Source of the DNA: an uncultured Caldisericota bacterium
Lineage (GTDB): Bacteria > Caldisericota > Caldisericia > UBA6126
Direction of reading: 5' to 3'
NCBI GenBank assembly: GCA_964422555.1
Contig: CAYRBR010000002.1
Span: 4,434 to 68,433 of the forward strand
DNA length: 64,000 bases
Shown: positions 1 to 64,000 of the stretch, piece after piece
How positions within the stretch are numbered: position 1 is the first letter of the stretch
Layout: every line of letters starts with the position of its first letter
Position numbers and translations under genes: made by a program
Notes under the pieces: model-generated
Database searches by the model: none
Seen by the model: only the letters and a program-made list of their open reading frames with translations
Told to the model about the DNA's origin: nothing

Positions 1-409
1 TTTTGTTTACTACTTTGTGTTAGTTCCATTTGGAGTTGAATATTTACAGACTATCGCTTTCATCCTTACAATTGCAGTTTTCGTACAATTAGTAGAAATA
101 TACTTAAAAAAGATGATTCCAAATCTTTATAAAGTAATGGGGATATATCTTCCCTTGATTACTACAAACTGTATGATTTTAGGAGTAACAATTCTAAACA
201 TTCAAAATTCTTATAGTTTGATTGAAACAATTGTTTTTTCTTTTGGCTCATCTCTAGGTTTCACACTGGCAATGATATTAATGACCTCAATAAGAAATCG
301 TATGAAGGATTCAAACATTCCTGATTTCTTTAAAGGAGCTCCAGCTGTTTTCATCGCTGCCTCTTTTATTGCTATTGCTTTTATGGGATTGCAAGGATTA
401 GGTGGGTGA
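1..409 (+). CDS. rnfA: Rnf electron-transport complex subunit A (RnfA/NqrE family), C-terminal part; N-terminus lies upstream of the window
   Basis: Open frame from the window edge to the stop at 407-409. Polytopic hydrophobic sequence with a typical RnfA/NqrDE-family C-terminus (…AFMGLQGLGG). Immediately followed by rnfB, as in the rnfCDGEAB order. Confidence 0.75.
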   Translation, partial: FVYYFVLVPFGVEYLQTIAFILTIAVFVQLVEIYLKKMIPNLYKVMGIYLPLITTNCMILGVTILNIQNSYSLIETIVFSFGSSLGFTLAMILMTSIRNRMKDSNIPDFFKGAPAVFIAASFIAIAFMGLQGLGG

Positions 410-410
410 T

Positions 411-1235
411 ATGTCTTTACAAATTATTATATATTCTAGTCTAATACTACTTGGTCTTGGTCTTTTATTCGGCTGGATGCTGGGTGTTTTCTCTAACGTT
501 TTTTATGTAAAAGAAAATCCTCTTATTGAAAAGATTAAAGATGCGCTTCCACAAGCTAATTGCGGAGCCTGTGGCTATTCAGGTTGTGCTTCTTTTGCGG
601 AAGCAGTAGCAAGTGGGAAAGCACCAATTAATGGTTGTGTAGCCGGTGGACAAGAGACAATTGATAGCATCGCTACCATAATGGGCATTTCTGCTTCGAA
701 TAATGCAAAACGCTACGTAGCAGTTGTACTCTGCAAAGGTGGAAAAGATGAATCAATAAAAAATGCCACAGCCATGGGAGCAAGTAGTTGTAGAATGGCG
801 CATGAGCTAAGATTATATGACAGAGTTTGTCGTTTTGGTTGTTTAGGACACGGTGATTGCGAAGATGCATGTCCATTTGGAGCTATTTCAATGGGAAAGA
901 ATGGTTTACCAAAAATTGACACAACCATTTGTACAGGTTGTGGTATCTGTGTTGATACATGCCCTAGAAACATCATTAAATTGTTTCACGATACGAAACG
1001 TGTCCTTGCTCTGTGTAGTAACAATGAAAAGGGTTCATTTGTGCGCAAAGCATGTAAAGTCGGATGTATATCTTGTGGTCTTTGTATAAAAAAATGTCCT
1101 CAAAAGGCAATTGTTTTTAAAGACAATTTACCTGTTATAGATATTGAAAAATGCAATCTTTGTGGTATTTGTGTTACTGTGTGTCCAGTTAATGCATTAT
1201 CTTTGAGAAAAGCACTTACGGAGAAAGATGAGTAA
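411..1235 (+). CDS. rnfB: Rnf complex subunit B: N-terminal membrane anchor plus polyferredoxin domain with several 4Fe-4S Cys motifs
   Basis: ATG at 411 preceded by AGGTGGG; a GTG at 402 is an alternative start. N-terminal TM helix. Cys clusters CGACGYSGC and repeated CxxCxxCxxxCP motifs (CTGCGICVDTCP, CISCGLCIKKCP, CNLCGICVTVCP). Confidence 0.85.
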   Translation: MSLQIIIYSSLILLGLGLLFGWMLGVFSNVFYVKENPLIEKIKDALPQANCGACGYSGCASFAEAVASGKAPINGCVAGGQETIDSIATIMGISASNNAKRYVAVVLCKGGKDESIKNATAMGASSCRMAHELRLYDRVCRFGCLGHGDCEDACPFGAISMGKNGLPKIDTTICTGCGICVDTCPRNIIKLFHDTKRVLALCSNNEKGSFVRKACKVGCISCGLCIKKCPQKAIVFKDNLPVIDIEKCNLCGICVTVCPVNALSLRKALTEKDE

Positions 1236-3564
1236 AAATCATAAACAAACAACTGTTAGTATTGGTCTATTTTTTGTGTTCTTATTTGGTTCCGTTTTTT
1301 CATACCTTCATTTAGCTTACAGTGCAGAACTTAATTACCTTTCTTTACGTAATGAAAGTGGTTACAACTATACTCTGGGACAATGTTCTATACGGCTGAA
1401 AGATCCTCCAAATGGAAGTTATATCTTAAAAAAAGAAGGGGACGAACAAGACACAATACTAAGTTGTATTTTATCCACTCCTAAAACAAACATGATACTT
1501 TTATCTTCTTCATTTAAACCAAATGAAGAAAAAATATATCGAATAAAAGAAACAAAACAAGGTGATTTTAACTCTATTCCTATCAGTACTTCACCCGGGA
1601 CTCTTTATCACTTCGTTAACTATGATAAAGCACATATAATTTCATGTGAACCAAACAACAAGATTGATGTTTTAAATAACGAAAGTAAAGTTCTGGAATC
1701 TTTCACGCTTGAAAAAGGAAAAGATAACGTTTTCCATTCTCCCACTCCAACGAATATTGTTATCAAATCAGAAAAACCAATTTATGTTTTTGAAAGCTCA
1801 CTTTCCTCTGATCCGTTATCACAAAAAGAATCCGGTGACAGCGATACTACAACTCTTTATGGAACACACCTTTTCTTCTACAATCCAGGTCATATTTGGG
1901 TATCGGCATATTATCCTAACACAAAGGTTAAAATACTTGATCAAAACCAGATCCCTGTCCATAATTTTACTATTAATCCTGAAAATGGATTGTTTTTGAA
2001 TGATTTAGAAATTGGATCATACTCTCTTGTCTCGTCCTCTCCCATAACACTCCAGACTGGTTTTCTAGACAATGAAAATTATTCTTATATTTTTGGTGAA
2101 ATTAACAATGTGAATGGTTTTTCTTTTGGAGATCTTCTTTTCTATTCACCCTATAAAGATGTTAAGATAAACCTAGAATATAATGATTTAAAAAAAACTG
2201 TTTCGCTTTCTGAACCTGGCTCTAGTTCAATTGTATCAACAATTGATAGCTTTAGTCCATCGAAACCTGAATATGTATATTTCTCAGCATCCTCTGACTT
2301 ACCCTTTTATGTACTTTCTTTCTCTTCGGGTAATAATTTCGGAGGTGAGTTTTCTCCTGGTTCACATGGATCTTTCTATGATGTAGATTTTACAATGATA
2401 TCATCTAGGGTGGCAAAGGAGTTTTCTAAAGATCAGAAAAATTTATTAGAAATTTATGCAAATGAACCGTTTACATCAATCAACTTAAATACCGATTCTA
2501 CAGAAAATAATCAAACGATATCCTTAAGCAAATTTTCATTTTACGATTATCTATCAGCAGAACCACTTTCAAAAATTAGTGTTTCTTCTGATACTTTAAT
2601 CTCTTGCCTTCAATTGCACAACTATACATCGAAGGGATTGTTTTACTACGTTCCCCCTATTTCTACGACCATTTCTTATAGTTTTCATGAAACACCTTCT
2701 TCTAATGGGGGTTTATTCACAAATAACGACAAAACACCGAATTCTTTATCTTTGTTGATGGATCATTCAAGGTGGATTACATTTTTTCAACAAATACTAA
2801 ATCCCTCTTTACTACCCTTTACCGTTTTTTTTGGTGGTTTTTTACTTTTATTTCTCTTTCTGCTTCTATGGATTTCTTTCAAAAAAATTACCATTGAAAA
2901 AAACAATCCTGTAGAAAAAGAAGGTCAGTCTGCAAACAAAAATAATAGTTTTGTCCCTGACAGTAGTGATTCCGCTGTACTATCTGTTAAAAAAACTAAT
3001 TCTATTACCACTGCTCCTTCTGTTACACAGTCCCAAAAAACGAGCCAATCTACAGATAGTTTCAAAAAGCAAACAAATTCCTTGGAAGATTCTGCTACAG
3101 AAAGAAAGGAACACGCTGAAAAAAAGAAAATTCACATTGCTCCAGAACATACTCCTGTTTGGATGAAAAATAGCAAAGAAACTCCTGTTTCCGAAGAAGA
3201 TCATGATGCATCTGAATCTACTTCTAATGAAAAGAAATCTACAACCATTGAATCTTCTCATCAGGGTAATAACATTCGTAAATCCCTACGTATTCATACC
3301 CCCTCTCTTGACAAAAGTTCTGATTTAACAAACTTACCTACTTTAAATACAGACCAAGATGCTATATTTTCAAGCATTAAAAACCTGAAGAAAAAAAAGA
3401 AGAAAGACAGCATTAAGCCTATAAAAGCAAATGAACCACATGATGTAAACGTTAGTAAAGTCGCTAAGGGTAATGATCTTTCCTCATCCGAAAATAGCAA
3501 ACAGACTGAAAAAACAAGAATAAAAGATGCCTACAGGGATTCATATACATTTGATGAAAAATAA
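1228..3564 (+). CDS. Large hypothetical type-I membrane protein: signal/anchor, ~500-aa S/T/N-rich ectodomain, one TM helix, ~230-aa K/S/T-rich low-complexity cytoplasmic tail
   Basis: 2.3-kb ORF whose ATG overlaps the rnfB stop (GATGAGTAA). N-terminal hydrophobic stretch IGLFFVFLFGSVFSYL. Internal TM FTVFFGGFLLLFLFLLLWISF. Tail contains a KKKKKKK run. No recognisable family by eye. Confidence 0.6.
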   Translation: MSKNHKQTTVSIGLFFVFLFGSVFSYLHLAYSAELNYLSLRNESGYNYTLGQCSIRLKDPPNGSYILKKEGDEQDTILSCILSTPKTNMILLSSSFKPNEEKIYRIKETKQGDFNSIPISTSPGTLYHFVNYDKAHIISCEPNNKIDVLNNESKVLESFTLEKGKDNVFHSPTPTNIVIKSEKPIYVFESSLSSDPLSQKESGDSDTTTLYGTHLFFYNPGHIWVSAYYPNTKVKILDQNQIPVHNFTINPENGLFLNDLEIGSYSLVSSSPITLQTGFLDNENYSYIFGEINNVNGFSFGDLLFYSPYKDVKINLEYNDLKKTVSLSEPGSSSIVSTIDSFSPSKPEYVYFSASSDLPFYVLSFSSGNNFGGEFSPGSHGSFYDVDFTMISSRVAKEFSKDQKNLLEIYANEPFTSINLNTDSTENNQTISLSKFSFYDYLSAEPLSKISVSSDTLISCLQLHNYTSKGLFYYVPPISTTISYSFHETPSSNGGLFTNNDKTPNSLSLLMDHSRWITFFQQILNPSLLPFTVFFGGFLLLFLFLLLWISFKKITIEKNNPVEKEGQSANKNNSFVPDSSDSAVLSVKKTNSITTAPSVTQSQKTSQSTDSFKKQTNSLEDSATERKEHAEKKKIHIAPEHTPVWMKNSKETPVSEEDHDASESTSNEKKSTTIESSHQGNNIRKSLRIHTPSLDKSSDLTNLPTLNTDQDAIFSSIKNLKKKKKKDSIKPIKANEPHDVNVSKVAKGNDLSSSENSKQTEKTRIKDAYRDSYTFDEK

Positions 3565-3609
3565 GTAAAACAAGTTTATTCTTCATTTGATGCCAACTTA
3601 GTAAGCAAG

Positions 3610-4002
3610 GTGTATTCTTGTGATCAAAAAAGTAAAAGCCCTAACTTTAGTAACCCTCTTTATCAATCCCTCATTGTCCTTGATCCTGGATCAGCAAATC
3701 GGCTTTATATTGAAGGTTTCCTAAATAAGTTTAAAAAAGCTTTTATTGCTTCTTCTTCCTCTAAAAAACTAGCTCCCGAGATTAGCTCACATTTAGTACC
3801 TGTAAAACTAAACATGAACGATAAAGCCAAAGCCATTACTATGAAAGATTCCTGCAATACATTTGAAGAAGCTGGCCTTGCGTTTATTGTGTGTAAAAAG
3901 AAACACTGTAAGTACTATATTTCTTCCTATCAACTACCAAAGAAGATAATGGGTATTGAAATTCTTTCAGTTCATGAAATTGTAAAGTCACTTGAAAAAT
4001 GA
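3610..4002 (+). CDS. Small hypothetical protein (130 aa, GTG start; start uncertain)
   Basis: ORF between the large membrane protein gene and apbE. Its end overlaps the apbE start by 11 nt. No recognisable motifs. Confidence 0.3.
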   Translation: MYSCDQKSKSPNFSNPLYQSLIVLDPGSANRLYIEGFLNKFKKAFIASSSSKKLAPEISSHLVPVKLNMNDKAKAITMKDSCNTFEEAGLAFIVCKKKHCKYYISSYQLPKKIMGIEILSVHEIVKSLEK

Positions 4003-4999
4003 TATGAAAAAAAAGGATTCCTTTTTTTCTTCCGTAATTTTTCTTTTAGTTTTGTCCTTTTTTTTTCTATCATGCAGAAATACTCCCTTAAATCAAAAAA
4101 TTAAATGGCACTCTAAAACTCTTTTTTATATGGATACTTTTCTTACAATTCAGATACCTTCGGAGTCTGATTCTGATACCCTTCTTCTGTCAGTTCAAAC
4201 AATACTAGATGACATAGATAAGAAATTAAACGCATATTCCATTGGTTCTGATGTATATAGAATCAATCAAAATGCTGGGTACACACCGATTACCGTAAGT
4301 GACGAAACTATTTTTGTTCTTAAGAAATGTATTGATTTTTCGGACGATAGTAAGGGTTTATTCGACATTACATTCCTTCCAATACAGGATTTGTATGGTT
4401 TCTCTGACAAAGAGTATCGTATACCCTCTGAATTAATCCTTACTGAGACATTGAAGCTTGTTGATTATAAAAATATTATTATTAATGAAGAACATTCAAC
4501 CGTACTCCTTGCAGAAAAGCAGATGAGAATAAATCTCTCTGGCATAATTAAAGGCTATTCGCTTGATAAAATTACAGATTTTCTTCAATCATCATCTGTA
4601 GAGTATTATAAGATTGACTTTGGAGGAAACTTAGCTTTATCCTTACCTGATTCAATCCCTGTAGGGATTGAAAGCCATGAAAATAGTATCCAGAACACTA
4701 TCATGATGAAGCAGGGCTTTATATCTACCTCATCCGGTTCTCATCAGTCATTCATAAAAGGTGAACAGCTTTACACACATATAGTTAATCCAACCACAGG
4801 CTCTGCTAAACCTTGTGTCTTATCTGCTACCGTTAAAACTTGGAGTGGCATGGAATCTGATTTTCTTTCAACCTACTTTTTTTTAGCAGGTTCCAACCCT
4901 AGTCCCTTAATCATAAAAAAATACCTTCCTCAAGCCTCTGTTTATATCTATGATCTTGATGGCCATTTCAGTACTTATGCAGAAAATTACAATCCGTAA
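3992..4999 (+). CDS. apbE: FAD:protein FMN transferase (ApbE family) lipoprotein
   Basis: Signal peptide with a Cys (FFFLSC). ApbE-like motifs: YSIGSDVYRINQNAG (S-x-S-x-x-S-R-l-N), GIIKGYSLDKI, IDFGGNLAL, ISTSSGSHQSF, HIVNPTTGSAKP. Canonical position after rnf genes. Confidence 0.75.
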   Translation: MKNDMKKKDSFFSSVIFLLVLSFFFLSCRNTPLNQKIKWHSKTLFYMDTFLTIQIPSESDSDTLLLSVQTILDDIDKKLNAYSIGSDVYRINQNAGYTPITVSDETIFVLKKCIDFSDDSKGLFDITFLPIQDLYGFSDKEYRIPSELILTETLKLVDYKNIIINEEHSTVLLAEKQMRINLSGIIKGYSLDKITDFLQSSSVEYYKIDFGGNLALSLPDSIPVGIESHENSIQNTIMMKQGFISTSSGSHQSFIKGEQLYTHIVNPTTGSAKPCVLSATVKTWSGMESDFLSTYFFLAGSNPSPLIIKKYLPQASVYIYDLDGHFSTYAENYNP

Positions 5000-5486
5000 C
5001 TTAACAACTTTTTCATTGTTACTAACCATCGGTATCATTCTTCACTTTGTGGAGTTTTATATTTCCATTCCGATTGGTGGGTTTGTTTTGAAGCCAGGTG
5101 TTTCGAACATTGTTATCCTTATTTGTCTATATTATTTTGGAATCAAAGAAACAATTTTACTTGCAGTTTCAAGAATTCTCTTATCTGCTCTTTTCGAACC
5201 ATCCATTAATAGTATGACTATCGCGATAAGTTTTGGGGGAGTTGTTTTAAGTCTTACCGCAATTATTCTGCTTTTTTGTTATAGTCGTTTTAATATCAAA
5301 ATTATTAGTGTTATTGGAGCTATTCTGCACAATATCGGTCAACTTATTGTCGTACTATTTTTTATTCCTTGCAATTATTTATTATACTATTTACCATTAA
5401 TAGTTGTTTCTGGTTTTTTTGGAGGCTATATTACTGGCTGGATAGCAGAAGTGTCTTTGCAAAAGATAGATTCTATTAATACTTAG
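4950..5486 (+). CDS. Small polytopic membrane protein (5-6 TM; Gx-transporter/ECF-S-like fold suspected)
   Basis: Hydrophobic 178-aa ORF overlapping the apbE 3' end. Alternative ATGs at 4959 and 4977 reduce the overlap. No enzymatic motifs. Confidence 0.5.
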   Translation: MILMAISVLMQKITIRNLTTFSLLLTIGIILHFVEFYISIPIGGFVLKPGVSNIVILICLYYFGIKETILLAVSRILLSALFEPSINSMTIAISFGGVVLSLTAIILLFCYSRFNIKIISVIGAILHNIGQLIVVLFFIPCNYLLYYLPLIVVSGFFGGYITGWIAEVSLQKIDSINT

Positions 5487-5507
5487 CAAGATGAAATGGA
5501 GTAGAGT

Positions 5508-6545
5508 ATGAATTTTGGTCATTTTGGAAAAGATATTGCAATCGATCTTGGAACCGCTAACACACTTGTTTATATTGCTGGACAAGGGATAATGCTCAGA
5601 GAGCCTTCTATAGTTGCAGTACGTCGTGAAAATGGGGAAATTATTGCAATTGGTAACGAAGCAAAACGTATGGCGGGTCGTGTTCCAGAGGCAATACAGA
5701 TAATTCGTCCCTTGAAAGATGGGGTAATTGCAAATTTTGAGGTAACTCAAAAACTTATAGAATACTTAATACAAAAAGTAGGAGCAAGAAAAGGTTTTTT
5801 TGGGTTTATTAAGCCTCGATTAGTTATCGGAATCCCCTCTGGTATCACTGAAGTTGAAATGCGAGCAGTAGTTGAAGCAGGATATCAAGCAGGAGCTCGT
5901 TATGTTGGTTTAGTTCAAGAACCTATGGCAGCTTCTTTTGGAGCAAACCTTCCTGTAAGTGAACCTACAGGCAATATGATTGTTGACATTGGTGGAGGCA
6001 CATGCGAGGTAGCCGTTGTTTCATTAAATGGAATCGTCGCTAAAAATTCAATACGAATTGCCGGTGATGAAATGAATGAGGCAATTCTTCAATACCTTAA
6101 AAGACAGTACAACCTGCTTGTTGGAATTTATACTGCTGAAGAAATAAAAATTGAAATTGGAACTGCATATCCTAGTGATCAGGTAACAACAGCCGAAATT
6201 AAAGGAAGAGATCTCATTACGGGTCTTCCTCGAACTGTAACAATAACCTCAGAAGAGACGCGTATCGCATTAAATGACGTCTTGATTAGTATTATGGAAG
6301 CAGTTAAAGCAACTCTTGAAAATACACCTCCAGACCTTGGAGCTGATATTATTGACAGAGGTATATTTCTTGCAGGTGGAGGTTCCTTAATTCGTGGAAT
6401 GGCCAGATATATTTCAGAAGGTACTGGCATTCTAGTATCAAATGCTGAAAACCCTGTTCTTTGTGTAGCGCTAGGTGCAGGTAAAATAGTTGAAAACCTT
6501 GAAAAACTTATGCCACTTTTATTGAAGGTGAAGTATTATAAATAA
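5508..6545 (+). CDS. mreB: Rod-shape determining actin homolog MreB
   Basis: N-terminal DIAIDLGTANTLVY phosphate-1 motif, DIGGGTCEVAV, and a GGGSLIRG C-terminal motif. About 345 aa. Confidence 0.9.
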   Translation: MNFGHFGKDIAIDLGTANTLVYIAGQGIMLREPSIVAVRRENGEIIAIGNEAKRMAGRVPEAIQIIRPLKDGVIANFEVTQKLIEYLIQKVGARKGFFGFIKPRLVIGIPSGITEVEMRAVVEAGYQAGARYVGLVQEPMAASFGANLPVSEPTGNMIVDIGGGTCEVAVVSLNGIVAKNSIRIAGDEMNEAILQYLKRQYNLLVGIYTAEEIKIEIGTAYPSDQVTTAEIKGRDLITGLPRTVTITSEETRIALNDVLISIMEAVKATLENTPPDLGADIIDRGIFLAGGGSLIRGMARYISEGTGILVSNAENPVLCVALGAGKIVENLEKLMPLLLKVKYYK

Positions 6546-7367
6546 ATGTCTATAAAAAAAAGAGGCTTTTTGTGGCTTGTTATCTCCCTAGTCTTCTTTT
6601 TAGCTATTTCTTTTTATTGGAGCTTTAGTGATTCATCTTTTTCAATTGCATCCCAAGGATTTGTTAGAAATACTATAAGCCCCGTAGGAAAAATGTTCTC
6701 GTCATTTGGTTCTTCGATACATAATTTGCTTGCAAATCTACAATCCTACCCAAGTTTAGTCGAAAACAACCAAAGACTTTTGATTGAGAATGAATCATTA
6801 AAGAATGAAATTAAGATACGTGACCAAATTCAGTTTGACAATGAAAGATTTTCAATGTTACTAGGAATAGTGCAGGATAATCCTAACACATATATCCCTG
6901 CATCTATCATTTATCGAACCCCAGACTCTACTATGAATTTTATAATCAACAGGGGTTCAAATTCGAATGTTAAAGATGGATTGGCTGTGGTTTCCCCAGT
7001 TTACAAGAACAGTTCACTATCACATTTCCAACTCCTTGGTAAAACGATAGATGTTTCAAAACTCGACTCTCCAGTTTTATCACTCTATGATGAAAACTCA
7101 AATGTCAGTATCCGTAATCTCCGCAATAATGTAAATGGAACTGTATCCTTCAATTCAAAAAACAACACTCTGTATGTAAAATTCTACAAAAAAGAAGATT
7201 ATCAGCTCAATGATATTTTAGTTGTTAGTTCTTTTTCTTCATTGCCAAATGATTTACTGGTGGGATCTATTGTAGAAATTCAGCCGACTGAATCAATACA
7301 TTACCTAGCGATCGTTAAACCTGTCAAAGATTTTTCAAAGATTACAGAGGTTCTTGTTATTCAATGA
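6546..7367 (+). CDS. mreC: Rod-shape determining protein MreC
   Basis: Starts 1 nt after the mreB stop. N-terminal TM, coiled-coil segment, then beta-rich C-terminal domain. Position between mreB and mreD. Confidence 0.7.
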   Translation: MSIKKRGFLWLVISLVFFLAISFYWSFSDSSFSIASQGFVRNTISPVGKMFSSFGSSIHNLLANLQSYPSLVENNQRLLIENESLKNEIKIRDQIQFDNERFSMLLGIVQDNPNTYIPASIIYRTPDSTMNFIINRGSNSNVKDGLAVVSPVYKNSSLSHFQLLGKTIDVSKLDSPVLSLYDENSNVSIRNLRNNVNGTVSFNSKNNTLYVKFYKKEDYQLNDILVVSSFSSLPNDLLVGSIVEIQPTESIHYLAIVKPVKDFSKITEVLVIQ

Positions 7368-7840
7368 TCTACATAATTATTGTATTCCTTCAAGTTTTCA
7401 TTGTATGCCTTGATTTGTTTTTTTTTCCAAGTTTACTTCATTCCAGAACACCAATCGGCTTATCTTTGCTTTTTGCTATTTCCATGGTTTACCTGTTTCA
7501 AACCAAAGGTTTGTTTAGTATTCTCCCCGGATTACTCCTAAAACTCAGTTTTCTACCTACAACAATCGTAGTACCCACACTTATAGCATATTCACTATTT
7601 ATATTGCTATCTTTTCTTTTCAAAAACAATCAACAATCCCATGCAAACTCTTTGTTTATTCTTTTCTCTTATGTGGTGATTCTTAGTATTTTTATTTTTC
7701 AGTTTTTCTTTTCTTGCCCTAACCCTTTTTACACATTTATTCTAAATCTACTTTTATATACTTTTGTTATTCTTCCTTTGTTCTATATTTTTTCCAAAAA
7801 ATTGTTTTCGATCGCTCTCAGAAAAAAGCCTATTCTATGA
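7364..7840 (+). CDS. mreD: Rod-shape determining protein MreD (polytopic membrane)
   Basis: ATGA overlap with mreC. Very hydrophobic 158-aa protein. Operon position between mreC and mrdA. Confidence 0.6.
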   Translation: MIYIIIVFLQVFIVCLDLFFFPSLLHSRTPIGLSLLFAISMVYLFQTKGLFSILPGLLLKLSFLPTTIVVPTLIAYSLFILLSFLFKNNQQSHANSLFILFSYVVILSIFIFQFFFSCPNPFYTFILNLLLYTFVILPLFYIFSKKLFSIALRKKPIL

Positions 7841-9627
7841 ATCATATCCCTTTAGTAAAAAAGAATATCGACATTCATCCTGTTAAGATCGTTCTTTTTA
7901 TTTTAATCATTTCAGCATGTTCCGTATTCCTTATAACAAAACTCCTTATCTTGCAAGGATTCGAACAAGAGAAATATGCTCATTTAGCAACTAATAATTA
8001 CAACCGGTACAGTCTTCAAGAAGCTCCAAGGGGTACCATATATGATCGTAATGGTATTGTTTTAGCAGAGGATGTTCCCACTTTTCATCTTTATGCAGTT
8101 CCCAGCGAAATACCACAACCAAAATACTCCTCAAAATTAATACATGACTTAATAGGTATAAACCAAGAAACAGTCATTCAAAAAATTACTGAAAATTATT
8201 CTTTTGCCGAGATCTTGCTAAAAGAAAACCTATCCTACGAAGAAAGAATTCGTCTGGAAGAAAACGAATACAAGTTAAAGGGTTTCTTCATAAAAGAAGG
8301 GTATAAGAGGTTTTACCCTAAAAATTCTTGTCTGTGCCATGTTATAGGATACACGGGAGTTATTTCACAAGATGATCTGGCTAGAAAGAAATATTCCGCA
8401 TATCAGCCAAATGAGAGGATAGGCATTTCAGGTATAGAAAGATACTACGAAATGTTACTTCATGGCACACCTGGACTTAAGAAGCAAACAATTGACGTAT
8501 ACGGTCATGTCGTGGATGAAATAACTGAAAAAGAAGTTATAAAAGGGAAAGATATCTACCTAACCATTGATTCCAGACTTCAGGAAAAAGCAGAAGAAAT
8601 CATACAGGATCATCGGGGATGCCTTGTTCTTATGAATTGCAATAATGGTGAAATCATAACTTGCGCATCAAATCCTACTTTTGATCCAAATTACTTCTCT
8701 GGACCCAGACCTATTGAAACTTGGAACTTATGGGTGGAGAATAGAGCTTTTTTCAACATTGCAACCATGGGACAATATCCACCTGGTTCAACATTCAAGC
8801 CCATTGTCGCTTTATTTGGATTAGTAAGTGGTTATCTTACAGATTCCGAATATATTACGTGTACTGGTTCTTTGAAAATCCCCGGACAAGAAGATAAATA
8901 CAGATGCTGGGTATATCCTTCTTCACATGGACCCTTACAATTAAAGAGAGCAATACAGGTATCTTGTGATGTTTATTTTTACCTTGCTGCCGAAAGATAT
9001 CCTATTGAATCTTTCATATCATTTCTAAAAGATTTTGGAGGCATATCAAAAGCTACGGGAATTGATTTACCGTCTGAAGAAAGTGGCTTTCTTGGTAGTC
9101 CGGAATGGAAAGAAAAATTTAAGGGACAATCCTGGTTTAAGGGTGATTCTATGAATTTAGGAATTGGGCAAGGTTTCTTATCTGTTACACCTATTCAGAT
9201 GACAAAATTATATGCTAAAATTGGGAACAAAGGGAAACATATTCAACCTCACCTCCTACTTGTTGAAAACTCTGAATCAAATTCAACTGATTCGTTAGAT
9301 AATTATGCAGATCACAATATTTCACATTACGACTACGATACTATTTTAGAAGGTATGCACATGACTACTCTGTATCCTGGTACTGCATCCGGACTATATA
9401 CTAACTCAGTAGAGATCGCTGCAAAAACCGGCACTGCATTGGTTCAGGGACAAGGTAGAGATATCCAGCATCTTTGGCTTGGTTCAATATTCCCCTATGA
9501 AGATCCTCAGTATAGTTGTTTCCTTCTGTTCGAAAATTCGCAATATCAATTAGCAAGTAATTTAACTCCATTTTTAAAAAATTTTATTGTATACTTTTAT
9601 CAGCTTGATGCATCGGAGGTGAATTAA
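7837..9627 (+). CDS. mrdA: Penicillin-binding protein 2 (elongasome transpeptidase)
   Basis: ATGA overlap with mreD. N-terminal TM. Motifs S-x-x-K (GSTFKP), S-x-D (SCDVYFY, as in PBP2) and KTG (KTGTA). Confidence 0.85.
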   Translation: MNHIPLVKKNIDIHPVKIVLFILIISACSVFLITKLLILQGFEQEKYAHLATNNYNRYSLQEAPRGTIYDRNGIVLAEDVPTFHLYAVPSEIPQPKYSSKLIHDLIGINQETVIQKITENYSFAEILLKENLSYEERIRLEENEYKLKGFFIKEGYKRFYPKNSCLCHVIGYTGVISQDDLARKKYSAYQPNERIGISGIERYYEMLLHGTPGLKKQTIDVYGHVVDEITEKEVIKGKDIYLTIDSRLQEKAEEIIQDHRGCLVLMNCNNGEIITCASNPTFDPNYFSGPRPIETWNLWVENRAFFNIATMGQYPPGSTFKPIVALFGLVSGYLTDSEYITCTGSLKIPGQEDKYRCWVYPSSHGPLQLKRAIQVSCDVYFYLAAERYPIESFISFLKDFGGISKATGIDLPSEESGFLGSPEWKEKFKGQSWFKGDSMNLGIGQGFLSVTPIQMTKLYAKIGNKGKHIQPHLLLVENSESNSTDSLDNYADHNISHYDYDTILEGMHMTTLYPGTASGLYTNSVEIAAKTGTALVQGQGRDIQHLWLGSIFPYEDPQYSCFLLFENSQYQLASNLTPFLKNFIVYFYQLDASEVN

Positions 9628-9628
9628 A

Positions 9629-10327
9629 TTGCCCTCAAAAAGAACACCCGATACTGTAGTCAATTTTAAAGGAGTCTCCAACGGGATTCTTATGTCATTA
9701 GAGCTTGACGATTATGAATTTGATAAAGTTGTCAGGAAAGCAGTTTCAATATATAAAAAGAAGCGAAGCTTTTTTGGACAAAATGTTGATTTGTTCGCCA
9801 CTGGTTTTACCAGAGACCTTACTGTTGACGAAGTTGGCATGACTAGGAAAATGTTTGACTATTTGGCTCACAAAGAAGTTCTACCCTACAAAGATACTCT
9901 GCCACAAAATCCCCAATCCTCTTCGAATGAATCTATTATTCAGACTGACAAACTTTCACCCTTTGAAGATATTGAAACGAATGAAAACAGTAATGAATTT
10001 TTAGTAATTGGTAAGGATGTTCGAGCTGGCATAGTAGTCCATTCCCCCGGGAATATAATTGTCTTTGGAAATATTAATTTTGGCGCAAAGGTGATTGCAG
10101 GTAAATCTCTTTATGTTTATGGTTCAATAAAAGGGGATGTAACGTTTGCATCTAGTAAAACTTGCAATCAGGCAATACTAACCTGTTTAAAAATGCAAGC
10201 AATAAGTATCCATACGAAAAAGGAGTTAATTAAAAATCCCATTCAAACCTTAGAGACTGAATCCTTTCCCCTGTATATTTTATACAATAATGGTAACACA
10301 AGCATTGTTACAATGAATGATGGATAA
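9629..10327 (+). CDS. minC: Septum site-determining protein MinC
   Basis: TTG start 6 nt after GGAGGTG. C-terminal beta-helix region GIVVHSPGNIIVFGNINFGAKVIAGKSLYVYGSIKGDV typical of the MinC C-domain. Followed by minD. Confidence 0.7.
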   Translation: MPSKRTPDTVVNFKGVSNGILMSLELDDYEFDKVVRKAVSIYKKKRSFFGQNVDLFATGFTRDLTVDEVGMTRKMFDYLAHKEVLPYKDTLPQNPQSSSNESIIQTDKLSPFEDIETNENSNEFLVIGKDVRAGIVVHSPGNIIVFGNINFGAKVIAGKSLYVYGSIKGDVTFASSKTCNQAILTCLKMQAISIHTKKELIKNPIQTLETESFPLYILYNNGNTSIVTMNDG

Positions 10328-11117
10328 CAAAGGTCAGATCATTGTTTTTACATCCGGTAAAGGTGGGGTTGGTAAATCAACTTTAGTTGCAAACATTGGT
10401 ACTGCAATCGCTCTTCAAAAAAAGAGAGTTGTTGTGATTGATATGGATATTGGCCTAAGAAACCTTGATATGATTCTTGGACTAGAACGTAAAGTTAGAA
10501 CAAACATCGTTGATGTAACCAAAGGCTTCAGTTCTGTTGACGATGCACTCATTTTTGACAAACGGACAAACAACTACCTATCTTTGATAGCAGCTTCCCA
10601 AAGTGACATGAAAAAGGATATTAATTTATTTAAATTCCATGGTGTTCTTACCTATCTTGAAAAGCGTTTTGATTTTATTTTAATTGATTCTCCCGCAGGA
10701 ATTGAAGAAGGTTTCAGCAAGTCTATTTACTATGCAAAAAAAGCGTTTGTTGTTGTTAACCCTGAGATTTCTTCTATTCGTGACGCGGATAGGGTTTTAG
10801 CATTGCTTGAGAGTCATCGAATCAAAAAGGATATTTTTCTGATCATTAATCGATATAATCATAAACTCAGTAAACGAAGCTACTATATTTCTTCTGACGA
10901 TATCGTTGCTCTTCTCCATGTCCCCTGTGTTGGCATTGTATCAGAAGATGAACGCATCCTCAGGCAGAATAATTCAGGCAGCCCATTTGTATACCAAAGC
11001 AACCTTCCTATTGCTACAGAAATAAAAAAAATATCCCGGATGATTATTGGGAAATCCCCGCAGAAATCTAAATTGAATGTTTCTAAATCTTTGTGGAATA
11101 AAATGAAGAACAGTTAA
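10317..11117 (+). CDS. minD: Septum site-determining ATPase MinD
   Basis: Deviant Walker A SGKGGVGKST. ParA/MinD-fold 266-aa protein with a C-terminal amphipathic tail. Confidence 0.9.
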   Translation: MMDNKGQIIVFTSGKGGVGKSTLVANIGTAIALQKKRVVVIDMDIGLRNLDMILGLERKVRTNIVDVTKGFSSVDDALIFDKRTNNYLSLIAASQSDMKKDINLFKFHGVLTYLEKRFDFILIDSPAGIEEGFSKSIYYAKKAFVVVNPEISSIRDADRVLALLESHRIKKDIFLIINRYNHKLSKRSYYISSDDIVALLHVPCVGIVSEDERILRQNNSGSPFVYQSNLPIATEIKKISRMIIGKSPQKSKLNVSKSLWNKMKNS

Positions 11118-11129
11118 TAGGAGTTTAAC

Positions 11130-11363
11130 ATGAGTTCAAAAGCCTCTAATCGACTAAAAATAATTCTTAATGAAGATAGAAAAATTCTATCTAAACAAAG
11201 TGAAAAAGATCTTAGAAAAAAGATTGCCACTGTAATGAGTGAATATTTTGCAATAGACAAACGAAAAATACGTATCAATGTGATAAAAACCAATCATCAG
11301 GCCGAATACAAATTAACGGCTGACATGCCCATTAAAAAAAGTGAGTTAGAAAAAGACCAATGA
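11130..11363 (+). CDS. minE: Cell division topological specificity factor MinE
   Basis: 77-aa protein following minD. Preceded by AGGAG. Confidence 0.75.
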   Translation: MSSKASNRLKIILNEDRKILSKQSEKDLRKKIATVMSEYFAIDKRKIRINVIKTNHQAEYKLTADMPIKKSELEKDQ

Positions 11364-12532
11364 GGATCATTCATGTTGGAAGCCTCTTTATTGGTCTTCA
11401 GAACCTTGGGAAGTCAACTGATAATAGCTACATGTTTTCGCAAGTTCAAGACTATTTTGACTACCTGTCATTTATTGCTGAATATGTAGATAAGAACTCT
11501 ATCGATGTGGTTTTATTCTCTGGTAATTTATTCTTTTCTTCACACCCAAGCCCTTTCTTACAATGGAAATTAGGGAATGTGTTGGAAAAAATGCACAAAA
11601 GTGATATAAAAATTTTTATACTCCAGAACCAATATGATCAATCAGACTCATACTCTTCCAGTAGTGAAATATGTAGTTATTCTATGCTAGATAAATACGC
11701 TAGATTTGTTAACAAACCTAGCGTTCATCCAATCAAAAGAAAAAAGGATTCTATTCAAATTGCCTTTTTACCCTTTAAAAGAAGTCCCTTCTCAACAGAC
11801 TCTAAAAACCTTGGTAGTAACAAAACGAAAGAGTTTGAAAAGGAGCTTAAAATACTCTCTTCACAAATTGACTCGGATATACCATCCTTTCTTATGACAC
11901 AAGCTTTAATCGACAATGTTAAACAATACTACCTGTTTAATTCTCTGCCAGAAATCTCTTCATCAATATCTGATTCTCTCCCGTTTCACTATATCTCTCT
12001 TTCGAATTTTCCATTTTCAAAGATAATTCCTGTTCATCGTCGAAACAACCAAACTGTGTTTTATTCTTATCCTGGTACATTGGGTGAAATCGAATTTGAA
12101 GATTCTTTAATTGATCGCGGTTTTATTTTGTATGACACAAAAAACAACAATTCTCCTGTTTTCGTACCTAATGCAGCAAAACGTCACACTGCTCTTATTC
12201 GGGTTCATGGACAAAACGAAGAAGAGGTATGGGAAAAACTAAATGAAGAATTTCTTTTAAACGATTACAGAGACTATATTACCACAATTGTCGTTCAAGC
12301 TCCCTTAAGAATAAATCCAAACGTAATTCGTGATAAGTATTCTGAGCATTGTTACTACATACAAAGAATCGTATCGCAAAAAGAGATTGTTAAATGTGAA
12401 GAAACGTATAACCAAATTGGCTTTTCAGATTTTTTAAGATCCTATTTAACCTTACAAGATATTCAAGACAAGGACTTTTTAGAAGATGTTTATAAACAAG
12501 GCAACCAGTATTACGAGAAGACAAAACTGTGA
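11360..12532 (+). CDS. sbcD: SbcD/Mre11-like protein with degenerate phosphoesterase motifs (predicted non-catalytic)
   Basis: ATGA overlap with the minE stop. The N-terminus MRIIHVGSLFIG parallels SbcD MR-I-HTSD-HLG but lacks the D and H metal ligands. GD becomes GN in motif II (VVLFSGNLFF). GNHD becomes QNQYD. Confidence 0.55.
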   Translation: MRIIHVGSLFIGLQNLGKSTDNSYMFSQVQDYFDYLSFIAEYVDKNSIDVVLFSGNLFFSSHPSPFLQWKLGNVLEKMHKSDIKIFILQNQYDQSDSYSSSSEICSYSMLDKYARFVNKPSVHPIKRKKDSIQIAFLPFKRSPFSTDSKNLGSNKTKEFEKELKILSSQIDSDIPSFLMTQALIDNVKQYYLFNSLPEISSSISDSLPFHYISLSNFPFSKIIPVHRRNNQTVFYSYPGTLGEIEFEDSLIDRGFILYDTKNNNSPVFVPNAAKRHTALIRVHGQNEEEVWEKLNEEFLLNDYRDYITTIVVQAPLRINPNVIRDKYSEHCYYIQRIVSQKEIVKCEETYNQIGFSDFLRSYLTLQDIQDKDFLEDVYKQGNQYYEKTKL

Positions 12533-15510
12533 TGATTACACCAAATTTCATTGAAATCAATAATTTCCTCTCGTATGTAGGTACACATAAATTATCCTTC
12601 CAAGAAAATTCTTACTATCTAGTCTCTGGTAAAAATGGAGCTGGCAAAAGTGCTTTAGCTGATACAATGATTTTTTCTTTGTTTGGTATTCTTCGTTCAG
12701 AATATTCTCCCTTCAATAATCAAATTCTTTCTTTTGGAGCTGAATCAGGCTATATCCAGTTTGATTTCTTTTTAAATGACACTTTGTGGAGAATTCGACG
12801 TGATTTTTCTACTGATTCAACAAATAATCACATTCAGTTTAAAAAACGCCAAAATACATACTGGAAGAACTATACTCTTTCTGAAGATTCCTTGACTCAA
12901 CAGCAAATCTTAGATACTTTAAAAATAACTCCTCAACAGTTTTTCATGACTTTTTTTAAGACAAACAGTTATCCCTCTTTCTATGAGTTTCTTTCACTTA
13001 ATAATGTTGATAAGTATACTGCTGTATCGCGATTTCTTAATGTACCCTCTTTTGATTTGATTCAAAAATTTGTAGAGAAAGATCTCCAAGAATACGCAAT
13101 AAGGAAAGAATATCTTTCTACTTTTATAAACCAGAATAAATCGAAAATAAAAGAAAAAAAGCAACTTGAAAAAATCCTTCATGAGAGTAAAGATAAGTTG
13201 GCTAAAACGAAAGAACAGATACTACATTTAAAGCAAGATATCGATCAACAAGATTTACTCTGTAAAGAAATTGAAAATGGCCTTCAAAATAAAAAAATAT
13301 TGATGGAACGAATTCAGTATCTACGAAACAACCAGAATGAAAAGCGAACTGAAAGACAACTTCTTTCTGAAAAATTAAATGAATTGCAAAATGCAATTAA
13401 AATCCAGCATGAAATTGAAAATGGGTATAAACAGTTATCTGACTTGATCGTTTTAAACAAAAAATACAATGAAAATTTTGAACAGAGAGAAAGAATTCAA
13501 CATCAAATTGATGAAATTCAAACTATTCTAGATGATCAAGAAATCGCATTAAAGAAAAAGGCAAATGATCTAAAACAAGCTGAAGATGAATACTCTGAAA
13601 AGAAAAAATATCTTCCTGATTTAAATTTAAAAATGCAAGCAATCCAATCCAAGTTGAAAGAAATGGAAAAAGTTCGCTATCAAGTTCAAAAACTTGAAAA
13701 AGAAAAAGAATCCATTCAAAAGGAAATTGATGTCCTTAATGAAAAAATTGGGATGTTGAAAAAAGAAAGGATCATCATACGAGAAAAGAAAGAAAAAATC
13801 TATAAAGAAGTAGTCTCTTTCGAACAAATTATTCAAAAAGATCAAAGTACGAAAAAGAAATTACAAATCCTAAAAGAGAATAAAGAGAAGGTTAAATTAT
13901 TACAAGACCAAATTGATTTAGAAGAAAAAAAGAAGAACATTTTATCTCAACAAAATGAACGTTTCGAGTCCATGATAGAAACGCTAAACGAGAAGATCAG
14001 TATTTTCCACATAACGGATGAATTTGAAAATCGATGTCCAGCTTGCGGTACTCCACTTACAAAAGAAAAAGAATCTGAAATACTCTTGAACTACAAGCGT
14101 GATTTAGAGATGAAAAAATCTACATTAAATAGAAACCTGAATACGCTCCAAAAAATGGAAAACAAGATAGTCTCACTGAACAGTGATAAAAATGTTCTTT
14201 CTTCGGATTTTCATCTTGAGGAAGATTTACAACAACAATATTTGCAAATACAAGAATGTAAAGCCTCTATAAGAACTAAAACCGAGAATCACTACCGAAC
14301 AAAACTTCAGGAATCGAAAATTGAAGAAGAGCTTAACAAAACTACTTACTCGATAAACAATCTAAAAAGTCGTTTGAAAACAGCTGATCAGCAATTCATA
14401 AATTTAACACTTGTCCTTTCTAACCAAACTGTATTGGAAAACAATTTAGGAGATCTTCACAAACAAATTTCAGAAGCTTTAGAGGTAGACCAAAAATTAC
14501 CCAGTATTCTAAAACAATTAATTGAAACAAAGCGGAAAATTGAAACAAAAAACTATTCTCAAGACAATTGGAAAAAACTAAATGAACTTAAAAAAAGAAT
14601 CCTCTCTATTCCTTACAGTGTAGCTGAACACAATCAAATTAAGAATAAAATTAATCAACTTAAATATTTCGAAACCGAAAAAAGAGTAATGGATGAGAAA
14701 TTAATTGAAAAAGACAGTGTTTTGAACCAATTATCCTCTGTCGATAAAAAACTTGGTTCTCTTCAATCTGAGATTGATAAAAATATTGATTCAATAAAAG
14801 GTATACCCTACCAACAAAAGGATCTCTATGCTGAACAAGATAAGAAAAAATGTTTAGTTTCAAATAGAGAGCAATCTGAACTCGAAGAAAAAGATTTGGA
14901 AATAGAGATTTCGAAGTTTGAACAAAATATGGAAGACATTCACCGACTACAAATAAAATATGGTGAAGCACTTGAAGAATTTAATACATACCTTAAAAAA
15001 GAAAAAAGTGTTACAATATGCAGAGAACTCTTAAGAGAAACCGCTATAGGAGTTTTTATCGTTTCCCGTATTATACCCTCTCTTGAATTTTATGTTAACG
15101 GTATTTTATCTTCTCTCACAGACAACGATATACAGGCATCCGTTTCTTTGACGAAAAGTAAAAATAATAATCAACAACTTACAGTAAAGATTATTGAGAG
15201 CGGTCATTCAATCTCATATGAATACCTAAGTACCGCAGAAAAGTTTAAAGTTAACATTGCATTTCGGCTTGCCTTTTCTAAACTACTCTCAGATCATCCT
15301 GAAAACAATAGGGTGTTTTTATGTATTGATGACGATTTTGGTTCATTAGATTTAAATAGTAAAAATCAAATAATTCTCTCTTTGTTAAAGTTAAAGAAAT
15401 CCATCAATACACTTTTATTGATAACACATTCAAACGTGTTCCAGAATTGCTTTGACTACAGAATTCGTATTCAGAAAACCAGAAATACTTCATCTTTTTC
15501 ATATTATTAA
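12532..15510 (+). CDS. sbcC: SbcC/Rad50-like SMC-family ATPase with central zinc hook
   Basis: TGATG overlap with the sbcD stop. Walker A GKNGAGKS and long coiled-coil arms. CPACG hook near the midpoint (14044-14058). C-terminal signature-like LSTAEK, Walker-B-like FLCIDDD, D-loop SLD, H-loop LLITHS. Confidence 0.75.
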   Translation: MITPNFIEINNFLSYVGTHKLSFQENSYYLVSGKNGAGKSALADTMIFSLFGILRSEYSPFNNQILSFGAESGYIQFDFFLNDTLWRIRRDFSTDSTNNHIQFKKRQNTYWKNYTLSEDSLTQQQILDTLKITPQQFFMTFFKTNSYPSFYEFLSLNNVDKYTAVSRFLNVPSFDLIQKFVEKDLQEYAIRKEYLSTFINQNKSKIKEKKQLEKILHESKDKLAKTKEQILHLKQDIDQQDLLCKEIENGLQNKKILMERIQYLRNNQNEKRTERQLLSEKLNELQNAIKIQHEIENGYKQLSDLIVLNKKYNENFEQRERIQHQIDEIQTILDDQEIALKKKANDLKQAEDEYSEKKKYLPDLNLKMQAIQSKLKEMEKVRYQVQKLEKEKESIQKEIDVLNEKIGMLKKERIIIREKKEKIYKEVVSFEQIIQKDQSTKKKLQILKENKEKVKLLQDQIDLEEKKKNILSQQNERFESMIETLNEKISIFHITDEFENRCPACGTPLTKEKESEILLNYKRDLEMKKSTLNRNLNTLQKMENKIVSLNSDKNVLSSDFHLEEDLQQQYLQIQECKASIRTKTENHYRTKLQESKIEEELNKTTYSINNLKSRLKTADQQFINLTLVLSNQTVLENNLGDLHKQISEALEVDQKLPSILKQLIETKRKIETKNYSQDNWKKLNELKKRILSIPYSVAEHNQIKNKINQLKYFETEKRVMDEKLIEKDSVLNQLSSVDKKLGSLQSEIDKNIDSIKGIPYQQKDLYAEQDKKKCLVSNREQSELEEKDLEIEISKFEQNMEDIHRLQIKYGEALEEFNTYLKKEKSVTICRELLRETAIGVFIVSRIIPSLEFYVNGILSSLTDNDIQASVSLTKSKNNNQQLTVKIIESGHSISYEYLSTAEKFKVNIAFRLAFSKLLSDHPENNRVFLCIDDDFGSLDLNSKNQIILSLLKLKKSINTLLLITHSNVFQNCFDYRIRIQKTRNTSSFSYY

Positions 15511-15579
15511 ATTGACAAATTTAGTTTGTTCTTTTTAATGATCAACGTATTTTTATGGTTTTGAAAGCGGGGATCTATC

Positions 15580-15777
15580 TTGAAACAAATAGAAAAGATT
15601 ATCATCGATGAGAAACGTTGTAAACATTGTAGCATTTGTGTTCATATCTGCCCAAAGGAAGTCTTGGAAGAAGATTCAACTGGCACAATATTTGTCGAAA
15701 ATTTAGCAGCTTGTATCGGCTGCATGTCTTGCCAGGATCATTGTCCAGATTTAGCAATTGAGGTGATTACATCATGA
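15580..15777 (+). CDS. 2-oxoacid:ferredoxin oxidoreductase delta subunit (2x[4Fe-4S] ferredoxin)
   Basis: 65 aa with CKHCSICVHICP and CIGCMSCQDHCP. ATGA-coupled to the alpha subunit. Confidence 0.7.
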   Translation: MKQIEKIIIDEKRCKHCSICVHICPKEVLEEDSTGTIFVENLAACIGCMSCQDHCPDLAIEVITS

Positions 15778-16898
15778 GTTACCGAAGAGAAATCTTACAA
15801 GGCGCACAAGCGTGTGTAAGGGGAGCAATAAAATCTGGTATAGGTTTTTTTGCTGGATATCCTATAACACCCTCTACTGAGGTTGCAGAACTTTTTTCAA
15901 CTGAACTAGCGAAAGAGCAAAAGATTTTCATCCAAATGGAAGATGAAATTGCTAGCATAACTGCTGTCATTGGCGCATCTTTGGCTGGAAAAAAAGCAAT
16001 GACTGCAACATCTGGTCCTGGTTTTTCTTTAATGCAAGAAGGATTGGGATATGCCTGCATGGCAGAAGTACCCTTAGTTCTTATAAATGTGCAACGGGGA
16101 GGACCCTCCACCGGTTTACCTACTCGGGTTGCACAAGGTGATGTCATGCAATCCAAATGGGGAACCCACGGTGATCACCCTATGATTGTGCTCTGTCCCT
16201 CTTCTGTACAAGAACTCTACGAGATGACAATTGAAGCATTTAATCTTTCAGAGCAATATCGTAACCCTGTTATTATATTGACCACCGAAACTATCGCTCA
16301 TATGCGAGAAAAAGTCGAAATTGATTTATCGGTAGAACCAAAGATCTACAATCGACTCACTCCAAGACTAAAAATTGGTGAAAAATATCTTCCCTATGGT
16401 AAATTTGCTGACGACGTACCCATTATGGGAAATATCGGCGACGGTCTTGGCACAAGTATTACCGGTTTGGTTCATATGGAAAATGGCTTTCAAAGCGCAA
16501 ATTACGAAGTAGCAGATCGATTGATTCGTAGAATTAATCGAAAGATTGAAAAACATACTAAAGATATCTTTTCCATGGAAATCATTAACCCAAACGCCAA
16601 AAAAATGTTCATTTCATATGGAGTTGCAAGCCGAACCATTAACTCTTTGATTCATTCAGATCATGATGATATTGGTTTAATTCGTGTTAAAACTCTATTT
16701 CCAATTGACCCCGAACAAATTCGAAAAGCAACCGAGCATGCATCTCAAATCTTTGTTACTGAATTAAATCTTGGTCAGTATTACCAGGAGATCCAGAAAA
16801 TTCTTCCTAATCGTAATGTTCATTTAATTGAGAAAATTGGCGGAGAACTAATCCCTCCAAAAGAAATGTTAAGAAGAATTGAGGAATACAATGATTAA
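15774..16898 (+). CDS. 2-oxoacid:ferredoxin oxidoreductase alpha subunit (KorA/VorA/PorA family)
   Basis: 374 aa with typical alpha-subunit N-domain GYPITPSTEV and GPGFSLMQEGLGYA. Sits in a delta-alpha-beta-gamma cluster. Confidence 0.85.
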   Translation: MSYRREILQGAQACVRGAIKSGIGFFAGYPITPSTEVAELFSTELAKEQKIFIQMEDEIASITAVIGASLAGKKAMTATSGPGFSLMQEGLGYACMAEVPLVLINVQRGGPSTGLPTRVAQGDVMQSKWGTHGDHPMIVLCPSSVQELYEMTIEAFNLSEQYRNPVIILTTETIAHMREKVEIDLSVEPKIYNRLTPRLKIGEKYLPYGKFADDVPIMGNIGDGLGTSITGLVHMENGFQSANYEVADRLIRRINRKIEKHTKDIFSMEIINPNAKKMFISYGVASRTINSLIHSDHDDIGLIRVKTLFPIDPEQIRKATEHASQIFVTELNLGQYYQEIQKILPNRNVHLIEKIGGELIPPKEMLRRIEEYND

Positions 16899-17706
16899 AG
16901 GTGAAAAGTTTTATCATCCAGATAGATTGCCCACTATATGGTGCCCTGGTTGTGGTAATGGTATAGTATTACACGGTGCTATGGAAGTTTTAGATGATTT
17001 AAATTGCACAAAAAAAGATGTAATTTGTGTATCTGGTATTGGGTGTTCCTCGAGATCTGCAACATACACCCAATTTGATGAAGTTCATACACTGCACGGT
17101 CGTGCAATTCCCTTTGCTACTGCAATAAAACTTTGCCAGCCAGATAAGAAAGTCATTGTATTCACTGGTGATGGTGATTCAGCAGCAATAGGTGGGAACC
17201 ATCTAATCCATGCTGCTAGAAGAAACATTGATATTACTGTTATAGTATTTAACAATAGTATATATGGTATGACTGGCGGACAAGTATCACCGTTAACAGA
17301 ACCATTCAAGAAAGGAACTACTGCTCGTTTTGGTAACTACGAAAACCAATTTGATTTAGTTCAACTATTATTAGGAGCTGGGGGAACCTATATTGCAAGA
17401 ACAGGAACCTACTACTATAAGATGATGAAAAAGTATATGAAAAAAGCCTTTTTAAGAAAAGGTTTTTCCTTTATAGAAGTTATATCTCAATGCCCTGTCT
17501 ACTACGGTCGACTTAACAAGATGGCAAAACCCTATGATATGCTAACCAACCAAAAGGATATTCTTGTTTCAAAAGATAAGTATGAAACATTATCCTCTGA
17601 CGATAAATTTGGGAAATTACCCATTGGTGAATTTATTGAAGATAATTCTCAACCATCCTATTTAGAAAAAAGAGAGCAACTTTTAAAGAAGGTGAGAGAA
17701 ACATGA
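16891..17706 (+). CDS. 2-oxoacid:ferredoxin oxidoreductase beta subunit (TPP-binding)
   Basis: WCPGCGNG Cys motif and TPP-binding GDGDSAAIGGNH. ATG at 16891 follows GAGGA; the ORF track start at 16879 overlaps the alpha stop. Confidence 0.85.
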   Translation: MIKGEKFYHPDRLPTIWCPGCGNGIVLHGAMEVLDDLNCTKKDVICVSGIGCSSRSATYTQFDEVHTLHGRAIPFATAIKLCQPDKKVIVFTGDGDSAAIGGNHLIHAARRNIDITVIVFNNSIYGMTGGQVSPLTEPFKKGTTARFGNYENQFDLVQLLLGAGGTYIARTGTYYYKMMKKYMKKAFLRKGFSFIEVISQCPVYYGRLNKMAKPYDMLTNQKDILVSKDKYETLSSDDKFGKLPIGEFIEDNSQPSYLEKREQLLKKVRET

Positions 17707-18233
17707 GAGTAGAATTACGCTTTTCTGGTTCAGGTGGTCAAGGTTTAATTACCGCTACTCGTATTATTGCTAGAGCTGCATTAAGAGAAGGTAAAAATGC
17801 AATGCAATCTCAATCTTATGGAGCTGAGGCAAGAGGTGGTGCTACTAAAAGTGAAGTAATCATAAGCACTCGAGAAATATACTATCCTGAAATCGAAGTA
17901 CCTGATGTATTACTTTTAATGACAAAAGAAGCCTACCAAAAATATGGCACTACCATCAAAGAAGGTGGTATTCGTATTTTAGATAGTTTTTTCATACCTG
18001 ATTATGAAAGAATCTCTAAAGCTCGAACATACACAGAACCTTTTACTTCAATTTGTGAGGAAGAATTTAAAACACAGATCATGGCCAACATGATAATAAC
18101 AGGATATTTGATTGGTATCACTAAAGTTGTCTCTCTTGACTCATTTAATCAGGCCATTGGTGACTTTTTCTCAGATGATAAACTTACAAACAATATAAAA
18201 GCAGCAAAATTTGGCTACAATCTAGCAATCTAA
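17703..18233 (+). CDS. 2-oxoacid:ferredoxin oxidoreductase gamma subunit
   Basis: ATGA overlap with the beta stop. 176-aa gamma-family sequence GSGGQGLITATRI. Confidence 0.8.
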   Translation: MRVELRFSGSGGQGLITATRIIARAALREGKNAMQSQSYGAEARGGATKSEVIISTREIYYPEIEVPDVLLLMTKEAYQKYGTTIKEGGIRILDSFFIPDYERISKARTYTEPFTSICEEEFKTQIMANMIITGYLIGITKVVSLDSFNQAIGDFFSDDKLTNNIKAAKFGYNLAI

Positions 18234-18247
18234 TCATTCATTAAGAA

Positions 18248-19477
18248 CTATTCCAGGTCGTGTTCCCCAAGAGAACACGACCTTTTTTTATTTAAAAATA
18301 CGGCAACTAATTTACCAAAGAATCGAATCAAAACATTGTCTAGTTCTTTATGAGCTTTTTTCAACTCTTTTCGTATTTTAATACTTTGAGGACATAATTT
18401 TTCACATCTTCCGCAATCAGTGCATAAATCTACTCCAGATTTTCTTCCCCCCATGAGACCTAGTAACTTTCCTAAATAACTCAACTGTGCTGCTTTGCCA
18501 CCAAAAAAAGATTTATTATTGTAGTCACTAAAGATTCCTGGTATGTCCACGCCATATGGACAAGGCATACAATAACCACAACCCGTACATGGCACTTTCA
18601 TTAATCGATTGAAAATTACTTTTACGTCATTAATAATGTTAATTTCCTCTTCGGACATACTACCAGGTTTTGTAGTGTCAGCAACGTGAATATTCTCTTC
18701 TATATGAACTTGTACATTCATACCGCTTAACACAATTCCTACTTCTTTTTGATTCCAAATCCAGCGTAATGCCCAATGAGAAGGTGACCTGTTTTCCTTA
18801 TATTCATTGAATTTATGGATTGCCTCCATTGGTATTTTAGATGCTAAATTCCCTCCACGAAGGGGTTCCATTACTACTACACCGATATTTTTCTTATAAG
18901 CGTTGTATAAGCCAGCCACTCCAGCCTGATTATATTCATCTAAATAATTGTATTGGATTTGACAAAAATCCCAGGGAAAATCATTCAATATTTTTTGAAA
19001 TTCATCAGGCCTTCCATGAAATGAAAAACCGATAAAACGGATCTTTTTGTTGCGTTTCATTTCATTAACAAAAGAGATAATCCCGAATTCTTTTAATCTC
19101 TCCCATGTTTTAAAACTATCAAGCATATGCATTAAGTAGTAATCTATATAATCGGTTCCTAGTCTTTTTAGCTGAGTAAAAAAGAATTTTTTTATCTGTT
19201 CTGGTCTTTGTAACAAAAACGTAGGTAGCTTATCGGCTATATAAACTTTCTTCCGTATTTGATTTCTTGCAATAAACTTACCTAAAATTATCTCGCTTTT
19301 CCCTGCATGGTATGGATAAGCGGTATCAAAATAATTAACACCATTCTCGTAAGCATAAAGCAATTGGTCATAGGTTTTTTTCTCATCAATGCGAGTATTC
19401 TTTGTTGGAAATCTCATACATCCGTACCCTAAAACTGATACAAAATCCCCGCCTTTGACTAATTGTTTATATCTCAT
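18248..19477 (-). CDS. Aldo/keto reductase fused to a C-terminal 2x[4Fe-4S] ferredoxin-like domain
   Basis: AKR N-domain (GYGCMRF, FDTAYPYHAGKSE). C-terminal CTGCGYCMPCP and CTDCGRCEKLCP. Confidence 0.8.
   Translation of the reverse strand: MRYKQLVKGGDFVSVLGYGCMRFPTKNTRIDEKKTYDQLLYAYENGVNYFDTAYPYHAGKSEIILGKFIARNQIRKKVYIADKLPTFLLQRPEQIKKFFFTQLKRLGTDYIDYYLMHMLDSFKTWERLKEFGIISFVNEMKRNKKIRFIGFSFHGRPDEFQKILNDFPWDFCQIQYNYLDEYNQAGVAGLYNAYKKNIGVVVMEPLRGGNLASKIPMEAIHKFNEYKENRSPSHWALRWIWNQKEVGIVLSGMNVQVHIEENIHVADTTKPGSMSEEEINIINDVKVIFNRLMKVPCTGCGYCMPCPYGVDIPGIFSDYNNKSFFGGKAAQLSYLGKLLGLMGGRKSGVDLCTDCGRCEKLCPQSIKIRKELKKAHKELDNVLIRFFGKLVAVFLNKKRSCSLGEHDLE
18256..18289. terminator. Rho-independent terminator between convergent genes (10-bp GC-rich stem GGTCGTGTTC/GAACACGACC, 7-nt loop, T7 run)
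   Basis: Perfect inverted repeat 18256-18282 followed by TTTTTTT. Lies 23 nt after the gamma-subunit stop and overlaps the last codons of the minus-strand AKR gene. Confidence 0.55.
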
Positions 19478-19913
19478 ACCACTCTCCTTTTTTTAACTTT
19501 AACAATGTATTCTCCATGGCTTTCAAAGCTTCCGTAGGAGTTTCTATATTCTGAACCGATTTCTCGATAGGACAATTCCCGTTTTTTTCTCTATTTCGAA
19601 TAGTGGGTACAACACTTTTATAGCAAACATCTATGTTGTTGCGTTTTGCATACTCTAAAGCAATCACGCTTATCACAGGTGTATAGATTTTTTTTGCATG
19701 TAAAATAATGGATAAAACAACAGCTCCTTTTCCAACAATCTTATCCGCAATAATTAAGTCATTGTACCTACTTTCATAAAAGCGATAGTAATTTAATAGA
19801 GGTGTGATACCACGCTCTGTAGACTTATACACTAATAGATCGTGATAAAAAATGTAACAGGTAATCAATGGATTGGTTTTAAAAAGACCCCAATAGTCAG
19901 CGTTAGTTTTCAT
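19467..19913 (-). CDS. Small conserved hypothetical protein (148 aa; possibly DUF1893/TM1506-like)
   Basis: ORF overlapping both neighbours by 11 nt. Family assignment is from memory only and is tentative. Confidence 0.4.
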   Translation of the reverse strand: MKTNADYWGLFKTNPLITCYIFYHDLLVYKSTERGITPLLNYYRFYESRYNDLIIADKIVGKGAVVLSIILHAKKIYTPVISVIALEYAKRNNIDVCYKSVVPTIRNREKNGNCPIEKSVQNIETPTEALKAMENTLLKLKKGEWYEI

Positions 19914-20415
19914 CTTTTATGATCTTCTTCAATTGTTGGACCAGATAAGGAATCAAGAGTATCTGAATAACAACACCAGGCAAACCCGTTGTGATATAGG
20001 ACCAAGTACCAAATTGCATTGGTAGCGATATTGAAAAAATATGAATGGAACAAACCATTAAAAGAAAAGAAGCTAATCTTCCACAGACCATTGCTATAAT
20101 CAAAGCAAGGTATATGTTGATTTTCAGTTTATAGCCAAGATATCCTGCAACGAAACCGTATGTAATCAGCTCAAAGAACATGAAAAAAGCAAGGGGCATA
20201 GATGGCATACCAATTAAAAAACCAATAACTACGGACAGGGAACCTATCAAAACACCGTAAAATGAGCCTAACAAAATTGCTCCAACTAGAACGGGGATGT
20301 GCATTGGTAAAAAAACTTTTCCCATTGTAGAACCCCCAATAATGTGAAACATATAGGGAATAAGAACACCTGCAGCAACAAACATAGCGGTATAGGTTAT
20401 CTTTTTTATCTTCAT
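19903..20415 (-). CDS. ECF-transporter S-component-like polytopic membrane protein
   Basis: 170 aa with 5-6 TM. N-terminal pattern TAMFVAAGVLIPYMFHIIGG…LPMHIPVLVGAILLG resembles ECF substrate-capture components. Confidence 0.5.
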   Translation of the reverse strand: MKIKKITYTAMFVAAGVLIPYMFHIIGGSTMGKVFLPMHIPVLVGAILLGSFYGVLIGSLSVVIGFLIGMPSMPLAFFMFFELITYGFVAGYLGYKLKINIYLALIIAMVCGRLASFLLMVCSIHIFSISLPMQFGTWSYITTGLPGVVIQILLIPYLVQQLKKIIKDEN

Positions 20416-20526
20416 ACATATCCTTGTTAAAATAAAATCGGAAAAAGTATAACATAGAATAAAAGACTAACTATTGAAACAGATTTCAAATCCCTTGACT
20501 GTTAATGATACATTACGGACATAGAT

Positions 20527-20937
20527 TCAGAATTCTTCAATCTTGGGTCTTTTACGAAGGCTCTTCGTTTGGGAATGTTGACGCTTCATTTCTAACCGTT
20601 TTATCTTGGAATGGTAGGTAGGTTTTGTAGATATTCTTTCTTTCTCATCTATTAATGCCTTGTTTACCATCTCATTCAATCTGCTTATTGCTCTTTTTCG
20701 ATTCTCTAGTTGACTTCTAGTTTCTTGGTTTGTAGCCTGTAATATTGATGTATTGTAGTAAGTACTAATCCTTTTCTTTTGTTCTTCTGAGAAAACAATA
20801 GAAGAGTATATTCTCCATATAACCAACACTTTTGTGTTCGTTTTGTTAACATTTTGTCCACCTGGACCAGATGATCTCGCAAATTTTATTTCAATCTCGT
20901 TTAAGGGAATATTCTCAATCATAGTAATCTTTAACAT
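20527..20937 (-). CDS. arfB: Alternative ribosome-rescue factor ArfB (class-I release-factor-like peptidyl-tRNA hydrolase)
   Basis: GGQ motif in SSGPGGQNVNKTNTKV. Basic C-terminal tail (KRQHSQTKSLRKRPK). About 136 aa. Confidence 0.75.
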   Translation of the reverse strand: MLKITMIENIPLNEIEIKFARSSGPGGQNVNKTNTKVLVIWRIYSSIVFSEEQKKRISTYYNTSILQATNQETRSQLENRKRAISRLNEMVNKALIDEKERISTKPTYHSKIKRLEMKRQHSQTKSLRKRPKIEEF

Positions 20938-20953
20938 ATAATATTCAATTCAT

Positions 20954-20986
20954 CAAAAAAAAGGGCTCTTAAAAAGAGCCCTTTTC
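20954..20986 (-). terminator. Rho-independent terminator downstream of the ATPase gene (stem AGGGCTCTT/AAGAGCCCT, then a U run on the minus strand)
   Basis: Inverted repeat 20962-20983. Flanked by an A8 run on the plus strand, which is U8 after the hairpin on the minus strand. Confidence 0.55.
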
Positions 20987-21010
20987 ATTCACACCATAAA
21001 GAAGGTTTTT

Positions 21011-22363
21011 TTACATCTCATCTACCATTTGGTCAAAAGTGAGTAACTTCACGGTTTTGCGATTCTTAACAACTTTTTCAAAATCAGCTGTAAATCCTTT
21101 TAAGCTAACAAAATAGTAGTACTTCTGACGTAATTTTGTTTTGAAAGGTACAAGTTGAGTTTGTTCAACAAAAGAACGGTAATCTGTCTTGTTGATGATA
21201 TGGTCATTCACATTAATGTCCACAAATAAAGCTCTTCTGTAGTCGGTACTCAAGATATCAATACTATGTGCATCATAATCCCACCAGGGTGATGTTAAAA
21301 CAGGTTCAAATGGATCTTCCATTTTAGACATCCATTGTCGAACAATCTCTGTAACAACGTGATCAATGAAGGAATAGTAATCTTCCTTAACATGCTCAAC
21401 AATGAACTCAGGATGCAATGTATATAGTGCTTCTGGATCATAATAAACATAGCGAAACCAAAAATAGAGGAATATATCTTGAATCATGTATCGACTTTTT
21501 CTTGTTACTTTAGGATTTGTGCTATTTCCGGGGACAACTCTTCTAATTAGCTTCATTTCGCGTAATCGATCAACAAAAGAGGTTAGATTATGTGTTTGCA
21601 AATTAAGCTTATGGGATAAATCCCCAATTTTTAACTCATGGTATGCTAATACTTGTAAAATTGAATAATACGTTGACGGTTCATGAAATTCATACCGTAA
21701 AATTGAACAAGGATCATAAAATGGTAGTCTTTCATTTGATATGAAATTCTTCTCGATGTTGTCAAATAAATCTAATTTTGGATCTAACCACTCCATGAAT
21801 CTTGATACACCACCCGTGATACCATATAACTCAATTGCTCTTTGAGAAGTTAAATCTGGATAATAGTTTTTAAATTCTTTAAAATTCAAAGGTTTCAGTT
21901 CAATTGAAGTAAATCTTTCTTTTGAAAACGTTGAAAATCTGAAATTAACAAAATTAGCTTGTGGAAAAGATGACGATACAAATACGGTAAAGGGGCCATC
22001 AACAGCGTTTTTCTCAATATGACTTAGAATGTCTTGTGTTATTTTGTAGAGGTAGGGAAAATCATCCCACACAATAGTTAAATTCTCTTTGCGTGCCAGT
22101 TGATAAACGTTTTTAACAAAGTCTTTCCACTCAATTTCTGATTCAAAATCTGGATATTGCCTTCGAACAACACGAATAAATCGACTAATCTGGATAGGAG
22201 AATGTTGCGATAAACACTTAAAGTAAAAACCTTTTTTGTCTTTTAAAAAGTGTCTAATAAGGTACGTTTTACCACATCCAGATTTACCGTAAAGCAAAAC
22301 CATACGATAATTTTTAGCTTGAAAAATTTTCTCTAGATACTCAAACTCATTTTTGTGAATCAT
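21011..22363 (-). CDS. AAA+ ATP-binding protein (archaeal-type ATPase domain plus C-terminal DUF234-like wHTH)
   Basis: Walker A LLYGKSGCGKTYL, Walker-B-like IVWDDFP. 450 aa. Architecture typical of the ATPase/DUF234 family that is expanded in Thermotogae and Archaea. Confidence 0.7.
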   Translation of the reverse strand: MIHKNEFEYLEKIFQAKNYRMVLLYGKSGCGKTYLIRHFLKDKKGFYFKCLSQHSPIQISRFIRVVRRQYPDFESEIEWKDFVKNVYQLARKENLTIVWDDFPYLYKITQDILSHIEKNAVDGPFTVFVSSSFPQANFVNFRFSTFSKERFTSIELKPLNFKEFKNYYPDLTSQRAIELYGITGGVSRFMEWLDPKLDLFDNIEKNFISNERLPFYDPCSILRYEFHEPSTYYSILQVLAYHELKIGDLSHKLNLQTHNLTSFVDRLREMKLIRRVVPGNSTNPKVTRKSRYMIQDIFLYFWFRYVYYDPEALYTLHPEFIVEHVKEDYYSFIDHVVTEIVRQWMSKMEDPFEPVLTSPWWDYDAHSIDILSTDYRRALFVDINVNDHIINKTDYRSFVEQTQLVPFKTKLRQKYYYFVSLKGFTADFEKVVKNRKTVKLLTFDQMVDEM

Positions 22364-22534
22364 AATAATGCCTCATCTATCTTTTTGAGATTTTTATTAT
22401 CATATATATTGTAATTACTTAATCAGAAAATCCTAAGCAAATATAAGAAAAAAATAAACCAAATGAAGGGTAACTTTGTATTTAATGAAACGGGGATTTA
22501 ACGTTAGCCTGCCTTAAATCCCCGTTTCATAGGG

Positions 22535-24223
22535 TTATAGGGAAATATTCTTATGTATTGTAAAAATCTCTAATTCGTAACCTTTTTCTCCAGACACGAG
22601 AAATAAAAATTCATTATCTTTATTAGAAACATAAAAAACTAGGGTAGTAGAATTCTCTTGTGTGTCTGAAAGCAATCCGTAAAATTCGGGTTCATTGTTA
22701 CTATTTAGCTCATACACAAGCCAATCAATCTGATTGTTGTTTTGAACTCGTAAAAGAAAATGGGATTCGGAAGAGTATAACAACGAGACTGGAGCTGTAG
22801 GTAGGGAATAATTGGATGGCAAAAGAATATTCTCTCTTACATCGCCGGTAGCAAGATCTACAATTGTTAGATTAATTTGCGTATCATCTTGATCGTGCAC
22901 ACGAATTTGATATAAATCATTCCAAAAAGTCTTAATCTGTGAAAACTCTAAATTCCTATTCCAATGTATCTTCCCAGTATTTAAATCTAGACATATCAAA
23001 CTTGTATCAGATGTTTCCACATAAAGTTCATTTGGTTTAGACTCAAATATGGAATATCTACATTGAACTCCATATTTTTTTTCAAATGGTCCAAGAATGG
23101 AATTAATCTCTTTTTCCCACATGATCTTTCCGGTTTCTTTATTAAATGCCACAATCGAGTATCTGGTATCCATCCTACCAGTATTAATAATCATAGTAGG
23201 AGTTTCAAAAAAGGTAGATTGGAAGTGAACTTCAACCTGACTATCATAACGATATTCAGCAAGTACCTTTCCAGTTACTGGATGAATTCGATAAGCTAAG
23301 GGCTCACCTTCATCAGATGAAGGTATTAGCAAAGATTGGTCGTCCAAAATGATAAAATTCCGATAAAAGTCAGATACATATATGTCATCGCCAGGTTTCA
23401 ATATTGAAGATAAAGACCATAACTGAACACCACTCTGTGGATCAACACCAATCAGATTTTCATCTTTTGTAAACAAAACAACCGATGGAGAAAATCCAAG
23501 GAACGTTTCATTCTGATTAGCTAACTTTCTTTCCCATAAAGAAGTTCCAGTCTTTGCATCATACCCAAACACATATCCCTCTCTTTTAGTTTGATTAAAC
23601 TCCATCCTTGCAACGATATCATTATTGACAGGAAAATAATAATCTAAACCAACCGAAGAAAGTGGTTTCGCCCACAATTCTTTCGCATTTTCCTTAACTA
23701 AACAAAACACTGCTTCTTGATCTTTGCATAGAAAGTATTCTGAAGAAGATCCGATAAACTCTTTGTTAATCAGAAAAGAACTGCTTTCAAGCACGCTCTT
23801 ATCTTCAAGATCAATCTTTGTAAATCCTGCCTTCCCGGAATTTACAAAGATTCTATCACTAGTCCAGGTTGAATTATATTGCGAAGGTGGGCCCATTATG
23901 GCAGGATAAGAGAACAGTCTACTACGCTTTAAAACATCCTTACTATTAACAACAAGTTCTTCCTCGTTCCAATCATTCGCCTGATCGGAAGATTTTGAAT
24001 TGTCAGTCTTGCCTAAGTCACTTCCAGAATTATCTGTACCTTCTATACCAGAATTGCTACTATTCTCCTGCTTATCATTAGAAATAGATTCGTTTTGGGG
24101 AGTTTTATCAGGATTTGTGTCCTGTTTGCAAGCCAAGAATGAACAAGAAAAGAAAAACACAAGCATGAGGATAGCAATTATTCTCATAACGATAGGAAGA
24201 AAACCACTCTTCGGATTATTCAT
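22535..24223 (-). CDS. PQQ-like beta-propeller repeat lipoprotein
   Basis: Signal peptide with Cys (FFFSCSFLAC). Repeated D/N-x-x-TGK-x-x-W motifs: AKTGTSLWER, PQSGVQLWSL, KETGKIMWEK, LNTGKIHWNR, LATGDV. Confidence 0.7.
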   Translation of the reverse strand: MNNPKSGFLPIVMRIIAILMLVFFFSCSFLACKQDTNPDKTPQNESISNDKQENSSNSGIEGTDNSGSDLGKTDNSKSSDQANDWNEEELVVNSKDVLKRSRLFSYPAIMGPPSQYNSTWTSDRIFVNSGKAGFTKIDLEDKSVLESSSFLINKEFIGSSSEYFLCKDQEAVFCLVKENAKELWAKPLSSVGLDYYFPVNNDIVARMEFNQTKREGYVFGYDAKTGTSLWERKLANQNETFLGFSPSVVLFTKDENLIGVDPQSGVQLWSLSSILKPGDDIYVSDFYRNFIILDDQSLLIPSSDEGEPLAYRIHPVTGKVLAEYRYDSQVEVHFQSTFFETPTMIINTGRMDTRYSIVAFNKETGKIMWEKEINSILGPFEKKYGVQCRYSIFESKPNELYVETSDTSLICLDLNTGKIHWNRNLEFSQIKTFWNDLYQIRVHDQDDTQINLTIVDLATGDVRENILLPSNYSLPTAPVSLLYSSESHFLLRVQNNNQIDWLVYELNSNNEPEFYGLLSDTQENSTTLVFYVSNKDNEFLFLVSGEKGYELEIFTIHKNISL

Positions 24224-24236
24224 TAACGTTTCCTTA

Positions 24237-24746
24237 TTAACTTTCGGTAGTAGGTGGTGTAAATGTTCGACTACTTAACTCTCTATCGAGCATAAGTAAA
24301 CCACGCCCATCATTTTGAACCAATTCTAATTCTTGTACAACTTTTCCAACGTTATCTTCTTCTTCAACCTGTTCATCCACAAACCAATTAAGCATCGTTC
24401 TGCTAGCATAGTCTTTTTCTTCTTCAGCAACAGCAACCAGATCGTTAATACAAGCAGTAATGTGTTTTTCATGCTCTAGTGAAGCCTTAAATGCATCAAG
24501 AGGGGAATCCCATGACATTTTAGGTTCTTGGATTGCCATGAGTTTCACTCTCCCACCTCTCTCACAAATATGGTTAAAAAATTTGCTAGCATGGAATAAT
24601 TCCTCTTGTGCTTGAACATTCATCCAAGAAGCAAAACCAGCTAATCCGATTGACTCAAAATAAGCTCTAATTGATTGATATAGATAAGCTGAAAAAACTT
24701 CTTCATTTATTTGTTTGTTAAAAGAATCTTCAATTTTTTTATTCAT
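24237..24746 (-). CDS. Ferritin-like iron-storage protein
   Basis: 169 aa. Ferritin di-iron ligand pattern (EEVFSAYLYQSIRAY…QAQEELFHASKFFNHI…EHEKHIT). Confidence 0.8.
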   Translation of the reverse strand: MNKKIEDSFNKQINEEVFSAYLYQSIRAYFESIGLAGFASWMNVQAQEELFHASKFFNHICERGGRVKLMAIQEPKMSWDSPLDAFKASLEHEKHITACINDLVAVAEEEKDYASRTMLNWFVDEQVEEEDNVGKVVQELELVQNDGRGLLMLDRELSSRTFTPPTTES

Positions 24747-24771
24747 ACAGTCCTCCGATAATAGTTAAAGA

Positions 24772-25155
24772 TTAGAGTTTTGTTTCCCACAAACCATGAA
24801 TGTTACAAAAAGCAATAACAGATCCACCATTTTTAGGTTTACAAAAGACAGCTTCGGCAACTTTTTGGTCTTTAACTTCTTTTCTAACTACATATCCATC
24901 AGTACTTCTAAACTCAATCCATTCAATATGGTGTTTCTCTTCCATAGGATGGGGTACTTCCCCAATTTTAACCACCATTTCGTTTTCTTTGAGAACAATT
25001 ACAGGCTTATGCTTTTCGTTTCCGGTATCTTCAGTTTTAGATGTATACTCCTTCATTGGTTTACCACAACATACAAGCTCTCCTGGACCCCCACGAAGAG
25101 TTTCAACGACATTTCCGCAAATCTCGCATTCATAAATGTAACCTTTTTTGGCCAT
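24772..25155 (-). CDS. dfx: Desulfoferrodoxin (2Fe superoxide reductase)
   Basis: N-terminal desulforedoxin CEICGN…CCGKPM. SOR domain His/Cys ligands (HKPV…HPMEEKHHIEW…CNIHGLWE). ATG at 25155 follows GGAGG; the upstream extension in the ORF track is unlikely. Confidence 0.85.
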   Translation of the reverse strand: MAKKGYIYECEICGNVVETLRGGPGELVCCGKPMKEYTSKTEDTGNEKHKPVIVLKENEMVVKIGEVPHPMEEKHHIEWIEFRSTDGYVVRKEVKDQKVAEAVFCKPKNGGSVIAFCNIHGLWETKL

Positions 25156-25168
25156 CAACAACCTCCAT

Positions 25169-25594
25169 TCAAGTATTTTGTAAGGAATCAACAAACACAT
25201 TTGCTCTTTGAAGTACATATCGATCGTTTCCGTGTTTTAGATAAGATAGAGCTTTTTCCCCCGGAAGCCATTTTGATTGATCGTGTTCTTGGAAAAGAAA
25301 CTGAATTTTCTTTTCATTTGTTTTTGCTAGAAAAAAAACAACCTCTTTAACGCAGTCATTGTAGGGAGAATAAAAAACAGTTTCTCTAAAACCAGGGACA
25401 AACATAAGAGAACGAAGACCTACTTCTTCATAAATCTCGCGTCTTGCTGTATCATATTCAGATTCATTCTTTTCGACATGACCTTTAACTAAACCCCAAT
25501 ATTGAGAATGATTCTTGTATCTCACAACAAGAAACAAAATCTGTTTTTTCTCTAATCGATAAATAATACTTCCACAAGATTTTTCAAATCTCAT
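25169..25594 (-). CDS. NUDIX hydrolase
   Basis: Nudix box GHVEKNESEYDTARREIYEEVGL (Gx5Ex7REUxEExGU). Start at 25594 (MRFEKSCGSIIY) is preferred over the longer ORF. Confidence 0.75.
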   Translation of the reverse strand: MRFEKSCGSIIYRLEKKQILFLVVRYKNHSQYWGLVKGHVEKNESEYDTARREIYEEVGLRSLMFVPGFRETVFYSPYNDCVKEVVFFLAKTNEKKIQFLFQEHDQSKWLPGEKALSYLKHGNDRYVLQRANVFVDSLQNT

Positions 25595-25645
25595 AATTAT
25601 ATTGTATATTGAAAATGACTGAAAATAAACCAATGGAGGTTTAAG

Positions 25646-28600
25646 GTGAAATTTTATAATCAAATTGCATTATTCTGCTTAACAGTTTTACTTCTTTTTC
25701 AACCCGCACAGATTTGTTTTGCCATTTCTCCATCTTCTAAGACTTCTTCTGTGCCATTCGTATGCTATAATTTTTCAGATGAATGGGAACAAATTGCAAG
25801 GAGTTCAAAATATTATCGAGTGATATGTAAGTTAACACAACAATCTCTTATTCAGGCAATTAATGCAAGCAATAATACATTATCTTGTCAAGATAAATCT
25901 TCAACAATACTCTCTTCTTTACACCAAGAACACATGAATTTTCTTCATTCTATACATCCTTCCATCTCGTATACAATTTTAGGTGAATGGACTAAAACAT
26001 ATAATGGTTTTGCACTTTTCTTAAGAGGTTATTCCATTCCTACATTAACAAAAAATCAATATATAGAAAAAATATATTTGGATAAGGATGAGTACTTTCC
26101 TGTTCGAGATATCGCAATAGAGACAATACAAAGAAATGAAATCAACGATTTTGAGGTTGAGGAATACTCGCTGCCTATCCTTCCAAATAAAAACACTCGT
26201 ATTGGTATTGTTGATACAGGTATCGATTATAACCATGACGATTTCTATCCAAAAGGTTATAAAGGAGAACAAACAAAAGTACAAGGAGGGTGGGACTGTT
26301 ACCACCTTTACGAAGAAGAAAAAGAAAAGGAAGGCTTCCGACCAGGTGATCCTGACCCTATGGATGATAATTATCGTACTGGTGGACATGGCACTCATGT
26401 AGCAGGAATTGCAGCGGGAAATAATCCTTCTCGGTCTAATTTACAAGGAATATGCCCAGATGCCACTTTATTTGCTTATAAAGTCTTTCCATCAAATGTA
26501 AGTGGAGGAGCTCCATCATACACAATCATAAGTGCTGCAGAATATGCGACACAAGATCAGTGCTCTGTGATTAATTTATCTCTCGGACATGAGGGAGAAA
26601 TTCCATCTATTGAAGAAAACAGTCCGTACTATGACTCTCTTCGCAATGCGCGGAGAGCAGGAGTAATGGTAATTGCATCAGCTGGTAATGATGGAAGTCG
26701 AACTGAATTCAATCCGTGGCCTTTGCATGCTCCTGGAGTTTTTGATTCAATTCTACAAGTTGGAGCTACCGACGATCGCGTAATTCAGCCCTTTCGGATC
26801 TGCAATCCCGTATCTCGAAAAGTTTACTTTGGACAATCATCTCGTTTCGCTCCCCCTTTTGATTTTACTTTTAATGGCAAAGAGATAGTATATTGTGGCT
26901 TTGGTTCCGAAAATGAATGCAGTAAAATTGATCTTAAGGATAAAATTGCACTAATAAAAAGAGGACCTAAAGATAATGGTATTTCATTCCACGATAAAAA
27001 CCTAAATGCAAAATATGCAGGGGCTTCTGGATGTATTATATTTAACTACAATTCAAGCAGTTTTAGCCCCAACTTATTTCCAGAGGACGAAGAGAATCCT
27101 TATTCAGAGAACTTTATTCCTTGTATGATGATTAGTTTAGAGTTAGAAACTGAACTACAACCAGTTGTGGATGGATTGGGGTATATTGAGTTTTTAGATA
27201 AACAGTCTTCCGTTGCTAGTTATACTTCTGCTGGTCCATGCTACTCAGCAGACAATGGGTTTTTTAAACCAGATTTATGTGCCCCAGGTACTTCCATTTA
27301 TAGTTCAGTCCCAAATTTTAAAAAGAAATCACTAAGTAGTTGGTCAAAAAAACAGGGAACATCAATGTCAACCCCTGTAATTACTGGATGTGCAGCGTTG
27401 TTACGAAGCAGGTATCCCTCTTTTCCTATAGAGGCAATTGAATCCCTGTTAATGAATACAGCTGATTTGATCAAAAATCCTCTTAATAACAATTATGTTT
27501 CGTTTCACTATCAGGGTGCAGGTGAAGTAAATCTGAAGAATGCCATGGAAACTCCTGTTTATGCTACTCCAAAATCATTCATAATTGCAGAAGAAAAAAG
27601 AGATGAACCTATAACTATTACCTTGCATAATTTCTCTAAAGAACCTATATCGATCAACATTAGTACCGAAATTGTTTCGAATAAAAAATACGCAAATGCC
27701 TTAGTGGGTGTTTTTGATAAACCATTTGTCACTATCAATCCTGAGTCAGATGAAACCATTCAATGTTGGTTATATCAAAATAATGAAATCCAGGAAGACT
27801 TTTTGGAGGGAGTTGTTTGGTTCGAAGTAATTGGCAACTCTTTCCAAGCAGATAAATTATTGCACATTCCATTTATTTACAGGACAAAGACCTTATTGAA
27901 AATTAACAACCCAATTTATGACGTGCAATACTCACTTTCATCTTTAGACATGAATAAAGAAAACTTTGGTTTTATTGGATTTTCTCTAGCGAGTGGATCT
28001 ATTTATCGAGATGTTTTTTTTGATAAAGAAACGAATGAGATCATACGAAAAAAAGACAAAGTAAGAAATCTTGCAGAACAAGTATATGTTAATATCTACG
28101 ATCAGAACGACAACAAAATTGACTCTCTTTTTATTGGTGATAACATTCCCATCGGGAATTACCAGATACTTTGGAATGGACTCGATTTATATCACAAACA
28201 ATTCCTCCCAAACGGTCAATACTACTTTCAAGTTTCGATTCCCTTACATTATCGTTATTACTCTGTCGTACAAAACGAGGATGAATCAGAACAAATTACA
28301 TATACAAAATCAGAAGATCAATTTCTCAAAAGCGAAAAAGTAAGTTTTGAGATAATAAACTCTACGTTACCTCCATTTCCTGAATTTTGCCTTTGCAGCC
28401 CTCAAAAAGTTAAAAACAGTAGCGTATTTGTTATCGAATTTTTATTAAAGAAACCCTTTGAGGGAAGTAGTGATGTAACCGTCACATTAGACCCCCTACT
28501 TGAAGTAATCGAATTGAATCCCTCCCCTTCCTCTGAAATTGCTTATCAAAAAGAAACTAATTCTATTCGGATGAAAACTAATATCCATATATCCCAAAAA

Positions 28601-28933
28601 AACAGTCGTTATTCTTTTGGTCAAATTTATGTTAAAAACACATTACTAGAAACTGAAAACTATCTACCCTCTTTTATGATAGAGGGTACCTTATCCTACA
28701 AGTATCCATTGAAAGATGTTATGCATAGAATATATACACCAAACATCACCACTTTACATTTTTCTCTCGGTGATTTTAATCATAATGATCATATTGATTC
28801 TGAAGACTATCGTCTAATACAGGGACAGTTTGGTAACACCGACTCAGATGAATCTTGGAACCCCGAGTATGATATTTTTCAAGATGGGACTATCGATGTG
28901 AAAGATTTATGGTATATGGTTAAACAACAATAA
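25646..28933 (+). CDS. Secreted subtilisin-family (S8) serine peptidase with inserted PA domain, Ig-like/FlgD-like region and C-terminal dockerin-like module
   Basis: GTG start 6 nt after GGAGG, plus a signal peptide. Catalytic triad contexts IGIVDTGIDYNHDDF, HGTHVAGIAAG, GTSMSTPVITGCAALL. PA-like insert (ALIKRGPKDNG…GASGCIIFN). C-terminus carries DFNHNDHIDSED and DIFQDGTIDVKD Ca-loop pairs. Confidence 0.85.
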   Translation: MKFYNQIALFCLTVLLLFQPAQICFAISPSSKTSSVPFVCYNFSDEWEQIARSSKYYRVICKLTQQSLIQAINASNNTLSCQDKSSTILSSLHQEHMNFLHSIHPSISYTILGEWTKTYNGFALFLRGYSIPTLTKNQYIEKIYLDKDEYFPVRDIAIETIQRNEINDFEVEEYSLPILPNKNTRIGIVDTGIDYNHDDFYPKGYKGEQTKVQGGWDCYHLYEEEKEKEGFRPGDPDPMDDNYRTGGHGTHVAGIAAGNNPSRSNLQGICPDATLFAYKVFPSNVSGGAPSYTIISAAEYATQDQCSVINLSLGHEGEIPSIEENSPYYDSLRNARRAGVMVIASAGNDGSRTEFNPWPLHAPGVFDSILQVGATDDRVIQPFRICNPVSRKVYFGQSSRFAPPFDFTFNGKEIVYCGFGSENECSKIDLKDKIALIKRGPKDNGISFHDKNLNAKYAGASGCIIFNYNSSSFSPNLFPEDEENPYSENFIPCMMISLELETELQPVVDGLGYIEFLDKQSSVASYTSAGPCYSADNGFFKPDLCAPGTSIYSSVPNFKKKSLSSWSKKQGTSMSTPVITGCAALLRSRYPSFPIEAIESLLMNTADLIKNPLNNNYVSFHYQGAGEVNLKNAMETPVYATPKSFIIAEEKRDEPITITLHNFSKEPISINISTEIVSNKKYANALVGVFDKPFVTINPESDETIQCWLYQNNEIQEDFLEGVVWFEVIGNSFQADKLLHIPFIYRTKTLLKINNPIYDVQYSLSSLDMNKENFGFIGFSLASGSIYRDVFFDKETNEIIRKKDKVRNLAEQVYVNIYDQNDNKIDSLFIGDNIPIGNYQILWNGLDLYHKQFLPNGQYYFQVSIPLHYRYYSVVQNEDESEQITYTKSEDQFLKSEKVSFEIINSTLPPFPEFCLCSPQKVKNSSVFVIEFLLKKPFEGSSDVTVTLDPLLEVIELNPSPSSEIAYQKETNSIRMKTNIHISQKNSRYSFGQIYVKNTLLETENYLPSFMIEGTLSYKYPLKDVMHRIYTPNITTLHFSLGDFNHNDHIDSEDYRLIQGQFGNTDSDESWNPEYDIFQDGTIDVKDLWYMVKQQ

Positions 28934-28955
28934 ATAGACGAATAATGATGCAGTT

Positions 28956-29708
28956 TTATTTTTTGATATTACTTAGCTCAGGAGATTGATAAACTAGCAA
29001 CCTGTCAATTTCAGATCGTTTTAATAATCGATACTCACCTGGGTTAAGATTCCCCAGAGATATATTACCAATGGCTGTCCTTTTCAACGACAAGACAGGA
29101 TGCTGCATATAGAAAAACATATTTCGAATTTGTCTATTTTTTCCCTCTTCCAAAATTACTTTATACAGTGAGGATTCTCGATTCTTTGAAAGCAATTTGA
29201 TAAAAGACGGTTTGGCTCGGTAACCATCCATAAAAATACCTTTTCGTAACCGTTTAATTACATCCATACTCGGAATACCCTTTACTCGTACTAAGTATGT
29301 TTTAGATACATGATGCCTGGGATCGGTTATTCTTTGAGAAAAATCACCATCATTCGTCAAAAGAATAGCTCCTTCAGACAAATAGTCGAGTCTTCCGACT
29401 GGAAATACGGGAAAATGAGGAGGAATGAAATCCATTACCGTTTTTCTCTTTTGTGGATCACTTCTGGTAGTAACTACACGCAAAGGTTTATTAAGTAAAA
29501 CATAGTACCTGTTAGTAATTGGATGAATCTCTTTTTCATGGAAAAAAACTTTATCAGTAGATGGATCAATTAATGTCTCAGGTTTGCATATCATGTCAGA
29601 ATTAACAAAGATATAACCGTTTCGAATAAACTCTTCACATTGTCTTCTCGAGCCAATATTACATGAGTTAACAAATGTGTGTAACTTAATCCTCTGTTTT
29701 TGTTGCAT
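28956..29708 (-). CDS. Pseudouridine synthase, RsuA/RluB family (S4 domain plus catalytic domain)
   Basis: N-terminal S4-like region. Catalytic Asp context PVGRLDYLSEGAILLTNDGDFSQRITDPRHHVSKTY. Confidence 0.8.
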   Translation of the reverse strand: MQQKQRIKLHTFVNSCNIGSRRQCEEFIRNGYIFVNSDMICKPETLIDPSTDKVFFHEKEIHPITNRYYVLLNKPLRVVTTRSDPQKRKTVMDFIPPHFPVFPVGRLDYLSEGAILLTNDGDFSQRITDPRHHVSKTYLVRVKGIPSMDVIKRLRKGIFMDGYRAKPSFIKLLSKNRESSLYKVILEEGKNRQIRNMFFYMQHPVLSLKRTAIGNISLGNLNPGEYRLLKRSEIDRLLVYQSPELSNIKK

Positions 29709-29748
29709 AAATCATCCTATATGTCTTCTGTAGAGCAAAAAACTTCCA

Positions 29749-31458
29749 CTAAGTATGTTCAACTTGAACTGTTTCAGTACCCGATAATTTCATTCTAATT
29801 ATATGATTAAATTTAGGAATTGCTCTTTTATCGTGAGTGATTGCAATAATAGTGCTTTTTGAAAAATAGTCAAAAATGGTATTAAATATATCTTCTTCTA
29901 TTTCGTCATCTATAGATGAGGTAAACTCATCAAGTAACAGAATCTCTGGCTTCCTAACCATTGCACGAGCCAGTGTTAATCGTTGAATCTGGCCTTGAGA
30001 TAATCGGAATTTCCTTGGATTAAGTACTGTGTAAATACCATTGGGTAGACACTCTACAAATGTGAGTAAATGCATCTTCTCCAACACACTTTTCACCCTT
30101 GCAACTGAAATTTTATGATCTCCCATTGCAATATTATCTAGTACCGTATCGACAAATAAATGGCTATCCTTTGATACATAACCAAAGTGCCTAAAATACT
30201 CTTCATCTGGAATAGAAGAAATGGGTACCGAACCCACTAAAATTTCCCCCTCTGATACTTTATAATAACGCATCAATAAATGGAATACTGTTGATTTACC
30301 AATACCACTTGGACCCACAATACATGTTTTCTCGCCATACTTAATGTCCAAGGTTAAATTATTGAAAATTGGTGGAAAATCTGGATAGTGAAAAGTCACA
30401 TTGTTAAAATGTATGTCGAAGTTTAAAAGTTCAAAATCTTTCGTTGATTGCACTTCTGCATGATCTTTCATTATTGAATCAGTACCGGTGATGGAATTTA
30501 ATTCTAGATTGCCAGTATCCAGAATTCTTTGCAACCTTTCAATATAGGGATGAATATTAGAATAATGTGTAATACTACAAAAAATATCTTGCATTTGTTT
30601 TGAACACTGCTGTAGATAAGTATGATAAGAAACCAATTCACCAATTGTAATCCCTGGATAATCTAAACATATCATGATCCCCCCAATAATGACGGGGAAC
30701 AATGTCATATATAAACCCATACTCGAGATACTACCACTGGATAAGGCAGAATTCATAGCAGAAACACCTCTTTTAAGAAGATATTTCCGAACAAAAGCAT
30801 GGAATTTACGTACAATATTTTCAGTTACTTGGAAAAAATGAATATCGTGGATGCCGGTAGTCGTGTCAAGAAATTTTTCATTTAAGTGCCGTAATTCTCG
30901 ATTTGCTTCTTTTGCTTTGGATTCTAAATCGTGATTGTTCAGTAAAATAAAATAGACACTGGCTGGTATCGCAGCTAATGACAGTAAAGCCAATTCCCAG
31001 TTCCACAAAAATAAAAAGATAAGGACAGATAGAACACTGATAAAGTTAACAAAAAAACTAATAAAATACTCTCTGAAATAATCCTGCAGAACTTGAACTT
31101 CAAAACTATAGTGGGTTAATAAATCACTTGGGGTGTGATTTTTGTAAAACACATACTGCTTACAAACAATGCTTTCAAACAATCGTATTCTAAATGACTT
31201 AAAAACAGACGTGGAATACTTGTAATGCAACTCAACCTGGATATTAAAAACATAGTACCCGACAACATAGTTGATAGTTAAAAAAACTGATATTACCAAA
31301 AAACCTACTAGGTCTTTTTGGGGAAGAATTTGGTCGATTGATAATCCCAGCAAATATGGTCCAACGATTGTAGTAGCGATATAGGCCAATGTAAACAATA
31401 TTGTAGGAGTAATATATCTTTTGGCAGATTTGAAATCAGGCTTTAGTAGTCTATACAA
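29749..31458 (-). CDS. ABC exporter, fused transmembrane and ATP-binding domains
   Basis: Six-TM N-domain. Walker A GPSGIGKST, signature LSQGQIQRL, Walker B ILLLDEFTSSID. Confidence 0.8.
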   Translation of the reverse strand: MYRLLKPDFKSAKRYITPTILFTLAYIATTIVGPYLLGLSIDQILPQKDLVGFLVISVFLTINYVVGYYVFNIQVELHYKYSTSVFKSFRIRLFESIVCKQYVFYKNHTPSDLLTHYSFEVQVLQDYFREYFISFFVNFISVLSVLIFLFLWNWELALLSLAAIPASVYFILLNNHDLESKAKEANRELRHLNEKFLDTTTGIHDIHFFQVTENIVRKFHAFVRKYLLKRGVSAMNSALSSGSISSMGLYMTLFPVIIGGIMICLDYPGITIGELVSYHTYLQQCSKQMQDIFCSITHYSNIHPYIERLQRILDTGNLELNSITGTDSIMKDHAEVQSTKDFELLNFDIHFNNVTFHYPDFPPIFNNLTLDIKYGEKTCIVGPSGIGKSTVFHLLMRYYKVSEGEILVGSVPISSIPDEEYFRHFGYVSKDSHLFVDTVLDNIAMGDHKISVARVKSVLEKMHLLTFVECLPNGIYTVLNPRKFRLSQGQIQRLTLARAMVRKPEILLLDEFTSSIDDEIEEDIFNTIFDYFSKSTIIAITHDKRAIPKFNHIIRMKLSGTETVQVEHT

Positions 31459-31521
31459 ATCTGAAATAGAGTAAAAGAATAAACTATGCTTTGAGCTTAT
31501 AGTACTCCTCCTAAAAAAGAA

Positions 31522-32151
31522 TCAATAAGAACGTTTACTCAATATTTCCTTAATTTTCATTAATCGTATTGTTGTTGAACGCTCATTTTCTTCAAGCTTC
31601 GACGTAATATCTTTGATTGTTTTTTCCAATTCTGGAATCAGAACATATTCTAATGCATTTACTCGTCTTTTTGTGAGTTCCACTATTCTAGCAACTTCGT
31701 AGATTGAAAACTCCAATTCAGCCAGTTTCAATAAATCATCCAATATCAAATCAAACTCTTTAAGTACAATATCAAAGGCTGGATTCAAACCATAATTAGT
31801 ATACACGGGTTTCACAGGATGTGTATGACTTATATGGAATTCTGGAAGAGTTATATTCATTATGTTCTTTTGAGACATAGTTAGGTCAAATTCGGCAGGA
31901 TAGTCAGAAACAATATTTCTCATTTCTTCATCTGTTACAGTTGTTCTTAAAAATAAAAAGCGTTCAAGAATCTGAGGAAGTTTGTTGCCAACCTTTTTTT
32001 CCTGCTTCTCAAATTCTTTGGCCAATTCAACTAATTCTCGGGCAAGAGCTTCTAGCTTTTCCTTAAGTAATTTGTGTCCTCTAACTGCGGTTTTATGTCT
32101 CTTTCTAGTTTCCAGAAGCTTCATCCGAGTGGGGCTTACACGTTGAGACAC
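31522..32151 (-). CDS. ntpD: V-type ATPase subunit D
   Basis: N-terminus RVSPTRMKLLETRKRHKTAVRGHKLLKEK matches the subunit-D consensus. GTG start overlaps the subunit B stop. Confidence 0.8.
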   Translation of the reverse strand: MSQRVSPTRMKLLETRKRHKTAVRGHKLLKEKLEALARELVELAKEFEKQEKKVGNKLPQILERFLFLRTTVTDEEMRNIVSDYPAEFDLTMSQKNIMNITLPEFHISHTHPVKPVYTNYGLNPAFDIVLKEFDLILDDLLKLAELEFSIYEVARIVELTKRRVNALEYVLIPELEKTIKDITSKLEENERSTTIRLMKIKEILSKRSY

Positions 32152-33530
32152 TATTGACCGCCCTTTTTATAGTACTTTTCAATAAATTCATCTCGAACTC
32201 GAGTCATTTCAGTTTCAGGGAGAATTCGAAGTAAATCCCATCCTAAATCCAGTGTTTCAATAATTGTTCTATCTTCTCGATTGTGCTGTTTGACATACCG
32301 GTTTTCAAACTCTTCTGAAAACTTAATATACAGTTGATCGATTTCACTTAAAGCTGATTCACCAAGAATTACAGCTAGCTCCTGGACTTCTCTTCCGTGA
32401 GCATATGCAGCAAATAGTTGGTTCATTAAATTGGCATGATCTTCTCTTGTTTTTTGATCTCCAATTCCTTTATCTTTCAATCTAGATAAAGAAGGCAAAA
32501 CATCTATTGCTGGGTAATATCCTTTCGCATACAATGAACGTGATACGAAGATTTGTCCTTCTGTAATGTAACCAGTTAAATCGGGTATTGGGTGAGTTTT
32601 GTCATCATCTGGCATCGATAAAATTGGCATCATAGTAATAGAACCATTTTTGTTCTTAATTCGACCACATCGCTCATAGATTGTCGCCAAATCTGTATAC
32701 ATATAACCAGGATAACCTCGCCTACCAGGGATTTCTTTTCTTGCAGCAGATACTTCTCTCAAAGCTTCACAATAGTTTGTCATATCCGTTAAAATAACTA
32801 GTACATGAATACCAAGGTCAAAAGCAAGATATTCAGCAGTCGTTAGCGCAAACTTTGGAACAGCAAGTCGTTCAATAACAGGATCATTGGCTAAATTGAT
32901 AAACATAACAGATCGATCAATTGCCCCACTTTCACGTAATGAAGCAACAAACTCGTTAGATTCATCAAATGTAACACCCATTGCTCCAAATACAACAGCA
33001 AATTGATCGCTCTTTTTAAGAACTTTTGCTTGTCTGGCAATTTGCAGCGCTAACTCATTATGTGGCAGGCCAGATCCAGAAAATATAGGTAATTTCTGTC
33101 CTCGTACAAGGGTATTTAGTCCATCAATTCCAGATATTCCAGTTTGAATAAACTCGGAAGGATAATCTCGAGCATAAGGATTGATAGGCTCACCAATTGT
33201 ACTTCTCGTTACTTCAGCAATAATATCTCCACCGTTATCAATTGGTTTTCCTAGTCCATTAAAAACTCGTCCAATAATGTCGGGGGATAAATTTATCTCA
33301 CTAGGTTTTCCACGAAATCGAATTCGAGTGTTTTCTATGTTTAAATTCTCAGTTCCCTCAAACATTTGGACAAGAGCTTTATGTTCTTCAGCTTTTAAAA
33401 CTTCACCGTGTCGCAAACTACCGTCAGGTAGATATATTTCTACCAGTTCACCATAGCTGCATCCATCTATACCGTCCACAATAACAATTGGTCCGGCTAC
33501 ATCAGAAAGGGATTTGTACTCCTTAATCAT
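32151..33530 (-). CDS. ntpB: V-type ATPase subunit B
   Basis: 459-aa non-catalytic nucleotide-binding subunit in A/B-family order. Overlaps the A-subunit stop by 8 nt. Confidence 0.85.
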
Positions 33531-35307
33531 TCGATTCCTCCTGTTTCGTAGTAAGAGAATCTAATGCTTCTTGAATATTTGATGATAAATCACAAGTATC
33601 AACCTTTTCTTCTGGAATATATTTTACACGACTTATAGAAGATCGGATTGGAAGCTTCATTATATCTACAACCTTCAATGTTTTATTCTTCCGTATACGT
33701 TGCAATGCCTCTTTATAAAGCAGAATTATGTTCTGGATCATATAAAACTGCTTCAATCCACTGGTATAAGTATCGATATCATCAAAAGCATTTTGATGCA
33801 GGAAGTCTTCTCGAATCGATTTCGCAATTTCCATGACCAATTTTTCTGCTTCAGAAAGAGCGTCAGTTCCTACTAATCGAACAATTTCATTTAGCTCATT
33901 TTCTTTTTGTAGAATATTCATTGCCTGAATTCTATATTCTGGCCACAACTCATTTACATTCTTTTTAAAATAAGCATCCGTTAATCCGGAATATAGAGAA
34001 TAGCTATTTAACCAATTAATTGCAGGAAAATGTCTTGCGTAAGCTAAAGAGGCTTCTAGGGACCAAAAAACTTTGACAACCCTAAGAGTAGCCTGTACTA
34101 CAGGTTCGGATAAGTCGCCTCCGGGAGGAGATACAGCTCCAATCACGGACAAACTTCCCTCTTCACCACATAGAGTTTTCACTTTACCGGATCGTTCGTA
34201 AAAACCTGCTACTCGTGATGATAAATAAGCTGGATAACCTTCTTCTCCTGGCATTTCTTCTAATCTTCCTGATATTTCTCGCATTGCTTCTGCCCACCTG
34301 GAGGTAGAATCAGCCATTATCGCGACATTATACCCCATATCCCTAAAATACTCAGCAATTGTAATTCCACTGTAAACTGATGCTTCTCTGGCAGCAACGG
34401 GCATATTCGATGTATTAGCAATTAGAATAGTTCTTTCCATCAAAGAACGCCCAGTTTTGGGGTCCTTTAAATGAGGGAACTCCATAAGGACGTCTGTCAT
34501 TTCATTTCCACGTTCACCACAGCCTATATATACAATCATATCAGCTGAAGCCCATTTTGCTAATTGATGCTGAATTACGGTTTTACCTGAACCAAAAGGT
34601 CCTGGTACACAAGCCGTACCACCCTCTGCCACAGGATAAAACATATCAATAACTCGTTGTCCTGTAATTAAAGGTTGAGTTGGCACAATTCTGTTTGCAA
34701 AAGGTCTTTTTGTACGTACTGGCCAAACTTGAATCATTGTAATCTCTTGCTTATTACCCCTATCATCTTGAAGCACAGCAATAGGTTCTAGGCCATTAAA
34801 TTCGCCCTCTTCTATGGAAACAATTTTACCCCCCATAGTAGGTGGTATTAAAATATAATGTTTAATGGTTTCCGTTTCCTGAACCCAACCTATTTTCTGA
34901 CCTTCTTGTATCTCATCGCCTTCTTTTTTCAAGGGATGAAAATGCCACTTTTTCTTTTTATCCAATGGCTCTACATCGATACCTCGGGCAATAAAATCAC
35001 CATGCTCATTATAAATTTCATTTAAAGGTCTTTGAATTCCATCGTATATCGCTCCAATGATCCCTGGTCCTAATGTTACAGACAATGGGTAACCAGAAGG
35101 AACTACAGGTTCTCCAGGTCTTAGTCCGGTAGTTTCTTCGTAACACTGGATATAAACTTGATTTTTATGAAGCTCAATAATCTCTCCAAAGAGTTTTCCA
35201 TTGCCAATACGTACTACTTCCATCATATGTGCTTGAGGCATATTATCTGCAACAATTAACGGACCAGAAATACTAACAATTCTACCTTGTTGAGTATCTT
35301 TATTCAT
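33523..35307 (-). CDS. ntpA: V-type ATPase catalytic subunit A
   Basis: Walker [10 protein letters not shown] and a typical A-subunit N-terminus. ATG at 35307 follows AAGGAG; the ORF track extends to 35343. Confidence 0.85.
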
Positions 35308-35647
35308 TGTTATCTCCTTCAGTTTTAACAATATCAATCCCAACAGCCCTTCTTATCATGTTAGATAACTTTCGAACTGCGATATCTCTAGAGCCAGTAT
35401 TCGTTGGTATTGATATAACAATGGCATGATTTTCCTGAATCAATAGCTCGTTTTCAGGGGATATCTCTGGGATAAAAGTTTCCGTTACAATAAAAAAGCG
35501 ATATTTTTTTTCATGAATTTCTTTATCGAGTACTTTGTTAAACTCTTTCCTATCGTTTACTGGAATTGTGTGAAACGAAAATGCAGAAAATATTCTAATA
35601 ATATCCCTTTCGCCTATAACACAACCTTTAATCCTATCTGATTGCAT
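35300..35647 (-). CDS. V-type ATPase subunit F
   Basis: 115-aa protein (IKGCVIGERDIIRIFSAF) between the C and A subunit genes. Confidence 0.6.
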   Translation of the reverse strand: MQSDRIKGCVIGERDIIRIFSAFSFHTIPVNDRKEFNKVLDKEIHEKKYRFFIVTETFIPEISPENELLIQENHAIVISIPTNTGSRDIAVRKLSNMIRRAVGIDIVKTEGDNNE

Positions 35648-36578
35648 GAATAATTATCTCCTTCAAATTAGTACATGGAAGTTGATATCTTGTACAAACG
35701 TATAGCTTCTTTATCATCTCGATCTCTAGGATAAATCGTCCAAAATAGGAAACAACGTAATCTAAACTTGAACTTTCCCACGATGGCTTTCGAATCAGTT
35801 TCCAAAATAATTCCCACCAGTACGTTTCAAAACGATACATAAATGTAAAATCGATGGATTTAACAGGTTTTTCTTTTTCGATATAGGGAATCCAAAGACT
35901 TGAGACAATATCTAGTTCCAACGATTGAAAATTACTTTCAAAGAGACTATTCAGAGAATGCTGAGAGATAGATCCACCAGGATAATAAACGTCTTTTTCT
36001 TCAGGATCCTGTTGCATTCTATTTCTGATTAGCTCAAAAATATTAAATCGATCAATAACATAGGATGCCAAGAGTAATGTATATTCGGTACCATTTTTAG
36101 CTAATGTGTAAAAATTTTTCAAGCGCTTTGAAAAATCTTCATTTTCAAGAAATGGAAAAATTTCTTCTTGGGAAAATACTACAGAATGAAGTCTTTCAAG
36201 AAACAAACGAATATAACTCTCGGGCAGCATCATTTTTGTTTGATCCATTTCGCTAAAGTAAAAAGCCCAGAGATCGTTCTCAAATTTTTTTGCATCAAGA
36301 GTGTATTTAATTGTGTCGTATCGAGTATTTTTTAAGTTCCTAAATATATCTTCTAGAGTTAAACTCTGGTATAAACTCTTAATTGATTCTGCTGAAAGAA
36401 AAATCTCTTCTCGTGCTTTCAGAAAAGCGGAACAATATCCATACTCATAATCCTGAACTACTTTTTTAAGGTTTACAGTTTCATTCATCGAATAATTTTT
36501 TCCCAATGGTATTTTTGTTTTCATCAAGAAAGTCTTGTATTGTTTCTTGAAGAGGATAAATATATTTGACTCTTCCAT
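35634..36578 (-). CDS. ntpC: V-type ATPase subunit C (d-type); start uncertain
   Basis: About 300 aa, positioned between the E and F genes. An alternative ATG at 36488 would overlap the E stop by only 8 nt instead of 98. Confidence 0.6.
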   Translation of the reverse strand: MEESNIFILFKKQYKTFLMKTKIPLGKNYSMNETVNLKKVVQDYEYGYCSAFLKAREEIFLSAESIKSLYQSLTLEDIFRNLKNTRYDTIKYTLDAKKFENDLWAFYFSEMDQTKMMLPESYIRLFLERLHSVVFSQEEIFPFLENEDFSKRLKNFYTLAKNGTEYTLLLASYVIDRFNIFELIRNRMQQDPEEKDVYYPGGSISQHSLNSLFESNFQSLELDIVSSLWIPYIEKEKPVKSIDFTFMYRFETYWWELFWKLIRKPSWESSSLDYVVSYFGRFILEIEMIKKLYVCTRYQLPCTNLKEIIIHAIR

Positions 36579-37047
36579 CTATGCAAGCAATACCAGGTTC
36601 AATTAGGGAATCCACGCCCTTAAATGAATAGTTCGTTTCAAACTCAGCATTCTTTTCTGATTCAAATACATCTAAGAGTTCAGAACTACAGTACAAGTCA
36701 CCTTTACCAGGTAAAACCTGATTCATTTTTTGTAGATATGCGGAAGGATTTTCTTTAATATCTTTAATATAAACTGCAAGCAATTTCTTCTGTACACGTA
36801 GAATTAAATCATGTCTCATGTGGAGAATTTGCTTTTTATAATCTGAATCTGCCTGAAATTTCATTCGATTCGTACGTCCGTGAAAATCATTCTCAAGGTG
36901 ATCTTTTTGTGTTTTATCTCTCTGTAAAAGGTCACTCATAAAAGCGCTTAGCTCTTCATCAATACTCTTTTTAGTTTTATCGATTAAATTTTTTGCTTCT
37001 GTTTTTGCTTCAGAAGTAACAACTTCTTTTAGTTTCTGTATATTCAT
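36481..37047 (-). CDS. ntpE: V-type ATPase subunit E
   Basis: 188-aa charged coiled-coil protein in canonical position after subunit K. Confidence 0.65.
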   Translation of the reverse strand: MNIQKLKEVVTSEAKTEAKNLIDKTKKSIDEELSAFMSDLLQRDKTQKDHLENDFHGRTNRMKFQADSDYKKQILHMRHDLILRVQKKLLAVYIKDIKENPSAYLQKMNQVLPGKGDLYCSSELLDVFESEKNAEFETNYSFKGVDSLIEPGIACIDGRVKYIYPLQETIQDFLDENKNTIGKKLFDE

Positions 37048-37048
37048 C

Positions 37049-37561
37049 TTAAAATATGGACGAACCTTGAATAAAAGTCAACAACAAGAATCCGCCAACA
37101 AATGCTAAAAGTGAGTATGTTTCAACAAGAGCAGGGAATAATAGTGCACTACCAGATTTTTCAGGTTGTTTAACAGTTAGATTTATTGCTGCAGCAGAGC
37201 TCTTACCCTGATATATCGCAGAAGAATAAAGAACAACACCAATCAGGATGAAAGCAATGCATAATGCTAAACCAGCCTGAACGGTCAAAGTTGCGCCAGT
37301 ACTTAAACCCATTTGCTGCATGCCTAAGAAACAAAGTACAAATCCATACAAACCTTGAGTAGCAGGCAGAGCCATAAGAACAAACAAGCGTCCAAACAAA
37401 TCTGGTTTTTCCGATAATGCTCCTGCAGCCTGGTTTCCGGATATATAAAGAGCTTTCGCTGAGCCCATGCCGCTGAGCATCAGACACACAAAAAGACCAA
37501 CTACATTCCAACCTTGACCAGAACTGAAAAAGTACTTCATTAAAACATCTGCAAATGTCAT
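37049..37561 (-). CDS. ntpK: V-type ATPase proteolipid subunit K (c-ring)
   Basis: Four-TM duplicated proteolipid with conserved Glu in LVETYSLLAFV. G/A-rich helices. Confidence 0.8.
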   Translation of the reverse strand: MTFADVLMKYFFSSGQGWNVVGLFVCLMLSGMGSAKALYISGNQAAGALSEKPDLFGRLFVLMALPATQGLYGFVLCFLGMQQMGLSTGATLTVQAGLALCIAFILIGVVLYSSAIYQGKSSAAAINLTVKQPEKSGSALLFPALVETYSLLAFVGGFLLLTFIQGSSIF

Positions 37562-39579
37562 TATTTTGCCTCCTTGATAATAAAGACATGCCTATATCGA
37601 TGGGTATAAGCACAATACTCACTACCCCCATCTTCATAAAATCGACTAAACATCTCATAAAAGAGAAGTCTAACTGGGTGTACAAAAGATCCAATAATGT
37701 TTAAAAGAAAGTTGAAAATATTTAAAAACACGATCATTACAATCGTAAAAACAATTCCCACGACAGGAATACTGTTAAACATACTTGCAATCAAATTAAA
37801 AGACATTGCCATAGAGGAAGTTGCAACCATTAAAGCGGCTAAACGTAAGTAAGAAAGAATATCGCCAAGAAGTGTGGCAGCTCCGTAGGAGCTTTTTATA
37901 CCGTACATATTTAAAAAGCCTTTAATGATTCCTTTAAATATGTTTTTCCCCCCCTGCAAGAAACCTCCAATAAAAATCATAATTAATGCAAAGATGCAAA
38001 TCCATTGTGCTAAAGATACAAGAAGCTGTGGATAATATCCTGGAACAAGAAATTGACCTGCAAGAATGACAGCACACGGAATGAATAAAATCCATGATAA
38101 ATTATTAAACACTGCTTCAGTATAGCTTTTTTCTTTCAGTCTTTGGAAAAAAGACATTGCAATAGCTACACATTGTAAAACAGCTCCTAAGTATATTACA
38201 ACAACCATTAATGCTATGAAATTCTGGGATGGATTCATAACTCCCACCATACTTTTTAGAGTGATGAAAAAGGAATTACTAGGCAAATACGAAGTAGTAA
38301 AAAGATCCCCAGCCCATGATTCAGTTAATGCCCCAAAAATGAAAGCAAATAAACCGGCCCAGAAGAATATTTGAAAAAAATGAACTGTTCCGATATCATG
38401 TTTGTGCTTTTTCATAGAGTATGCACAGATTGCCATCAAGGACAACCCATAGATTCCATCAGCAAAAGCAATCCCGAAAAGAACAATAAAAACAAAACCA
38501 ATTAAAGCAGTTGGATCAATAACTCCATATCTAGGTATTCCATACATGCGTACTAAAAACTCAAAGGGTTTAACCCAGGAATTATTAACAAGCTTTACTG
38601 GAGAATTAGTCGGATTTTTTTCAACATCAACATATACATTTGGATAAGAGTCCTCAATAATTTTTAGAATCTCATCTGATTTTGATGCAGGGATGAAGCC
38701 TTCAATATAAACAACTTGCTTTGTTTCAGCAAAGTGTTGAACTCCGTTTGCTCGATCCAATTGATTTAAAAGAAAATCTTTCCAAAGGTGCACAGATGTT
38801 GTACTGTTTGCATAATTCTGTAAAACTGAATCCCAATTAATAATTTGTTCTGAGTAGACCCTGATTTGTTCCTCGAGATTTTCAATAATTTCTTTTGGTT
38901 TACCCTCAAGGTTTTTAAAATTATGCTCCTTAAATCCTGCTCTTTTTAGATATTTTTGAATTTCTTGATGATCGCTTGAAGCATACAAGACAACAAAACT
39001 GATTATTTCTTTCTTTTGTTTTGCTGAAGAATAGATAGGGTATATCACCGAGTGTTCTGTAAGAAATTTAAATTGTTCAATGTCTTGAAGAGTTTTTCCT
39101 TCAGCTTTAAGAAATTTAACAGTTACTCTAGTAATGTTCGGAATATCACTAAAATTGAAACTAAATTTTGCAAAGGGGGTTAATTCAGTTATTAACGAAG
39201 AGTATAGATCAATTTGCTGTTGTGCTTCTTTCTTCCTTTCGGATAGAGAAGAAACTTCTTGATATACATCGTCAAATTGATTTTCATCCCTTATTTTTTC
39301 AATCTCGTGTTCAGTAAAAAGAGGTTTCTTTGGAATAAAATTATCTATGAATGCTTTTTTCTCTGGTTGTATATCCTGGAACACATTAAGAAGATAATTT
39401 GCTTTTTTCAAATTCTCCTTTACCTCTGAGAGTTCGACAGAGGAAGGAACAACTTCTTTGCCAAAGGAAGATACATTTTTTAAATGGACTACCCCATTCT
39501 CAAAAAGGATATCCCTAAAAATTGATACTTCCTTTTTGGGAACAACAAAACGGAATAAATGAAGTTTATCAATAGCCAT
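37561..39579 (-). CDS. ntpI: V-type ATPase subunit I (a-subunit, membrane stator)
   Basis: 672 aa with a hydrophilic N-domain followed by about 7 TM helices. Position after the small G/H subunit. Confidence 0.8.
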   Translation of the reverse strand: MAIDKLHLFRFVVPKKEVSIFRDILFENGVVHLKNVSSFGKEVVPSSVELSEVKENLKKANYLLNVFQDIQPEKKAFIDNFIPKKPLFTEHEIEKIRDENQFDDVYQEVSSLSERKKEAQQQIDLYSSLITELTPFAKFSFNFSDIPNITRVTVKFLKAEGKTLQDIEQFKFLTEHSVIYPIYSSAKQKKEIISFVVLYASSDHQEIQKYLKRAGFKEHNFKNLEGKPKEIIENLEEQIRVYSEQIINWDSVLQNYANSTTSVHLWKDFLLNQLDRANGVQHFAETKQVVYIEGFIPASKSDEILKIIEDSYPNVYVDVEKNPTNSPVKLVNNSWVKPFEFLVRMYGIPRYGVIDPTALIGFVFIVLFGIAFADGIYGLSLMAICAYSMKKHKHDIGTVHFFQIFFWAGLFAFIFGALTESWAGDLFTTSYLPSNSFFITLKSMVGVMNPSQNFIALMVVVIYLGAVLQCVAIAMSFFQRLKEKSYTEAVFNNLSWILFIPCAVILAGQFLVPGYYPQLLVSLAQWICIFALIMIFIGGFLQGGKNIFKGIIKGFLNMYGIKSSYGAATLLGDILSYLRLAALMVATSSMAMSFNLIASMFNSIPVVGIVFTIVMIVFLNIFNFLLNIIGSFVHPVRLLFYEMFSRFYEDGGSEYCAYTHRYRHVFIIKEAK

Positions 39580-39584
39580 ATTAG

Positions 39585-39896
39585 TTACTTATTAAGATAT
39601 AACCGAAACAAATCAATAATTGAATCAATCTGTTCTTCATATCTTTTGTTTGATCGGTTTAATAGTACAGAAAATTTTTGCTTGTATTCCTGTGTCAGTT
39701 CTCTTTTTAATGTATCAATTTGGTTGTTGAACTTCTTTTCTATGACTTCTATGTCCTGTTTTTGTTTACGTAGCCGCTCTACTTTCTCTTGTTCAAAACT
39801 TTCAACAATGGCTTTACATTCTTTTCTTGCATCTGAAACTAGCTCTTCAGATTCTTTTTCAAGTCTAGCTATAGTGTCAAAAACTTCTGAGTTCAC
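39585..39896 (-). CDS. V-type ATPase small peripheral-stalk subunit (G/H type)
   Basis: 103-aa charged helical protein and first gene of the ntp operon. Order G/H-I-K-E-C-F-A-B-D matches Enterococcus hirae ntp. Confidence 0.6.
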   Translation of the reverse strand: MNSEVFDTIARLEKESEELVSDARKECKAIVESFEQEKVERLRKQKQDIEVIEKKFNNQIDTLKRELTQEYKQKFSVLLNRSNKRYEEQIDSIIDLFRLYLNK

Positions 39897-39933
39897 AGTA
39901 TATTACCTTTCTATTAAAAAATACCCATCAATT

Positions 39934-41391
39934 TTAACGTGAAGATGTAACAACTTCAACCTTTCCATTTTCCTCTATCCCCTGAACTACTGCTCCATCC
40001 TTTTTCATTTGAACAAGTAAATCAACTACATTTTGAGTAATAATCTCGCCAGGGCAGACAAATGGAATACCAGGAGGATAAGGGGCAATAATTCTCTTTG
40101 AAATATGTCCATCAGCATGTTCGAATGGGATTAACTTAAAATCCATATTAAAAGCTTCAGCAGGAGTGAACACCTGATAGGGTATTCTAGGGATACGAAT
40201 AAACTGTTTCATGTTTGTTTTCCCTTTATTTTCCATAAACCATCGCATTGCATCTACTAAAATGTCGATATCTTCTTTCGTAGTTCCCCCGGTAATAAGC
40301 GAAAGAATATTGTTTAAAGCCGAAAGTTCAATCTCAATATTAAACTTACTATTAAGCATATGCTCCACTTCAAAACCAGAATGAAACATGGGATTTGTTA
40401 AAATACCCAGTTTTGTTGAATCCCATTCAATAATGCCAGATTTTCCAATAATATTCTCTGAAATGAATCGTAGACCATTAATTTTTCTCAATTCTTCTCT
40501 TGCATAAGTTGCGGTTTCAAGTGCTTTGGTCCATATATCTACTCCATGATGAGACATCATTTTTCTGCAAGCATCTATCGACATCATAAGTAAATAGTTT
40601 GGTGAAGAAGACTGAAGCATTGCCAGTATAGAAGACAGTCTATCAATATCTATTCTGTTACCGTTGACGTGAAGAAGAGCAGTCTGGGTTAAAGCTGGTA
40701 GAGATTTATGTGTCGACTGTGTGATCATATCAGCACCACGTTGAATAGATGAGGTAGGTAAATCGGGATGGAAGGGGAAGTGGGCACCATGCGCTTCATC
40801 AACCAAAACAATCAAGTCATTTTCGTGGGCAATTCTAATAAGCTCCATCATATTTTGTGCCATACCGTAATAGTTGGGTGAAGTCAGAAGAACAGCTTTT
40901 GCATCAGGATTCTCATCAATAGCATCCTGTAAAGTTTGAGGTAAAACCCCTGCCATAATCTGGTACTCAGGAATCATCTCAGGTTGAATCCAAATAGGAG
41001 TAATATTGCCTATTGTGATCCCACCAATGGCACATCGATGGGAATTTCTTTGAACAATCAATTTTTCACCTGGTTTAACAGCTGTCAGGATCATAGACAT
41101 AACTCCCACTGTGCTACCATTAACTAGAAAAAAAGTTTGTTCAGCACCAAATGCTGATGCAGCCAATTCTTGGGAAGCCTTTAAAACACCTTCCGCTTTA
41201 TGTAAATAATCGACTCCCTCAACCTCTGTTAAGTCATATAAGAAGAAATTGTTTTTAACAACTTCTTCTAAACTCTCTGGAATTATTCTAGCTCTGGCAT
41301 GCCCAGGCATGTGGAATGCAGTTCTATTTTTGTTAACATATTTTTGTACAGCATCAATAAAAGGTGTCTCGAATTGAGAATACTTTTTCAT
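39934..41391 (-). CDS. PLP-dependent Orn/Lys/Arg decarboxylase family protein
   Basis: PLP-lysine context ITQSTHKSLPALTQTA. About 485 aa, fold-type I decarboxylase. Confidence 0.8.
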   Translation of the reverse strand: MKKYSQFETPFIDAVQKYVNKNRTAFHMPGHARARIIPESLEEVVKNNFFLYDLTEVEGVDYLHKAEGVLKASQELAASAFGAEQTFFLVNGSTVGVMSMILTAVKPGEKLIVQRNSHRCAIGGITIGNITPIWIQPEMIPEYQIMAGVLPQTLQDAIDENPDAKAVLLTSPNYYGMAQNMMELIRIAHENDLIVLVDEAHGAHFPFHPDLPTSSIQRGADMITQSTHKSLPALTQTALLHVNGNRIDIDRLSSILAMLQSSSPNYLLMMSIDACRKMMSHHGVDIWTKALETATYAREELRKINGLRFISENIIGKSGIIEWDSTKLGILTNPMFHSGFEVEHMLNSKFNIEIELSALNNILSLITGGTTKEDIDILVDAMRWFMENKGKTNMKQFIRIPRIPYQVFTPAEAFNMDFKLIPFEHADGHISKRIIAPYPPGIPFVCPGEIITQNVVDLLVQMKKDGAVVQGIEENGKVEVVTSSR

Positions 41392-42800
41392 TCACTAAGT
41401 ACCTCCATTAAAATTTTATTTAGAATTTTGGGATTCCCTTTTCCCTTCGTTTTTTTCATACATTGCCCCATAAACAAACCAAAAAGCTTTTTGTTGCCAG
41501 CCTTATATCTTTCAACCTCTTTTTCATTTTCACGCAATACCTCTATTACTGTTTCTTTTAATGCGTTTTCATCTGTTACTTGTAGAAGTCCTTTTTCTTG
41601 AACTATAACAGAAGGATTCTTTTTTGTTTCAATGACTTCCTCAAATACAGTTTTCGCAATTGTTCCAGAAATTGTACCTTTTTTTATCAATGATAAAAGA
41701 TCAGTTAACTGGGAAGGTTGAATTCCTACTTCATTTATAGAGCAATTCTTTTTATTCATACATTTCATAATTTCAGAGGATATCCAATTAGCAATGAGTT
41801 TTGCATCCTCAAAATGAGAAAGGCATTCATCAAAATATTGCAGTGTTTCAGGATTTTCAGTCATCAATGAAATATCGTACTCCGATAGATTGTAATTATC
41901 TTTTAAACGTTTACATGCTTGATGAGGTAATTCGGGCATTTGGGATACTGTATTTGTAATCATTTCTTCTGTTACAAACAAAGAGTGTAAATCTGGTTCT
42001 GGAAAATATCGATAATCAGACTTAGAGTCTTTTATTCGCATGGTTACAGTTTCACCCTTCGATTCATCCCAGGTTCTTGTTTCAGAAAAAATATTCTCAT
42101 GCTTGTTTAGACAATCATCTTGGCGTTCAATTTCATATTTAATCGCTCGAACAACAGCTCGAAATGAATTTAAATTCTTAACTTCAACCTTTTGACCTAA
42201 AGATCCATCGGGATTGTCTAAAGAAACATTCACGTCACACCGAAGCGCTCCTTCTTCCATTTTTCCAGTAGATATTCCAAGGTACATAACAAGTTGCTGC
42301 AGTTTTTCAAGGAATAAACCAGCATCTTCTGGTTTTTTTATACAAGGAGCAGTTACTACCTCTAAAAGTGGAACTCCACAGCGATTGTAGTTTATTAGGG
42401 TTTTCTTTGATTCATTCTCATGAATCATCTTAGCCGAATCTTCCTCCACGTGAACTCTTTCTATTTGAACACTAGACTCGCCCACAACCAAGTAACCATT
42501 TGATATTAGTGGAATTGTATCTTGTGTTATCTGGTATCCTTTTGGCATATCAGGATAAAAGTAATTTTTTCTTGAAAAATCTGATATCAAATTCACAGTC
42601 CCATTCAGAGTTTTACCTAAGAGGATTCCCATTTCTACAGCCTTTTTATTTGGAACTGGTAGTGCTCCTGGATAACCCATACAAACAGGGCATACGTTTG
42701 TGTTTGGTAAATCTCCAAAACTAGCTTTACAGCGACAAAACATCTTCGTTTCAGTTAATAATTGTAGGTGTATTTCAAGACCTATAGTGGGTTGTCGCAT
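41388..42800 (-). CDS. gatB: Asp/Glu-tRNA amidotransferase subunit B
   Basis: N-terminus IGLEIHLQLLTETKMFCRC. 470 aa. ATGA overlap with the next gene. Confidence 0.9.
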   Translation of the reverse strand: MRQPTIGLEIHLQLLTETKMFCRCKASFGDLPNTNVCPVCMGYPGALPVPNKKAVEMGILLGKTLNGTVNLISDFSRKNYFYPDMPKGYQITQDTIPLISNGYLVVGESSVQIERVHVEEDSAKMIHENESKKTLINYNRCGVPLLEVVTAPCIKKPEDAGLFLEKLQQLVMYLGISTGKMEEGALRCDVNVSLDNPDGSLGQKVEVKNLNSFRAVVRAIKYEIERQDDCLNKHENIFSETRTWDESKGETVTMRIKDSKSDYRYFPEPDLHSLFVTEEMITNTVSQMPELPHQACKRLKDNYNLSEYDISLMTENPETLQYFDECLSHFEDAKLIANWISSEIMKCMNKKNCSINEVGIQPSQLTDLLSLIKKGTISGTIAKTVFEEVIETKKNPSVIVQEKGLLQVTDENALKETVIEVLRENEKEVERYKAGNKKLFGLFMGQCMKKTKGKGNPKILNKILMEVLSE

Positions 42801-44209
42801 TTCAATTCCTCCTGTAAATCGATTGCTACTTTTCGAAGTGTTTTTTCAGAAAAGCGAGGACCCATAATTTGCATCCCAACGGAAAAACCATCATTCGTAG
42901 TACCGGTTGGTATAGATATTGCTGGCATACCGGCTATAGCTGCAGGTATTGTCAAGTAATCTGAGTAGTACATTTCTAGAGGATCTTTCTTTTCTCCAAA
43001 TTTAAATGGCAGATGCAACGAAGTAGGTAAAACTAAAAACTGACATTTTGTGAAAATGGCTTCCAATTCTTTTGCAATAATTTCTTTAGCATATAATGCT
43101 TGTTTATAATAATTTCCCTCAAATTCTTTCGAGAGAATAAAAGTACCCAAAAGTATTCTGCGTTTCACTTCCATTCCAAATCCTTCACTTCTTGTTTTAG
43201 TAAAAGACTCATTGGATGTTTTTCCATTTATCTGTAATCCATATTTTATACCGTCAAAACGAGCCAAATTAGAAGATGCTTCGGAATCAGCTATTATGTG
43301 ATAAGCAGCCATTGAACAATCAAGGGTTTTCAAGTTAAAATCTGTTTTTGTATATTTCTCTTCTAGGATTCGTATCACTTTCTCATAGGTTTTTTTTACG
43401 GTTGGATCCATATCCAATTTTTCAATACAAGTAGCTGTGGCGAAAGAGTTAATTTTTCCTTCACGAGGTATTGTGTCCCACTCTTCCAGAGACGATGTGG
43501 AATCACTTGAATCATGACCTGAAATGACTTGTAACATCGTGAAAGCATCTTCTACATTTGATGCTATAGGTCCTATTTGGTCTAAAGTAGAGCAAAAGCT
43601 AATCATCCCGAACCGCGATACAAACCCATAAGTAGGTCTAATCCCTACTACACCACAAAAACTTGCTGGTTGTCGAATAGACCCACCCGTGTCAGTACCA
43701 AGAGAAACTGGAGAAAATCCCATTCTTACGCACGCGGCTGAACCACCAGAAGAACCCCCAGGAGCATATTCATGGTTAATTGGATTAAGAGTGGGATAAA
43801 ATGCTGAGGTTTCAGTTGAAGATCCCATTGCAAATTCATCCATGTTTGCTTTCCCAATAATAATCCCTCCAGCCTGCTGAATTCTCTTTACAACAGTAGC
43901 ATCATACGGAGAGATATAGTTTTTTAGAATTTTGGAAGCAGCTGTTGTGGGCAACGACTTAACATTAATGTTATCTTTAATGACTACGGGTACGCCTAGT
44001 AAAGGTTTTCGCTGAAGTTCTTCAGAACTAAGATGGTCTGGAAACGTATTAATAAATTCTTCAAGGTTGTCAATTTTTTTGTTAATAAAAGCATGGATCA
44101 TGGGTTCATTTAAAGCAATGTTACTGATTAATTTGTTCATTAACTCCACATAATCCTTTTTTCCGTTGAGAAGACTATTCTGAATTTCTTGAATAGAAAT
44201 CATGCTCAT
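42782..44209 (-). CDS. gatA: Glu-tRNA(Gln) amidotransferase subunit A (amidase signature family)
   Basis: Amidase signature GGSSGGSAACV and Ser-cisSer-Lys context. 475 aa. Confidence 0.9.
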   Translation of the reverse strand: MSMISIQEIQNSLLNGKKDYVELMNKLISNIALNEPMIHAFINKKIDNLEEFINTFPDHLSSEELQRKPLLGVPVVIKDNINVKSLPTTAASKILKNYISPYDATVVKRIQQAGGIIIGKANMDEFAMGSSTETSAFYPTLNPINHEYAPGGSSGGSAACVRMGFSPVSLGTDTGGSIRQPASFCGVVGIRPTYGFVSRFGMISFCSTLDQIGPIASNVEDAFTMLQVISGHDSSDSTSSLEEWDTIPREGKINSFATATCIEKLDMDPTVKKTYEKVIRILEEKYTKTDFNLKTLDCSMAAYHIIADSEASSNLARFDGIKYGLQINGKTSNESFTKTRSEGFGMEVKRRILLGTFILSKEFEGNYYKQALYAKEIIAKELEAIFTKCQFLVLPTSLHLPFKFGEKKDPLEMYYSDYLTIPAAIAGMPAISIPTGTTNDGFSVGMQIMGPRFSEKTLRKVAIDLQEELKCDNPL

Positions 44210-44508
44210 TTTTTTACCCCCTGATAATTTATAACAGGTGATAATACAAATTTCCCCTCTTTTAATGGAACATTGTTTTCCATCTCTTCAACATTTTTAA
44301 ATATTGTAGCTTTATCTTCTTGTAGAAAAGTTTCGTGTCTAGTAAAATCTGCTTTGGCAACAGTCAAGTTTCTTATCTGATCGAATAAATCAGCAATCGA
44401 GTTTAGCTGATTCAGTAATTCGTCTTTCTCCTCTAAGCTTAAGCTAATAGCTGCTTTCTCACAAAGCAATACCAGAGACTCTTTATCAATTTTCACCTTA
44501 TTCCCCAC
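44206..44508 (-). CDS. gatC: Glu-tRNA(Gln) amidotransferase subunit C
   Basis: 100-aa protein immediately upstream of gatA with overlapping stops and starts. Confidence 0.7.
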   Translation of the reverse strand: MGNKVKIDKESLVLLCEKAAISLSLEEKDELLNQLNSIADLFDQIRNLTVAKADFTRHETFLQEDKATIFKNVEEMENNVPLKEGKFVLSPVINYQGVKK

Positions 44509-45697
44509 AGAGCATCACCGCATCTCTAGCAATCATAATTTCTTCATCTGTAAAAATAATATAAACCTTCACCTTTGAATCGTCTGTTGATATTTCCCTA
44601 GAAACCCTTGCATGGGGAAAGTTTCTATCATCATCAAGCTCAATGCCAAGGAATTCCATATTCTTCATACTAGTTTCTCTTACTTCTTCTGTATTTTCTC
44701 CTACTCCTCCGCAGAACACAACAGCATCAAGCCCATTCATCTCTGCAGCATAAGCACCAACAAATCTTTTTACCTGATAGGAAAGTATATCCAGCGATAA
44801 AAGACATCGTTCATGATTTTCTTTTGCTTTCTGGGTAACATCTCGAAGGTCTGAAGAAATACCAGAAACTCCCAAAAAACCAGATTCTTTATTCATTACT
44901 TTATCCACTTCTTCAACAGAAAGAGAAAAATTCTTTTGCAAGTACAAAGGAATTGCAGGATCAATATCCCCACATCTTGTTCCCATTTCAACACCCGAAA
45001 GAGGAGTGAAACCCATGCTTGTATCGAATGATTTACCTTTGTTAACCGCACAAATTGAGCTCCCGTTTCCCAAATGACAAGTAACAATTCTCAATTCTTC
45101 AAGGGGTTTCTTTATCCATTTGGCACATTCTTGCGAAACATATCTGTGTGAAGTACCGTGAAAACCATATTTTCGTATTCTTCCCGTCTCATAATACTTA
45201 TACGGTAAAGGGTAAATATAGTTCTGAGAAGGGATTGTCTGGTGAAACGCGGTGTCAAAAACTGCAACTTGAGGTGTTCCTGGCATTAATTTTTCACAAG
45301 CTTTTATCCCTTCAAGATTCGCTGGATTATGTAATGGGGCTAAGGGAATACACAATTCAATCTCATCCATTACTTCTTTGGTAATTATCACTGAATCATC
45401 GAATTTTTCTCCACCATGAACAACTCGATGCCCCACCACATCAATTTCTTCAACATTCTGAATAACACCATGGTTTATATCTGATAAATGTTTAAACAGA
45501 AGATCTAATCCATCAGTATGCGTCGGTATTGGGGGAGACTTTTTTATTGCATCCCCTTTGTGATTTTTATATTTGAAACCACCTTCATCCATTCCTATTC
45601 TTTCAACGATTCCACTGGCCAAAACTTCTTCTTTTGCCATTTCGTAAAATTTGTACTTAATAGATGAACTACCACAGTTTAATACCAATACCTTCAT
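44498..45697 (-). CDS. ackA: Acetate kinase
   Basis: N-terminus MKVLVLNCGSSSIKYKFY. ASKHA-fold motifs VGHRVVHGG, GFHGTSH. 399 aa. Confidence 0.85.
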   Translation of the reverse strand: MKVLVLNCGSSSIKYKFYEMAKEEVLASGIVERIGMDEGGFKYKNHKGDAIKKSPPIPTHTDGLDLLFKHLSDINHGVIQNVEEIDVVGHRVVHGGEKFDDSVIITKEVMDEIELCIPLAPLHNPANLEGIKACEKLMPGTPQVAVFDTAFHQTIPSQNYIYPLPYKYYETGRIRKYGFHGTSHRYVSQECAKWIKKPLEELRIVTCHLGNGSSICAVNKGKSFDTSMGFTPLSGVEMGTRCGDIDPAIPLYLQKNFSLSVEEVDKVMNKESGFLGVSGISSDLRDVTQKAKENHERCLLSLDILSYQVKRFVGAYAAEMNGLDAVVFCGGVGENTEEVRETSMKNMEFLGIELDDDRNFPHARVSREISTDDSKVKVYIIFTDEEIMIARDAVMLCGE

Positions 45698-45803
45698 TGA
45701 GTCCTCCGTATAAAAAATATAATCACAAATTTAGTTTACATGATAATTTTCTTTTTTTTTGTCTTTTTTCGTTACTCTTTCGTTACAGTTTGCAAAACAC
45801 ACT

Positions 45804-45831
45804 TTGTAAAAGCCTAATAGTAGAGTATAAT
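45804..45831 (+). promoter_or_regulatory. Putative sigma-70-type promoter for bcp (TTGTAA, 16-nt spacer, TATAAT)
   Basis: TTGTAA at 45804-45809 and a perfect TATAAT at 45826-45831. About 35 nt upstream of the bcp ATG, whose RBS is AGGAGG at 45856-45861. Confidence 0.4.
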
Positions 45832-45866
45832 AGTACCATAACATCATGCTAGCAAAGGAGGAAATT

Positions 45867-46373
45867 ATGTCGAAGAAAATACCTACCATTCATATTGGAA
45901 AAAGCGCACCCGAGTTCTCTTTGATGAATCAAGAACACAAAACAGTTTCATTATCTGATTTCCAGGGCAAATGGGTTGTTTTATTTTTTTACCCTAAGAA
46001 TAATACTCCCTCATGTACCAGATTAATCAAATACCTATCAACCAACCAAGATCATTTTGAAAATAAAAATGCTGTTATAGTTGGAATTAGTCGAAATACA
46101 CCAAAAAGCCATAGTAATTTCATCCAAAAGAACAATTTTACTTGCATGTTATTAAGTGATCCAAATCGTGAAGCAATATTAAAATATCAAGCATGGGGAA
46201 AGAAAAGACTTTTAGACCAAACCCACGTTGGAGTGAAAAGAACAACTTACATTATCGATCCCAAGGGAATAGTCAGATACAAATATACAAATATTCGAAT
46301 CGCAAGTCACGCAGAAGAGATTCTAACTGAGATTGAGAAATTACAGTCACTCCCAGGAGAACATATTTCTTGA
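45867..46373 (+). CDS. bcp: Thiol peroxidase / peroxiredoxin Bcp (AhpC-TSA family)
   Basis: Peroxidatic Cys motif FFYPKNNTPSCT. ATG at 45867 lies 5 nt after AGGAGG. Confidence 0.8.
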   Translation: MSKKIPTIHIGKSAPEFSLMNQEHKTVSLSDFQGKWVVLFFYPKNNTPSCTRLIKYLSTNQDHFENKNAVIVGISRNTPKSHSNFIQKNNFTCMLLSDPNREAILKYQAWGKKRLLDQTHVGVKRTTYIIDPKGIVRYKYTNIRIASHAEEILTEIEKLQSLPGEHIS

Positions 46374-46846
46374 CTATTAAATCGAAAACTCAGTTAGGTT
46401 TTATGCCTTCCTTTTTCCATGAAACACAGGATTCCCTTTTCACTGATAAGCAACTAAGTTATCCATTTCATTTTTTCTTTATCATCGTAAGCATCAAATC
46501 TCGAAAAGACAGATTTTTATTGCATTCTATCAACGATTTACGAAAGGATTTTAAAAAAGCATATCCATCTTTAGAGCAACATATCCATTTCTTTTGTATG
46601 AGCAGTGACACACCTGAAACTCTTAGAAAGAAAAAATATCCAGAAATATCGTTTTTTGAAATCCTTTCAAATTCTGACAATCGATTTTTTCAAAATCTAT
46701 CTGCTCTTCGGGAATTTAACAAATTTAACATCAAAGCATCAGAACCAATCCGGTATTCCTATCTATTTGATTCTCAAAGAAAGATCCTTTCCCGTTGGGA
46801 TCCAGGATTTCTCCCTTCTCCCTTAGACTTATTCGAAAATCTGTAA
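46370..46846 (+). CDS. Peroxiredoxin-fold paralog lacking the peroxidatic cysteine (predicted non-peroxidase)
   Basis: TTG start overlaps the bcp stop; an alternative ATG lies about 33 nt downstream. Colinear similarity to Bcp with TPSCT replaced by KSRKD (FFFIIVSIKSRKDRF). RTTYIIDPKG aligns with RYSYLFDSQR. Confidence 0.5.
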   Translation: MTIKSKTQLGFMPSFFHETQDSLFTDKQLSYPFHFFFIIVSIKSRKDRFLLHSINDLRKDFKKAYPSLEQHIHFFCMSSDTPETLRKKKYPEISFFEILSNSDNRFFQNLSALREFNKFNIKASEPIRYSYLFDSQRKILSRWDPGFLPSPLDLFENL

Positions 46847-46942
46847 TTTCATACAATTTCTTTCCAATCACTTTTGGAGGTTTTCTCAATTTTTTTATTC
46901 AATCGCTAAATTATTGGGAAAAATAAATAAGAGGAGTGAACT

Positions 46943-47542
46943 ATGTTTAAGAAAAAAAAGCAACACAACGATAAACAAAGTACAGATGGCTACTACATAG
47001 AGAACATAAATAATGATTATGCAGAATTAGCAATTGAGCTGAAAGATACTATTGAAGCCAACAATTCGCTTGTGCAGGAAATGAATCATATTCGTTTTAG
47101 TGCAAGAAGAGATAGAGAAAATGAAAAATGTTCACTGATTGCAAAAATATCGTCGCATTTACTCCAGGTTCAGGATAATCTTGAAAGAATTTATAAAGCT
47201 TCCGAAAACAGTAGCAATATCGAGTCCATTCACAAAGGTATAGAAATGGTTATAAAAGAACTGGATAAATCAATTATCGAAATGAATCTAAGTAAAATTG
47301 ATTGTATAGGAAAACCTTTTAATCCCTTGAATCAGGAAATAGGAGGAATGACCTCATTGCATGATTTTGAAGATGATGTTGTTGTTGACGTTCTTCGATC
47401 AGGCTATGAATTCGATGGAAAAGTAATTCGACCCTCTCTTGTTGTTGTAAACAAAAAACCTTTGCAAAAAAATGACAAGGATGGGAATAATAGTACTACA
47501 GAAAAAGAAACTCTACAGGAGGATAATATATGTCAAAAATAA
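46943..47542 (+). CDS. grpE: Nucleotide exchange factor GrpE
   Basis: RBS AAGAGGAG. Coiled-coil N-region followed by a C-terminal beta-domain. Overlaps the dnaK start. Confidence 0.8.
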
Positions 47543-49383
47543 TCGGAATTGATTTAGGTACTTCTAATTCTGCAGCTGCAGTAATGATAGGAGGAAAACC
47601 AACTATCATCCCAGCCGCTGAAGGTACTAGCGTTGGAGGAAAAACGACTCCATCGTATGTTTGTTTTACTAAAGATGGACAAATGCTAGTTGGTGAACCC
47701 GCCAGAAGGCAGGCAGCATTAAATCCAGACGGCACAATCTCTAGTGTTAAAAGATTAATGGGGACGAAAGAAAAAGTTCATGTATTCGACAAAGAATACA
47801 CTCCTCAACAAATATCTGCTTTCATTTTACAAAAGATAAAGAAAGACGCTGAAGCTTACCTCGGAGAAGCAATCAGCAAAGCTGTAATTACAGTTCCAGC
47901 ATATTTCAACGATGATCAACGTCAAGCTACGAAAGATGCCGGTTCAATCGCGGGGTTAGAAGTAGTGAGACTTGTTAATGAACCAACTGCAGCTGCCTTT
48001 GCCTATGGATTAGAAAAATCTGATGAAAATATGAAAATTATGGTTGTGGATCTTGGTGGCGGAACACTCGATGTAACAATTATGGATTACGGTAGTGGTG
48101 TATTTGAAGTTTCCTCTACCTCTGGAGATACCCATCTCGGCGGAACCGACATGGACAAAGCTCTCTTTGATTTTGTATGTGGTGAGTTTAAAAAAGACTC
48201 CGGAATTGACCTTTCAAATGACAGATCCATTCACTATAGACTTTATGAAGCTGTTGAAAAGGCAAAAATTGAGTTATCTACTACACTTGAAACTGAAATT
48301 AATCTCCCATTTATCACAGTTGATTCCAATAATACACCTCAACATTTAAACATCAAGATAACACGTTCAAAACTTGAACAGCTTGTCAAACCTATTGTAG
48401 ATAAGATTAATACTCCAATGGAACAATCTCTTAACGATGCAGGACTGAATCCCACCAAAATTGATAAAATAATTTTAGTTGGTGGTCCAACCCGTATGCC
48501 TATAGTTCAAAAAGCGATTGAAGATTTTATGGGAAAGAAAATTGAACGAGGTATTGATCCAATGGAATGTGTTTCCATGGGCGCTGCGATCCAAGGTGGT
48601 ATCATCACAGGAGATGTAAAAAATGTTGTTTTAGTTGACGTTACACCTCTTTCGTTAGGTATTGAAACGTTGGGTGGTATCTGTACAAAAATGATTGATC
48701 GTAACTCACCGGTACCAACTTCGAAATCCCAGATCTTCTCCACAGCTGCTGATAATCAAAATAGCGTTGAAGTACATGTGTTACAGGGTGAACGAAGTAT
48801 GGCTTCCGATAATGTTTCTTTGGGTAAATTTATTTTGGACGGCATAGCTCCAGCTCCAAGAGGTGTTCCTCAGGTAGAAGTTACATTTGCTATTGACGCA
48901 AATGGTATACTGACTGTTACTGCTAAAGATAAAGCAACAAACAAAGAACAGCATATTACTATTACAAATGCAAACAAACTTTCAGATGAAGAAATTGAAA
49001 AAATGAAAAAGCAAGCTGATGAATTTGCAGAACAAGATAAAAAACGAGCTGAAGATATTGAAATCAGAAATAGAGCCGACTCACTAGTATACTCTGCCAG
49101 AAAAAGTCTCAAAGATCTAGAAGACAAAGCTGACAAAAATGATTTAGAAGAAGCAAATAAAAAGATCGACGATCTTGAAAAAGCTTTAAAAGATAACATG
49201 AATGGAGAAGAACTAAATAAACTTATGGACGAAGTTTCCCAAGCAATTAGTAAAGTGGGTGAAAAAATCTATCAGCAGGAACAAACTGCTAATGAAGCAT
49301 CCACCGAAGAATCTTCTAACAACACTTCAGATTCCAACGACTCAGGTAATGATTCTACCGAAGGTCAAGCTAAAGAAGTCTAA
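47530..49383 (+). CDS. dnaK: Hsp70 chaperone DnaK
   Basis: [32 protein letters not shown]. 617 aa. Confidence 0.95.
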
Positions 49384-49406
49384 TCTAGAATTGAAGGTAA
49401 AGAGCA

Positions 49407-50528
49407 TTGGCTAAAAAAGATTTTTATAATGTTTTAGGGGTGGAGCGTGATGCCACCCCTGAACAAATTAAGGCTGCTTATAGAAAATTGGTCATGAAGT
49501 TTCATCCAGATGTCAACAAAGACTCTGATGCAACACAAAAAATGACTGAGATAAATGAAGCATATGATACTCTGAGTGATCCTAAAAAAAAACAGATGTA
49601 CGATATGTACGGAGAGGCCGGAGTAAACAATCAACAAGGTTTCGGCGGAGAAGGTTTTGGAAGAAATTCCAATATAAATATGAACGACTTCTTTCGTCAA
49701 TCTGGTTTTGGAGGAGGAACAGGAAGTATTTTCGATGATATTTTTAGTGCTTTCTCAGGCTCTTCAAGACAACAGAGTCGTACAAAACCAATGGGGCGTC
49801 CTGGATCTGATATACCCTTTAAAACAAGTTTAACCTACAAAGAAGTTTTACATGGGAAGAAACTTAAAATTGAACTAGATCGATTTGTACCCTGCGAAGA
49901 ATGTGGTGCAAGTGGAGCCAAGAAAGGGACTCATCCCGAAACCTGTTCCACTTGCAAAGGTTCTGGGTATGTTCAGCAACAGCAGCAGAGTTTTTTTGGT
50001 GTTGTGAACACGGTATCAGAATGTCCCACATGCGGGGGTACTGGTAAAGTAATTAAGGAAAAATGTGAAAAATGTAATGGTTTTGGTCGAATACGAAAAA
50101 AATCTACTATCGAATTGTCTATTCCCCCAAATATTCCTGAAGGAACAAAAATAAGGTATAGTAATTATGGTAATGCAGGGATTAATGGTGGAGCTATTGG
50201 TGATTTGATTGTAACAGTTCATTACAAGCACGATAAAAGGTTTAAGAAAGACGGAATAAACCTAATCTATGAACACAGCATCCCTTTTACGAAAGGAATA
50301 CTAGGAACCTCTTTTTCTGCCCCAACTATAGACAGCGCTGAAACTATTAAAGTTTTACCCGGAACTCAATCTGGGAAAGAAGTGGTTCTCAAAGGAAAAG
50401 GTTTGCCTAACAATCGAAGGCGGAAGGGCGATATTATCGTACGCATTTTAGTGGACATTCCGCCGATCAGTAAACTTTCAAAAAACCAGAAAAAGTATAT
50501 TCAAGAAATTGACAAAGATTTATCCTAG
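49407..50528 (+). CDS. dnaJ: Hsp40 co-chaperone DnaJ
   Basis: J-domain with HPD (KFHPDVNK). G/F-rich linker. Four CxxCxGxG zinc-finger repeats. Confidence 0.9.
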   Translation: MAKKDFYNVLGVERDATPEQIKAAYRKLVMKFHPDVNKDSDATQKMTEINEAYDTLSDPKKKQMYDMYGEAGVNNQQGFGGEGFGRNSNINMNDFFRQSGFGGGTGSIFDDIFSAFSGSSRQQSRTKPMGRPGSDIPFKTSLTYKEVLHGKKLKIELDRFVPCEECGASGAKKGTHPETCSTCKGSGYVQQQQQSFFGVVNTVSECPTCGGTGKVIKEKCEKCNGFGRIRKKSTIELSIPPNIPEGTKIRYSNYGNAGINGGAIGDLIVTVHYKHDKRFKKDGINLIYEHSIPFTKGILGTSFSAPTIDSAETIKVLPGTQSGKEVVLKGKGLPNNRRRKGDIIVRILVDIPPISKLSKNQKKYIQEIDKDLS

Positions 50529-50543
50529 CTAAAATAGAGTATC

Positions 50544-51386
50544 CTAGTTCATGATTTTTTCGGGATACTCTATTTTAAAATCATCCGAAATCGTTTTTAA
50601 CATGAACTGAATCATAAATCGATTGTCCATTTCGATACCAGAAATAAACATCCTACCTGCCAATACTTGATTTGTATTTGGTTGTGTGTATATGTACAGA
50701 TCTATATTCTGTATACCGTCTTCCCACTTACCTTTATAGATATGGACTACTTTGGAGCCGTAGCTTGCAACCAATGAAGGATCAATCTCATCGAGAAAAA
50801 CGATATCTCCATTGTCATTTAGATACATTTCTTCTTCTAATGAAAACTCTAGATTTTTTTCTTTTGGTATATAATGATTCATCACAGAAATTACTTTCCA
50901 TGGTTGAAGCCCGGTTTCAGGTAAATAGTCAACCTCTTTATAAAAAGAAGACTCAATTTCTTTACAGTACAGCTTCTCCTCGTAAAAAATCACTTCCAAA
51001 TACTCTTCAAGGTTCCCATCAAGATCATTCCAAATCTGTTTTAGATAGTAGTTACTATCAATGTCGGTTTGATACAATCCAAAAGTTTTCTTAGTTTTAA
51101 GGGTATAGGGATATTGTTCTCTTTTTAAATAACGAAAAGAATAGGGTTCAACAGGTTTTTCAAGTTCCTCCATTAAAGAATTTAGTAATTCTTTAGCTTT
51201 AAATGAAAGAATGGTAATCCCGTCGGTTGTTTTATTAGGAAAAAGGTCAATTGATTCAAATTCAACTCTTTCAATATCTTTTTGAACAGGTTTTACTTCA
51301 TTCTTTTCTTTATACTCAGACCAAAAAAAGTAACCCATCGCCAGCACAAGGATAACAATCAAAAAAACAGTCAAACGCTTTGACAT
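50544..51386 (-). CDS. Hypothetical membrane-anchored protein (N-terminal TM plus ~250-aa extracytoplasmic domain)
   Basis: Single N-terminal hydrophobic helix LTVFLIVILVLAMGYFFW. No recognisable motifs. Starts 3 nt after the upstream gene. Confidence 0.5.
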   Translation of the reverse strand: MSKRLTVFLIVILVLAMGYFFWSEYKEKNEVKPVQKDIERVEFESIDLFPNKTTDGITILSFKAKELLNSLMEELEKPVEPYSFRYLKREQYPYTLKTKKTFGLYQTDIDSNYYLKQIWNDLDGNLEEYLEVIFYEEKLYCKEIESSFYKEVDYLPETGLQPWKVISVMNHYIPKEKNLEFSLEEEMYLNDNGDIVFLDEIDPSLVASYGSKVVHIYKGKWEDGIQNIDLYIYTQPNTNQVLAGRMFISGIEMDNRFMIQFMLKTISDDFKIEYPEKIMN

Positions 51387-51389
51387 AGT

Positions 51390-52682
51390 TTACCTTTCTA
51401 CTTTAGTATCTATAGAAAATGAGATTGGTTTGTTAACAGAAGAAATTTGGAAAATCTGAACCAACTCTGATTGATTGGATCTTCTTTCAGATACAATTCC
51501 AGCTACTAGAATTTCATCATTAGAAACAAACAAAAGAGCTTCCATGTCTGTTTTTTCTTTCCATCGAAGATGAACCAAATTTACGGTTTCAATAAGATTA
51601 ATATAGTCTGCATATGAAACAAGTTTGCACTCTCCGATATGATCAATTTCCTTAATAATCCAGGGTTCAATCCTTCCAACAAGGTTGTTCAATACTCTTT
51701 GAGGAGGTTGAATCATCTCAATTGTTGCTGAATTTTCATCAACTCTTATCCAACCAGTTCCAGGTGAGCCATGGTAATATATAGTACCATCTAGAAAATA
51801 GATGTCCCTTTGTTCATTGGTGAATCCTTTCTCATCATCTTGAACGAACTTGTAATGTACATCGTTTTGGGAATTTCTCTCATATAGAGTATATACAGTC
51901 GAAACCTTCGAATCATTTTGAATAGAAATGGTTGTATACCGAAAAGAATACGATGTAAATTTACTATATTTATTAAGGATATCATCAATATAGAGTAAAT
52001 AAAGATCTTTTTCGTTGATTATATCTTTGAGAACGATAGAAGAATATCCCGTTTGATTTGTAGGCTTATCCATTGTTAAGAAGTCCATTAATTCTCTACA
52101 ATTCTTTATCTTACACAATTTCCACCGAGTATCATCTTTCAGAAATACTAGGTCTAAGCTTGCTATAACTTCGTTTGATAAAAGCTGATAAATAGGTAAC
52201 TTTACTATCGCTTCATTTTTGGTCAGTTTTGATACAAAAACAGGAATTCTATTTTCAAAATATAGATCTTTGTTTTGACATAATTGTTTCAAGCTATTGT
52301 TGCTGCTATCTTCTGAAAGCATACAGTCTCCATACTCAACAATATCAGAAATACATTTTTCTATGTACAGATTCAAAGCATCATCATTCGTTTTGTTAAA
52401 ATAATCATGCATCTCTATTTTTTCAGACAGAAATACCAAATCCGATGTTTCATATGCAATTGACTTTGCGCACGCTCTAACATCGCAGTATTCCATGAAA
52501 GAGTTCAGATTTCCATTTAAAAGACTTTTATTTATTTTTAACAGTACGGGATAAGGGGAAGTAAAAAACAAAAAAATGCCATAACTAACCAATACAATCC
52601 CAACCACTATACAACTCAAAACCAAACATCTTTTACTTTTGATACTCATAAACTTCTCTAATAACTTTTGTTTTTCATACAT
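51390..52682 (-). CDS. Hypothetical membrane-anchored protein (430 aa)
   Basis: N-terminal signal-anchor CLVLSCIVVGIVLVSYGIFLFF. No recognisable catalytic motifs. Co-directional with and adjacent to the 280-aa gene. Confidence 0.5.
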   Translation of the reverse strand: MYEKQKLLEKFMSIKSKRCLVLSCIVVGIVLVSYGIFLFFTSPYPVLLKINKSLLNGNLNSFMEYCDVRACAKSIAYETSDLVFLSEKIEMHDYFNKTNDDALNLYIEKCISDIVEYGDCMLSEDSSNNSLKQLCQNKDLYFENRIPVFVSKLTKNEAIVKLPIYQLLSNEVIASLDLVFLKDDTRWKLCKIKNCRELMDFLTMDKPTNQTGYSSIVLKDIINEKDLYLLYIDDILNKYSKFTSYSFRYTTISIQNDSKVSTVYTLYERNSQNDVHYKFVQDDEKGFTNEQRDIYFLDGTIYYHGSPGTGWIRVDENSATIEMIQPPQRVLNNLVGRIEPWIIKEIDHIGECKLVSYADYINLIETVNLVHLRWKEKTDMEALLFVSNDEILVAGIVSERRSNQSELVQIFQISSVNKPISFSIDTKVER

Positions 52683-52700
52683 TATAAGTAAAATTTTAAC

Positions 52701-53174
52701 ATGAATCTATATTTTGGTTATAGCGAAGAAATGAATCCAATCTTTATGAATCATCTTGCCGAATCGGCAGTTTTTTTTGGTGTTGGGAAGCTCAAAGATT
52801 ATCGGTTTGTAATCAATAAAATGGGAAAAGCTACAGTTGAATACTCTCCTCAATCTTACACGTATGGTATTGTTTGGAACATATCAGAAGAAGATTTTTT
52901 TCATATAGAAAAATTTAGACAAACATCTTCTTCCATCGATCAATGTGTAGTCAAAACACCCATCACGATTCTTCGTAACCCACAGAATGAAAGACTATCG
53001 TATAGGGTTAAACATAACAGAATAAGCTCTGATGTAGATTGTTCTTTATTCAAGGATTCAGTCCATACAATCGGAAACGCTTCAGAAGATTACATACGTG
53101 ATATCACTTTTTCTTTGAGTCAATTTGGAATACCTCAAGAGTATCTACAAGAGATTCGTTTTTGGTCTTTATAA
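52701..53174 (+). CDS. Gamma-glutamyl cyclotransferase-like (GGCT/AIG2 fold) protein
   Basis: N-terminal LYFGYSEEMN resembles the GGCT hhYFAYGSNh motif. 157 aa with an acidic residue in WNISEEDFFHIEKF. Confidence 0.5.
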   Translation: MNLYFGYSEEMNPIFMNHLAESAVFFGVGKLKDYRFVINKMGKATVEYSPQSYTYGIVWNISEEDFFHIEKFRQTSSSIDQCVVKTPITILRNPQNERLSYRVKHNRISSDVDCSLFKDSVHTIGNASEDYIRDITFSLSQFGIPQEYLQEIRFWSL

Positions 53175-53196
53175 ATTTATTTTTTTAGGAGGTTTT

Positions 53197-54027
53197 ATGA
53201 AACCAGCAATTAGAAAATGGGTAAATTTTTTCGTTTTTATTCTCACATTACTTGTTAATTGGGCTGCTTCTAGTTCATTCTTTAACAATACGAGTATGTC
53301 TGAAGCTGCAGCACGCTACGAAGTCTGGATAATACCATCTGGATTTACGTTTGGAATATGGTCAATCATCTATTTGTTTCTTATATGCTTTGTGTTTTTC
53401 CAACTAAATACTCGTAATAGTAAATCAAACCATATAACTTTAATCGGTAATTATTTTATTTACAGCTGCATTCTCAATGCTCTTTGGCTTATAACCTACC
53501 AATATAATCTTATATGGCTTTCACTGATTATAATGATCGCTCTATTAATGGTTTTGGTTAGGATTTATACAAATATTCGTAAGGATCATAAGTTTACTAG
53601 TCAAGAAAACTGGTTTATTAAATTTCCGTTTTCTCTTTATACAACCTGGATTACATTAGCTACTATATTAAACATTTCTTCTTTTCTGCAACAAATGATC
53701 GTTGAATACAATTGGAGTTTTATTAACATATTTCCAACTCAAGTGTGGAGTTTAATTGTAATCACTGTGGCACTTTTTCTTGCACTCATGTTTCTATGGT
53801 ATAAAAAAGATCCCGTATCCTCACTTGTTTTCATCTGGGCACTCATTGGTATTTCTCATAAAAATTATGTTTGGGCAAATGCCAAAACAACTATAAATGG
53901 TGTAACTGTTTTAGGTATTAATCATCTGCTAATTGTAGTCTATTCATTAGCAGGTATTGCAATTATAGTTTCTGCTCTTGCTAAATACTGGATTGTAAAC
54001 AAGGAAAAAAGAAAAAATCTATACTAA
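53197..54027 (+). CDS. Trp-rich polytopic membrane protein, TspO/MBR-like (tentative)
   Basis: ATG at 53197 lies 4 nt after AGGAGG; the ORF track start at 53125 overlaps the previous gene. Motif PSGFTFGIWSIIYLFL resembles the TspO P-x-W-x-F-x-x-VW-x-x-LY. Many Trp and about 7 TM helices. Confidence 0.4.
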   Translation: MKPAIRKWVNFFVFILTLLVNWAASSSFFNNTSMSEAAARYEVWIIPSGFTFGIWSIIYLFLICFVFFQLNTRNSKSNHITLIGNYFIYSCILNALWLITYQYNLIWLSLIIMIALLMVLVRIYTNIRKDHKFTSQENWFIKFPFSLYTTWITLATILNISSFLQQMIVEYNWSFINIFPTQVWSLIVITVALFLALMFLWYKKDPVSSLVFIWALIGISHKNYVWANAKTTINGVTVLGINHLLIVVYSLAGIAIIVSALAKYWIVNKEKRKNLY

Positions 54028-54037
54028 AAAGCAAATC

Positions 54038-54081
54038 AAAAAAAAAGGGGGGGCTGAATATTCAGCCCCCCCTTTTTTTTT
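54038..54081. terminator. Bidirectional Rho-independent terminator (A9, then the perfect palindrome G7CTGAATATTCAGC7, then T10)
   Basis: Perfect 26-nt GC-rich palindrome flanked by complementary A and T runs. Sits exactly between the convergent TspO-like (+) and PFOR (-) genes. Confidence 0.85.
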
Positions 54082-54094
54082 GATTTTTATCTAA

Positions 54095-57000
54095 TTAAAC
54101 AACAGATCCCTCAGCCATTTTTCTGTAGGTTTCATATCGTTCTTTAGCATCTTCTTCAGCTTTATCAAATAAATCTTGTGCAATTTCAGGAAAAGATTTT
54201 TCTAGAGAAGTATATCGTACTTCACTCTTAATAAATTCCTGGAAAGAAGCGGTAGGTTCTTTCGAATCAAGAATAAATGGATTCTTTCCTTCTTCCTTTA
54301 ACGTTGGATTAAATCGATAAAGATGCCAGTAACCAGCTTCAACAGCACGTTTTTCTTGTTCCTGGGACTTACCCATTCCAAGCTTCAACCCGTGGTTGAT
54401 ACATGGCGAATACGCAATAATTAAAGATGGACCTGGATAAGCTTCTGCTTCAGACATCGCTTTCATAAGTTGATTCTTGTTTGCCCCCATAGCAACTTGG
54501 GCTACATATACATAGCCATAGGACATCAACATTCTTCCCAAATCTTTTTTCTTAGTTCTTTTACCAGCCGCAGCAAATTTAGCTACAGCAGCTTCAGGAG
54601 TAGACTTGGACGACTGTCCACCTGTATTAGAGTATACTTCAGTATCAAACACCAGTATGTTTATATCTCTACCAGATGCCAAAACATGGTCTAGGCCACC
54701 ATAACCAATATCATAGGACCATCCGTCTCCACCCCAAGACCATACAGAACGTTTTACAAGATAGTCTTTGCGTTGAGAAATCTGATCCATAATCTCTCCA
54801 ACTCTTCCTTGGAAAGATGAACCTAACAACTTAAGAATTTCCATCGAATAAAGCTTCGATTCTTTTGCTATCTCTTTATTCTGAATCCAATTCTCAAATA
54901 CACTCTTCATTTCAGGATCAATGTCAAGAGTTATTAACTCTTCCATTAATACTTTTAAACGGTTTCGTATTTGATCTACTGCAAGTAACATACCGAAACC
55001 ATACTCAGCATTATCTTCAAACAAAGAATTAGCCCAAGCAGGTCCTTTTCCATTTGCATTTTTACAGAATGGGATAGAAGGAGCACTAGCTCCCCAAATT
55101 GAAGAACAACCTGTTGCGTTTGCAATTAACATTCTATCGCCAAACAGCTGGGTTGCCAACTTAGCATAGGGTGTTTCACCACAACCAGCACAAGCTCCAG
55201 AAAACTCAAACAACGGTTTTACAAATTGAGAACCTTTGACAGTATGAATATTTACTTCATCAAGTTTTTCAGAAACAGATTCTACAGCCCAATTAAAGTT
55301 CTCTTGTTCGCTTAATTGTGTGTCAAGTGGTTTCATTGTAAGAGCTTTATCTTTCGCAGGACAGATATCTGCACAGTTTCCACAGCCGGTACAGTCAAGA
55401 GGGTCAATTTGGATAACAAACTGATATTTATCCAAGCCTTTTCCTTTACCAGGAATAGTTCTAAAACCATCAGGCGATTGACTTGATTCTTTTTCATCTA
55501 ACAAGAAAGGTCTGATTGCAGCATGTGGACAAACAAATGCACACTGATTACATTGGATACAGTTTTCTGGAATCCAATGTGGAACATTAATTGCTATTCC
55601 TCTTTTTTCATATGCACTTGTGCCTGATGGAAATTCACCGTTTTCTCTAGTCGTGAAAGCACTTACAGGTAGGTTATCTCCTTTTTGGAGATTCATTGGT
55701 TCAAGTATGTTTTTAATGAAAGCAGGAACATCGTCATTGTTAGATGATTTTTCATCGTCAACAGATAGTGAAGACCATTCAGAAGGGATTTCAATCTGTT
55801 TTATATCTTCTATTCCTTTGTCAACAGCAGCATAATTCATATTTACAATCTTCTCTCCTTTTTTCCCATAAGTATCTTTAATGGCTTTTTTAAGGAGTTC
55901 GATCGCCTTTTCTAATGGTAACACACCAGATAATTTGAAGAATACAGCCTGCATTATCATGTTGATTCTGTTGCCTAATCCAATTTCTTCGGCAATTTTC
56001 GTTGCATTAATTGTGTAAAATTTAATGTTGTTCTTGGCTAAATGACATTTCACTGAAGAAGGCAACATATCACTCAGTTCAGATTCATCCCATTTACAAT
56101 TTAATACAAATATACCTTCTTTTTTTAATCCTTCTAAAACATCATAGTGACCAATATAGGATTGATTGTGACATGCAATATAATCTGCTTCGTGAATAAG
56201 ATAAGTTGATTTAATAGGTTTATCACCAAAACGTAAATGAGATACCGTTACTCCACCTGATTTTTTTGAATCATATGCAAAGTAACCCTGAGCATACATG
56301 TCAGTATTATCACCTATAATTTTAATTGCATTCTTATTAGCACCAACTGTTCCATCAGAACCCAATCCCCAGAATTTACAACGGATTGTACCTTTTGGAG
56401 CAGTTACAATACGTTCAGTTTCGACCAAGGAGGTATTTGTTACATCATCGTCAATACCAATCGTAAATTGGTTCTTCGGAGTATCTAGCTTAAGATTATC
56501 AAATACAGCCTTAATTTGGGAGGGAGTTGTATCTTTAGAACCCAACCCATATCTACCACCAACAATAATTGGTGCATGTTCATTGCGATAGAATACGTTT
56601 CTTATATCCAGATATAGTGGTTCCCCATTTGATCCAGCTTCCTTTGTCCGGTCAAGAACAGCAATTTTCTTAACTGTTTTAGGAAGGGCAGACAAAAAAT
56701 GTTTTGCACTAAAAGGTCTATAAAGACGAACTTTGATAAGTCCCACTTTTTCCCCTTTAGATAGCAAATAATCAACTGTTTCTTCCATTGTTTCAGTCGC
56801 TGATCCCATTGCTATAATAACTCTTTCAGCATCAGGATCACCGTAATAGTCAAACAAATGGTACGAACGTCCTGTAATCTTTGATACTTTTTCCATATTC
56901 TTTTCCACAATTTCGGGTAAAGCATCATAGAATAAATTAGCAGATTCTTTAGCTTGGAAATATATATCAGGATTTTGTGCAGTACCCATAATTTTCGGAT

Positions 57001-57634
57001 GATCTGGGTTTAATGCGTTGTCACGGAATTTTTTTACAGCATCAAAATCAAACATTGATCTTAATTCATCGTCGGAATAGATTTCAATCTTTTGGATTTC
57101 ATGCGAGGATCGGAATCCATCAAAAAAATGAACAAATGGTAATCTACCTTGAACACTGGATAGATGAGCAACAGCTGCTAGATCCATAACTTCCTGGATT
57201 CCACCTGAAGCTAACAAAGCAAAACCAGTTTGTCTTGTAGCCATTACATCAGAATGATCTCCAAAAATTGAAAGTGCATGAGCAGCAACAGCTCTAGCTG
57301 AAACATGGAATACGCCTGGTAGTAGTTCTCCAGCAATTTTATACATATTAGGTATCATTAACAACAAACCTTGTGATGCAGTAAAGGTAGATGTTAAAGC
57401 ACCTGCTGCTAAAGAGCCGTGTACTGCACCAGAAGCTCCAGCTTCTGATTGCATTTCAACAACATCAACAGTTTGTCCAAACAGATTCTTTCTTCCATTG
57501 GCAGCCCAAGAATCCATATGTTCTGCCATCGGGGAAGAAGGAGTAATTGGAAAAATAGACGCAACATCAGTAAATGCATATGCAACATGAGCGGCAGCAG
57601 TATTGCCGTCCATGGATTTCATTTTTCTTGCCAT
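54095..57634 (-). CDS. por: Pyruvate:ferredoxin (flavodoxin) oxidoreductase, single-chain PFOR
   Basis: 1179 aa. N-terminus MDGNTAAAHVAYAFTDVASIFPITPSS. Ferredoxin-like CIQCNQCAFVCP and CTGCGNCADICP. TPP domain GGDGWSYDIGYGGLDH. Confidence 0.95.
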   Translation of the reverse strand: MARKMKSMDGNTAAAHVAYAFTDVASIFPITPSSPMAEHMDSWAANGRKNLFGQTVDVVEMQSEAGASGAVHGSLAAGALTSTFTASQGLLLMIPNMYKIAGELLPGVFHVSARAVAAHALSIFGDHSDVMATRQTGFALLASGGIQEVMDLAAVAHLSSVQGRLPFVHFFDGFRSSHEIQKIEIYSDDELRSMFDFDAVKKFRDNALNPDHPKIMGTAQNPDIYFQAKESANLFYDALPEIVEKNMEKVSKITGRSYHLFDYYGDPDAERVIIAMGSATETMEETVDYLLSKGEKVGLIKVRLYRPFSAKHFLSALPKTVKKIAVLDRTKEAGSNGEPLYLDIRNVFYRNEHAPIIVGGRYGLGSKDTTPSQIKAVFDNLKLDTPKNQFTIGIDDDVTNTSLVETERIVTAPKGTIRCKFWGLGSDGTVGANKNAIKIIGDNTDMYAQGYFAYDSKKSGGVTVSHLRFGDKPIKSTYLIHEADYIACHNQSYIGHYDVLEGLKKEGIFVLNCKWDESELSDMLPSSVKCHLAKNNIKFYTINATKIAEEIGLGNRINMIMQAVFFKLSGVLPLEKAIELLKKAIKDTYGKKGEKIVNMNYAAVDKGIEDIKQIEIPSEWSSLSVDDEKSSNNDDVPAFIKNILEPMNLQKGDNLPVSAFTTRENGEFPSGTSAYEKRGIAINVPHWIPENCIQCNQCAFVCPHAAIRPFLLDEKESSQSPDGFRTIPGKGKGLDKYQFVIQIDPLDCTGCGNCADICPAKDKALTMKPLDTQLSEQENFNWAVESVSEKLDEVNIHTVKGSQFVKPLFEFSGACAGCGETPYAKLATQLFGDRMLIANATGCSSIWGASAPSIPFCKNANGKGPAWANSLFEDNAEYGFGMLLAVDQIRNRLKVLMEELITLDIDPEMKSVFENWIQNKEIAKESKLYSMEILKLLGSSFQGRVGEIMDQISQRKDYLVKRSVWSWGGDGWSYDIGYGGLDHVLASGRDINILVFDTEVYSNTGGQSSKSTPEAAVAKFAAAGKRTKKKDLGRMLMSYGYVYVAQVAMGANKNQLMKAMSEAEAYPGPSLIIAYSPCINHGLKLGMGKSQEQEKRAVEAGYWHLYRFNPTLKEEGKNPFILDSKEPTASFQEFIKSEVRYTSLEKSFPEIAQDLFDKAEEDAKERYETYRKMAEGSVV

Positions 57635-57721
57635 GACTTACCCCACTTTACATAAAGAGATTTTCAAGCTTTACTATACAATGAAACAAGGAATACACAA
57701 CCAGAAAAAACAACAGAAAAG

Positions 57722-60700
57722 TTACTTTGACTTCGGCAATCGTATGATAAATGTAGTACCTTTTCCTACTGTTGATTCCACATTAATTGTCCCATTAAAC
57801 AGATCAACAATCTCTTTACATATTGCAAGACCCAAACCCGTACTTCCCGATCTTCTATTGACTACCCCTGATGTTTGAGAGAAAACTCTAAACAGTTTTG
57901 GGATTTCCTTTTTTTCAATCCCTTTTCCCGTATCAATAACTCTAAATTCAATCCATTGCTTCTCTTTCTCCTGAGCCTTTATCGTAACACTTCCTTCGTC
58001 AGTATACTTTATTGCATTGTCAATCAAATTACCAAATACTTCATATAACTTATCACTATCAATACTAATCGCAGGATCTTTTAAAGGAATTGAAATTTCT
58101 AATTGGAGATTCTTTTTTGAGGCCACAGGAGTATAGGCATCCTTAATCTCCGTAAAGAAATCTTCAAGATTTACTGCTTCATAACTGAGCTCAACTTTTT
58201 TTGCTTGCAATTTCTGATAATCTAGTACGTCATTGATAATTCTTGATAGTCGATTTATATTATTTTTGCTAATATTTAGAACATTTCTTTGTTCCTTTGT
58301 AACGTCCCCCATGTCCAATATACTAGTAGCTTCTTTAATGACAGTTAAAGGTGTTCTCATTTCATGAGAAACAGTGTTAATAAATTCATTTTTTGCGCGA
58401 TCCATATCTTTAAATATTGAGATATCATAATCTGATCCTCTAAATCCAACGACTGTACCATTAAATAAAATTGGAACACCATTGGATGATACTGAGAGAA
58501 CTTCGCCTTCTTTAGTATTCAATTCGGTAAGTACATTTTCGAATGGAGCTCGTTGGGCCATTTGCTGTTCTAACAGATTCCGAATTTTTTCTTTTTCTGA
58601 ATTGGTATGCAGATCATACCAATTCACTTGATGCAATATTTCATCAGGTCGATATCCTAATAGGTCTTTTATATACGGGCTTATATAGGTTACTAACCCA
58701 GATTTATCAATTTCCCAGATGATTGTTTTTGATTGTTCAGCAACTTGCTCAAGTCTTTTTTTGTTCTGCTTTTCTTCTTCTTCAAGTAAAATTCTTTCCA
58801 GAACTAAGGAAGATTTAAAGGCAAACGAATCGAGAGTATGTAAGTTCTCTAAATCCTTCTTACCGGTTGTCAGAATAAATAGATTTCCAAAATGTCCTTT
58901 ATTGCCGGATAAACCAATCGTATAGGTTGTTTTAACATTGGTCAGTTTTTTTAAGACTTGAATAATACTTTTAGAAAAGATTCCAATTGTTTCCAGTATC
59001 AGCTTATTAGGAATCGCTATCACAGTTCTACTTTGAAGTATCGATTTGTTATCTTCTTTTATCCTAATTCTTTCTCTGCTCAATCTGGTGAAAAAGTATT
59101 GCATAAGTTTCTCGTTTAAAGACGACATACTGGTTGAGTAATTTTTGGATATCAAGGTGTCTTGCTCAGGATTTGTTTGCATAAGAAATACGATACTATT
59201 AGGAATTTTCTCACTTAAGGTTTTTGTAATATATGGGTAAAGCTCGTCTAATGAACTTTTTGTTAACAATTCTTGATGTTTAATAACCAGCCATTCAAGC
59301 TCTTCTTTTTGAAGTTCTGCATTCATTTCAGCTACTTTTCGTTGAGATATGTCAATAATTGTTCCAGTCATTCGGATCGGTTTTCCGTCCTTATTATGGG
59401 CAGTAAATTTACCCCTTTTAGTAACCCAAACCCAGCTACCATCTTTCTTTTGGTATCTTACATCTTCTACGTAATACGGCTTTAATCCAAGCAAAAGCTT
59501 CTGGTAGGCTCTTCGACCGTTCTCTAAATCATCTGGATGAGTAATAGTACTCCACTCTGATATCTTTTTTCTGTTTAATTCTTCAATGGAATATCCCAGA
59601 ATTGATGCAAAACGATGATCAAACAGTAATTTGCCCTCAATTAAATCCCAATCCCAGGAACCAATATTGGATGCATCCAAAGCCAATTCTAGTTTTTCTT
59701 CAGATAATCTAAGACTATCTTCAGCCTTGAGCCTTTTCTGATGGTTAAATATTGATTGCAGAGTATTGTAAAACAAATGACTAACTCGATCTGATAAAGA
59801 GTGAACATAAAACATCGTAGAAGAAGGGAGTTTATATTCAGGATCAGTAACAATAAAGAACCCAATCAATCTTTCATTGTGGGTAATTGGCATCGTAATA
59901 CTAGACAGCATGGTTTTCCAATCTTCTAAAAGTTTATGCTTTCTCAATACATGATGTTTAGTTTGTGCTTTTAAATCAATACCCCAAGATTTTTTCTGCC
60001 ACACCTCAGCTGACAAAGTAAAACTACCTTTTTCATCCTCTTTATGTTCATTAATCCCATGAGAAACCGATTTAAAAACAAGATTCTCATTTTCATCAAT
60101 GTACCCGATCGCTCCATACTTACTTCGAGTATAGTCTAATATAACTTCCAATAGAGCATCAAAGACTGTGGTTTCAGAATTTTCAGCGAATACATTAGCA
60201 AGCGTATTCCTAACTTCGAGATCAAGTGTCATTTCTTTACGTTGCGTTATATTCATAATGGTACCAGTCATACGTACAGGATTACCATTGGAATCTCTTT
60301 CAGTAATTTGTCCCCTATCACTAATCCAAATCCACTTATCATCTTTGTGTTTCACTCGATACTCACATTGAAAAAAGTGTGTTTGCCCTTCCACATGTTG
60401 CCGCGTTTTCATACGACAAAGATTAACATCTTCTGGGTGAAAACGACTTCTCCAAAAATCCATTTTGGAATAGAATCCACTATTGTGTATTTCATCTTCA
60501 GTAAATCCAAAGATACTCATCCACCTTGAGTTTACATGTAACTGATCTGTATCCATGTACCAGTCCCAAGAACCAGATCTAGATCCGTCAAGAGCATACT
60601 CTAGTTGCTTTTTTGTAAATTCTAAATCCTTCTGATATCTGCGTATCTGCGTGAAATTTTCAGCTAGAGACATACAGTACATTGTTCCATCATTTGATGT

Positions 60701-62674
60701 TTTTATAAAGGTTACAAACCATTTTATAGTGAGTATTTTACCATCTTTTGTATAACACTTATTTTCAAAATGATATGATTTTCGTGTTTTCTTTAGGTTT
60801 TGTATCCTCTTATGAGCCTCATCAATGTCATCGGGGTAGTAAAGAACATCTAAAAAACTCTTCCCGATCATTTCCTTGAAAGTCCACCCAAATATATTTT
60901 CGGCAGAATGATTCCATTGCTCAATTTCGCTAACACCATCTTTATATTTCCAGTACATCATCCCCAAAGGAGACAACTGCAAACTCTCAGCCAGATTTTC
61001 CTGAACAGATTTAACTTTCTCAACTTCTCCTACTTGTTTCTTGCTCTCAACCACACGCCAAACACTGTCCATTAAGAGCTTCAAGTGAAGTTCATCTGTT
61101 GTATTGTAATCCTTCTTTTTATTAGCAACACCTACGGTAGCCACAATCTCACCATTAGAAAAAACAGGTATAGCAAGATACTTCTCAATGCTCACGTGAC
61201 CAGAAGGCGTTCCTTTTTTTCTTAAATTTGGTAGTGAAAAATCATTGTCAATAATGGTCTTTCTTAAGCGAACAACGTCACCCCATAAACCTGTTTTGTG
61301 CAGGCTTACATTCGTTTCCTGTTTGGAAACTTCACAATCAGCAATAACCTCTTTTGACCAGTTATTCAGGATAAATGTCTTTTTTTCTATATCAAAGATA
61401 TAGATGTACCCATACTTACTTTCGGTAACACTCATTGCTTCGTTTAAAGCATATCTCAAAAACGATTGTATGCTTTCAGTCTGGTATTGTAAAACACGAA
61501 TAATTGCTTTCATACGAATCTCGGTAGAATGAATCATTTCCTCTGCACTTTTTTGCTGCGATATATCTTCTACTACGGTGGTAAAGAATCCTTTTTTTGT
61601 AGAAAAAGCATGTACTTTGTACCATCTGCCAAAACTCTCTGAATACTGCTCAAACGTAATCTCACTACCCGTTAAAGCAACCTTTCCATATTCTTTGACC
61701 CACTTAAATGTATCTTTTAGGATTGAAGGTATAATTTGGGTAATTCTCTTCCCAATCACCTGATCAGAATTTAGTCCAGTTTGCTTTTCGAATGCACTAT
61801 TCACTTCAACGAACTCATAATCAACCGGTGCACCGTTACTATCAACAATTATCTTGTGGACAGCAATTCCATTTAGTATTCCATTTAGTATCTTCTTATA
61901 CTTATTGTGACTTGCAACAAGTTCCTGTTGAGTTTCGTGTTGCTTTGTTATATCCTCTATTTCACCCCAAATCCCATAAACACTTTCTGCTAAAAGTATC
62001 CGTGCTTTTTTAACTCTAGAAACTCGTTGGTTTCTGCGTTGAATAAATGTCTTCTGATGATCTGATTTTATAATTTCTAGGTCAACATCGCGTATTTGTT
62101 CCGCTTCATCTTCAGAGATAAAGTCAAAGTCATTCTGACCTAATATATCGTCTAATGAAAAACCATAGTGATCTAAAAATGCTTTGTTTACAAATATGTA
62201 TTGAAAATGCTCATTTTTGACAAATATTAGATTATCAGAGAAATTAAAGATATTAAAATATTGATAATCATTTAATGATCCTGCGAAAACCAGCTCTTCA
62301 TAACTTAGCAATACTCTATCAATATGTTGTTTATTACTAATAAAATGTTCAGGGAAAAAGAAGCATCCTTTAAAAATCAGATCGGCTCTTTGAAAGTCAA
62401 TCAGAATATACTGTTTTTTTGTACCATTCAGTTCTATTGATTCAATCTGATGAAAAAAGATATGCCTTGGTTGTTTTGTGTGCATAGAATCGATCTGTTC
62501 TATAAAATCCGTAGGCAGGTTAGTACGACAAGAATCTGTAGAAAAAAGCTCTTTTCCGGATTCATTATGAACTACTTTAAAACAGAATGAATGAAAACTA
62601 TATTTACTAACAAACTTTTGCAATTGAAGCTTCAGCAAACCTTCATCAAGCAAGTGCTCAGATTTTATTGGCAT
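57722..62674 (-). CDS. Cytoplasmic multi-PAS/GAF sensor histidine kinase (1650 aa, no receiver domain)
   Basis: No TM segments evident. Repeated PAS/PAC-like blocks and GAF-like segments. HisKA H-box HEMRTPLTVI, and HATPase_c N/G boxes (DNAIKYT, DTGKGI, GSTGLGLAICKEIV). Confidence 0.9.
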   Translation of the reverse strand: MPIKSEHLLDEGLLKLQLQKFVSKYSFHSFCFKVVHNESGKELFSTDSCRTNLPTDFIEQIDSMHTKQPRHIFFHQIESIELNGTKKQYILIDFQRADLIFKGCFFFPEHFISNKQHIDRVLLSYEELVFAGSLNDYQYFNIFNFSDNLIFVKNEHFQYIFVNKAFLDHYGFSLDDILGQNDFDFISEDEAEQIRDVDLEIIKSDHQKTFIQRRNQRVSRVKKARILLAESVYGIWGEIEDITKQHETQQELVASHNKYKKILNGILNGIAVHKIIVDSNGAPVDYEFVEVNSAFEKQTGLNSDQVIGKRITQIIPSILKDTFKWVKEYGKVALTGSEITFEQYSESFGRWYKVHAFSTKKGFFTTVVEDISQQKSAEEMIHSTEIRMKAIIRVLQYQTESIQSFLRYALNEAMSVTESKYGYIYIFDIEKKTFILNNWSKEVIADCEVSKQETNVSLHKTGLWGDVVRLRKTIIDNDFSLPNLRKKGTPSGHVSIEKYLAIPVFSNGEIVATVGVANKKKDYNTTDELHLKLLMDSVWRVVESKKQVGEVEKVKSVQENLAESLQLSPLGMMYWKYKDGVSEIEQWNHSAENIFGWTFKEMIGKSFLDVLYYPDDIDEAHKRIQNLKKTRKSYHFENKCYTKDGKILTIKWFVTFIKTSNDGTMYCMSLAENFTQIRRYQKDLEFTKKQLEYALDGSRSGSWDWYMDTDQLHVNSRWMSIFGFTEDEIHNSGFYSKMDFWRSRFHPEDVNLCRMKTRQHVEGQTHFFQCEYRVKHKDDKWIWISDRGQITERDSNGNPVRMTGTIMNITQRKEMTLDLEVRNTLANVFAENSETTVFDALLEVILDYTRSKYGAIGYIDENENLVFKSVSHGINEHKEDEKGSFTLSAEVWQKKSWGIDLKAQTKHHVLRKHKLLEDWKTMLSSITMPITHNERLIGFFIVTDPEYKLPSSTMFYVHSLSDRVSHLFYNTLQSIFNHQKRLKAEDSLRLSEEKLELALDASNIGSWDWDLIEGKLLFDHRFASILGYSIEELNRKKISEWSTITHPDDLENGRRAYQKLLLGLKPYYVEDVRYQKKDGSWVWVTKRGKFTAHNKDGKPIRMTGTIIDISQRKVAEMNAELQKEELEWLVIKHQELLTKSSLDELYPYITKTLSEKIPNSIVFLMQTNPEQDTLISKNYSTSMSSLNEKLMQYFFTRLSRERIRIKEDNKSILQSRTVIAIPNKLILETIGIFSKSIIQVLKKLTNVKTTYTIGLSGNKGHFGNLFILTTGKKDLENLHTLDSFAFKSSLVLERILLEEEEKQNKKRLEQVAEQSKTIIWEIDKSGLVTYISPYIKDLLGYRPDEILHQVNWYDLHTNSEKEKIRNLLEQQMAQRAPFENVLTELNTKEGEVLSVSSNGVPILFNGTVVGFRGSDYDISIFKDMDRAKNEFINTVSHEMRTPLTVIKEATSILDMGDVTKEQRNVLNISKNNINRLSRIINDVLDYQKLQAKKVELSYEAVNLEDFFTEIKDAYTPVASKKNLQLEISIPLKDPAISIDSDKLYEVFGNLIDNAIKYTDEGSVTIKAQEKEKQWIEFRVIDTGKGIEKKEIPKLFRVFSQTSGVVNRRSGSTGLGLAICKEIVDLFNGTINVESTVGKGTTFIIRLPKSK

Positions 62675-62833
62675 GGATCATCCTTGTTTAATTGCTTCTA
62701 TGATCATATCCATAGTAATTGAATGAATTAGATTAGTCAATTGATAATTCGAGTTTCAGTTTCACATGCTAGAATCTTTTAAACAGATGATAGTTTTTCC
62801 TAATATTAGATTATAATTAATTGGAAGCAACCG

Positions 62834-63451
62834 TTGGAGGACAATATGATTAATACAAACATTGTTTTGATTGATGCAGTGATTCTTTGTCTGATCTTCT
62901 ATTTGTGTCTTGGATTGTATGCCATAACACTAGCTCTTTTCATTAAACTAAAGAAGAAACCTTTTATCACAAATCAAAGAGCCGTTAATGGCATATTTAT
63001 AACCATACTTTCAACTGCTGGATATTTCCTTTTTTTCCAGAATTCTTCAGTTAGCATTCTTATCATATACCTTCTGTTTGTTGTTGATTTGTATCTTTTA
63101 TTAGTATTTATTCCATCTGAATTCAGAATAATCTGTCTAGCAACTTCCCCCAAGAATGACTTAGTTCGAAGTCTGATGAATCTCAATATCCCTTTTGAGA
63201 ATAAGAACGAGAAATTTCTTCTGATCAATAACGACAATTCAATTGTTTTCAAAAAAACACCATTCTCTACCTTCCGGGTAATTTTAGAAAAAGGCAAAGA
63301 TCACAAAATCATACAAAGACTGGAGAAGGAGTACCGTGATGTTTTAGAACATCGAGCAAAGGTTTTCAGTGTTTCCAGCTCCAACCAGATTCTTATTATT
63401 GGCATTGTTTTCTTGATACTGTCTATCTTACCTCTTTACATTCTAATGTAA
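62834..63451 (+). CDS. Hypothetical membrane protein (205 aa)
   Basis: Three predicted TM helices and a soluble C-terminal segment. No recognisable motifs. Confidence 0.45.
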   Translation: MEDNMINTNIVLIDAVILCLIFYLCLGLYAITLALFIKLKKKPFITNQRAVNGIFITILSTAGYFLFFQNSSVSILIIYLLFVVDLYLLLVFIPSEFRIICLATSPKNDLVRSLMNLNIPFENKNEKFLLINNDNSIVFKKTPFSTFRVILEKGKDHKIIQRLEKEYRDVLEHRAKVFSVSSSNQILIIGIVFLILSILPLYILM

Positions 63452-63563
63452 CATTCGATATATGTTACTATTTTGTCACCATTATTTCCATTTCATCTAT
63501 AAAATAATAGTGTGTGTGCAGACATTATTAATGTCTGTGGGGTGTTTATATATATGTTCTTCG

Positions 63564-63597
63564 AAACCAGGATTCTAATAATCCTGGTTTTTTTTAT
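63564..63597 (+). terminator. Rho-independent terminator (stem AACCAGGATT/AATCCTGGTT, 5-nt loop, T9 run)
   Basis: Perfect 10-bp inverted repeat 63565-63589 followed by TTTTTTTTT. About 110 nt downstream of the membrane protein gene. Confidence 0.6.
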
Positions 63598-63644
63598 AAA
63601 AGTGATGTTTCCTTTCGTTCTTTCTGACAATAAATGAGGTGAAA

Positions 63645-64000
63645 ATGAAGCGAATTGTTTTTACAGGTGGTGGTACAGCTGGACATGTCTTTCCAAACCT
63701 TGCTTTAATTGAGGCACTCCCCCCAGATAAATGGAGTATTCACTATTTAGGAATTTGTTCTGGCGTCGAACACAAGCTGATTGAAGAATGGAATATGAAA
63801 CATAAACATAACATAGTATTCCACAGCATTGAAGGAGGTAAGTTCAGAAGAGATTTAAGCCTGAAAAATGTGTCTGATATTTTTAAAATTAGCAGAGGAT
63901 ACAAGTCGAGTTTGCATATACTTGAAAATATTCAACCCCATATTGTGTTTTCAAAAGGGGGCTATGTCTCGGTACCTCCTTCTTATGCAGCTCATAAGTA
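63645..64000 (+). CDS. murG: MurG-type glycosyltransferase (UDP-GlcNAc:lipid I GlcNAc transferase), N-terminal part; continues beyond the window
   Basis: RBS GAGGTG 4 nt before the ATG. N-terminus MKRIVFTGGGTAGHVFPNLALIEAL matches the MurG G-loop signature. Confidence 0.7.
   Translation, partial: MKRIVFTGGGTAGHVFPNLALIEALPPDKWSIHYLGICSGVEHKLIEEWNMKHKHNIVFHSIEGGKFRRDLSLKNVSDIFKISRGYKSSLHILENIQPHIVFSKGGYVSVPPSYAAHK

Follow-up and report, generated by a model that had tools for sequence, protein, structure and literature searches.

Does the gene between rnfB and apbE in an uncultured Caldisericota bacterium encode a part of the Rnf complex? We addressed this question in a 64,000-nucleotide stretch of DNA, which we call the window. 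An initial annotation had described the gene, here called X, as an ORF for a large membrane protein inserted into the rnf-apbE cluster. It offered two readings of the product: a new accessory or anchoring partner of Rnf, or an unrelated surface protein carried on the rnf transcript.

Gene structure of X and its in-frame stop codon

Pfam and NCBIfam matches bear out the naming of the two neighbors as rnfB and apbE (Table 1). The 778-aa ORF (public protein P0001) is likewise present with its ATG overlapping the rnfB stop codon: the ATG at 1228 lies within GATGAGTAA, giving an 8-nt overlap with the stop at 1233-1235, and GGAG stands 4 nt 5' of it. The ORF is not the whole gene, however; the initial annotation overlooked an in-frame stop and the PIN-like C-terminal domain encoded beyond it. 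We found that the ORF ends at a single TAA, codon 779, after which the same frame runs on to a TGA at 4000-4002. Within this continuation lies a 130-aa ORF that is identical to P0038, publicly annotated as a separate protein; all full-length X homologs carry its counterpart as their conserved C-terminal domain (BLASTP against the C termini of P0002, E = 1e-44 and 58% identity, and of P0005, E = 7e-40). The family alignment is colinear across the TAA, and the junction geometry is as in locus L001, with 1 nt separating the end of X from apbE. As judged from the sequence, the ancestral gene X is thus 924 codons plus a stop and ends 1 nt before apbE. Since the X frame continues to 4002, the segment 3565-4003 between the ORF and apbE is not intergenic. 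The corrected gene model joins two public "hypothetical proteins" of 778 and 130 aa into one gene split by a stop.

The TAA could be a genuine nonsense mutation or an error in the sequence. A metagenome scan for a second copy with a sense codon, using 59 nt that span the TAA and wildcarding that codon, gave 0 matches, and exact look-ups of the 778-aa and 130-aa products gave no second copy either. As sequenced, the X product would be an ectodomain, transmembrane (TM) helix, and linker without the PIN-like domain.

Downstream of X, apbE is followed by a gene of the PF07456 eetB-type family, which has been linked to FAD export for ApbE (PMC9973259). The N terminus of apbE is hydrophobic and contains a Cys (..FFFLSC), a possible lipobox.

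Table 1. Positions of X, its parts, and its neighbors in the window
Feature	Position	Strand	Basis
rnfB	402..1235	+	Pfam FeS/Fer4 and NCBIfam rnfB matches; stop overlaps X start
Full ancestral gene X	1228..4002	+	Same-frame translation, colinear family alignment, L001 junction
778-aa ORF (P0001)	1228..3564	+	ORF call
Signal peptide or membrane anchor, aa 8-30	1249..1317	+	Kyte-Doolittle windows >1.6; positively charged N terminus MSKNHK; cleavage uncertain
Ectodomain, aa 33-527	1324..2808	+	All-beta, several beta-sandwich or jelly-roll modules
Single TM helix, aa 528-550	2809..2877	+	Hydropathy up to 2.6; KK follows (positive-inside rule)
K/S/T/E-rich low-complexity linker	2878..3651	+	Composition; gappy alignment columns; contains K6 run
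Short conserved linear motif LRIHTPSL	3286..3309	+	Regex survey of family members; alignment
In-frame TAA truncating X	3562..3564	+	Sequence
130-aa ORF (P0038), 3' part of X	3610..4002	+	BLASTP to P0002 and P0005 C termini
Conserved cytoplasmic C-terminal domain, 116 aa	3652..3999	+	PIN-like fold
apbE	4004..4999	+	Pfam ApbE, 3e-53; likely ATG 4004
PF07456 gene (eetB-type family)	4950..5486	+	Pfam, 3e-28

The X family and its domains

Homologs of X occur almost exclusively in Caldisericota MAGs. There are 23-26 close homologs, and all of those with an organism label come from Caldisericia MAGs. When the C-terminal domain was used in an exhaustive HMM search, we recovered a second group of the same architecture (P0042 and P0044-P0048), the ectodomain of which is homologous to that of X (hhalign probability 98.2% over 436 columns). 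Proteins of the family are ~750-1030 aa long. Below, tier 1 is the window's own group (loci L001-L006), and tier 2 is the more distant group, which comprises five lineages. Literature searches on Caldisericota with Rnf and on DUF2341 (see below) found nothing relevant to the X protein.

The N-terminal hydrophobic segment and the one TM helix described in the initial annotation were both located (Table 1), and the predicted topology places the ectodomain outside and the tail in the cytoplasm. The composition of the ectodomain (S, 15.2%; N, 8.5%; T, 6.7%) agrees with its description as Ser/Thr/Asn rich. The abundance of N-x-S/T triplets claimed for it did not hold up, as we counted 8 against 8.6 ± 2.5 in composition-preserving shuffles; with the sequon number at chance level, we rejected N-glycosylation as a reading of this region. 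Motifs invariant in the family ectodomain are GDSDTT, LDxENxS, and SSGxNFGG. The sole Pfam match of the window protein, also precomputed on many homologs, is to IgGFc_binding (PF17517) at aa 123-251 (30.9 bits; gathering threshold, 25.6). This family otherwise occurs in surface and adhesin-type proteins. DUF2341 (PF10102) was found in three tier-2 homologs, once above threshold (26.3 bits) and twice just below (22.1 versus 23.4), and was not detected by Pfam in the window protein. Both are beta-rich extracellular domains of unknown molecular function, and the IgGFc_binding match leaves much of the X ectodomain uncovered.

Between the TM helix and the C-terminal domain lies a linker whose length varies among homologs. 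The tail of the 778-aa ORF is indeed rich in Lys, Ser, and Thr (K, 15.4%; S, 15.4%; T, 9.3%), as had been noted. It had been described as disordered, but the full gene adds a conserved C-terminal domain, and the reported K7 run is actually K6 (aa 721-726). The motif in the linker follows the family pattern RKxLRIxxPxL...LPxL..EE.IF, and its tier-2 counterpart is (R/K)TPKLxxPxIxxF.

Across tiers 1 and 2, no other part of the protein is as well conserved as the C-terminal domain, and this domain reaches archaea, which argues for a cytoplasmic function. Its invariant residues are D11, PG, ANRL, E21, D57, E73, Y89, S92, Y93, and LP. The structural model has a pLDDT of 95.4 and shows the three-layer alpha/beta/alpha arrangement with a parallel sheet that is the fold criterion for the PIN domain-like superfamily; Foldseek agrees with a PIN-like fold. 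On the strength of the model, we regard the domain as a divergent PIN fold. Sequence comparisons returned only noise: no Pfam PIN family matched any of 18 C-terminal domains at E < 10, and a PDB sequence search with the domain gave no match. Alignment by hhalign to VapC (with an approximate sequence) and to a PIN_9 protein from L013 gave probabilities of <1% in each case. No PADLOC match to a known defense-system protein was obtained for X, its C-terminal domain, its homologs, or the DZR protein described below.

PIN domains carry three near-invariant acidic residues, located after S1, at the N terminus of H4, and after S4, together with a fourth (PMC5499597). Because the VapC and PIN_9 profile comparisons gave no significant alignment, we mapped these positions by secondary-structure register and not by three-dimensional superposition. 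In this register, the invariant acids of the X family are D11 after S1 and E72/E73 in the helix before S4. After S4 there is S92-Y93, which is not acidic, and after S2 there is S36/K39; D57 and E21 are extra invariant acids. Since only two of the near-universal acidic positions appear to be retained, the domain is more likely an RNA- or protein-binding module than a canonical nuclease.

The closest known domains are VapC and other minimal PIN domains (SSO1118, PDB 2mdt; PAE0151, 2fe1; VapC toxins), which have no sequence-profile similarity to the X domain. According to the register mapping, X would differ from them in having an invariant Ser-Tyr in place of the acid after strand 4 and Ser/Lys after strand 2. 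VapC is a free toxin paired with an antitoxin, whereas the X domain forms the C terminus of a long membrane protein. The PIN-TRAM proteins of COG4956 (YacL type; TTHA0540, PDB 3ix7) lack an ectodomain and combine four TM helices at the N terminus with a TRAM domain; X lacks TRAM, spans the membrane once, and has both a large ectodomain and a long disordered tether. Inactive PIN domains of the Utp23 type are eukaryotic, nucleolar, and soluble, and their sequence is unrelated to that of the X domain.

Gene neighborhood of X and its relation to Rnf

X lies directly 3' of rnfB in 6/6 tier-1 loci as well as in the window, with overlaps of 8-14 nt or a 1-nt gap, and that apbE comes next in most. The usual tier-1 order is DZR-rnfCDGEAB-X-apbE, where DZR stands for the gene of a small membrane protein whose double zinc ribbon is predicted to face the cytoplasm. 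The order valS-folC-DZR-rnfCDGEAB-X was found in L004, L005, and L006; in L001-L003 the ORF sizes are colinear with it, and DZR was confirmed in L001 and L002. DZR overlaps rnfC, so that DZR and X bracket the rnf operon. In L005, X still follows rnfB while the downstream genes change from apbE-eetB-mreB to NfnAB-like genes.

The tier-2 loci L008-L012 and L016-L018 have the order (valS-folC-)DZR-X-AMMECR1 without rnf. Here DZR and X are adjacent, 0-1 nt apart, and their DZR proteins are homologous to those of tier 1. No rnf or apbE gene lies within 7-9 kb of X in these five lineages, and among the best 120 RnfD matches none was on a tier-2 contig. X and DZR therefore form a conserved gene pair, and the DZR protein is a candidate functional partner of X. 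In the window's lineage the rnf operon sits inside this pair; either rnf was inserted in one group or it was deleted in the other. No DZR gene adjoins the archaeal relatives of the C-terminal domain, and remote relatives adjoin an archaeal rps6e-eIF2gamma cluster.

Because X always follows rnfB in the window's lineage, with overlapping or 1-nt junctions, it is probably cotranscribed with rnf. In a promoter and terminator scan of positions 1-6000, counts were not above those in shuffles, and no site fell at a gene junction.

X has no homology to Rnf or Nqr subunits (no Rnf or Fe-S family match in Pfam and no match in NCBIfam), and it contains neither Cys clusters nor an FMN motif. Its co-occurrence with rnf holds in tier 1 and fails in the five tier-2 lineages. 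A dedicated Rnf subunit is thus unlikely. X does share a gene string with rnf, overlapping rnfB and ending 1 nt before apbE, but it is unlike RnfA-G and ApbE substrates and has homologs where rnf is absent. Adjacency to rnf and apbE is no evidence of Rnf function here; therefore, X should not be annotated as a Rnf subunit.

A narrower proposal is that X, perhaps with DZR, is a Rnf accessory specific to this branch of Caldisericia, for instance a subunit for assembly, anchoring, or regulation. In that case RnfB/RnfC would offer the PIN-like domain a docking site on the cytoplasmic side, with the ectodomain near RnfG. A lineage-specific tie of this kind is conceivable because X keeps its place after rnfB in every tier-1 locus, even where the downstream neighbors change; the flanking of the operon by DZR and X and the location of X between rnf and the flavinylation module apbE-eetB also fit. 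The full-length tier-2 homologs that adjoin DZR with no rnf or apbE gene within 7-9 kb, together with the lack of Rnf/Nqr homology and of a cofactor motif, speak against it. In addition, shared gene order within one clade is expected even without functional linkage, and the window copy tolerates a stop that deletes the conserved cytoplasmic domain. We consider this proposal unlikely. Thus, the first reading in the initial annotation is weakened. The second, an unrelated surface protein on the rnf transcript, comes close to the evidence, except that X was not inserted into an rnf-apbE cluster; it is rnf that lies inside the DZR-X pair.

Proposed role of X

We also weighed whether X is a pseudogene in decay in the window and whether its family comprises generic adhesins or surface-layer proteins without cytoplasmic function. 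The in-frame TAA, the occurrence of PF17517 in adhesin-type proteins, and an ectodomain with no resemblance beyond generic modules of the beta-sandwich, CBM, or MG-like kind would fit. However, the TAA is the only lesion, with no frameshifts. The 116 codons 3' of it keep 19/19 family-invariant residues and are 57% identical to the closest homolog, P0002; the ectodomain is 55% identical, and decay is thus not evident. The conservation of the C-terminal domain as far as archaea and the lack of any SLH, known S-layer, or adhesin family match in Pfam also argue against this explanation, which we judge improbable. That X is an extracytoplasmic ApbE substrate, a flavinylated electron-transfer protein, is scarcely credible and was rejected for want of the motif: although X adjoins apbE-eetB in most tier-1 loci and its large domain is predicted to be extracytoplasmic, the [ST]GA[ST] motif that the initial annotation had already failed to find is absent from X and from 23/23 first-search family members checked, a looser pattern (D..[ST][GAS]A[ST]) has a single nonconserved match, located in the P0003 linker, Pfam shows neither FMN_bind nor any other domain associated with flavinylation in X, and apbE is not beside X in L005 or any tier-2 locus.

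We favor, with moderate confidence, the explanation that X is a Caldisericota-specific bitopic envelope protein with a PIN-like cytoplasmic end and a stable DZR partner and that it is not a dedicated Rnf subunit. Of its elements, the analysis shows gene structure, homology, fold, and synteny, whereas topology, cotranscription, binding roles, and the partnership with DZR are inferred. The intact protein would consist, in order, of a signal or anchor, a beta-sandwich ectodomain of ~495 aa (DUF2341-like in relatives), a TM helix, a disordered linker, and the 116-aa PIN-like domain. In the window's lineage, where rnfCDGEAB stands between DZR and X, X would be read from the rnf transcript and translationally coupled to rnfB. 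The ectodomain may bind a ligand in the envelope or outside the cell, whereas RNA or protein binding at the inner membrane face may be the task of the tethered PIN-like domain, possibly with the DZR protein.

A bolder version, which we put forward as a long shot, is that DZR and X form a new transmembrane signaling pair, in which a ligand-sensing ectodomain controls a tethered noncanonical PIN ribonuclease or RNA-binding module and DZR is the partner or inhibitor. If true, this would be a prokaryotic analogue of the Ire1-like logic of sensing outside and cutting RNA inside. Its place on the rnf transcript in this lineage would put envelope state and energy conservation under joint regulation, and the rps6e-eIF2gamma neighborhood of the remote relatives would point to a translation-linked role.

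For the favored explanation, the C-terminal domain represents a previously unrecognized PIN-like domain family, missed by current sequence profiles, that in Caldisericota and some archaea always forms the cytoplasmic end of a protein with one membrane pass and a large ectodomain. Were it to bind or cut RNA, the domain would connect the cell surface directly with RNA metabolism, an unusual arrangement, in a phylum that has been little studied.

An interrupted gene between rnfB and apbE

The initial annotation described a 778-aa ORF between rnfB and apbE, with an ATG overlapping the rnfB stop. We found this ORF as described: its ATG lies within GATGAGTAA, the overlap with the rnfB stop is 8 nt long, and a GGAG stands 4 nt upstream. 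The ORF is only part of a gene, here called X, to which a 130-aa ORF also belongs. The stretch holding the latter had been taken for a spacer. Its product matches the C termini of homologs: over the final ~115 residues, identity is 58% to the 903-aa homolog P0002 (E = 1e-44) and 57% to the homolog P0005. A single stop separates the two ORFs. When aligned with the full-length family members, the window sequence remains colinear through this TAA; the C-terminal domain is present in every full-length member. Read through the TAA, X ends at a TGA (4000-4002), and the likely ATG of apbE lies 1 nt further, at 4004. The X-apbE junction of locus L001 has identical geometry. Public annotation splits X into two proteins, P0001 and P0038.

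All 19 family-invariant residues are kept in the 116 codons past the TAA, and identity to the closest homolog, P0002, is 57% for these codons versus 55% for the ectodomain. Thus, the TAA arose very recently or reflects a sequence error. We sought a second copy of the TAA-bearing sequence for comparison and found none. Broken copies of X do occur in MAGs: in AnMBR.bin291 (L003:9926-13686), X and apbE are both split into several short ORFs, probably through frameshift errors of that assembly.

Features of the X locus and of related loci (window positions unless a locus is named)
Feature	Position	Remark
rnfA (Rnf-Nqr family)	17-409	window starts inside gene
rnfB	402-1235	after rnfA
778-aa ORF	1228-3564	+ strand
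Linker motif	3274-3372	aa 683-715
TAA	3562-3564	between the two ORFs
130-aa ORF	3610-4002	in frame with 778-aa ORF
PF07456 (eetB family) gene	4950-5486	after apbE
DZR, small membrane protein with cytoplasmic double zinc ribbon	L001:4603-5124, L004:2615-3118, L008:8364-8999, L010:8337-8999	after valS-folC
Archaeal single-pass relatives	L013:354-2018, L014:6001-8823, L015:151-2973	ending in remote PIN-like domain relative

Domains of the X protein

Hydropathy analysis placed a hydrophobic segment at the N terminus of X (aa 8-30); the one strong TM helix spans aa 528-550 and is followed by KK. The composition of the Ser/Asn/Thr-rich ectodomain and the Lys/Ser/Thr-rich tail agrees with the initial annotation. 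Two of its details needed correction: the lysine run is K6 rather than K7, and the supposedly many N-x-S/T triplets are about as frequent as expected by chance (8 versus 8.6 +/- 2.5 in shuffles).

The model obtained from ectodomain alignment A2 (pLDDT 84.6) was wholly beta, and Pfam gave an IgGFc_binding (PF17517) match above threshold in the ectodomain. Among the distant homologs, three had DUF2341 matches near threshold, of which one lay above and two just below it. The linker is of low complexity and variable length. It contains a short conserved linear motif, RKxLRIxxPxL...LPxL..EE.IF, with the counterpart (R/K)TPKLxxPxIxxF in more distant Caldisericota homologs (tier 2), and this motif could be a docking site.

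From 18 aligned C-terminal domains (A1) we built an AlphaFold model with a mean pLDDT of 95.4. Foldseek with this model returned PcrIIC1, AF1683, VapC20, and PAE2754 at TM 0.5-0.65, agreeing with a PIN-like fold. None of the 18 domains matched a Pfam PIN family at E < 10, a PDB sequence search with the domain gave no match, and hhalign against VapC and a PIN_9 protein gave probabilities of <1% each. PIN domains have three near-invariant acids (after S1, at the N terminus of H4, and after S4) and a fourth (PMC5499597). When acidic positions were mapped by secondary-structure register, not superposition, the first (D11) and second (E72/E73) PIN acids appeared to be kept; lost acids correspond to an invariant Ser-Tyr after S4 and Ser/Lys after S2. 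D57 and E21 are further invariant acids. We favor a PIN that is non-canonical or inactive and would serve as a binding module.

Gene neighborhoods of X homologs

Word-indexed searches, run with the protein and the ectodomain profile, gave only one tight family of 23-26 clusters (tier 1); all members with an organism label were Caldisericia MAGs. In the tier 1 loci L001-L006, X follows rnfB in the order valS-folC-DZR-rnfC-D-G-E-A-B-X, and the X-rnfB junction is an overlap or a 1-nt gap. The survey suggested in the initial annotation thus has its answer, as the ORF keeps its place in related rnf loci. Downstream of X in most tier 1 loci are apbE, the PF07456 gene, mreBCD, pbp2, and minCDE. L005 has NfnAB-like genes there instead of the apbE set; thus, X stays with rnfB despite changed downstream genes.

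At window positions 1-9627 and in L004 and L007, rnf, X, and apbE-eetB are lodged within a valS-folC ... mreBCD-pbp2-minCDE string, which presumably resembles the valS-folC ... mreBCD-minCD order of Bacillus subtilis. The 64-kb window contains no tRNA genes or Rfam families at gathering score. Locus L002 (DAIMET010000003.1), labelled "Calditrichota bacterium," shows the Caldisericia gene order; identity between its X protein and that of the window is 43%, and an RnfD-sized and other genes are colinear. This bin is probably mislabelled.

Tier 2 (P0042 and P0044-P0048; E = 1e-18 to 1e-10) came from an exhaustive HMM search that used the profile of the C-terminal domain; these proteins have the same overall architecture, and their named members are labelled Caldisericia or Caldisericales. 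The ectodomains of P0042 and X are homologous (hhalign probability, 98.2%; 436 columns). The order (valS-folC-)DZR-X-AMMECR1, with a DZR-X gap of 0-1 nt, was found in 5/5 tier 2 lineages examined, and none of the five had rnf or apbE within 7-9 kb. DZR is homologous between tiers (2-3 TM segments, a YYEYELSK segment, four CxxC pairs); it overlaps rnfC in tier 1 loci and abuts X in tier 2 loci. In tier 2, DZR additionally has a signal peptide at its N terminus and an acidic extension.

Because DZR and X are adjacent in tier 2 without rnf and DZR is homologous across tiers, the conserved unit is the DZR-X pair, and the rnf operon sits inside this pair in tier 1. Tier 1 may have gained rnf by insertion, or tier 2 may have lost it by deletion. 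In an RnfD search, sequences of Omnitrophota, Spirochaetes, and Bacillota came next after those of tier 1, and the best 120 matches included no proteins from tier 2 contigs, an absence that would be compatible with rnf acquisition and is not decisive.

A third, more remote set (E = 1e-8 to 1e-5) comprised archaeal single-pass proteins with a like C-terminal domain and different ectodomains (CarboxypepD_reg and CGGxCPxC-repeat). They lie directly upstream of rps6e-eIF2gamma-PIN_9-rpoE-spt4 in 3/3 contigs and have no DZR neighbor.

Relation to Rnf and proposed role

In Listeria, the eetB family is an ECF-S-like FAD-binding subunit needed for FAD export for ApbE flavinylation (PMC9973259). Since the PF07456 gene belongs to this family, apbE-eetB is a flavinylation module downstream of X, and the locus looked suggestive because X sits between Rnf and this module. 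X is likely cotranscribed with rnf, given its position between rnfB and apbE and the overlapping junctions. A promoter and terminator scan of window positions 1-6000 gave no signal above background. The initial proposal of an Rnf partner was weakened. The position of X is a lineage-specific gene-order feature and is no evidence of an Rnf role, and we consider it improbable that tier 1 X is an Rnf accessory. That X is an ApbE substrate, already doubted in the initial annotation, is nearly refuted; [ST]GA[ST] is absent from the window protein and from each of the 23 family members of the first search that were checked.

The best explanation of X is an envelope protein of Caldisericota, paired with the membrane zinc-ribbon protein DZR, that would tether a PIN-like module at the inner membrane face, a function that we infer. 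Membrane-attached PIN proteins are already known from COG4956 PIN-TRAM (PMC5499597). In contrast to these, X has a large ectodomain, a single TM helix, and a long disordered tether, and its C-terminal PIN-like domain escapes profiles and, by register mapping, has an altered acidic set. Literature searches returned nothing concerning the X protein. This analysis corrects the gene model and defines a new domain family in which the DZR-X pairing is conserved.

Follow-up and report, generated by a model that had tools for sequence, protein, structure and literature searches.

The closest described relatives of the gene pair considered here are the SbcCD/Mre11-Rad50 complexes, among them E. coli SbcCD and the MR complexes of T. 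maritima and M. jannaschii (PDB 3qg5, 3av0 and 6s6v). We analyzed a stretch of 64,000 nucleotides from an uncultured bacterium of the class Caldisericia, phylum Caldisericota (hereafter, the window), in which a pair of this type shares with these systems the order of the genes, nuclease subunit followed by ATPase subunit, and the predicted architecture, i.e. an Mre11 fold, a capping domain and C-terminal Rad50-binding helices in one protein, and a bipartite ABC head, a long coiled coil and a CxxC hook in mid-sequence in the other. However, the pair is embedded in a string of mre and min genes, not in a separate repair operon.

Clostridia carry mreBCD-minCDE strings. In B. subtilis, the divIVB region links mreBCD to minCD, according to PMC6126333, which cites Varley & Stewart (1992). 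As in these Firmicutes, mreB, mreC and mreD directly precede the min genes on one strand of the window, but here mreD is separated from minC by a PBP2 gene, with no rodA following, and the SbcCD-derived pair is appended past minE. To our knowledge, such a pair after minE has not been described for Firmicutes, and our literature search on this arrangement found no paper.

Gene order and limits of the run

Nine co-directional open reading frames fill positions 5508-15510 on the + strand, which also carries all the other window features described below: mreB, mreC, a putative mreD, mrdA, minC, minD, minE and the SbcD-like and SbcC-like genes. An initial sequence-only reading had described these genes as a coupled run, and the run is borne out, with junctions from −11 to +12 nt throughout. 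The gene identities that it proposed were broadly correct. MreB, MreC, PBP2, MinC_C, MinD and MinE all matched their families above the curated cut-offs; mreD was assigned by position, size and hydrophobicity only.

The run begins with mreB (5508-6545, 345 aa; PF06723, 440 bits; NF010539, 472 bits against a cut-off of 293), the product of which shows 93% identity with relatives, and which abuts mreC (6546-7367, 273 aa; PF04085, 81 bits against 28) with a junction of 0 nt. ATGA overlaps of −4 nt connect mreC to the putative mreD (7364-7840) and the latter to mrdA (7837-9627, 596 aa), which encodes a PBP2 transpeptidase with PBP_dimer and Transpeptidase domains (TIGR03423, 493 bits against 455). 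The putative mreD product, a 158-aa membrane protein with multiple hydrophobic stretches, has no homology support, neither it nor four orthologues matching Pfam or NCBIfam; its position, with mreC before it and mrdA after it, is conserved at all loci. After a junction of +1 nt, minC (9629-10327, 232 aa; PF03775, 54.5 bits against 33.2) opens with a TTG start, which is supported by the conservation of N-terminal residues 1-229 in relatives. The minC/minD junction is −11 nt (minD, 10317-11117, 266 aa; TIGR01968, 270.7 bits against 212.9), minE follows at +12 nt (11130-11363, 77 aa; PF03776, 43.5 bits against 25), and the stop of minE overlaps the start of the SbcD-like gene (11360-12532, 390 aa) in an ATGA of −4 nt. 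The SbcC-like gene (12529-15510, 993 aa) is joined to it by a GTGA of −4 nt or, with the ATG at 12532 taken as the start (992 aa), by a TGATG of −1 nt.

The sequence-only reading had also seen no terminator until after 15510. There is indeed no terminator-like intergenic hairpin within 5508-15510, but the 69-nt spacer that follows (15511-15579), which contains a TTGACA hexamer, likewise has neither a stable hairpin (RNA fold z −0.45) nor a terminator match. The first strong intrinsic-terminator-like hairpin, with an 11-bp stem that includes 6 GC pairs and is followed by a T tract, lies at 18255-18283. Between 3000 and 19000, terminator-like matches (12 against 7.5 ± 2.7 expected) and promoter-like matches (59 against 62 ± 7.5 expected) are at the chance level. 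The co-directional run extends upstream through genes of the ApbE (3992-4999) and Hpre_diP_synt_I (4950-5486) families, the latter only 21 nt from mreB, and downstream through genes for a ferredoxin and the alpha, beta and gamma subunits of a 2-oxoacid:ferredoxin oxidoreductase (fdx-korABG-like, 15580-18233), all identified by Pfam matches, up to this terminator. The nine-gene limits are functional, with no bounding signal on either side, and the operon limits originally proposed are not defined by any signal. Because of the short upstream gap, the hairpin-free spacer and the position of the first strong terminator, the transcription unit may comprise up to about 19 genes (17-18233).

Conservation of the min-sbcCD linkage

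The minE-sbcD-sbcC adjacency is not unique to the window, and thus withstands the check on related genomes that the initial reading had proposed. It was found in every Caldisericia lineage sampled, at 13 further loci that include 3 clusters with degenerate and at least 3 lineages with intact SbcCD and that all belong to one class and are phylogenetically non-independent; every relative sampled retains it, even at a MinD identity as low as 45%. In the window and the 10 loci measured, the minE/sbcD junction varies from −8 to +5 nt and the sbcD/sbcC junction from −29 to +1 nt. By contrast, in two SbcD contexts outside Caldisericia (L016 and L009/L010), the gene is not near min, in agreement with the initial view that the arrangement is non-standard. 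The min-sbcCD linkage is common to the whole class Caldisericia.

The linkage is part of a syntenic block of about 19 genes that have the same order in all lineages and include unrelated ones, namely those for a 778-aa IgGFc_binding-like protein, ApbE, Hpre_diP_synt_I (the last two in identical order in L005-L008, L015 and L017) and ferredoxin-korABG. Because the whole block is syntenic, metabolic genes included, adjacency alone is no proof of the functional tie to the elongasome and the Min system that had been read from it. It is conceivable, although in our assessment rather unlikely, that the pair was captured once into a housekeeping string in the Caldisericia ancestor and has been kept by inertia, with no tie to MreBCD, PBP2 or MinCDE, the degeneration being a separate story. 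Such neutral synteny would fit the shared order of functionally unrelated genes, the lack of promoter or terminator signals separating the nine genes and the origin of all conserved loci from one class. It accounts less readily for the tightness of the minE/sbcD junction in all 11 measured loci, across lineages in which MinD identity falls to 45%, when the sbcC-to-fdx/kor spacer ranges from 63 to 311 nt, and for translational coupling, which implies matched expression. Furthermore, it disputes only the link to division and is compatible with the loss of catalysis described below.

Loss of catalytic motifs in the SbcD-like and SbcC-like proteins

The SbcD-like protein has no Pfam match, Metallophos included, even at E<=10, and scores 47 bits against the TIGR00619 cut-off of 77.65. 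A motif table that included 49 canonical SbcD proteins showed that all 8 metal-binding or catalytic residues, each 94-100% conserved in the canonical set (D8, H10, D56, N91, H92, H181, H216 and H218), are replaced (S8, F10, N56, Q91, Y92, Q181, N216 and P218). Among five representatives of the degenerate group, all 8 sites are replaced except that D8 is kept in 4 and H218 in 1. Nevertheless, the AF2 model (pLDDT 90.1) displays the Mre11 phosphoesterase fold, the capping domain and a C-terminal helix-loop-helix, and the best 50 Foldseek matches are all to Mre11/SbcD (E down to 1.6e-17), among them full-length chains taken from Mre11-Rad50 complexes. The motifs and the model show a protein of Mre11 fold in which the entire di-metal nuclease site has gone.

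The SbcC-like protein scores 65 bits against the TIGR00618 cut-off of 478.5, so that, unlike the described SbcCD systems, the window pair falls below all curated family cut-offs. A phmmer search of PDB yielded matches to the Rad50 N lobe, hook (1l8d) and C lobe. The Walker A motif GKNGAGKS, the zinc hook CPACG (residues 502-505), the long coiled coil and the H-loop ITH are kept, the Q-loop Gln is lost, the signature is LSTAE instead of LSGGE, and Walker B is IDDD instead of IDEG, with Asp in place of Glu. Across the degenerate lineages, the Q-loop Gln is lost and the catalytic Glu of Walker B is lost in most; its retention in one lineage (P0154/L008) leaves room for residual ATPase activity in some members. 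The protein shows 28% identity over its full length to a Caldisericia SbcC (P0160) and, to judge from these alignments, is clearly descended from SbcC of this class.

An ABC-type head combined with a long coiled coil is also found in SMC-like bacterial ATPases such as RecN, MukB, JetC/Wadjet and LmuB/Lamassu, and B. subtilis SbcE-SbcF/YhaN-YhaO belongs here as well. Foldseek with the AF2 model gave generic similarity to SMC-like ATPases, and PADLOC gave weak LmuB/JetC matches, mostly to the coiled coil and P-loop. However, the SbcC-like protein has a CxxC zinc hook, not an SMC hinge, it is paired with a protein of Mre11 fold, and genes for the partners of a defence system are absent.

These replacements contradict the functional Mre11/Rad50-type nuclease initially assumed. 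That the pair is an ordinary active SbcCD hairpin- and end-processing nuclease sharing a transcript with the mre and min genes is highly improbable: the weak NCBIfam similarity to sbcd and sbcc and the Mre11 and Rad50 folds would fit, and this reading holds for the sister lineages L011, L013, L015 and L017, but in the window the absence of a Metallophos match, the scores far under the cut-offs and the altered motifs of both proteins stand against it.

Origin, selection and possible function of the degenerate pair

Intact SbcD and SbcC motifs occupy the same slot in L011 (GCA_003559155.1, contig PWMK01000015), L013 and L015. Pfam Metallophos matches were obtained for the SbcD genes of L011, L013, L015, L014, L017 and L018, and weak SbcC_Walker_B matches for the SbcC genes of the same lineages except L014; the intact proteins keep DxH, GD, GNHD, H, GHxH, the Q-loop, SGGE and the Walker B DE. 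Slot, orientation, coupling to minE, the flanking Hpre-mreBCD-mrdA-minCDE and fdx-korABG genes, protein lengths and hook position are shared with the window, whereas identity between the intact and degenerate clades is only 24-29% for SbcD and 26-33% for SbcC. Because SbcCD is fully intact at this position in sister lineages, the degeneration is derived. In the SbcD tree, the degenerate clade is monophyletic (100/100) and groups with intact Caldisericia SbcD (85/100). Clustered at 50% identity, its members among 1.84 billion representatives form only 3 clusters, and the matches that follow, from E 7e-25, are canonical SbcD. The motifs and models point to conversion of the pair to pseudo-enzymes in the subclade that includes the window.

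Evolution of both degenerate genes is accelerated relative to the intact orthologues, the SbcD/MinD identity ratio being 0.51-0.54 within the degenerate clade compared to 0.80-0.85 among intact lineages. This acceleration and the loss of the active site are what would be expected of a relic that is turning into a pseudogene and survives only because its function was lost recently or because polar effects are tolerated. However, the open reading frames are full-length in all degenerate members (378-394 aa for SbcD-like and 975-993 aa for SbcC-like) with sequences differing by up to 60%, the start/stop overlap is conserved, and no variation is seen across the clade in Walker A, the zinc hook, the H-loop and many structural residues. 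Moreover, dN/dS between close relatives is 0.09-0.12 for SbcD-like and 0.05-0.10 for SbcC-like, comparable to 0.07-0.11 for MreC; the degenerate pair is therefore still subject to strong purifying selection, and we consider ongoing decay very doubtful.

With modest confidence, we favor the interpretation, drawn from the motifs and models, that the pair forms an M2R2-type, ATP-binding but non-cutting DNA clamp or tether that is translationally coupled to minE. The complex would assemble through the hook and bind ATP but would no longer cut DNA, and poor or absent ATP hydrolysis would shift it in favor of the closed, ATP-bound state. According to the abstract of PMC5435944, closed ATP-bound Rad50 favors DNA binding and tethering and blocks nucleolytic processing, whereas the endonuclease requires hydrolysis; the abstract of PMC3642328 describes an MRN function independent of both nuclease activity and hydrolysis. 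The likeness to eukaryotic MRN/MRX, with its DNA tethering, ATM/Tel1 activation and closed state, is that Mre11-Rad50 can be useful without either activity. There, however, the enzyme is otherwise active, and such functions belong to separation-of-function states or mutants; in the window pair, evolution appears to have fixed the inactive state, and Nbs1 and ATM partners are absent.

Alternatively, the coiled-coil protein and its partner might have been recruited to the division or elongation apparatus as a cytoskeletal or scaffolding component, with the head serving only for ATP-dependent dimerization. This entirely speculative reading would have a parallel, in principle, in coiled-coil-rich division regulators. 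Co-expression with Mre and Min proteins, the loss of all DNA-cutting chemistry and the retention of coiled-coil length and hook are compatible with such a non-DNA role. Nevertheless, we regard it as improbable: no membrane-targeting or FtsZ/Min-interaction motif was identified in the pair, and the heads and nuclease domain carry a net charge resembling that of intact orthologues, with nothing indicating loss of the DNA-binding surface.

Under the non-cutting clamp interpretation, translational coupling to minE would synchronize production of the pair with that of the Min proteins, and the role of the pair would probably be structural holding, tethering or sensing of DNA linked to the cell cycle, rather than processing of DNA ends; chromosome handling at the septum, as first proposed, is speculation. 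Because the cutting site and key ATP-hydrolysis residues are lost and the pair is kept by selection, our findings suggest that, in this branch of Caldisericia, a DNA-repair-type machine may have turned into a non-cutting DNA-holding device produced together with the division machinery.

Organisation and limits of the gene run

Nine co-directional open reading frames (ORFs), from mreB to an SbcC-like gene, lie back to back on the + strand at 5508-15510, exactly where the sequence-only reading had placed them, and their successive junctions measure 0, -4, -4, +1, -11, +12, -4 and -4 nt. Curated cut-offs are exceeded by MreB (PF06723, 440 bits), MreC (PF04085, 81 bits) and PBP2/MrdA (TIGR03423, 493 bits against a cut-off of 455). 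The same is true of the products of the adjacent and co-oriented minC, minD and minE genes, which were identified with Pfam and NCBIfam models as the C-terminal domain of MinC (PF03775, 54.5 against 33.2), the MinD ATPase (TIGR01968, 270.7 bits against 212.9) and MinE (PF03776, 43.5 against 25). For the 158-aa 'mreD' ORF and four orthologues, no Pfam or NCBIfam match was detected even at E<=1; this ORF is hydrophobic and occupies the slot between mreC and mrdA in every locus, so that its name is assigned by position. No rodA/mrdB follows mrdA (window 7837-10327), minC coming directly after the PBP2 gene at +1 nt, and the same holds in all related loci, which means that the gene for the SEDS partner of PBP2 must lie at another place in the genome.

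The proposal that the run constitutes a single operon held in part. The common strand, the short or overlapping junctions and the lack of an internal intergenic terminator agree with it, but the ends are not delimited by signals, given that promoter and terminator signals do not rise above chance at either boundary. Promoter-like and terminator-like matches are at chance level across the whole of 3000-19000 and do not define the limits of the operon. Upstream, a gene of the Hpre_diP_synt_I family ends 21 nt before mreB and is itself preceded by ApbE and then by more co-directional genes back to position 17. Downstream of the SbcC-like gene, a ferredoxin-korABG set is reached after a 69-nt spacer in which no stable hairpin was found (fold of 15470-15600, z -0.45), and the first convincing terminator lies at 18255-18283. 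A search of the whole window against Rfam for structured RNAs and riboswitches returned 0 matches.

Several features of the surrounding sequence deserve separate mention. The ApbE (3992-4999) and Hpre_diP_synt_I (4950-5486) ORFs overlap by 50 nt as listed, and the real start of the latter is probably further downstream. Between an Rnf-type cluster (17-1235) and ApbE, the segment 1228-4002 encodes a 778-aa protein with a weak match to the IgGFc_binding domain (E 2e-7) and a 130-aa ORF without a family match, both of which are found with 45-60% identity at the same position in relatives. The 64 kb contain two 2-oxoacid:ferredoxin oxidoreductase systems, namely the split set of fdx, alpha, beta and gamma genes that immediately follows the SbcC-like gene (15580-18233) and, on the - strand, a PFOR-type enzyme of 1179 aa in fused form (54095-57634). 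Also on the - strand are a 1650-aa sensor histidine kinase with multiple PAS domains, GAF and a C-terminal HisKA-HATPase_c (57722-62674) and a V/A-type ATPase cluster (31522-39579; A subunit 33523-35343, I subunit 37561-39579); in the Caldisericia loci L017/L018, a V/A-ATPase cluster is located just downstream of the conserved block.

Catalytic motifs of the SbcD-like and SbcC-like proteins

The SbcD-like protein (11360-12532) has no Pfam match even at E<=10, PF00149 included, and scores 47.2 bits against TIGR00619, below the cut-off of 77.65. Its AlphaFold (AF2) model nevertheless has a pLDDT of 90.1 and a pTM of 0.83, and the top 50 Foldseek matches in the PDB are all Mre11/SbcD, with E down to 1.6e-17. 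Because these matches include full-length chains, taken from Mre11-Rad50 complexes and aligned over ~400 columns, the model also covers the capping domain and the C-terminal helix-loop-helix, and the predicted structure comprises the complete Mre11 architecture of phosphoesterase, capping domain and C-terminal Rad50-binding helices.

The active site is a different matter. In an alignment of five SbcD-like proteins of the degenerate clade with 49 canonical relatives, the eight columns of the calcineurin-type di-metal site and the catalytic histidine (D8, H10, D56, N91, H92, H181, H216 and H218 in window numbering) are 94-100% conserved among the canonical proteins and are occupied in the window by S, F, N, Q, Y, Q, N and P, respectively. 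In the other degenerate members, H10, D56, N91, H92, H181 and H216 are replaced as well, with D8 retained in four and H218 in one. The structural residues G12, D31, D49, G55, P63, D93, P138, Y211, Y237, G239, G254, F255 and R275 are kept. From this loss of motifs, the Mn2+-dependent exo- and endonuclease activity is predicted to be absent.

The SbcC-like protein (12529-15510) scores 65 bits against TIGR00618, below the cut-off of 478.5, and the generic AAA_23 is the only model above its Pfam threshold; phmmer matches extend to Rad50 N lobes, the Rad50 zinc-hook structure 1l8d and Rad50 C lobes. The AF2 prediction comprises a head lobe, a helix (172-494), a hook loop (495-510), a second helix (511-863) and a further head lobe, with helical arms of about 320 residues before and about 350 residues after the hook loop. 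Walker A is kept and does not vary across the clade (GKNGAGKS at residues 33-40; GxNGAGKS in the motif alignments), as are the CxxC zinc hook (CPACG, residues 502-505 of 992, within an invariant NRCPxCGTP), the H-loop histidine (ITH(S)) and the D-loop (conserved FGSLD). As in the intact orthologues, the hook lies near residue 500 in the degenerate proteins. When checked for lost DNA-binding charge, the net charge and pI of the degenerate proteins were found to resemble those of the intact orthologues.

The residues associated with ATP hydrolysis fare differently. The Q-loop glutamine is lost in all seven degenerate clusters, the canonical (M/L)QG(R/K)(A/S)D aligning with TNSYPS in the window and with SSSF/SSTI in relatives, with a 2-residue insertion. 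Walker B reads FLCIDDDFG in the window, so that the catalytic glutamate of the IDEGFG found in intact Caldisericia SbcC is replaced by aspartate; in relatives the residue is N or Q, or E in a single lineage, and with four residues across the clade this position is evidently no longer constrained. Among precomputed domains, PF13558 (SbcC_Walker_B) is listed for P0160, an intact SbcC, but for none of the degenerate clade. In place of the ABC signature LSGGE, the window has LSTAE and its relatives have LS(S/Q)GE; the serine and glutamate are retained and the glycines partly lost.

Taken together, the motifs identify both proteins as degenerate derivatives, by descent, of SbcD and SbcC that fail to preserve the defining catalytic features of either family. 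The interpretation attached to the gene run in the sequence-only reading is accordingly only partly upheld: the arrangement is as described, but a working Mre11/Rad50-type nuclease is not what the window is predicted to encode, with all eight SbcD columns, the Q-loop glutamine and the Walker B glutamate lost. The same motifs argue strongly against a normally active SbcCD in this window, a reading that we consider exceedingly improbable. No second canonical SbcCD was found among the large ORFs of the 64-kb window.

A role in anti-phage defence was rejected. PADLOC had no match to the SbcD-like protein, its matches to the SbcC-like protein were limited to generic SMC heads and coiled coils (LmuB 3.8e-13, JetC, PbeC), and partner genes were not found either. 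A Caldisericaceae MAG (L012:6158-9705) contains the gene for P0175, an SMC-family ATPase of 1003 aa in which the hook, SGGE and Walker B DE are intact. This gene lies neither beside an SbcD gene nor near min, overlaps an upstream 179-aa gene with an LDcluster4 domain and may represent a separate Rad50-like system in the phylum. P0175 was weighed as a paralogous replacement for the degenerate pair, but no tie to degenerate-clade genomes was established.

Conservation of the minE linkage and origin of the degenerate state

Relatives of the SbcD-like protein are few. A word-index search of 5.8 billion proteins returned only three, and when the alignment of these three was used to query 1.84 billion representatives exhaustively with HMMER, only three 50%-identity clusters passed E<1e-30. 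The MAGs carrying related loci are titled or named Caldisericia or Caldisericota. In every degenerate-clade locus recovered (L001-L008), the pair directly follows minE, and these loci span three clusters in which SbcD is only 37-40% identical; contigs that are long enough contain the full block 778-aa protein-ApbE-Hpre-mreBCD-mrdA-minCDE-pair-fdx-korABG. The search with the SbcC-like protein led to the more distant P0160, 28% identical over the full length, whose locus (L011) has the same block, with an SbcD that matches Pfam Metallophos and an SbcC that matches SbcC_Walker_B. Three more intact lineages or samples (L013/L014, L015 and L017/L018) share the arrangement, and the motifs of the intact Caldisericia proteins are canonical (DLHLG, GD, GNHD, GHIH, MQGRAD, SGGE and IDEGFG). 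A pattern scan of genome contigs recovered at least three loci among the 600 matches listed, so that the taxonomic breadth is a lower bound.

The adjacency is thus not unique to this genome, the outcome that the sequence-only reading had named as refuting, because it recurs in both degenerate and intact Caldisericia loci, and on gene order the minE-sbcD-sbcC linkage is a conserved trait of the class Caldisericia, the one class from which the loci were sampled. Two SbcD genes outside this group are not near min: P0006 (L009-L010) and P0224 (L016), the latter at the 36-37% identity level where the named matches are Chloroflexota/Anaerolineae. In the profile search, no canonical SbcD came closer to the degenerate clade than P0006; at L010:46-1891 the gene after it encodes a uracil phosphoribosyltransferase and not an SbcC, its pI of 8.8 is basic, unlike the other SbcD examined, and it may be an orphan. 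Two database entries are also of note. Locus L005 (DAIMET010000003.1) is labelled 'Calditrichota bacterium', probably wrongly, as its proteins cluster at >90% identity with 'Caldisericia bacterium' proteins (the P0157/P0195 cluster) and the locus shares its gene order with Caldisericia MAGs. In AnMBR.bin291, a Caldisericia MAG (L007:8248-9761), minC is split into 8248-8580/8531-8926 and minD into 8965-9285/9300-9761, with neighbouring genes intact, which reflects either frameshifts from the assembly or a genuine decay of Min in that genome.

Linkage of mreBCD to min is classical in Firmicutes, as in the B. subtilis divIVB region (cited within PMC6126333). Compared with that arrangement, the Caldisericia have an SbcCD pair appended to minE, a feature not found in the literature searched, where we found no relevant paper on min-linked SbcCD, naturally inactive SbcD/Mre11 or the cell-division genes of Caldisericota.

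The serious rival to a functional tie is that the pair simply stays in a conserved gene string without any connection to Min, a possibility to which we assign substantial weight while regarding it as short of probable. It draws support from the unrelated metabolic genes in the block, whose order is conserved too, and from the origin of all the conserved loci in one class. However, the minE/sbcD junction remains codon-overlapping or nearly so down to about 45% MinD identity, in contrast to the spacer downstream of sbcC, which varies from 63 to 311 nt. In the window and 10 further loci measured, the minE/sbcD and sbcD/sbcC junctions range from -8 to +5 nt and from -29 to +1 nt, respectively.

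In a neighbour-joining (NJ) tree of SbcD proteins, the degenerate clade and the intact Caldisericia are each monophyletic (100/100) and together form a clade (85/100), a topology that fits a single conversion event. Because the outgroup has canonical SbcCD and the same slot is occupied by intact versions, the degenerate state is derived. The shared slot and the tree likewise indicate common descent of the SbcD-like gene, which overlaps the co-oriented SbcC-like gene, with bona fide SbcD. Identity relative to MinD is 0.80-0.85 for SbcD and 0.88-0.95 for SbcC in the intact lineages, and 0.51-0.54 and 0.59-0.66 for the respective proteins of the degenerate clade, a shift in relative evolutionary rate. 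Among close relatives, Nei-Gojobori dN/dS is 0.09-0.12 for the SbcD-like and 0.05-0.10 for the SbcC-like gene, the same range as for MreC (0.07-0.11), with MinD at 0.02-0.05. Together with ORFs that are full-length in all members of the degenerate clade, these low ratios argue that the pair is not decaying, and the notion of a decaying relic, against which both observations speak, seems to us highly unlikely.

A possible non-cutting complex and its significance

The loss of the nuclease site accompanies the loss of the ATP-hydrolysis residues (Q-loop Gln and Walker B Glu), and this joint loss is coherent with the known behaviour of Mre11-Rad50. According to PMC5435944, DNA binding and the tethering of ends are promoted in the ATP-bound closed state, in which nucleolytic processing is prevented, and ATP hydrolysis is required for endonuclease action; PMC3642328 states that at least one MRN function requires ATP binding and not hydrolysis, hook connection or nuclease. 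The retained Mre11 fold with its Rad50-binding helices, P-loop, H-loop, coiled coil and hook suggests that an M2R2-type complex would form, continue to bind ATP and dimerise through the zinc hook. From these retained features, the joint losses and the Mre11-Rad50 precedents, we propose a non-cutting, ATP-binding DNA clamp or tether as the most likely role of the pair. A scaffold role unrelated to DNA is without specific support and strikes us as distinctly unlikely.

Since the start codon of the SbcD-like gene overlaps the minE stop codon, the pair should be made in proportion to the Min proteins, with which it might, speculatively, act in, for example, division-linked surveillance of the nucleoid or chromosome. 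The degenerate function is not what gave rise to the linkage, because the ancestral active SbcCD already occupied this position. The fullest version of our reading is a natural, fixed 'separation-of-function' Mre11-Rad50, in which an ancestral, min-wired Caldisericia SbcCD was turned, in one subclade, into a nuclease-dead, ATP-locked, hook-linked clamp that, together with Min, would make the choice of division site depend on nucleoid position or chromosome integrity, in a tethering or nucleoid-occlusion-like manner; we put it forward tentatively and deem it rather unlikely as stated.

To our knowledge, Mre11-Rad50/SbcCD is universal. Its nuclease and ATPase are commonly regarded as inseparable from what it does. 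In one Caldisericia lineage, both catalytic centres have been dismantled with the fold, zinc hook, coiled coil and P-loop under purifying selection, which makes the degenerate pair a natural experiment on what the complex does without DNA cutting or ATP turnover; the occurrence of intact and degenerate versions in the same operon slot of sister lineages provides protein pairs that are matched for biochemical comparison. Given the class-wide linkage to minE through overlapping codons, SbcCD-type complexes may be coordinated with division-site selection, which bears on how bacteria keep from dividing across chromosomes that are unfinished or damaged. Should the link to Min be only historical, the pair would still be a clear case of pseudo-enzyme evolution in a core genome-maintenance machine; if the separation-of-function reading is true, no earlier bacterial derivative of Mre11-Rad50 would have had a purely structural function in the cell cycle.

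Follow-up and report, generated by a model that had tools for sequence, protein, structure and literature searches.

Mre11–Rad50, in bacteria SbcCD, is among the most conserved DNA-repair machines, and its nuclease motifs are treated as defining. Single ligand substitutions abolish the nuclease activity of Mre11, as in yeast mre11-D56N and H125N and at H85 of P. furiosus Mre11. These engineered alleles (for the P. furiosus H85 mutants see, for example, PDB entry 3DSD), together with the Walker B Glu-to-Gln variants of Rad50 and SMC proteins, retain complex assembly, DNA binding and tethering and lose cleavage or hydrolysis. To our knowledge, no natural Mre11 or SbcD devoid of its ligands has previously been described; a literature search for such a protein, or for SbcCD in Caldisericota, returned nothing relevant. 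Nuclease-active Mre11–Rad50 needs a post-hydrolysis cutting state (PMC8028314), and tethering and other nuclease-independent roles of the complex have been described (PMC10418313, PMC4937313). In the Lamassu systems the whole nuclease domain has been lost and LmuC resembles only the C-terminal domain of SbcD, the coiled coils have been shortened and the effector LmuA has been gained (PMC12663957). Scaffolds with an inactivated metallophosphoesterase fold are represented by Vps29 (retromer), the B subunits of DNA polymerases alpha, delta and epsilon and Plasmodium GAP50; these belong to other families with other partners, and none lies in the Mre11/SbcD branch.

The window, that is the whole stretch of DNA analysed, comprises 64 000 nucleotides from an uncultured Caldisericota bacterium. 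A gene at 11360..12532 (+ strand) encodes a putative SbcD/Mre11-like pseudo-nuclease of 390 residues with the N-terminus MRIIHVGSLFIG. The gene is genuine: an open frame of 390 codons has a chance probability of about 6e-13 at the base composition of the window; the ORF is conserved in other assemblies and is intact in every one. The initial annotation had named the product an SbcD/Mre11 homologue, and this identity is borne out by a match to TIGR00619 (E = 2.4e-12, residues 1–187), by a profile of the clade described below (E = 3.4e-5 against Mre11 in the PDB) and by Foldseek. The TIGR00619 score of 47.2 bits is below the curated cutoff of 77.65, and PRK10966 scored 17 bits against a cutoff of 450. 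A Pfam scan of the protein (including PF00149, Metallophos) gave no family even at E ≤ 10, and the homology was therefore taken from NCBIfam, the clade profile and structure. An exhaustive search with the clade profile returned 438 proteins at E ≤ 0.001, 103 of them at E ≤ 1e-10, with the SbcD-type matches beginning at E = 7e-25. Canonical SbcDs were reached by this exhaustive search, and a word-indexed protein search recovered three clade proteins only. One source annotates a clade member as 'DNA repair exonuclease SbcCD nuclease subunit', a name that probably overstates its activity.

Catalytic positions were scored in a MAFFT alignment of eight clade members and 133 SbcD matches. Seven of the eight positions normally ligate the two metal ions (D, H; D; N; H; H, H), and the eighth is the motif III catalytic His. 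All eight are present in 129 of the 133 SbcD matches. In the window protein none is kept (S8, F10, N56, Q91, Y92, Q181, N216, P218), which sets it apart from canonical SbcCD and Mre11–Rad50 (E. coli, PDB entries 6S6V, 6S85 and 7YZO; T. maritima; M. jannaschii). The initial annotation had read the motif I Asp and His as Ser and Phe; the former D-x-H is indeed S8-L9-F10 (11381..11389, + strand), with D-F/Y-F in the relatives. Motif II, noted there as a degenerate SGNLFF, has G55-N56 in place of G-D (11522..11527, +), and N56 is invariant in the clade. The degenerate motif III was correctly located within QNQYD: its NQYD (N90-Q91-Y92-D93; 11627..11638, +) is the equivalent of G-N-H-D, with Y92 and D93 invariant in the clade and G-K/Q-Y-D in the relatives. 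The motif IV His is Q181 (11900..11902, +), a Gln throughout the clade. No clear GHxH motif had been visible by eye, and it is truly absent, the motif V columns being occupied by S215-N216-F217-P218 (12002..12013, +; G/S-G-x-P in the relatives, G-G-Y-H in lineage L005). The relatives retain D8, where the window lineage has S8, and carry K91; D93 and D49 are retained in the window protein.

The same equivalences were obtained from HMMER alignments to solved Mre11 structures, in which SGN pairs with GD49 and YD with N84-H85 of P. furiosus Mre11, MQ with LH, and GGQP with GHIH of M. jannaschii Mre11. Scoring of the ligands in profile and structure alignments thus recovered no shifted residues, and misalignment, with ligands present and merely displaced, was ruled out because three independent alignments agree. 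It is specifically the catalytic sites that are affected: none of the 8 catalytic positions is kept, compared with 18 of the 27 remaining conserved columns (one-sided Fisher test, p = 0.001). Judging from its residues, the SbcD-like protein is very probably without nuclease activity: DNA cutting by the Mre11 mechanism would be lost because no residue is left for the two Mn2+ ions or as the transition-state His.

The polar replacements S8, N56, Q91, Q181 and N216 could in principle still hold metal weakly. Together with the retained D93 and D49, the D8 and K91 of the relatives, and the conservation of the remodelled pocket, which suggests that the pocket still matters, they allow a protein that is still a nuclease or phosphoesterase, using Mg2+ or Ca2+ on Ser, Asn, Gln and Asp or, in the relatives, a Lys-based site. 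We consider this highly improbable, since all eight catalytic positions are changed, two of them to Phe and Pro, which are unable to ligate metal; the transition-state His has become Tyr; and degeneration extends to the partner ATPase, the subunit by which canonical complexes are driven into the cutting state. We know of no binuclear metallophosphoesterase that operates with such a set of residues.

The overall fold appears to have been kept, as the initial annotation had supposed. An AF2 model of the SbcD-like protein calculated from an 81-sequence alignment reached a pLDDT of 91.2 and a pTM of 0.84 (three clade sequences alone gave a pLDDT of 43.8); this retention of the fold is partly inherited from canonical SbcDs because they dominate the alignment. 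The top Foldseek matches were all Mre11/SbcD (E down to 1.5e-19), with full-length matches to Mre11 chains from Mre11–Rad50 complexes. The predicted structure has the complete Mre11 architecture of phosphodiesterase domain, capping domain and C-terminal helix-loop-helix. In the capping domain, residues 292–304 (12233..12271, +) form the clade-specific and nearly invariant sequence EKLNEEFLLN-YR, a region overlapping model helix 287–300. Canonical SbcDs do not conserve this helix, which makes a candidate surface for interactions. The predicted C-terminal helix-loop-helix (residues ~355–388; 12422..12529, +) corresponds to the domain through which Mre11/SbcD binds Rad50/SbcC; sequence conservation there is poor, with only 4% of columns invariant. 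The computable evidence supports a fold-retaining pseudo-nuclease. The initial annotation overlooked the degenerate SbcC partner, the purifying selection across the clade, the positional orthology to canonical SbcCD and the rarity of the form.

The stop codon of the SbcD-like gene is overlapped by the start of an SbcC/Rad50-like gene (12529..15510, +; 993 residues; GTG at 12529 or ATG at 12532), with the same adjacency and co-orientation in all relatives. Its product gave weak matches to AAA_23 and Rad50_zn_hook and a TIGR00618 score of 65.1 bits, far under the cutoff of 478.5; the clade profile of the SbcC-like proteins matched Rad50 structures with E values down to 1.6e-22. Compared with the canonical families, both proteins of this locus fall below the curated Pfam and NCBIfam thresholds. 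In alignment with Rad50 structures, Walker A (GKNGAGKS; 12628..12651, +) and the H-loop (ITH; 15421..15429, +) are intact, and the Walker B Asp (LCID) and the D-loop Asp (SLD) are kept within LCIDDDFGSLD (15319..15351, +). In contrast to canonical SbcC, the Q-loop region MTFFKTNSYPSFYEFL (12946..12993, +) has no Gln where IMQ, IKQ or IRQ is usual, the signature is LSTAE instead of LSGGE (15226..15240, +; LSQGE or LSSGE in the relatives) and the catalytic Glu of Walker B is Asp935. The Q-loop Gln was absent from every clade member at three candidate positions, the alignment here being uncertain by about one residue. The relatives have Gln, Asn or Glu at the Walker B position (Gln in L002–L004); because L005 keeps the Glu, some members of the clade may still hydrolyse ATP. 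The residues lost (Q-loop Gln, first signature Gly, Walker B Glu) would be those for efficient hydrolysis and head engagement.

The zinc hook C503-P-A-C506 (14035..14046, +) is intact and central. A long hooked coiled coil is indicated by this position in a chain of 993 residues, by matches to the hook structures in PDB entries 1l8d and 6zff and by length, which is 988–993 residues in the clade compared with 995 in the canonical orthologue of lineage L010. We infer that the SbcD-like and SbcC-like proteins probably form a complex.

Directly upstream lies minE (11130..11363, +), the last gene of mreBCD-mrdA-minCDE, which overlaps the start of the SbcD-like gene by 4 nt; in this ATGA the start ATG overlaps the minE stop codon. 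The neighbours of the locus are minE and korDAB. The SbcD-like gene follows minE in all relatives and also in the canonical outgroup L010, a more distant relative with the order PBP2-minCDE-sbcD-sbcC-fdx-korABG, in which SbcD and SbcC are fully canonical (MQ, FSGGE and IDE in SbcC). By this shared gene order the pair is the orthologue of canonical SbcCD, and because L010 has canonical sbcD-sbcC at the same position, the housekeeping complex appears to have degenerated where it stood. No intrinsic terminator was found from mreB to the end of the kor genes. A promoter and terminator scan of 3500–18500 gave counts no better than shuffles, the sole strong + strand terminator being at 18255–18283, and an Rfam scan of the window gave no RNA family.

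This setting bears on two further readings. In the first, cell division or chromosome segregation has taken over the disabled complex, which would serve there as a structural, SMC-like component of the nucleoid or of the division site and not in repair. Co-transcription and translational coupling with minCDE (and mreBCD-mrdA) are assumed, as the overlap with the minE stop codon and the terminator-free mreB–kor stretch would permit; the arrangement after minE is kept in every clade member, the rod has preserved its length and its zinc hook through the loss of catalysis, and a weak NCBIfam match to arcadin-4 (E = 0.004) provides a precedent for such co-option. Arcadin-4 resembles Rad50 and takes its name from a cytoskeletal gene cluster. 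However, the active-looking canonical SbcCD of L010 sits at exactly the same place after minE, so the Min linkage is older than the degeneration and not specific to it; a special link to Min was downgraded for this reason. In addition, synteny says little about function in so narrow a clade, in which more than 15 genes keep their order, and no direct evidence ties the pair to Min. Recruitment of this kind is unlikely. A wholesale conversion of Mre11–Rad50 into a non-enzymatic SMC-like machine, one that binds ATP without cutting DNA or hydrolysing ATP efficiently and acts with MinCDE and MreBCD in chromosome positioning or segregation at division, is likewise doubtful; if true, it would give the bacterial Rad50 family a cellular role that is new.

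The second reading is a Lamassu-type phage-defence sensor, in which the SbcD nuclease has been given up and an unrelated effector kills. The SbcC-like protein has a weak PADLOC match to LmuB (E = 3.8e-13, 47.5 bits), and Lamassu is proposed to have arisen from SbcCD when SbcD lost its nuclease domain (PMC12663957); like LmuB–LmuC, the present pair is an SbcCD derivative that keeps the Rad50-like part and has abandoned the Mre11 nuclease function. Unlike Lamassu, it combines a full-length Mre11 fold with a full-length, not shortened, coiled coil in a housekeeping context. No LmuA-like effector gene is adjacent to the pair, PADLOC gave no match for the SbcD-like protein, and the surroundings are a stable core-gene neighbourhood in positional orthology to canonical SbcCD and not a defence island. 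The defence reading was rejected on gene context and is given next to no credence.

Searches over billions of proteins yielded four lineages only, and scans of genomes and metagenomes added extra loci but no new lineage or intermediate form. These lineages are related, and their MAGs carry the label Caldisericota. F10, N56, Y92 and Q181 are invariant among them although they share only 32–37% identity with the window protein. Among L002–L004, the SbcD-like gene has a dN/dS of about 0.09 and the SbcC-like gene one of 0.05, with values of 0.014–0.065 for neighbouring genes. By this measure the degenerate state is kept under clear purifying selection in a small clade. Both genes evolve faster than their neighbours (33–47% compared with 64–79% identity), which also fits a partly relaxed constraint. 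Pseudogenization or decay was ruled out by dN/dS and ORF integrity.

Another reading is that the genes are en route to loss, the nuclease being dispensable and the proteins functionless, kept for the time being by weak residual selection or mere inertia. Both genes do outpace all neighbours, ligand loss has gone further in the window lineage than in its relatives (S8, N90, S215, N216) and no single residue is fixed at the Walker B position (D, Q, N or E). Set against this, the dN/dS values of 0.05–0.10 are within or near the range of the neighbouring essential genes, and no lineage has a broken ORF (~390 and ~990 codons) even though synonymous sites are saturated between lineages, where chance survival of one such frame has a probability of about 6e-13. 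Moreover, the replaced residues F10, N56, Y92 and Q181 are invariant, the 13-residue clade-specific motif is nearly so, and the proteins differ in length by no more than a few residues. Loss in progress is thus very unlikely.

The reading that we favour, and regard as reasonably likely, is that the overlapping gene pair specifies a descendant of housekeeping SbcCD whose catalysis has been disabled. The SbcD-like subunit would keep the Mre11 architecture and have lost DNA cutting by the Mre11 mechanism; the SbcC-like subunit, of ~990 residues, would retain the parts for ATP binding and a zinc-hooked coiled-coil rod. Because the metal-binding residues of the nuclease and the hydrolysis residues of the ATPase are lost, the machine would probably be a DNA-binding scaffold only. 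A non-catalytic role in tethering or scaffolding is put forward more tentatively. The (SbcD*)2(SbcC*)2 complex would still bind ATP, and its heads and hooks would clamp or tether DNA ends, hairpins or fork structures. It may stay in the ATP-bound 'resting' state, or leave it slowly, and never reach the productive 'cutting' state; as no such state is reached, the complex would be a non-enzymatic binder of DNA ends, a bridge or a scaffold, possibly handing the DNA on to other enzymes.

The positions altered here coincide with those of the engineered alleles (motif II Asp to Asn, the motif III His and, in L002–L004, Walker B Glu to Gln), of which the complex would be a natural counterpart. Unlike in those alleles, several changes have arisen in nature, have become fixed across a clade and are maintained by selection, and they affect both subunits at once. 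Comparison with L010 bears on the order of losses, in which the Q-loop Gln and the first Gly of the signature would have gone early, along with the nuclease ligands, and the Walker B Glu only afterwards, several times independently. The canonical L010 pair, in the same gene order, is also a ready comparison for biochemistry. The clade may be viewed as a natural separation-of-function experiment, with the architecture under purifying selection, the nuclease site erased and the ATPase site degraded. This argues that the bacterial complex has a selectable function that requires neither DNA cleavage nor fast ATP turnover; the candidates are end binding, tethering, clamping and scaffolding, functions that have so far been inferred mostly from engineered eukaryotic alleles.

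The gene for the SbcD-like protein (11360-12532, + strand) starts with ATG and encodes 390 residues beginning MRIIHVGSLFIG. Its start codon overlaps the minE stop codon (ccaATGAgg) and its stop overlaps the start of the 993-residue SbcC-like ORF (12529-15510, +; ctGTGATGatt). At the base composition of the window (G+C ~34%), the chance of a 390-codon open frame is ~6e-13. The window resembles an ordinary stretch of chromosome from an anaerobe, carrying mreBCD, mrdA, minCDE, 2-oxoacid:ferredoxin oxidoreductases, V-type ATPase, gatAB, ackA, dnaKJ and PFOR. Only one intrinsic terminator after the mreB...kor gene string is convincing: the strong hairpin (11 bp, 6 GC) with a trailing T-run at 18255-18283, in the gap where korG (+) and an aldo/keto-reductase-like gene (-) converge. 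Upstream of apbE, a 778-residue protein (1228-3564) gave only a weak IgGFc_binding match; large ORFs occupy the same place in the related loci L005 (faint IgGFc_binding match) and L006 (no Pfam match). The 430-residue minus-strand ORF at 51390-52682 matched no Pfam family at E<=1e-5.

Searches of Pfam with the SbcD-like protein gave no matches even at E<=10. NCBIfam TIGR00619 (sbcd) matched residues 1-187 (E=2.4e-12) with 47 bits, below the curated cutoff of 77.65, and phmmer with the protein alone against PDB sequences returned only marginal Mre11/SbcD matches (E ~0.04). A word-indexed search of 5.8 billion proteins recovered, besides the protein itself, just two relatives (~40% identity). 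A profile made from the three was then searched exhaustively against 1.84 billion representatives. Three clusters at E<1e-30 constitute the clade; below them came a long run of ~400-residue proteins from E=7e-25, with 103 proteins at E<=1e-10. The SbcD motifs of these further matches are the textbook ones (in P0006, HISDLHLG, GGDIF, GNHD, AHV and GHVH), and a G-x-x-N-Y-G-K segment after motif I is common to the canonical matches, its counterpart in the window protein being GLQNLGK. P0006, the best-scoring canonical SbcD, is followed on a short contig (L009, 46-1891) by a uracil phosphoribosyltransferase gene, not sbcC; it would then be an SbcD that lacks an SbcC neighbour. The predicted model of the window protein comprises a phosphodiesterase sandwich, a capping domain (~254-340) and a C-terminal helix-loop-helix (355-388), a fold to be read with the caveat that the underlying alignment is dominated by canonical SbcDs. 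The E. coli SbcCD structures 6S6V and 6S85 were among the structure-search matches of this model.

Catalytic columns were tabulated from a MAFFT L-INS-i alignment of eight clade sequences and 133 SbcD matches. All eight catalytic residues are present in 129 of the 133; of the remaining four, two are missing the N-terminus and two deviate at motif III. The latter (P0024 and P0033) are otherwise canonical, with the motif III Asn-His pair replaced by T-F and E-L and the other ligands kept; they may represent further cases of partial degeneration or of local misalignment. The window protein retains none of the eight: motif I D-x-H is replaced by S8 and F10, motif II G-D by G55-N56, motif III G-N-H-D by N90-Q91-Y92-D93, the motif IV His by Q181 and motif V G-H-x-H by S215-N216-F217-P218. 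These equivalences also hold when solved Mre11 structures are aligned by HMMER with the protein and with the clade profile: N56 pairs with D49 and a Q/K-Y pair with N84-H85 of P. furiosus Mre11, and MQ with LH and GGQP with GHIH of M. jannaschii Mre11; no shifted ligands were found. Among the non-catalytic columns at least 85% conserved in canonical SbcD, 18 of 27 are kept (H5, G12, G17, D31, D49, G55, P63, D93, P138, P175, Y211, L214, Y237, G239, F246, G254, F268 and R275), against 0/8 catalytic ones (Fisher one-sided p=0.001), so the loss is targeted to catalytic positions. The claim of the initial annotation that the SbcD metal ligands are replaced is thus confirmed by concordant alignments. 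From its residues, the protein is very probably nuclease-dead; a remodelled active enzyme is highly improbable.

The downstream protein matches AAA_23, SMC_N and Rad50_zn_hook. TIGR00618 was matched at E=3e-18, although the 65 bits fall far short of its cutoff of 478, and Rad50 structures were matched at E=1e-15 by the protein alone and 1.6e-22 with a clade profile. Motif states were assigned by aligning the sequences residue by residue with Rad50 of M. jannaschii and P. furiosus and with the canonical orthologue on L010, a more distant relative's contig. Walker A (GKNGAGKS), the Walker B Asp, the D-loop (SLD) and the H-loop (ITH) are intact in the clade, as is the central CxxC zinc hook (C503, C506). 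The Q-loop Gln (12946-12993) is absent from every member, with S, T or N nearby (alignment +/- one residue), and the LSGGE signature (15226-15240) reads LSTAE in the window and LSQGE or LSSGE in relatives. The Walker B catalytic Glu (15319-15336) is Asp in the window, Gln in L002/3/4/12/14, Asn in L006/L013 and Glu in L005 only, a scatter which suggests that it was lost several times independently, after an earlier event. In ABC, SMC and Rad50 ATPases, Glu-to-Gln here is the classical substitution that abolishes hydrolysis. Given the retained motifs and the constant length (988-993 residues), ATP binding and the rod-and-hook architecture seem to be selected for, and efficient hydrolysis not.

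P0007, among the best-scoring canonical matches, lies on the 31-kb metagenome contig L010 (JGI 3300035198, Ga0315269_0000405), where the gene order PBP2-minC-minD-minE-sbcD-sbcC-ferredoxin-korA-korB-korG is that of the window and all clade members. The L010 pair (3528-7747) is canonical: SbcD has DLH, GD, GNHD, AH and GHIH, and SbcC (995 residues) has the Q-loop Gln, FSGGE, IDEGFG and ITH. Identity between the window and L010 is 42-60% for neighbouring genes, 21% for SbcD and 25% for SbcC. By position, then, the window pair is orthologous to a normal housekeeping SbcCD and has degenerated in place. A paralogue or mobile defence module is ruled out by the canonical pair in the same gene order, and a role as defence sensor is scarcely credible. 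Since the canonical pair also stands beside minCDE, this linkage is older than the degeneration and ancestral in the group; a Min- or division-linked role is unlikely.

Relatives were found in three MAGs labelled Caldisericota, Caldisericia or (doubtfully) Calditrichota (L002-L004) and on two other metagenome contigs (L005 and L006); three extra loci (L012-L014) fall inside lineages already found, giving four lineages with the window included. L002 (DAIMET010000003.1) is titled 'Calditrichota bacterium', a label that looks wrong; its proteins share 89-99% identity with their counterparts in the Caldisericia MAG L004, and the SbcD-like protein of L014, a separate assembly, is identical to its own. 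In L004 (JAXGOZ01), each of minC and minD is broken into two ORFs (8248-8926 and 8965-9761), probably by frameshift sequencing or assembly errors and less likely as real pseudogenes; both are intact in L002, L003, L005 and L006.

The window protein is only 32-34% identical to the other three lineages and is the most degenerate (0/8 catalytic residues versus 1-2/8; D8 is still present in relatives, and L005 keeps the last motif V His). As F10, N56, Y92 and Q181 are common to all members, the core of the active site was lost once, in the common ancestor. Comparison of L002-L004, which are closely related, gave dN/dS values of 0.09 (SbcD-like gene) and 0.05 (SbcC-like gene), compared with 0.014-0.065 for PBP2, minD, minE and korAB. 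Despite saturation of synonymous sites between lineages, both ORFs are intact in every assembly. Within the SbcD-like protein, conservation is highest in the capping domain, where 30% of columns are invariant across the clade, and lowest in the C-terminal helix-loop-helix (4%). The former contains a near-invariant, clade-specific acidic helix, EKLNEEFLLN-YR (12233-12271, residues 292-304). Canonical SbcDs do not conserve this helix, and it may provide an interaction surface that is new or has been strengthened. Both proteins outpace their neighbours (33-47% versus 64-79% identity between window and relatives), so some constraint has been relaxed, yet both genes are clearly maintained; a functionless remnant, which the faster divergence might suggest, is very unlikely.

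According to PMC8028314, ATP-bound Rad50 heads of canonical complexes clamp DNA in a resting state, and ATP hydrolysis switches the complex to a nuclease-competent cutting state; tethering of DNA ends and other roles that do not depend on the nuclease are also described for MR complexes (PMC10418313, PMC4937313). Weighing retained against lost features, the most economical mechanism would be a non-cleaving, ATP-binding clamp. The two disabled proteins (SbcD* and SbcC*) probably form a complex; as (SbcD*)2(SbcC*)2 it would bind ATP and DNA, bridge or clamp DNA through its heads and zinc hooks, and dwell in the ATP-bound state without ever cleaving, acting as a scaffold, tether or end-binder. 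A specific tether or scaffold role is proposed tentatively, at somewhat less than even probability.

The two proteins are homologues and positional orthologues of SbcD and SbcC. Both fall below the curated thresholds of these families and lack the defining catalytic features, so 'SbcCD nuclease' would be the wrong functional label for the pair. No description of a natural ligand-less Mre11/SbcD was found in the literature searched, and in the sequence databases searched the ligand-less state is confined to this rare clade. Judged from sequence, the pair appears to be a natural, selected, doubly disabled Mre11-Rad50, and it is of interest chiefly as a natural separation-of-function system whose canonical counterpart, on L010, shares its gene order.

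Follow-up and report, generated by a model that had tools for sequence, protein, structure and literature searches.

What is an sbcD-sbcC gene pair retained for once the residues behind nuclease activity, and most of those behind ATP hydrolysis, have been lost? The question is raised by two adjoining genes at positions 11360-15510 of a 64,000-nucleotide stretch of DNA from an uncultured Caldisericota bacterium, referred to below as the window; all features described here lie on its + strand. The upstream gene (11360-12532) encodes a 390-aa SbcD/Mre11-like pseudo-nuclease, and the downstream gene (12532-15510) encodes a 992-aa SbcC/Rad50-like coiled-coil ATPase with degenerate hydrolysis motifs, the direct translation of which begins at an ATG at 12532, with a GTG in frame at 12529.

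Genomic Context of the Gene Pair

Upstream of the pair, mreB, mreC, mreD, PBP2 (7837-9627), minC (9629-10327), minD (10317-11117), and minE (11130-11363) form a co-oriented and tightly packed array (5508-11363), and the order of the locus as a whole is mreBCD-PBP2-minCDE-sbcD-sbcC-Fd-POR. The start of the SbcD-like gene overlaps the stop codon of minE, its own stop codon overlaps the start of the SbcC-like gene, and no strong terminator was found in the window upstream of 18255. The upstream gene order is identical in 7/7 clade species and in at least six canonical Caldisericia lineages. In sister lineages of the Caldisericia, the identical locus is occupied by an sbcD and an sbcC that are canonical in full, and the window genes are thus positional orthologues of these rather than members of a new family. 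The nearest SbcD relatives from other phyla have no min linkage.

The SbcD-Like Partner

No Pfam family, Metallophos included, matches the SbcD-like protein, and its match to TIGR00619 (2e-12, 47 bits) lies below the cut-off of 77.65; a Metallophos match is present in the SbcD of the sister clade. The AlphaFold2 model (pLDDT 81.9, pTM 0.77) nevertheless places the protein within the family, as the top 50 PDB matches returned by Foldseek are all Mre11/SbcD (3QG5, 3e-17; 3AUZ, TM 0.78), the best of them being full-length chains from Mre11-Rad50 complexes. The protein is modeled as retaining the calcineurin-like phosphoesterase fold and the capping domain, with two C-terminal helices (residues 355-365 and 371-388) predicted at the place of the helix pair through which Mre11 binds Rad50.

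Motifs I-V of SbcD/Mre11 proteins (DxH, GD, GNH[DE], H, and GHxH) bind two Mn2+ ions. When aligned with the sister sequences, motif I (11372-11395) reads HVGSLFIG in place of HTADLHLG, with both the Asp and the His lost, motif II (11519-11536) reads SGNLFF in place of SGDIYH, with Asp changed to Asn, and motif III (11621-11638) reads LQNQYD in place of LIGNHD, with Asn changed to Gln and the catalytic His to Tyr. Motif IV (11888-11908; canonical [AS]HLT) is removed by a 5-aa deletion, and motif V (11999-12013) reads LSNFP in place of MGHIH, with the loss of both His residues. The motif cores are therefore GSLF, GN, NQYD, a deletion, and SNFP, corresponding to ADLH, GD, GNHD, [AS]HLT, and GHIH in the sister lineages. 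All eight metal-binding or catalytic residues, which we take to be the equivalents of D8, H10, D48, N83, H84, H184, H222, and H224 in E. coli SbcD numbering, are gone, bearing out an earlier sequence-based note on this DNA that had called the SbcD degenerate. As the protein is left without a metal site, cutting of DNA should not be possible.

The SbcC-Like ATPase

The SbcC-like protein is recognized in Pfam through AAA_23 (4e-10), with no match to SbcC_Walker_B. It falls below the cut-offs of TIGR00618 (65 bits against 478.5) and Rad50_zn_hook (17.8 bits against 24.3), and matches NF053563 faintly and only at the N-terminal P-loop (E 0.004). Its AlphaFold2 model (pLDDT 80.9) has an SMC/Rad50 architecture composed of an N-terminal head, an outgoing helix (172-493), a non-helical hook loop at the apex (494-510), a returning helix (511-835), and a C-terminal head; sequence and model agree on a long antiparallel coiled coil that carries a central CxxC, and no SMC hinge, at its apex. 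Walker A (GKNGAGKS, aa 33-40, 12628-12651) is intact, with G-x-NGAGKS present in every clade and sister sequence aligned and Walker A likewise kept across the outgroup described below. The hook (CPACG, aa 502-506, 14035-14049), for which zinc binding is predicted, is found as CPxCG in every clade and sister sequence aligned. The D-loop (FGSLD, 15337-15351) and the H-loop (ITHS, 15421-15432) are also retained in the clade alignment, where the H-loop residue His966 is invariant. Within the arms, a block of the outgoing helix (QHEIENGYKQL ... NENFEQRERI, 13405-13497) and one of the returning helix (IKNKINQLKYFETEKR, 14638-14685) contain columns that are invariant across both degenerate and canonical Caldisericia SbcC proteins. 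The two blocks lie at about equal distance from the head and, judging from these positions, would pair with each other.

The motifs required for hydrolysis, conversely, have been altered. In the Q-loop region (FKTNSY, 12955-12972), Asn145 (12964-12966) replaces the family Gln in an HMMER alignment to M. jannaschii Rad50, and comparison of the clade with its sisters places Ser at this position in the orthologues and reveals a 2-aa insertion specific to the clade. This loss of the Q-loop Gln had not been mentioned in the earlier note. The ABC signature, [FY/L]SGGE in the family, reads LSTAE (aa 899-903, 15226-15240), and Walker B reads FLCIDDD (aa 929-935, 15316-15336), in which D933 is the Walker B Asp, D934 stands in place of the catalytic Glu, and D935 in place of the family Gly. 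When the protein is aligned pairwise with P. furiosus Rad50 (1F2U, 3QKR) in HMMER, LSTAE pairs with LSGGE, IDD with LDE, and ITH with VSH, and D934 falls on the catalytic Glu. The last 212 aa are free of SGG and hhhDE, and contain no canonical LSGG[EQ] or hhhhDE. The earlier note had described a Rad50 architecture with intact Walker A, long coiled coils, and a central CPACG, a signature of LSTAE instead of LSGGE/Q, and a Walker B with Asp for the catalytic Glu. Translation, structural model, and PfRad50 alignment agree with it on each of these motifs, but its coordinates were displaced by 1-10 nt, with the hook given as 14044-14058, the signature as about 15236-15250, and Walker B as 15317-15337.

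Distribution and Selective Constraint

The same degeneracy of SbcC and SbcD is common to seven further Caldisericia species, giving eight clade sequences with that of the window. The seven orthologous species have a signature of S[QS]GE (LSQGE or LSSGE), a Walker B of D[ENQ]D, and no Q-loop Gln (0/7); the first Gly of the signature is replaced throughout the clade, and the change of Gly to Asp at position 935 is fixed in 8/8 sequences. Position 934 is more variable, with Q (CAA/CAG) or N (AAT) in six of the eight species, D (GAC) also represented, and E (GAA) in the basal lineage L001, where Glu is still found at the catalytic position. Such variation among E, D, Q, and N is expected once selection for hydrolysis ends, while the restriction to these four residues indicates that the site is still under constraint. 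The outgroup was drawn from 1.84 billion proteins and consists of the 148 SbcC cluster representatives that lie closest to the clade without belonging to it. [FY]SGGE, [IVM]DEGFG, and the Q-loop Gln are each present in 148/148 of them, and by this sequence comparison the deviation of the SbcC-like motifs is far beyond normal variation in the family. In a tree of the flanking genes, the degenerate clade is monophyletic, and the SbcC stem branch is long.

Both open reading frames are intact in 8/8 clade sequences. The dN/dS values are 0.09-0.11 for the SbcC-like head, 0.04 for its coil, and 0.085-0.097 for the SbcD-like protein, with neighboring genes at 0.02-0.08. Values of 0.04-0.11 indicate that neither gene is a pseudogene, and the value of about 0.1 that persists in the relaxed head points to some sequence-dependent role for it. 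Relative to the flanking genes, the head evolves at 2.4x in the clade versus 0.67x in the canonical lineages, or about 3.6 times the canonical-lineage rate. The best-conserved parts of the clade SbcC are now the coil and hook; constraint has shifted from the ATPase head to the coiled coil and hook.

Proposed Function as a Non-Catalytic Tether

With the motif states, orthology, modeled fold, and purifying selection of the pair as the findings, the reading preferred here, at a probability of roughly 0.6, is that the genes at 11360-15510 are the Caldisericia sbcD-sbcC positional orthologues, turned into a non-catalytic complex in one subclade. Since both proteins are kept intact despite their lost catalytic residues, the pair is probably a nuclease-dead, hydrolysis-impaired, ATP-binding DNA tether or scaffold. 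Beyond these findings, we infer that ATP is bound but poorly hydrolyzed, that the two proteins form a complex, and that the complex tethers DNA. The SbcD-like protein, with its Mre11 fold and C-terminal helix pair, would most likely form a dimeric bridge beneath two heads. ATP binding by the SbcC-like protein probably persists, given that Walker A, the Walker B Asp, the D-loop, the H-loop, and the Ser and Glu of the signature are kept, and dimerization through the zinc hook is probable. With no Q-loop Gln, no catalytic Glu, and the signature glycine(s) replaced, ATP would not serve as fuel but as a switch that stays on for long and keeps the heads engaged, though slow hydrolysis could proceed through a carboxylate at either D934 or D935, the latter invariant in the clade. 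The likely activity would be that of the closed half of the Mre11-Rad50 cycle, in which DNA is bound and tethered or held via the heads, coiled coils, and hook; the nuclease step of the open state would be missing. The slow-hydrolyzing or ATP-binding-only scaffold proposed in the earlier note is thus supported by the combined loss of the Q-loop Gln, signature Gly, catalytic Glu, and SbcD active site, and by purifying selection on Walker A, the D-loop, the H-loop, the hook, and the coiled coil.

Bacterial SbcCD complexes (E. coli, PDB 6S6V/7YZO; T. maritima Mre11-Rad50, 3QG5/3THO) share with the window pair the gene order of sbcD followed by sbcC, an Mre11-fold subunit of about 400 aa with a capping domain and two C-terminal helices, and a subunit of about 1000 aa with an ABC head, an antiparallel coiled coil, a CxxC hook, Walker A, a D-loop, and an H-loop. 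The window pair differs in having lost all eight metal-binding or catalytic residues of the nuclease, the Q-loop Gln, the signature Gly, and the catalytic Glu, in scoring far under the curated family cut-offs, and in having a coiled coil that is better conserved than the head. Comparable degenerate nucleotide-binding sites are known from heterodimeric ABC proteins, namely site 1 of CFTR and TAP1/TAP2, in which Asp or Ser takes the place of the Walker B Glu and the signature has its glycine replaced (LSHGH, LAAGQ); ATP is bound stably and hydrolyzed little at these sites, and one competent site is kept. The substitutions are of the same kind, but a Rad50-type homodimer would have two degenerate sites. 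In the clade, the Q or N (and also D) that occurs naturally in place of the catalytic Glu mimics the laboratory mutant of engineered, hydrolysis-deficient Rad50. When Mre11-Rad50 is in its ATP-bound, closed form, the binding of DNA ends, tethering, and signaling are supported without hydrolysis or nuclease activity (PMC3642328).

Competing Explanations

An unlikely alternative to the tether is that the SbcC-like protein is a working, non-canonical ATPase in which D934 or D935 replaces the catalytic Glu, so that ATP is cycled slowly, the complex is an active motor or switch, and only the nuclease has been lost. The fixation of D935, the narrow choice of residues at position 934, the head dN/dS of about 0.1, and the retained Walker A, D-loop, and H-loop are all consistent with such an enzyme, as is LmuB of Lamassu, which has hhhhDD and is reported to be functional with slow hydrolysis. 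The exchange of Glu for Gln at the Walker B catalytic position is, however, the classical hydrolysis-dead change, which the Q or N of six of the eight species mimics; the Q-loop Gln and signature Gly are gone as well, and the accelerated evolution of the head also argues against a working ATPase. That both genes are relics, decaying into pseudogenes after loss of function, would account for the faster evolution of the head and the SbcD-like protein and for the very low HMM scores, yet is scarcely credible: in eight species at 34% G+C neither the 992-codon nor the 390-codon reading frame is broken, the dN/dS values are low, Walker A is invariant, as are the hook and the coil blocks, and the overlaps of start and stop codons are conserved.

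The Walker B motifs of the clade (DD, DQ, or DN) and a weak PADLOC match to LmuB (47 bits) suggest a derivative for defense, namely a Lamassu-like sensor in which an SbcC-derived SMC protein with a degenerate Walker B detects foreign DNA ends. Lamassu is an anti-phage system in which the SbcC-derived LmuB, described as a slow-hydrolyzing DNA-end sensor, has a CxxC hook and a Walker B of hhhhDD or hhhhD[QSTE], and LmuC is an SbcD derivative without the nuclease (PMC12663957). This origin is very improbable for the window pair: the canonical sister SbcC matches LmuB more strongly (79 bits), so the 47-bit match reflects general family similarity, and the syntenic locus is vertically inherited, with no LmuA-type effector and with housekeeping genes on its flanks (minE and ferredoxin/POR). 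Where Lamassu combines the LmuA effector with a shortened coiled coil, the window protein of about 990 aa has a full-length coil and its SbcD-like partner the full-length SbcD fold, rather than just a C-terminal domain. A further proposal, distinctly improbable though more credible than a role in defense, is exaptation of the dead SbcCD as a structural accessory of the presumably co-transcribed Mre/Min machinery in division or chromosome handling; DNA tethering and the marking of the nucleoid for division-site placement are examples of such roles. The overlap of sbcD with the minE stop codon, the placement of sbcDC after mreBCD-PBP2-minCDE in every Caldisericia genome examined, the lack of a strong terminator before 18255, and the absence of min linkage from the nearest SbcD relatives in other phyla favor this proposal, and the conservation of blocks in the coiled coil hints at a binding partner. 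The min linkage is nevertheless older than the degeneration and holds equally for canonical SbcCD, and a shared function is therefore not implied by it; nor was a connection between SbcCD and MinCDE found in the literature.

Implications

A Rad50-like protein beside the cytoskeleton has a precedent in arcadin-4 (Rkd4), a Rad50-like coiled-coil ATPase encoded in the crenactin operon of the Thermoproteales. There, as here, where the sbcC-like gene follows mreB and minCDE, a Rad50-like gene adjoins an actin-family cytoskeleton gene, but the two cases belong to different domains of life, the faint P-loop match to NF053563 is all that links the window protein to arcadin-4 in sequence, and relatedness is seen at the superfamily level only. 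Should an Mre11-Rad50 complex without either activity prove to be an ATP-gated structural tether that works with the translationally coupled MreB/Min system, which is for now a long shot, it would give bacteria a counterpart of a Rad50-like accessory of the cytoskeleton or of chromosome organization. It would also amount to a natural separation-of-function allele, in which the tethering role of Mre11-Rad50 is selectable by itself. Under the preferred reading of the pair as a non-catalytic tether or scaffold, the Caldisericia would provide a hydrolysis-impaired state that arose in nature, became fixed across a clade, and is joined to the loss of both the Q-loop Gln and the nuclease.

SbcC-Like Protein

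The SbcC-like open reading frame (12532–15510, + strand; 992 aa, with an in-frame GTG at 12529) is recognized weakly by family HMMs: Pfam AAA_23 matches at 4e-10, Rad50_zn_hook falls under threshold, and TIGR00618 gives 65 bits where its cut-off is 478.5. The motifs reported in the earlier note are all found on translation, although at positions 1–10 nt from those it gave. These are Walker A (GKNGAGKS, 12628–12651), the hook (CPACG, 14035–14049), the signature (LSTAE, 15226–15240), and Walker B (FLCIDDD, 15316–15336), accompanied by a D-loop (FGSLD, 15337–15351) and an H-loop (ITHS, 15421–15432), all on the + strand. When the C-terminal 175 aa are aligned to P. furiosus Rad50 by HMMER, LSTAE falls on LSGGE, IDD on LDE, and ITH on VSH, and no canonical copy lies elsewhere in the C-terminus, SGG and hhhDE both being absent from the last 212 aa. 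A change that the earlier note had missed lies in the Q-loop, where the Gln is Asn145 when the N-terminal 175 aa are aligned to M. jannaschii Rad50. The protein lacks the Mg2+- and water-positioning Gln, the catalytic base, and the signature glycine(s). It retains Walker A, the Asp of Walker B, the D- and H-loops, Ser and Glu of the signature, and both the zinc hook and the arm.

An AlphaFold2 prediction from a 26-sequence alignment (pLDDT 80.9) lays the chain out as a head, an outgoing helix (172–493), an apex loop (494–510), a returning helix (511–835), and the remainder of the head. Foldseek with the full-length model returned generic SMC and Rad50 chains, matches that were used for architecture only since the long arm makes a global rmsd meaningless. 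Two unusually conserved blocks, QHEIENGYKQL...NENFEQRERI (13405–13497) and IKNKINQLKYFETEKR (14638–14685), lie in the arm at a distance of ∼130 aa from the head, the first on the outgoing helix and the second on the returning one; they are common to degenerate and canonical Caldisericia SbcC and may form a joint or partner-binding site.

When 1.84 billion cluster representatives were searched with a profile, two representatives of the degenerate clade (the window and seven other Caldisericia species) and one from the sister group were recovered, followed by canonical SbcC proteins. The signature [FY]SGGE, the Walker B [IVM]DEGFG, and the Q-loop Gln are each kept in 148/148 of the best representatives outside the clade. 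Judged from these sequences, the changes in the window protein exceed ordinary family variation. They include Asp935 (15334–15336), which is Asp in all eight clade members (D-x-D-FG) vs. Gly in the 148 outgroup proteins (DEGFG), and which is a fixed, derived acidic residue beside the lost catalytic Glu.

SbcD-Like Partner

The 390-aa SbcD-like protein (11360–12532, +) has no Pfam match, and its TIGR00619 match is under the cut-off. It was aligned to syntenic canonical SbcD proteins, themselves aligned to the S. aureus, T. maritima, and E. coli SbcD structures, and in this alignment every metal-binding or catalytic residue is gone. Motif I reads HVGSLFIG for canonical HTADLHLG, motif II SGNLFF for SGDIYH, motif III NQYD for GNHD, and motif V SNFP for GHIH, while motif IV ([AS]HLT) is deleted, bearing out the earlier description of a degenerate SbcD. 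The AlphaFold2 prediction, built from 44 sequences returned by the search (pLDDT 81.9, pTM 0.77), nonetheless adopts an Mre11 fold: its top Foldseek PDB matches are all Mre11/SbcD (3QG5, 3e-17; 3AUZ, TM 0.78; E. coli 6S6V/7YZO), and two C-terminal helices are predicted at the place of the helix pair by which Mre11 binds Rad50.

Gene Order and Orthology

The window segment is chromosomal, of low G+C content (∼34%), and its nearest relatives are metagenome-assembled genomes labeled Caldisericia or Caldisericota. The sbcC-like gene ends a packed, co-oriented string of ApbE, mreB, mreC, mreD, PBP2 (7837–9627, +), minC, minD, minE (11130–11363, +), sbcD-like, and sbcC-like, in which minE and sbcD-like overlap by ATGA and sbcD-like and sbcC-like by GTGATG. 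A ferredoxin gene and a three-subunit 2-oxoacid:ferredoxin oxidoreductase follow, and after these lies the sole strong terminator-like site (18255–18283) in a scan of window 3.5–18.5 kb that was otherwise uninformative for promoters and terminators. This four-gene ferredoxin/oxidoreductase set (15580–18233, +) is accompanied elsewhere in the window by a single-chain pyruvate:ferredoxin oxidoreductase of 1179 aa (54095–57634, −) and a 1650-aa multi-PAS/GAF histidine kinase (57722–62674, −). Tblastn with all fetched SbcC relatives found no second SbcC-like gene in the window outside 11300–15600.

In every Caldisericia genome seen (window 5508–15510; loci L001–L004 and L009–L024 in relatives), sbcD-sbcC forms the 3' end of an ApbE-Hpre_diP_synt_I-mreB-mreC-mreD-PBP2-minC-minD-minE string, and this linkage and the overlapping minE/sbcD and sbcD/sbcC codons hold for canonical and degenerate SbcCD alike. 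In one relative (GCA_040767255.1; L003/L012, 7155–8605), minC and minD are each called as two fragments, which could reflect frameshifts or assembly errors, and the sbcD-like and sbcC-like genes are intact. The nearest SbcD relatives outside the phylum (L025, L026) adjoin neither min genes nor sbcC. In Caldisericaceae (L005–L008), canonical SbcC (P0020, P0023) is encoded elsewhere, after tRNA methyltransferase, holB, PSP1, and LDcluster4 genes and without an adjacent sbcD, so the min-linked arrangement is not common to all Caldisericota.

Orthologues with 43–48% identity occur within the identical string in seven species-representative genomes, all of them metagenome-assembled (JAGLCW01, JAXGOZ01, JAQVSG01, CAYRWA01, CAZBOU01, CAZOYI01, and DAIMET01). 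The dead SbcD motifs and the loss of the Q-loop Gln, which is Ser in the orthologues when clade and sisters are aligned, extend throughout this clade; the orthologues carry a S[QS]GE signature (STAE in the window) and a Walker B of ID[ENQ]D (IDDD in the window), the following Asp being fixed clade-wide. The same string with fully canonical proteins occurs in at least six more lineages of Caldisericia (L004/L017, L016/L019, L018, L020–23, L024), their SbcD matching Pfam Metallophos with ADLH, GD, GNHD, HLT, and GHIH motifs and their SbcC retaining MQG, FSGGE, and IDEGFG. The degenerate clade is monophyletic in a neighbor-joining tree of flanking proteins and sits on a very long stem in the SbcC tree. 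Together, the shared string, the monophyly, and the long stem indicate that an ancestral Caldisericia sbcDC was transformed in one subclade; the pair is neither a paralogue nor a foreign system.

Selection and Shift of Constraint

By the simple Nei-Gojobori method, applied to the few close pairs with unsaturated dS (0.5–0.9), dN/dS in the degenerate clade is 0.09–0.11 for the SbcC-like head, 0.04 for the coiled coil, and 0.085–0.097 for SbcD-like, vs. 0.024, 0.021, and 0.039 in the canonical pair L016/L019; PBP2, MinD, and the oxidoreductase subunits give 0.02–0.08. Amino-acid divergence scaled to flanking genes, from p-distances at different depths, is 2.40x for the head, 1.76x for the coiled coil, and 2.32x for SbcD-like in the clade, vs. 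0.67x, 1.12x, and 1.11x in canonical lineages. Within the clade, mean pairwise identity is lowest in the heads (49–54%) and highest in the hook and coil (56–77%), whereas the order is reversed in the canonical sisters (heads 70–77%, coils 48–64%). The low dN/dS and this identity pattern indicate that the genes are functional, with head constraint relaxed about four-fold and the strongest constraint on the arm and hook. At the catalytic-Glu position, the basal lineage has the codon GAA (E) and the window GAC (D), with CAA/CAG (Q) found in one subgroup and AAT (N) in a different one. This variety means that the residue was replaced several times independently, after the shared changes on the stem.

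Proposed Role and Alternatives

In its ATP-bound closed state, Mre11-Rad50 signals as well as binding DNA ends and tethering them, and hydrolysis opens the complex for the nuclease (PMC3642328). The simplest reading of the motif pattern is that the window complex would be locked in the first half of this cycle, the two proteins acting as a long-lived scaffold, gated by ATP, that would hold or tether DNA and in which an SbcD-like dimer would provide a structural bridge. The earlier interpretation as a slow-hydrolyzing or ATP-binding scaffold is thereby supported, and it is extended by comparative motif, orthology, and selection evidence. The same substitutions mark degenerate, ATP-retaining sites in CFTR and TAP. 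An ATPase that is still active, its carboxylate supplied by D934 or by D935, which is fixed in the clade, is unlikely, though more probable than the other alternatives.

A role linked to the Mre/Min genes is more doubtful still: it is suggested by the conservation of the translationally coupled operon and of the arm blocks, but canonical SbcCD has the same linkage, and a literature search returned nothing linking SbcCD with MinCDE. SbcC-derived LmuB of Lamassu has the same kind of Walker B as the window protein (hhhhDD, hhhhD[QSTE]) and is interpreted as a slow-hydrolyzing DNA-end sensor (PMC12663957). The window pair, however, lacks an effector, has a full-length arm, occupies a housekeeping syntenic locus, and matches PADLOC LmuB more weakly than canonical SbcC does; the PADLOC matches reflect general family similarity, and membership in Lamassu or another defense system is very improbable. 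Intact reading frames in eight species and the low dN/dS speak against pseudogenes, an account that is likewise very improbable. The pair is thus best described, on comparative grounds, as naturally catalytically degenerate yet selected SbcCD orthologues.

Significance

The nuclease-ATPase Mre11-Rad50/SbcCD is regarded as conserved universally, and its catalytic motifs hardly vary (148/148 in the nearest relatives compared here). A literature search found no natural catalytically dead SbcCD. With both subunits apparently catalytically degenerate yet held at dN/dS of 0.04–0.11, the clade would represent a natural separation-of-function experiment, and canonical and degenerate orthologues at one locus offer matched pairs for biochemical comparison. 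Genes of this kind go under the annotations 'SMC family ATPase' or 'exonuclease SbcC/SbcD', and when metabolism or repair is inventoried in metagenome-assembled genomes of Caldisericia, the degenerate pair should be left out of the tally of functional SbcCD nucleases. On the chromosome and by vertical inheritance, the clade would parallel the route along which Lamassu is proposed to have turned SbcCD into a slow-hydrolyzing DNA sensor. It suggests that ATP-bound holding or tethering of DNA, or some other scaffold role of the coil and hook, is worth keeping on its own.
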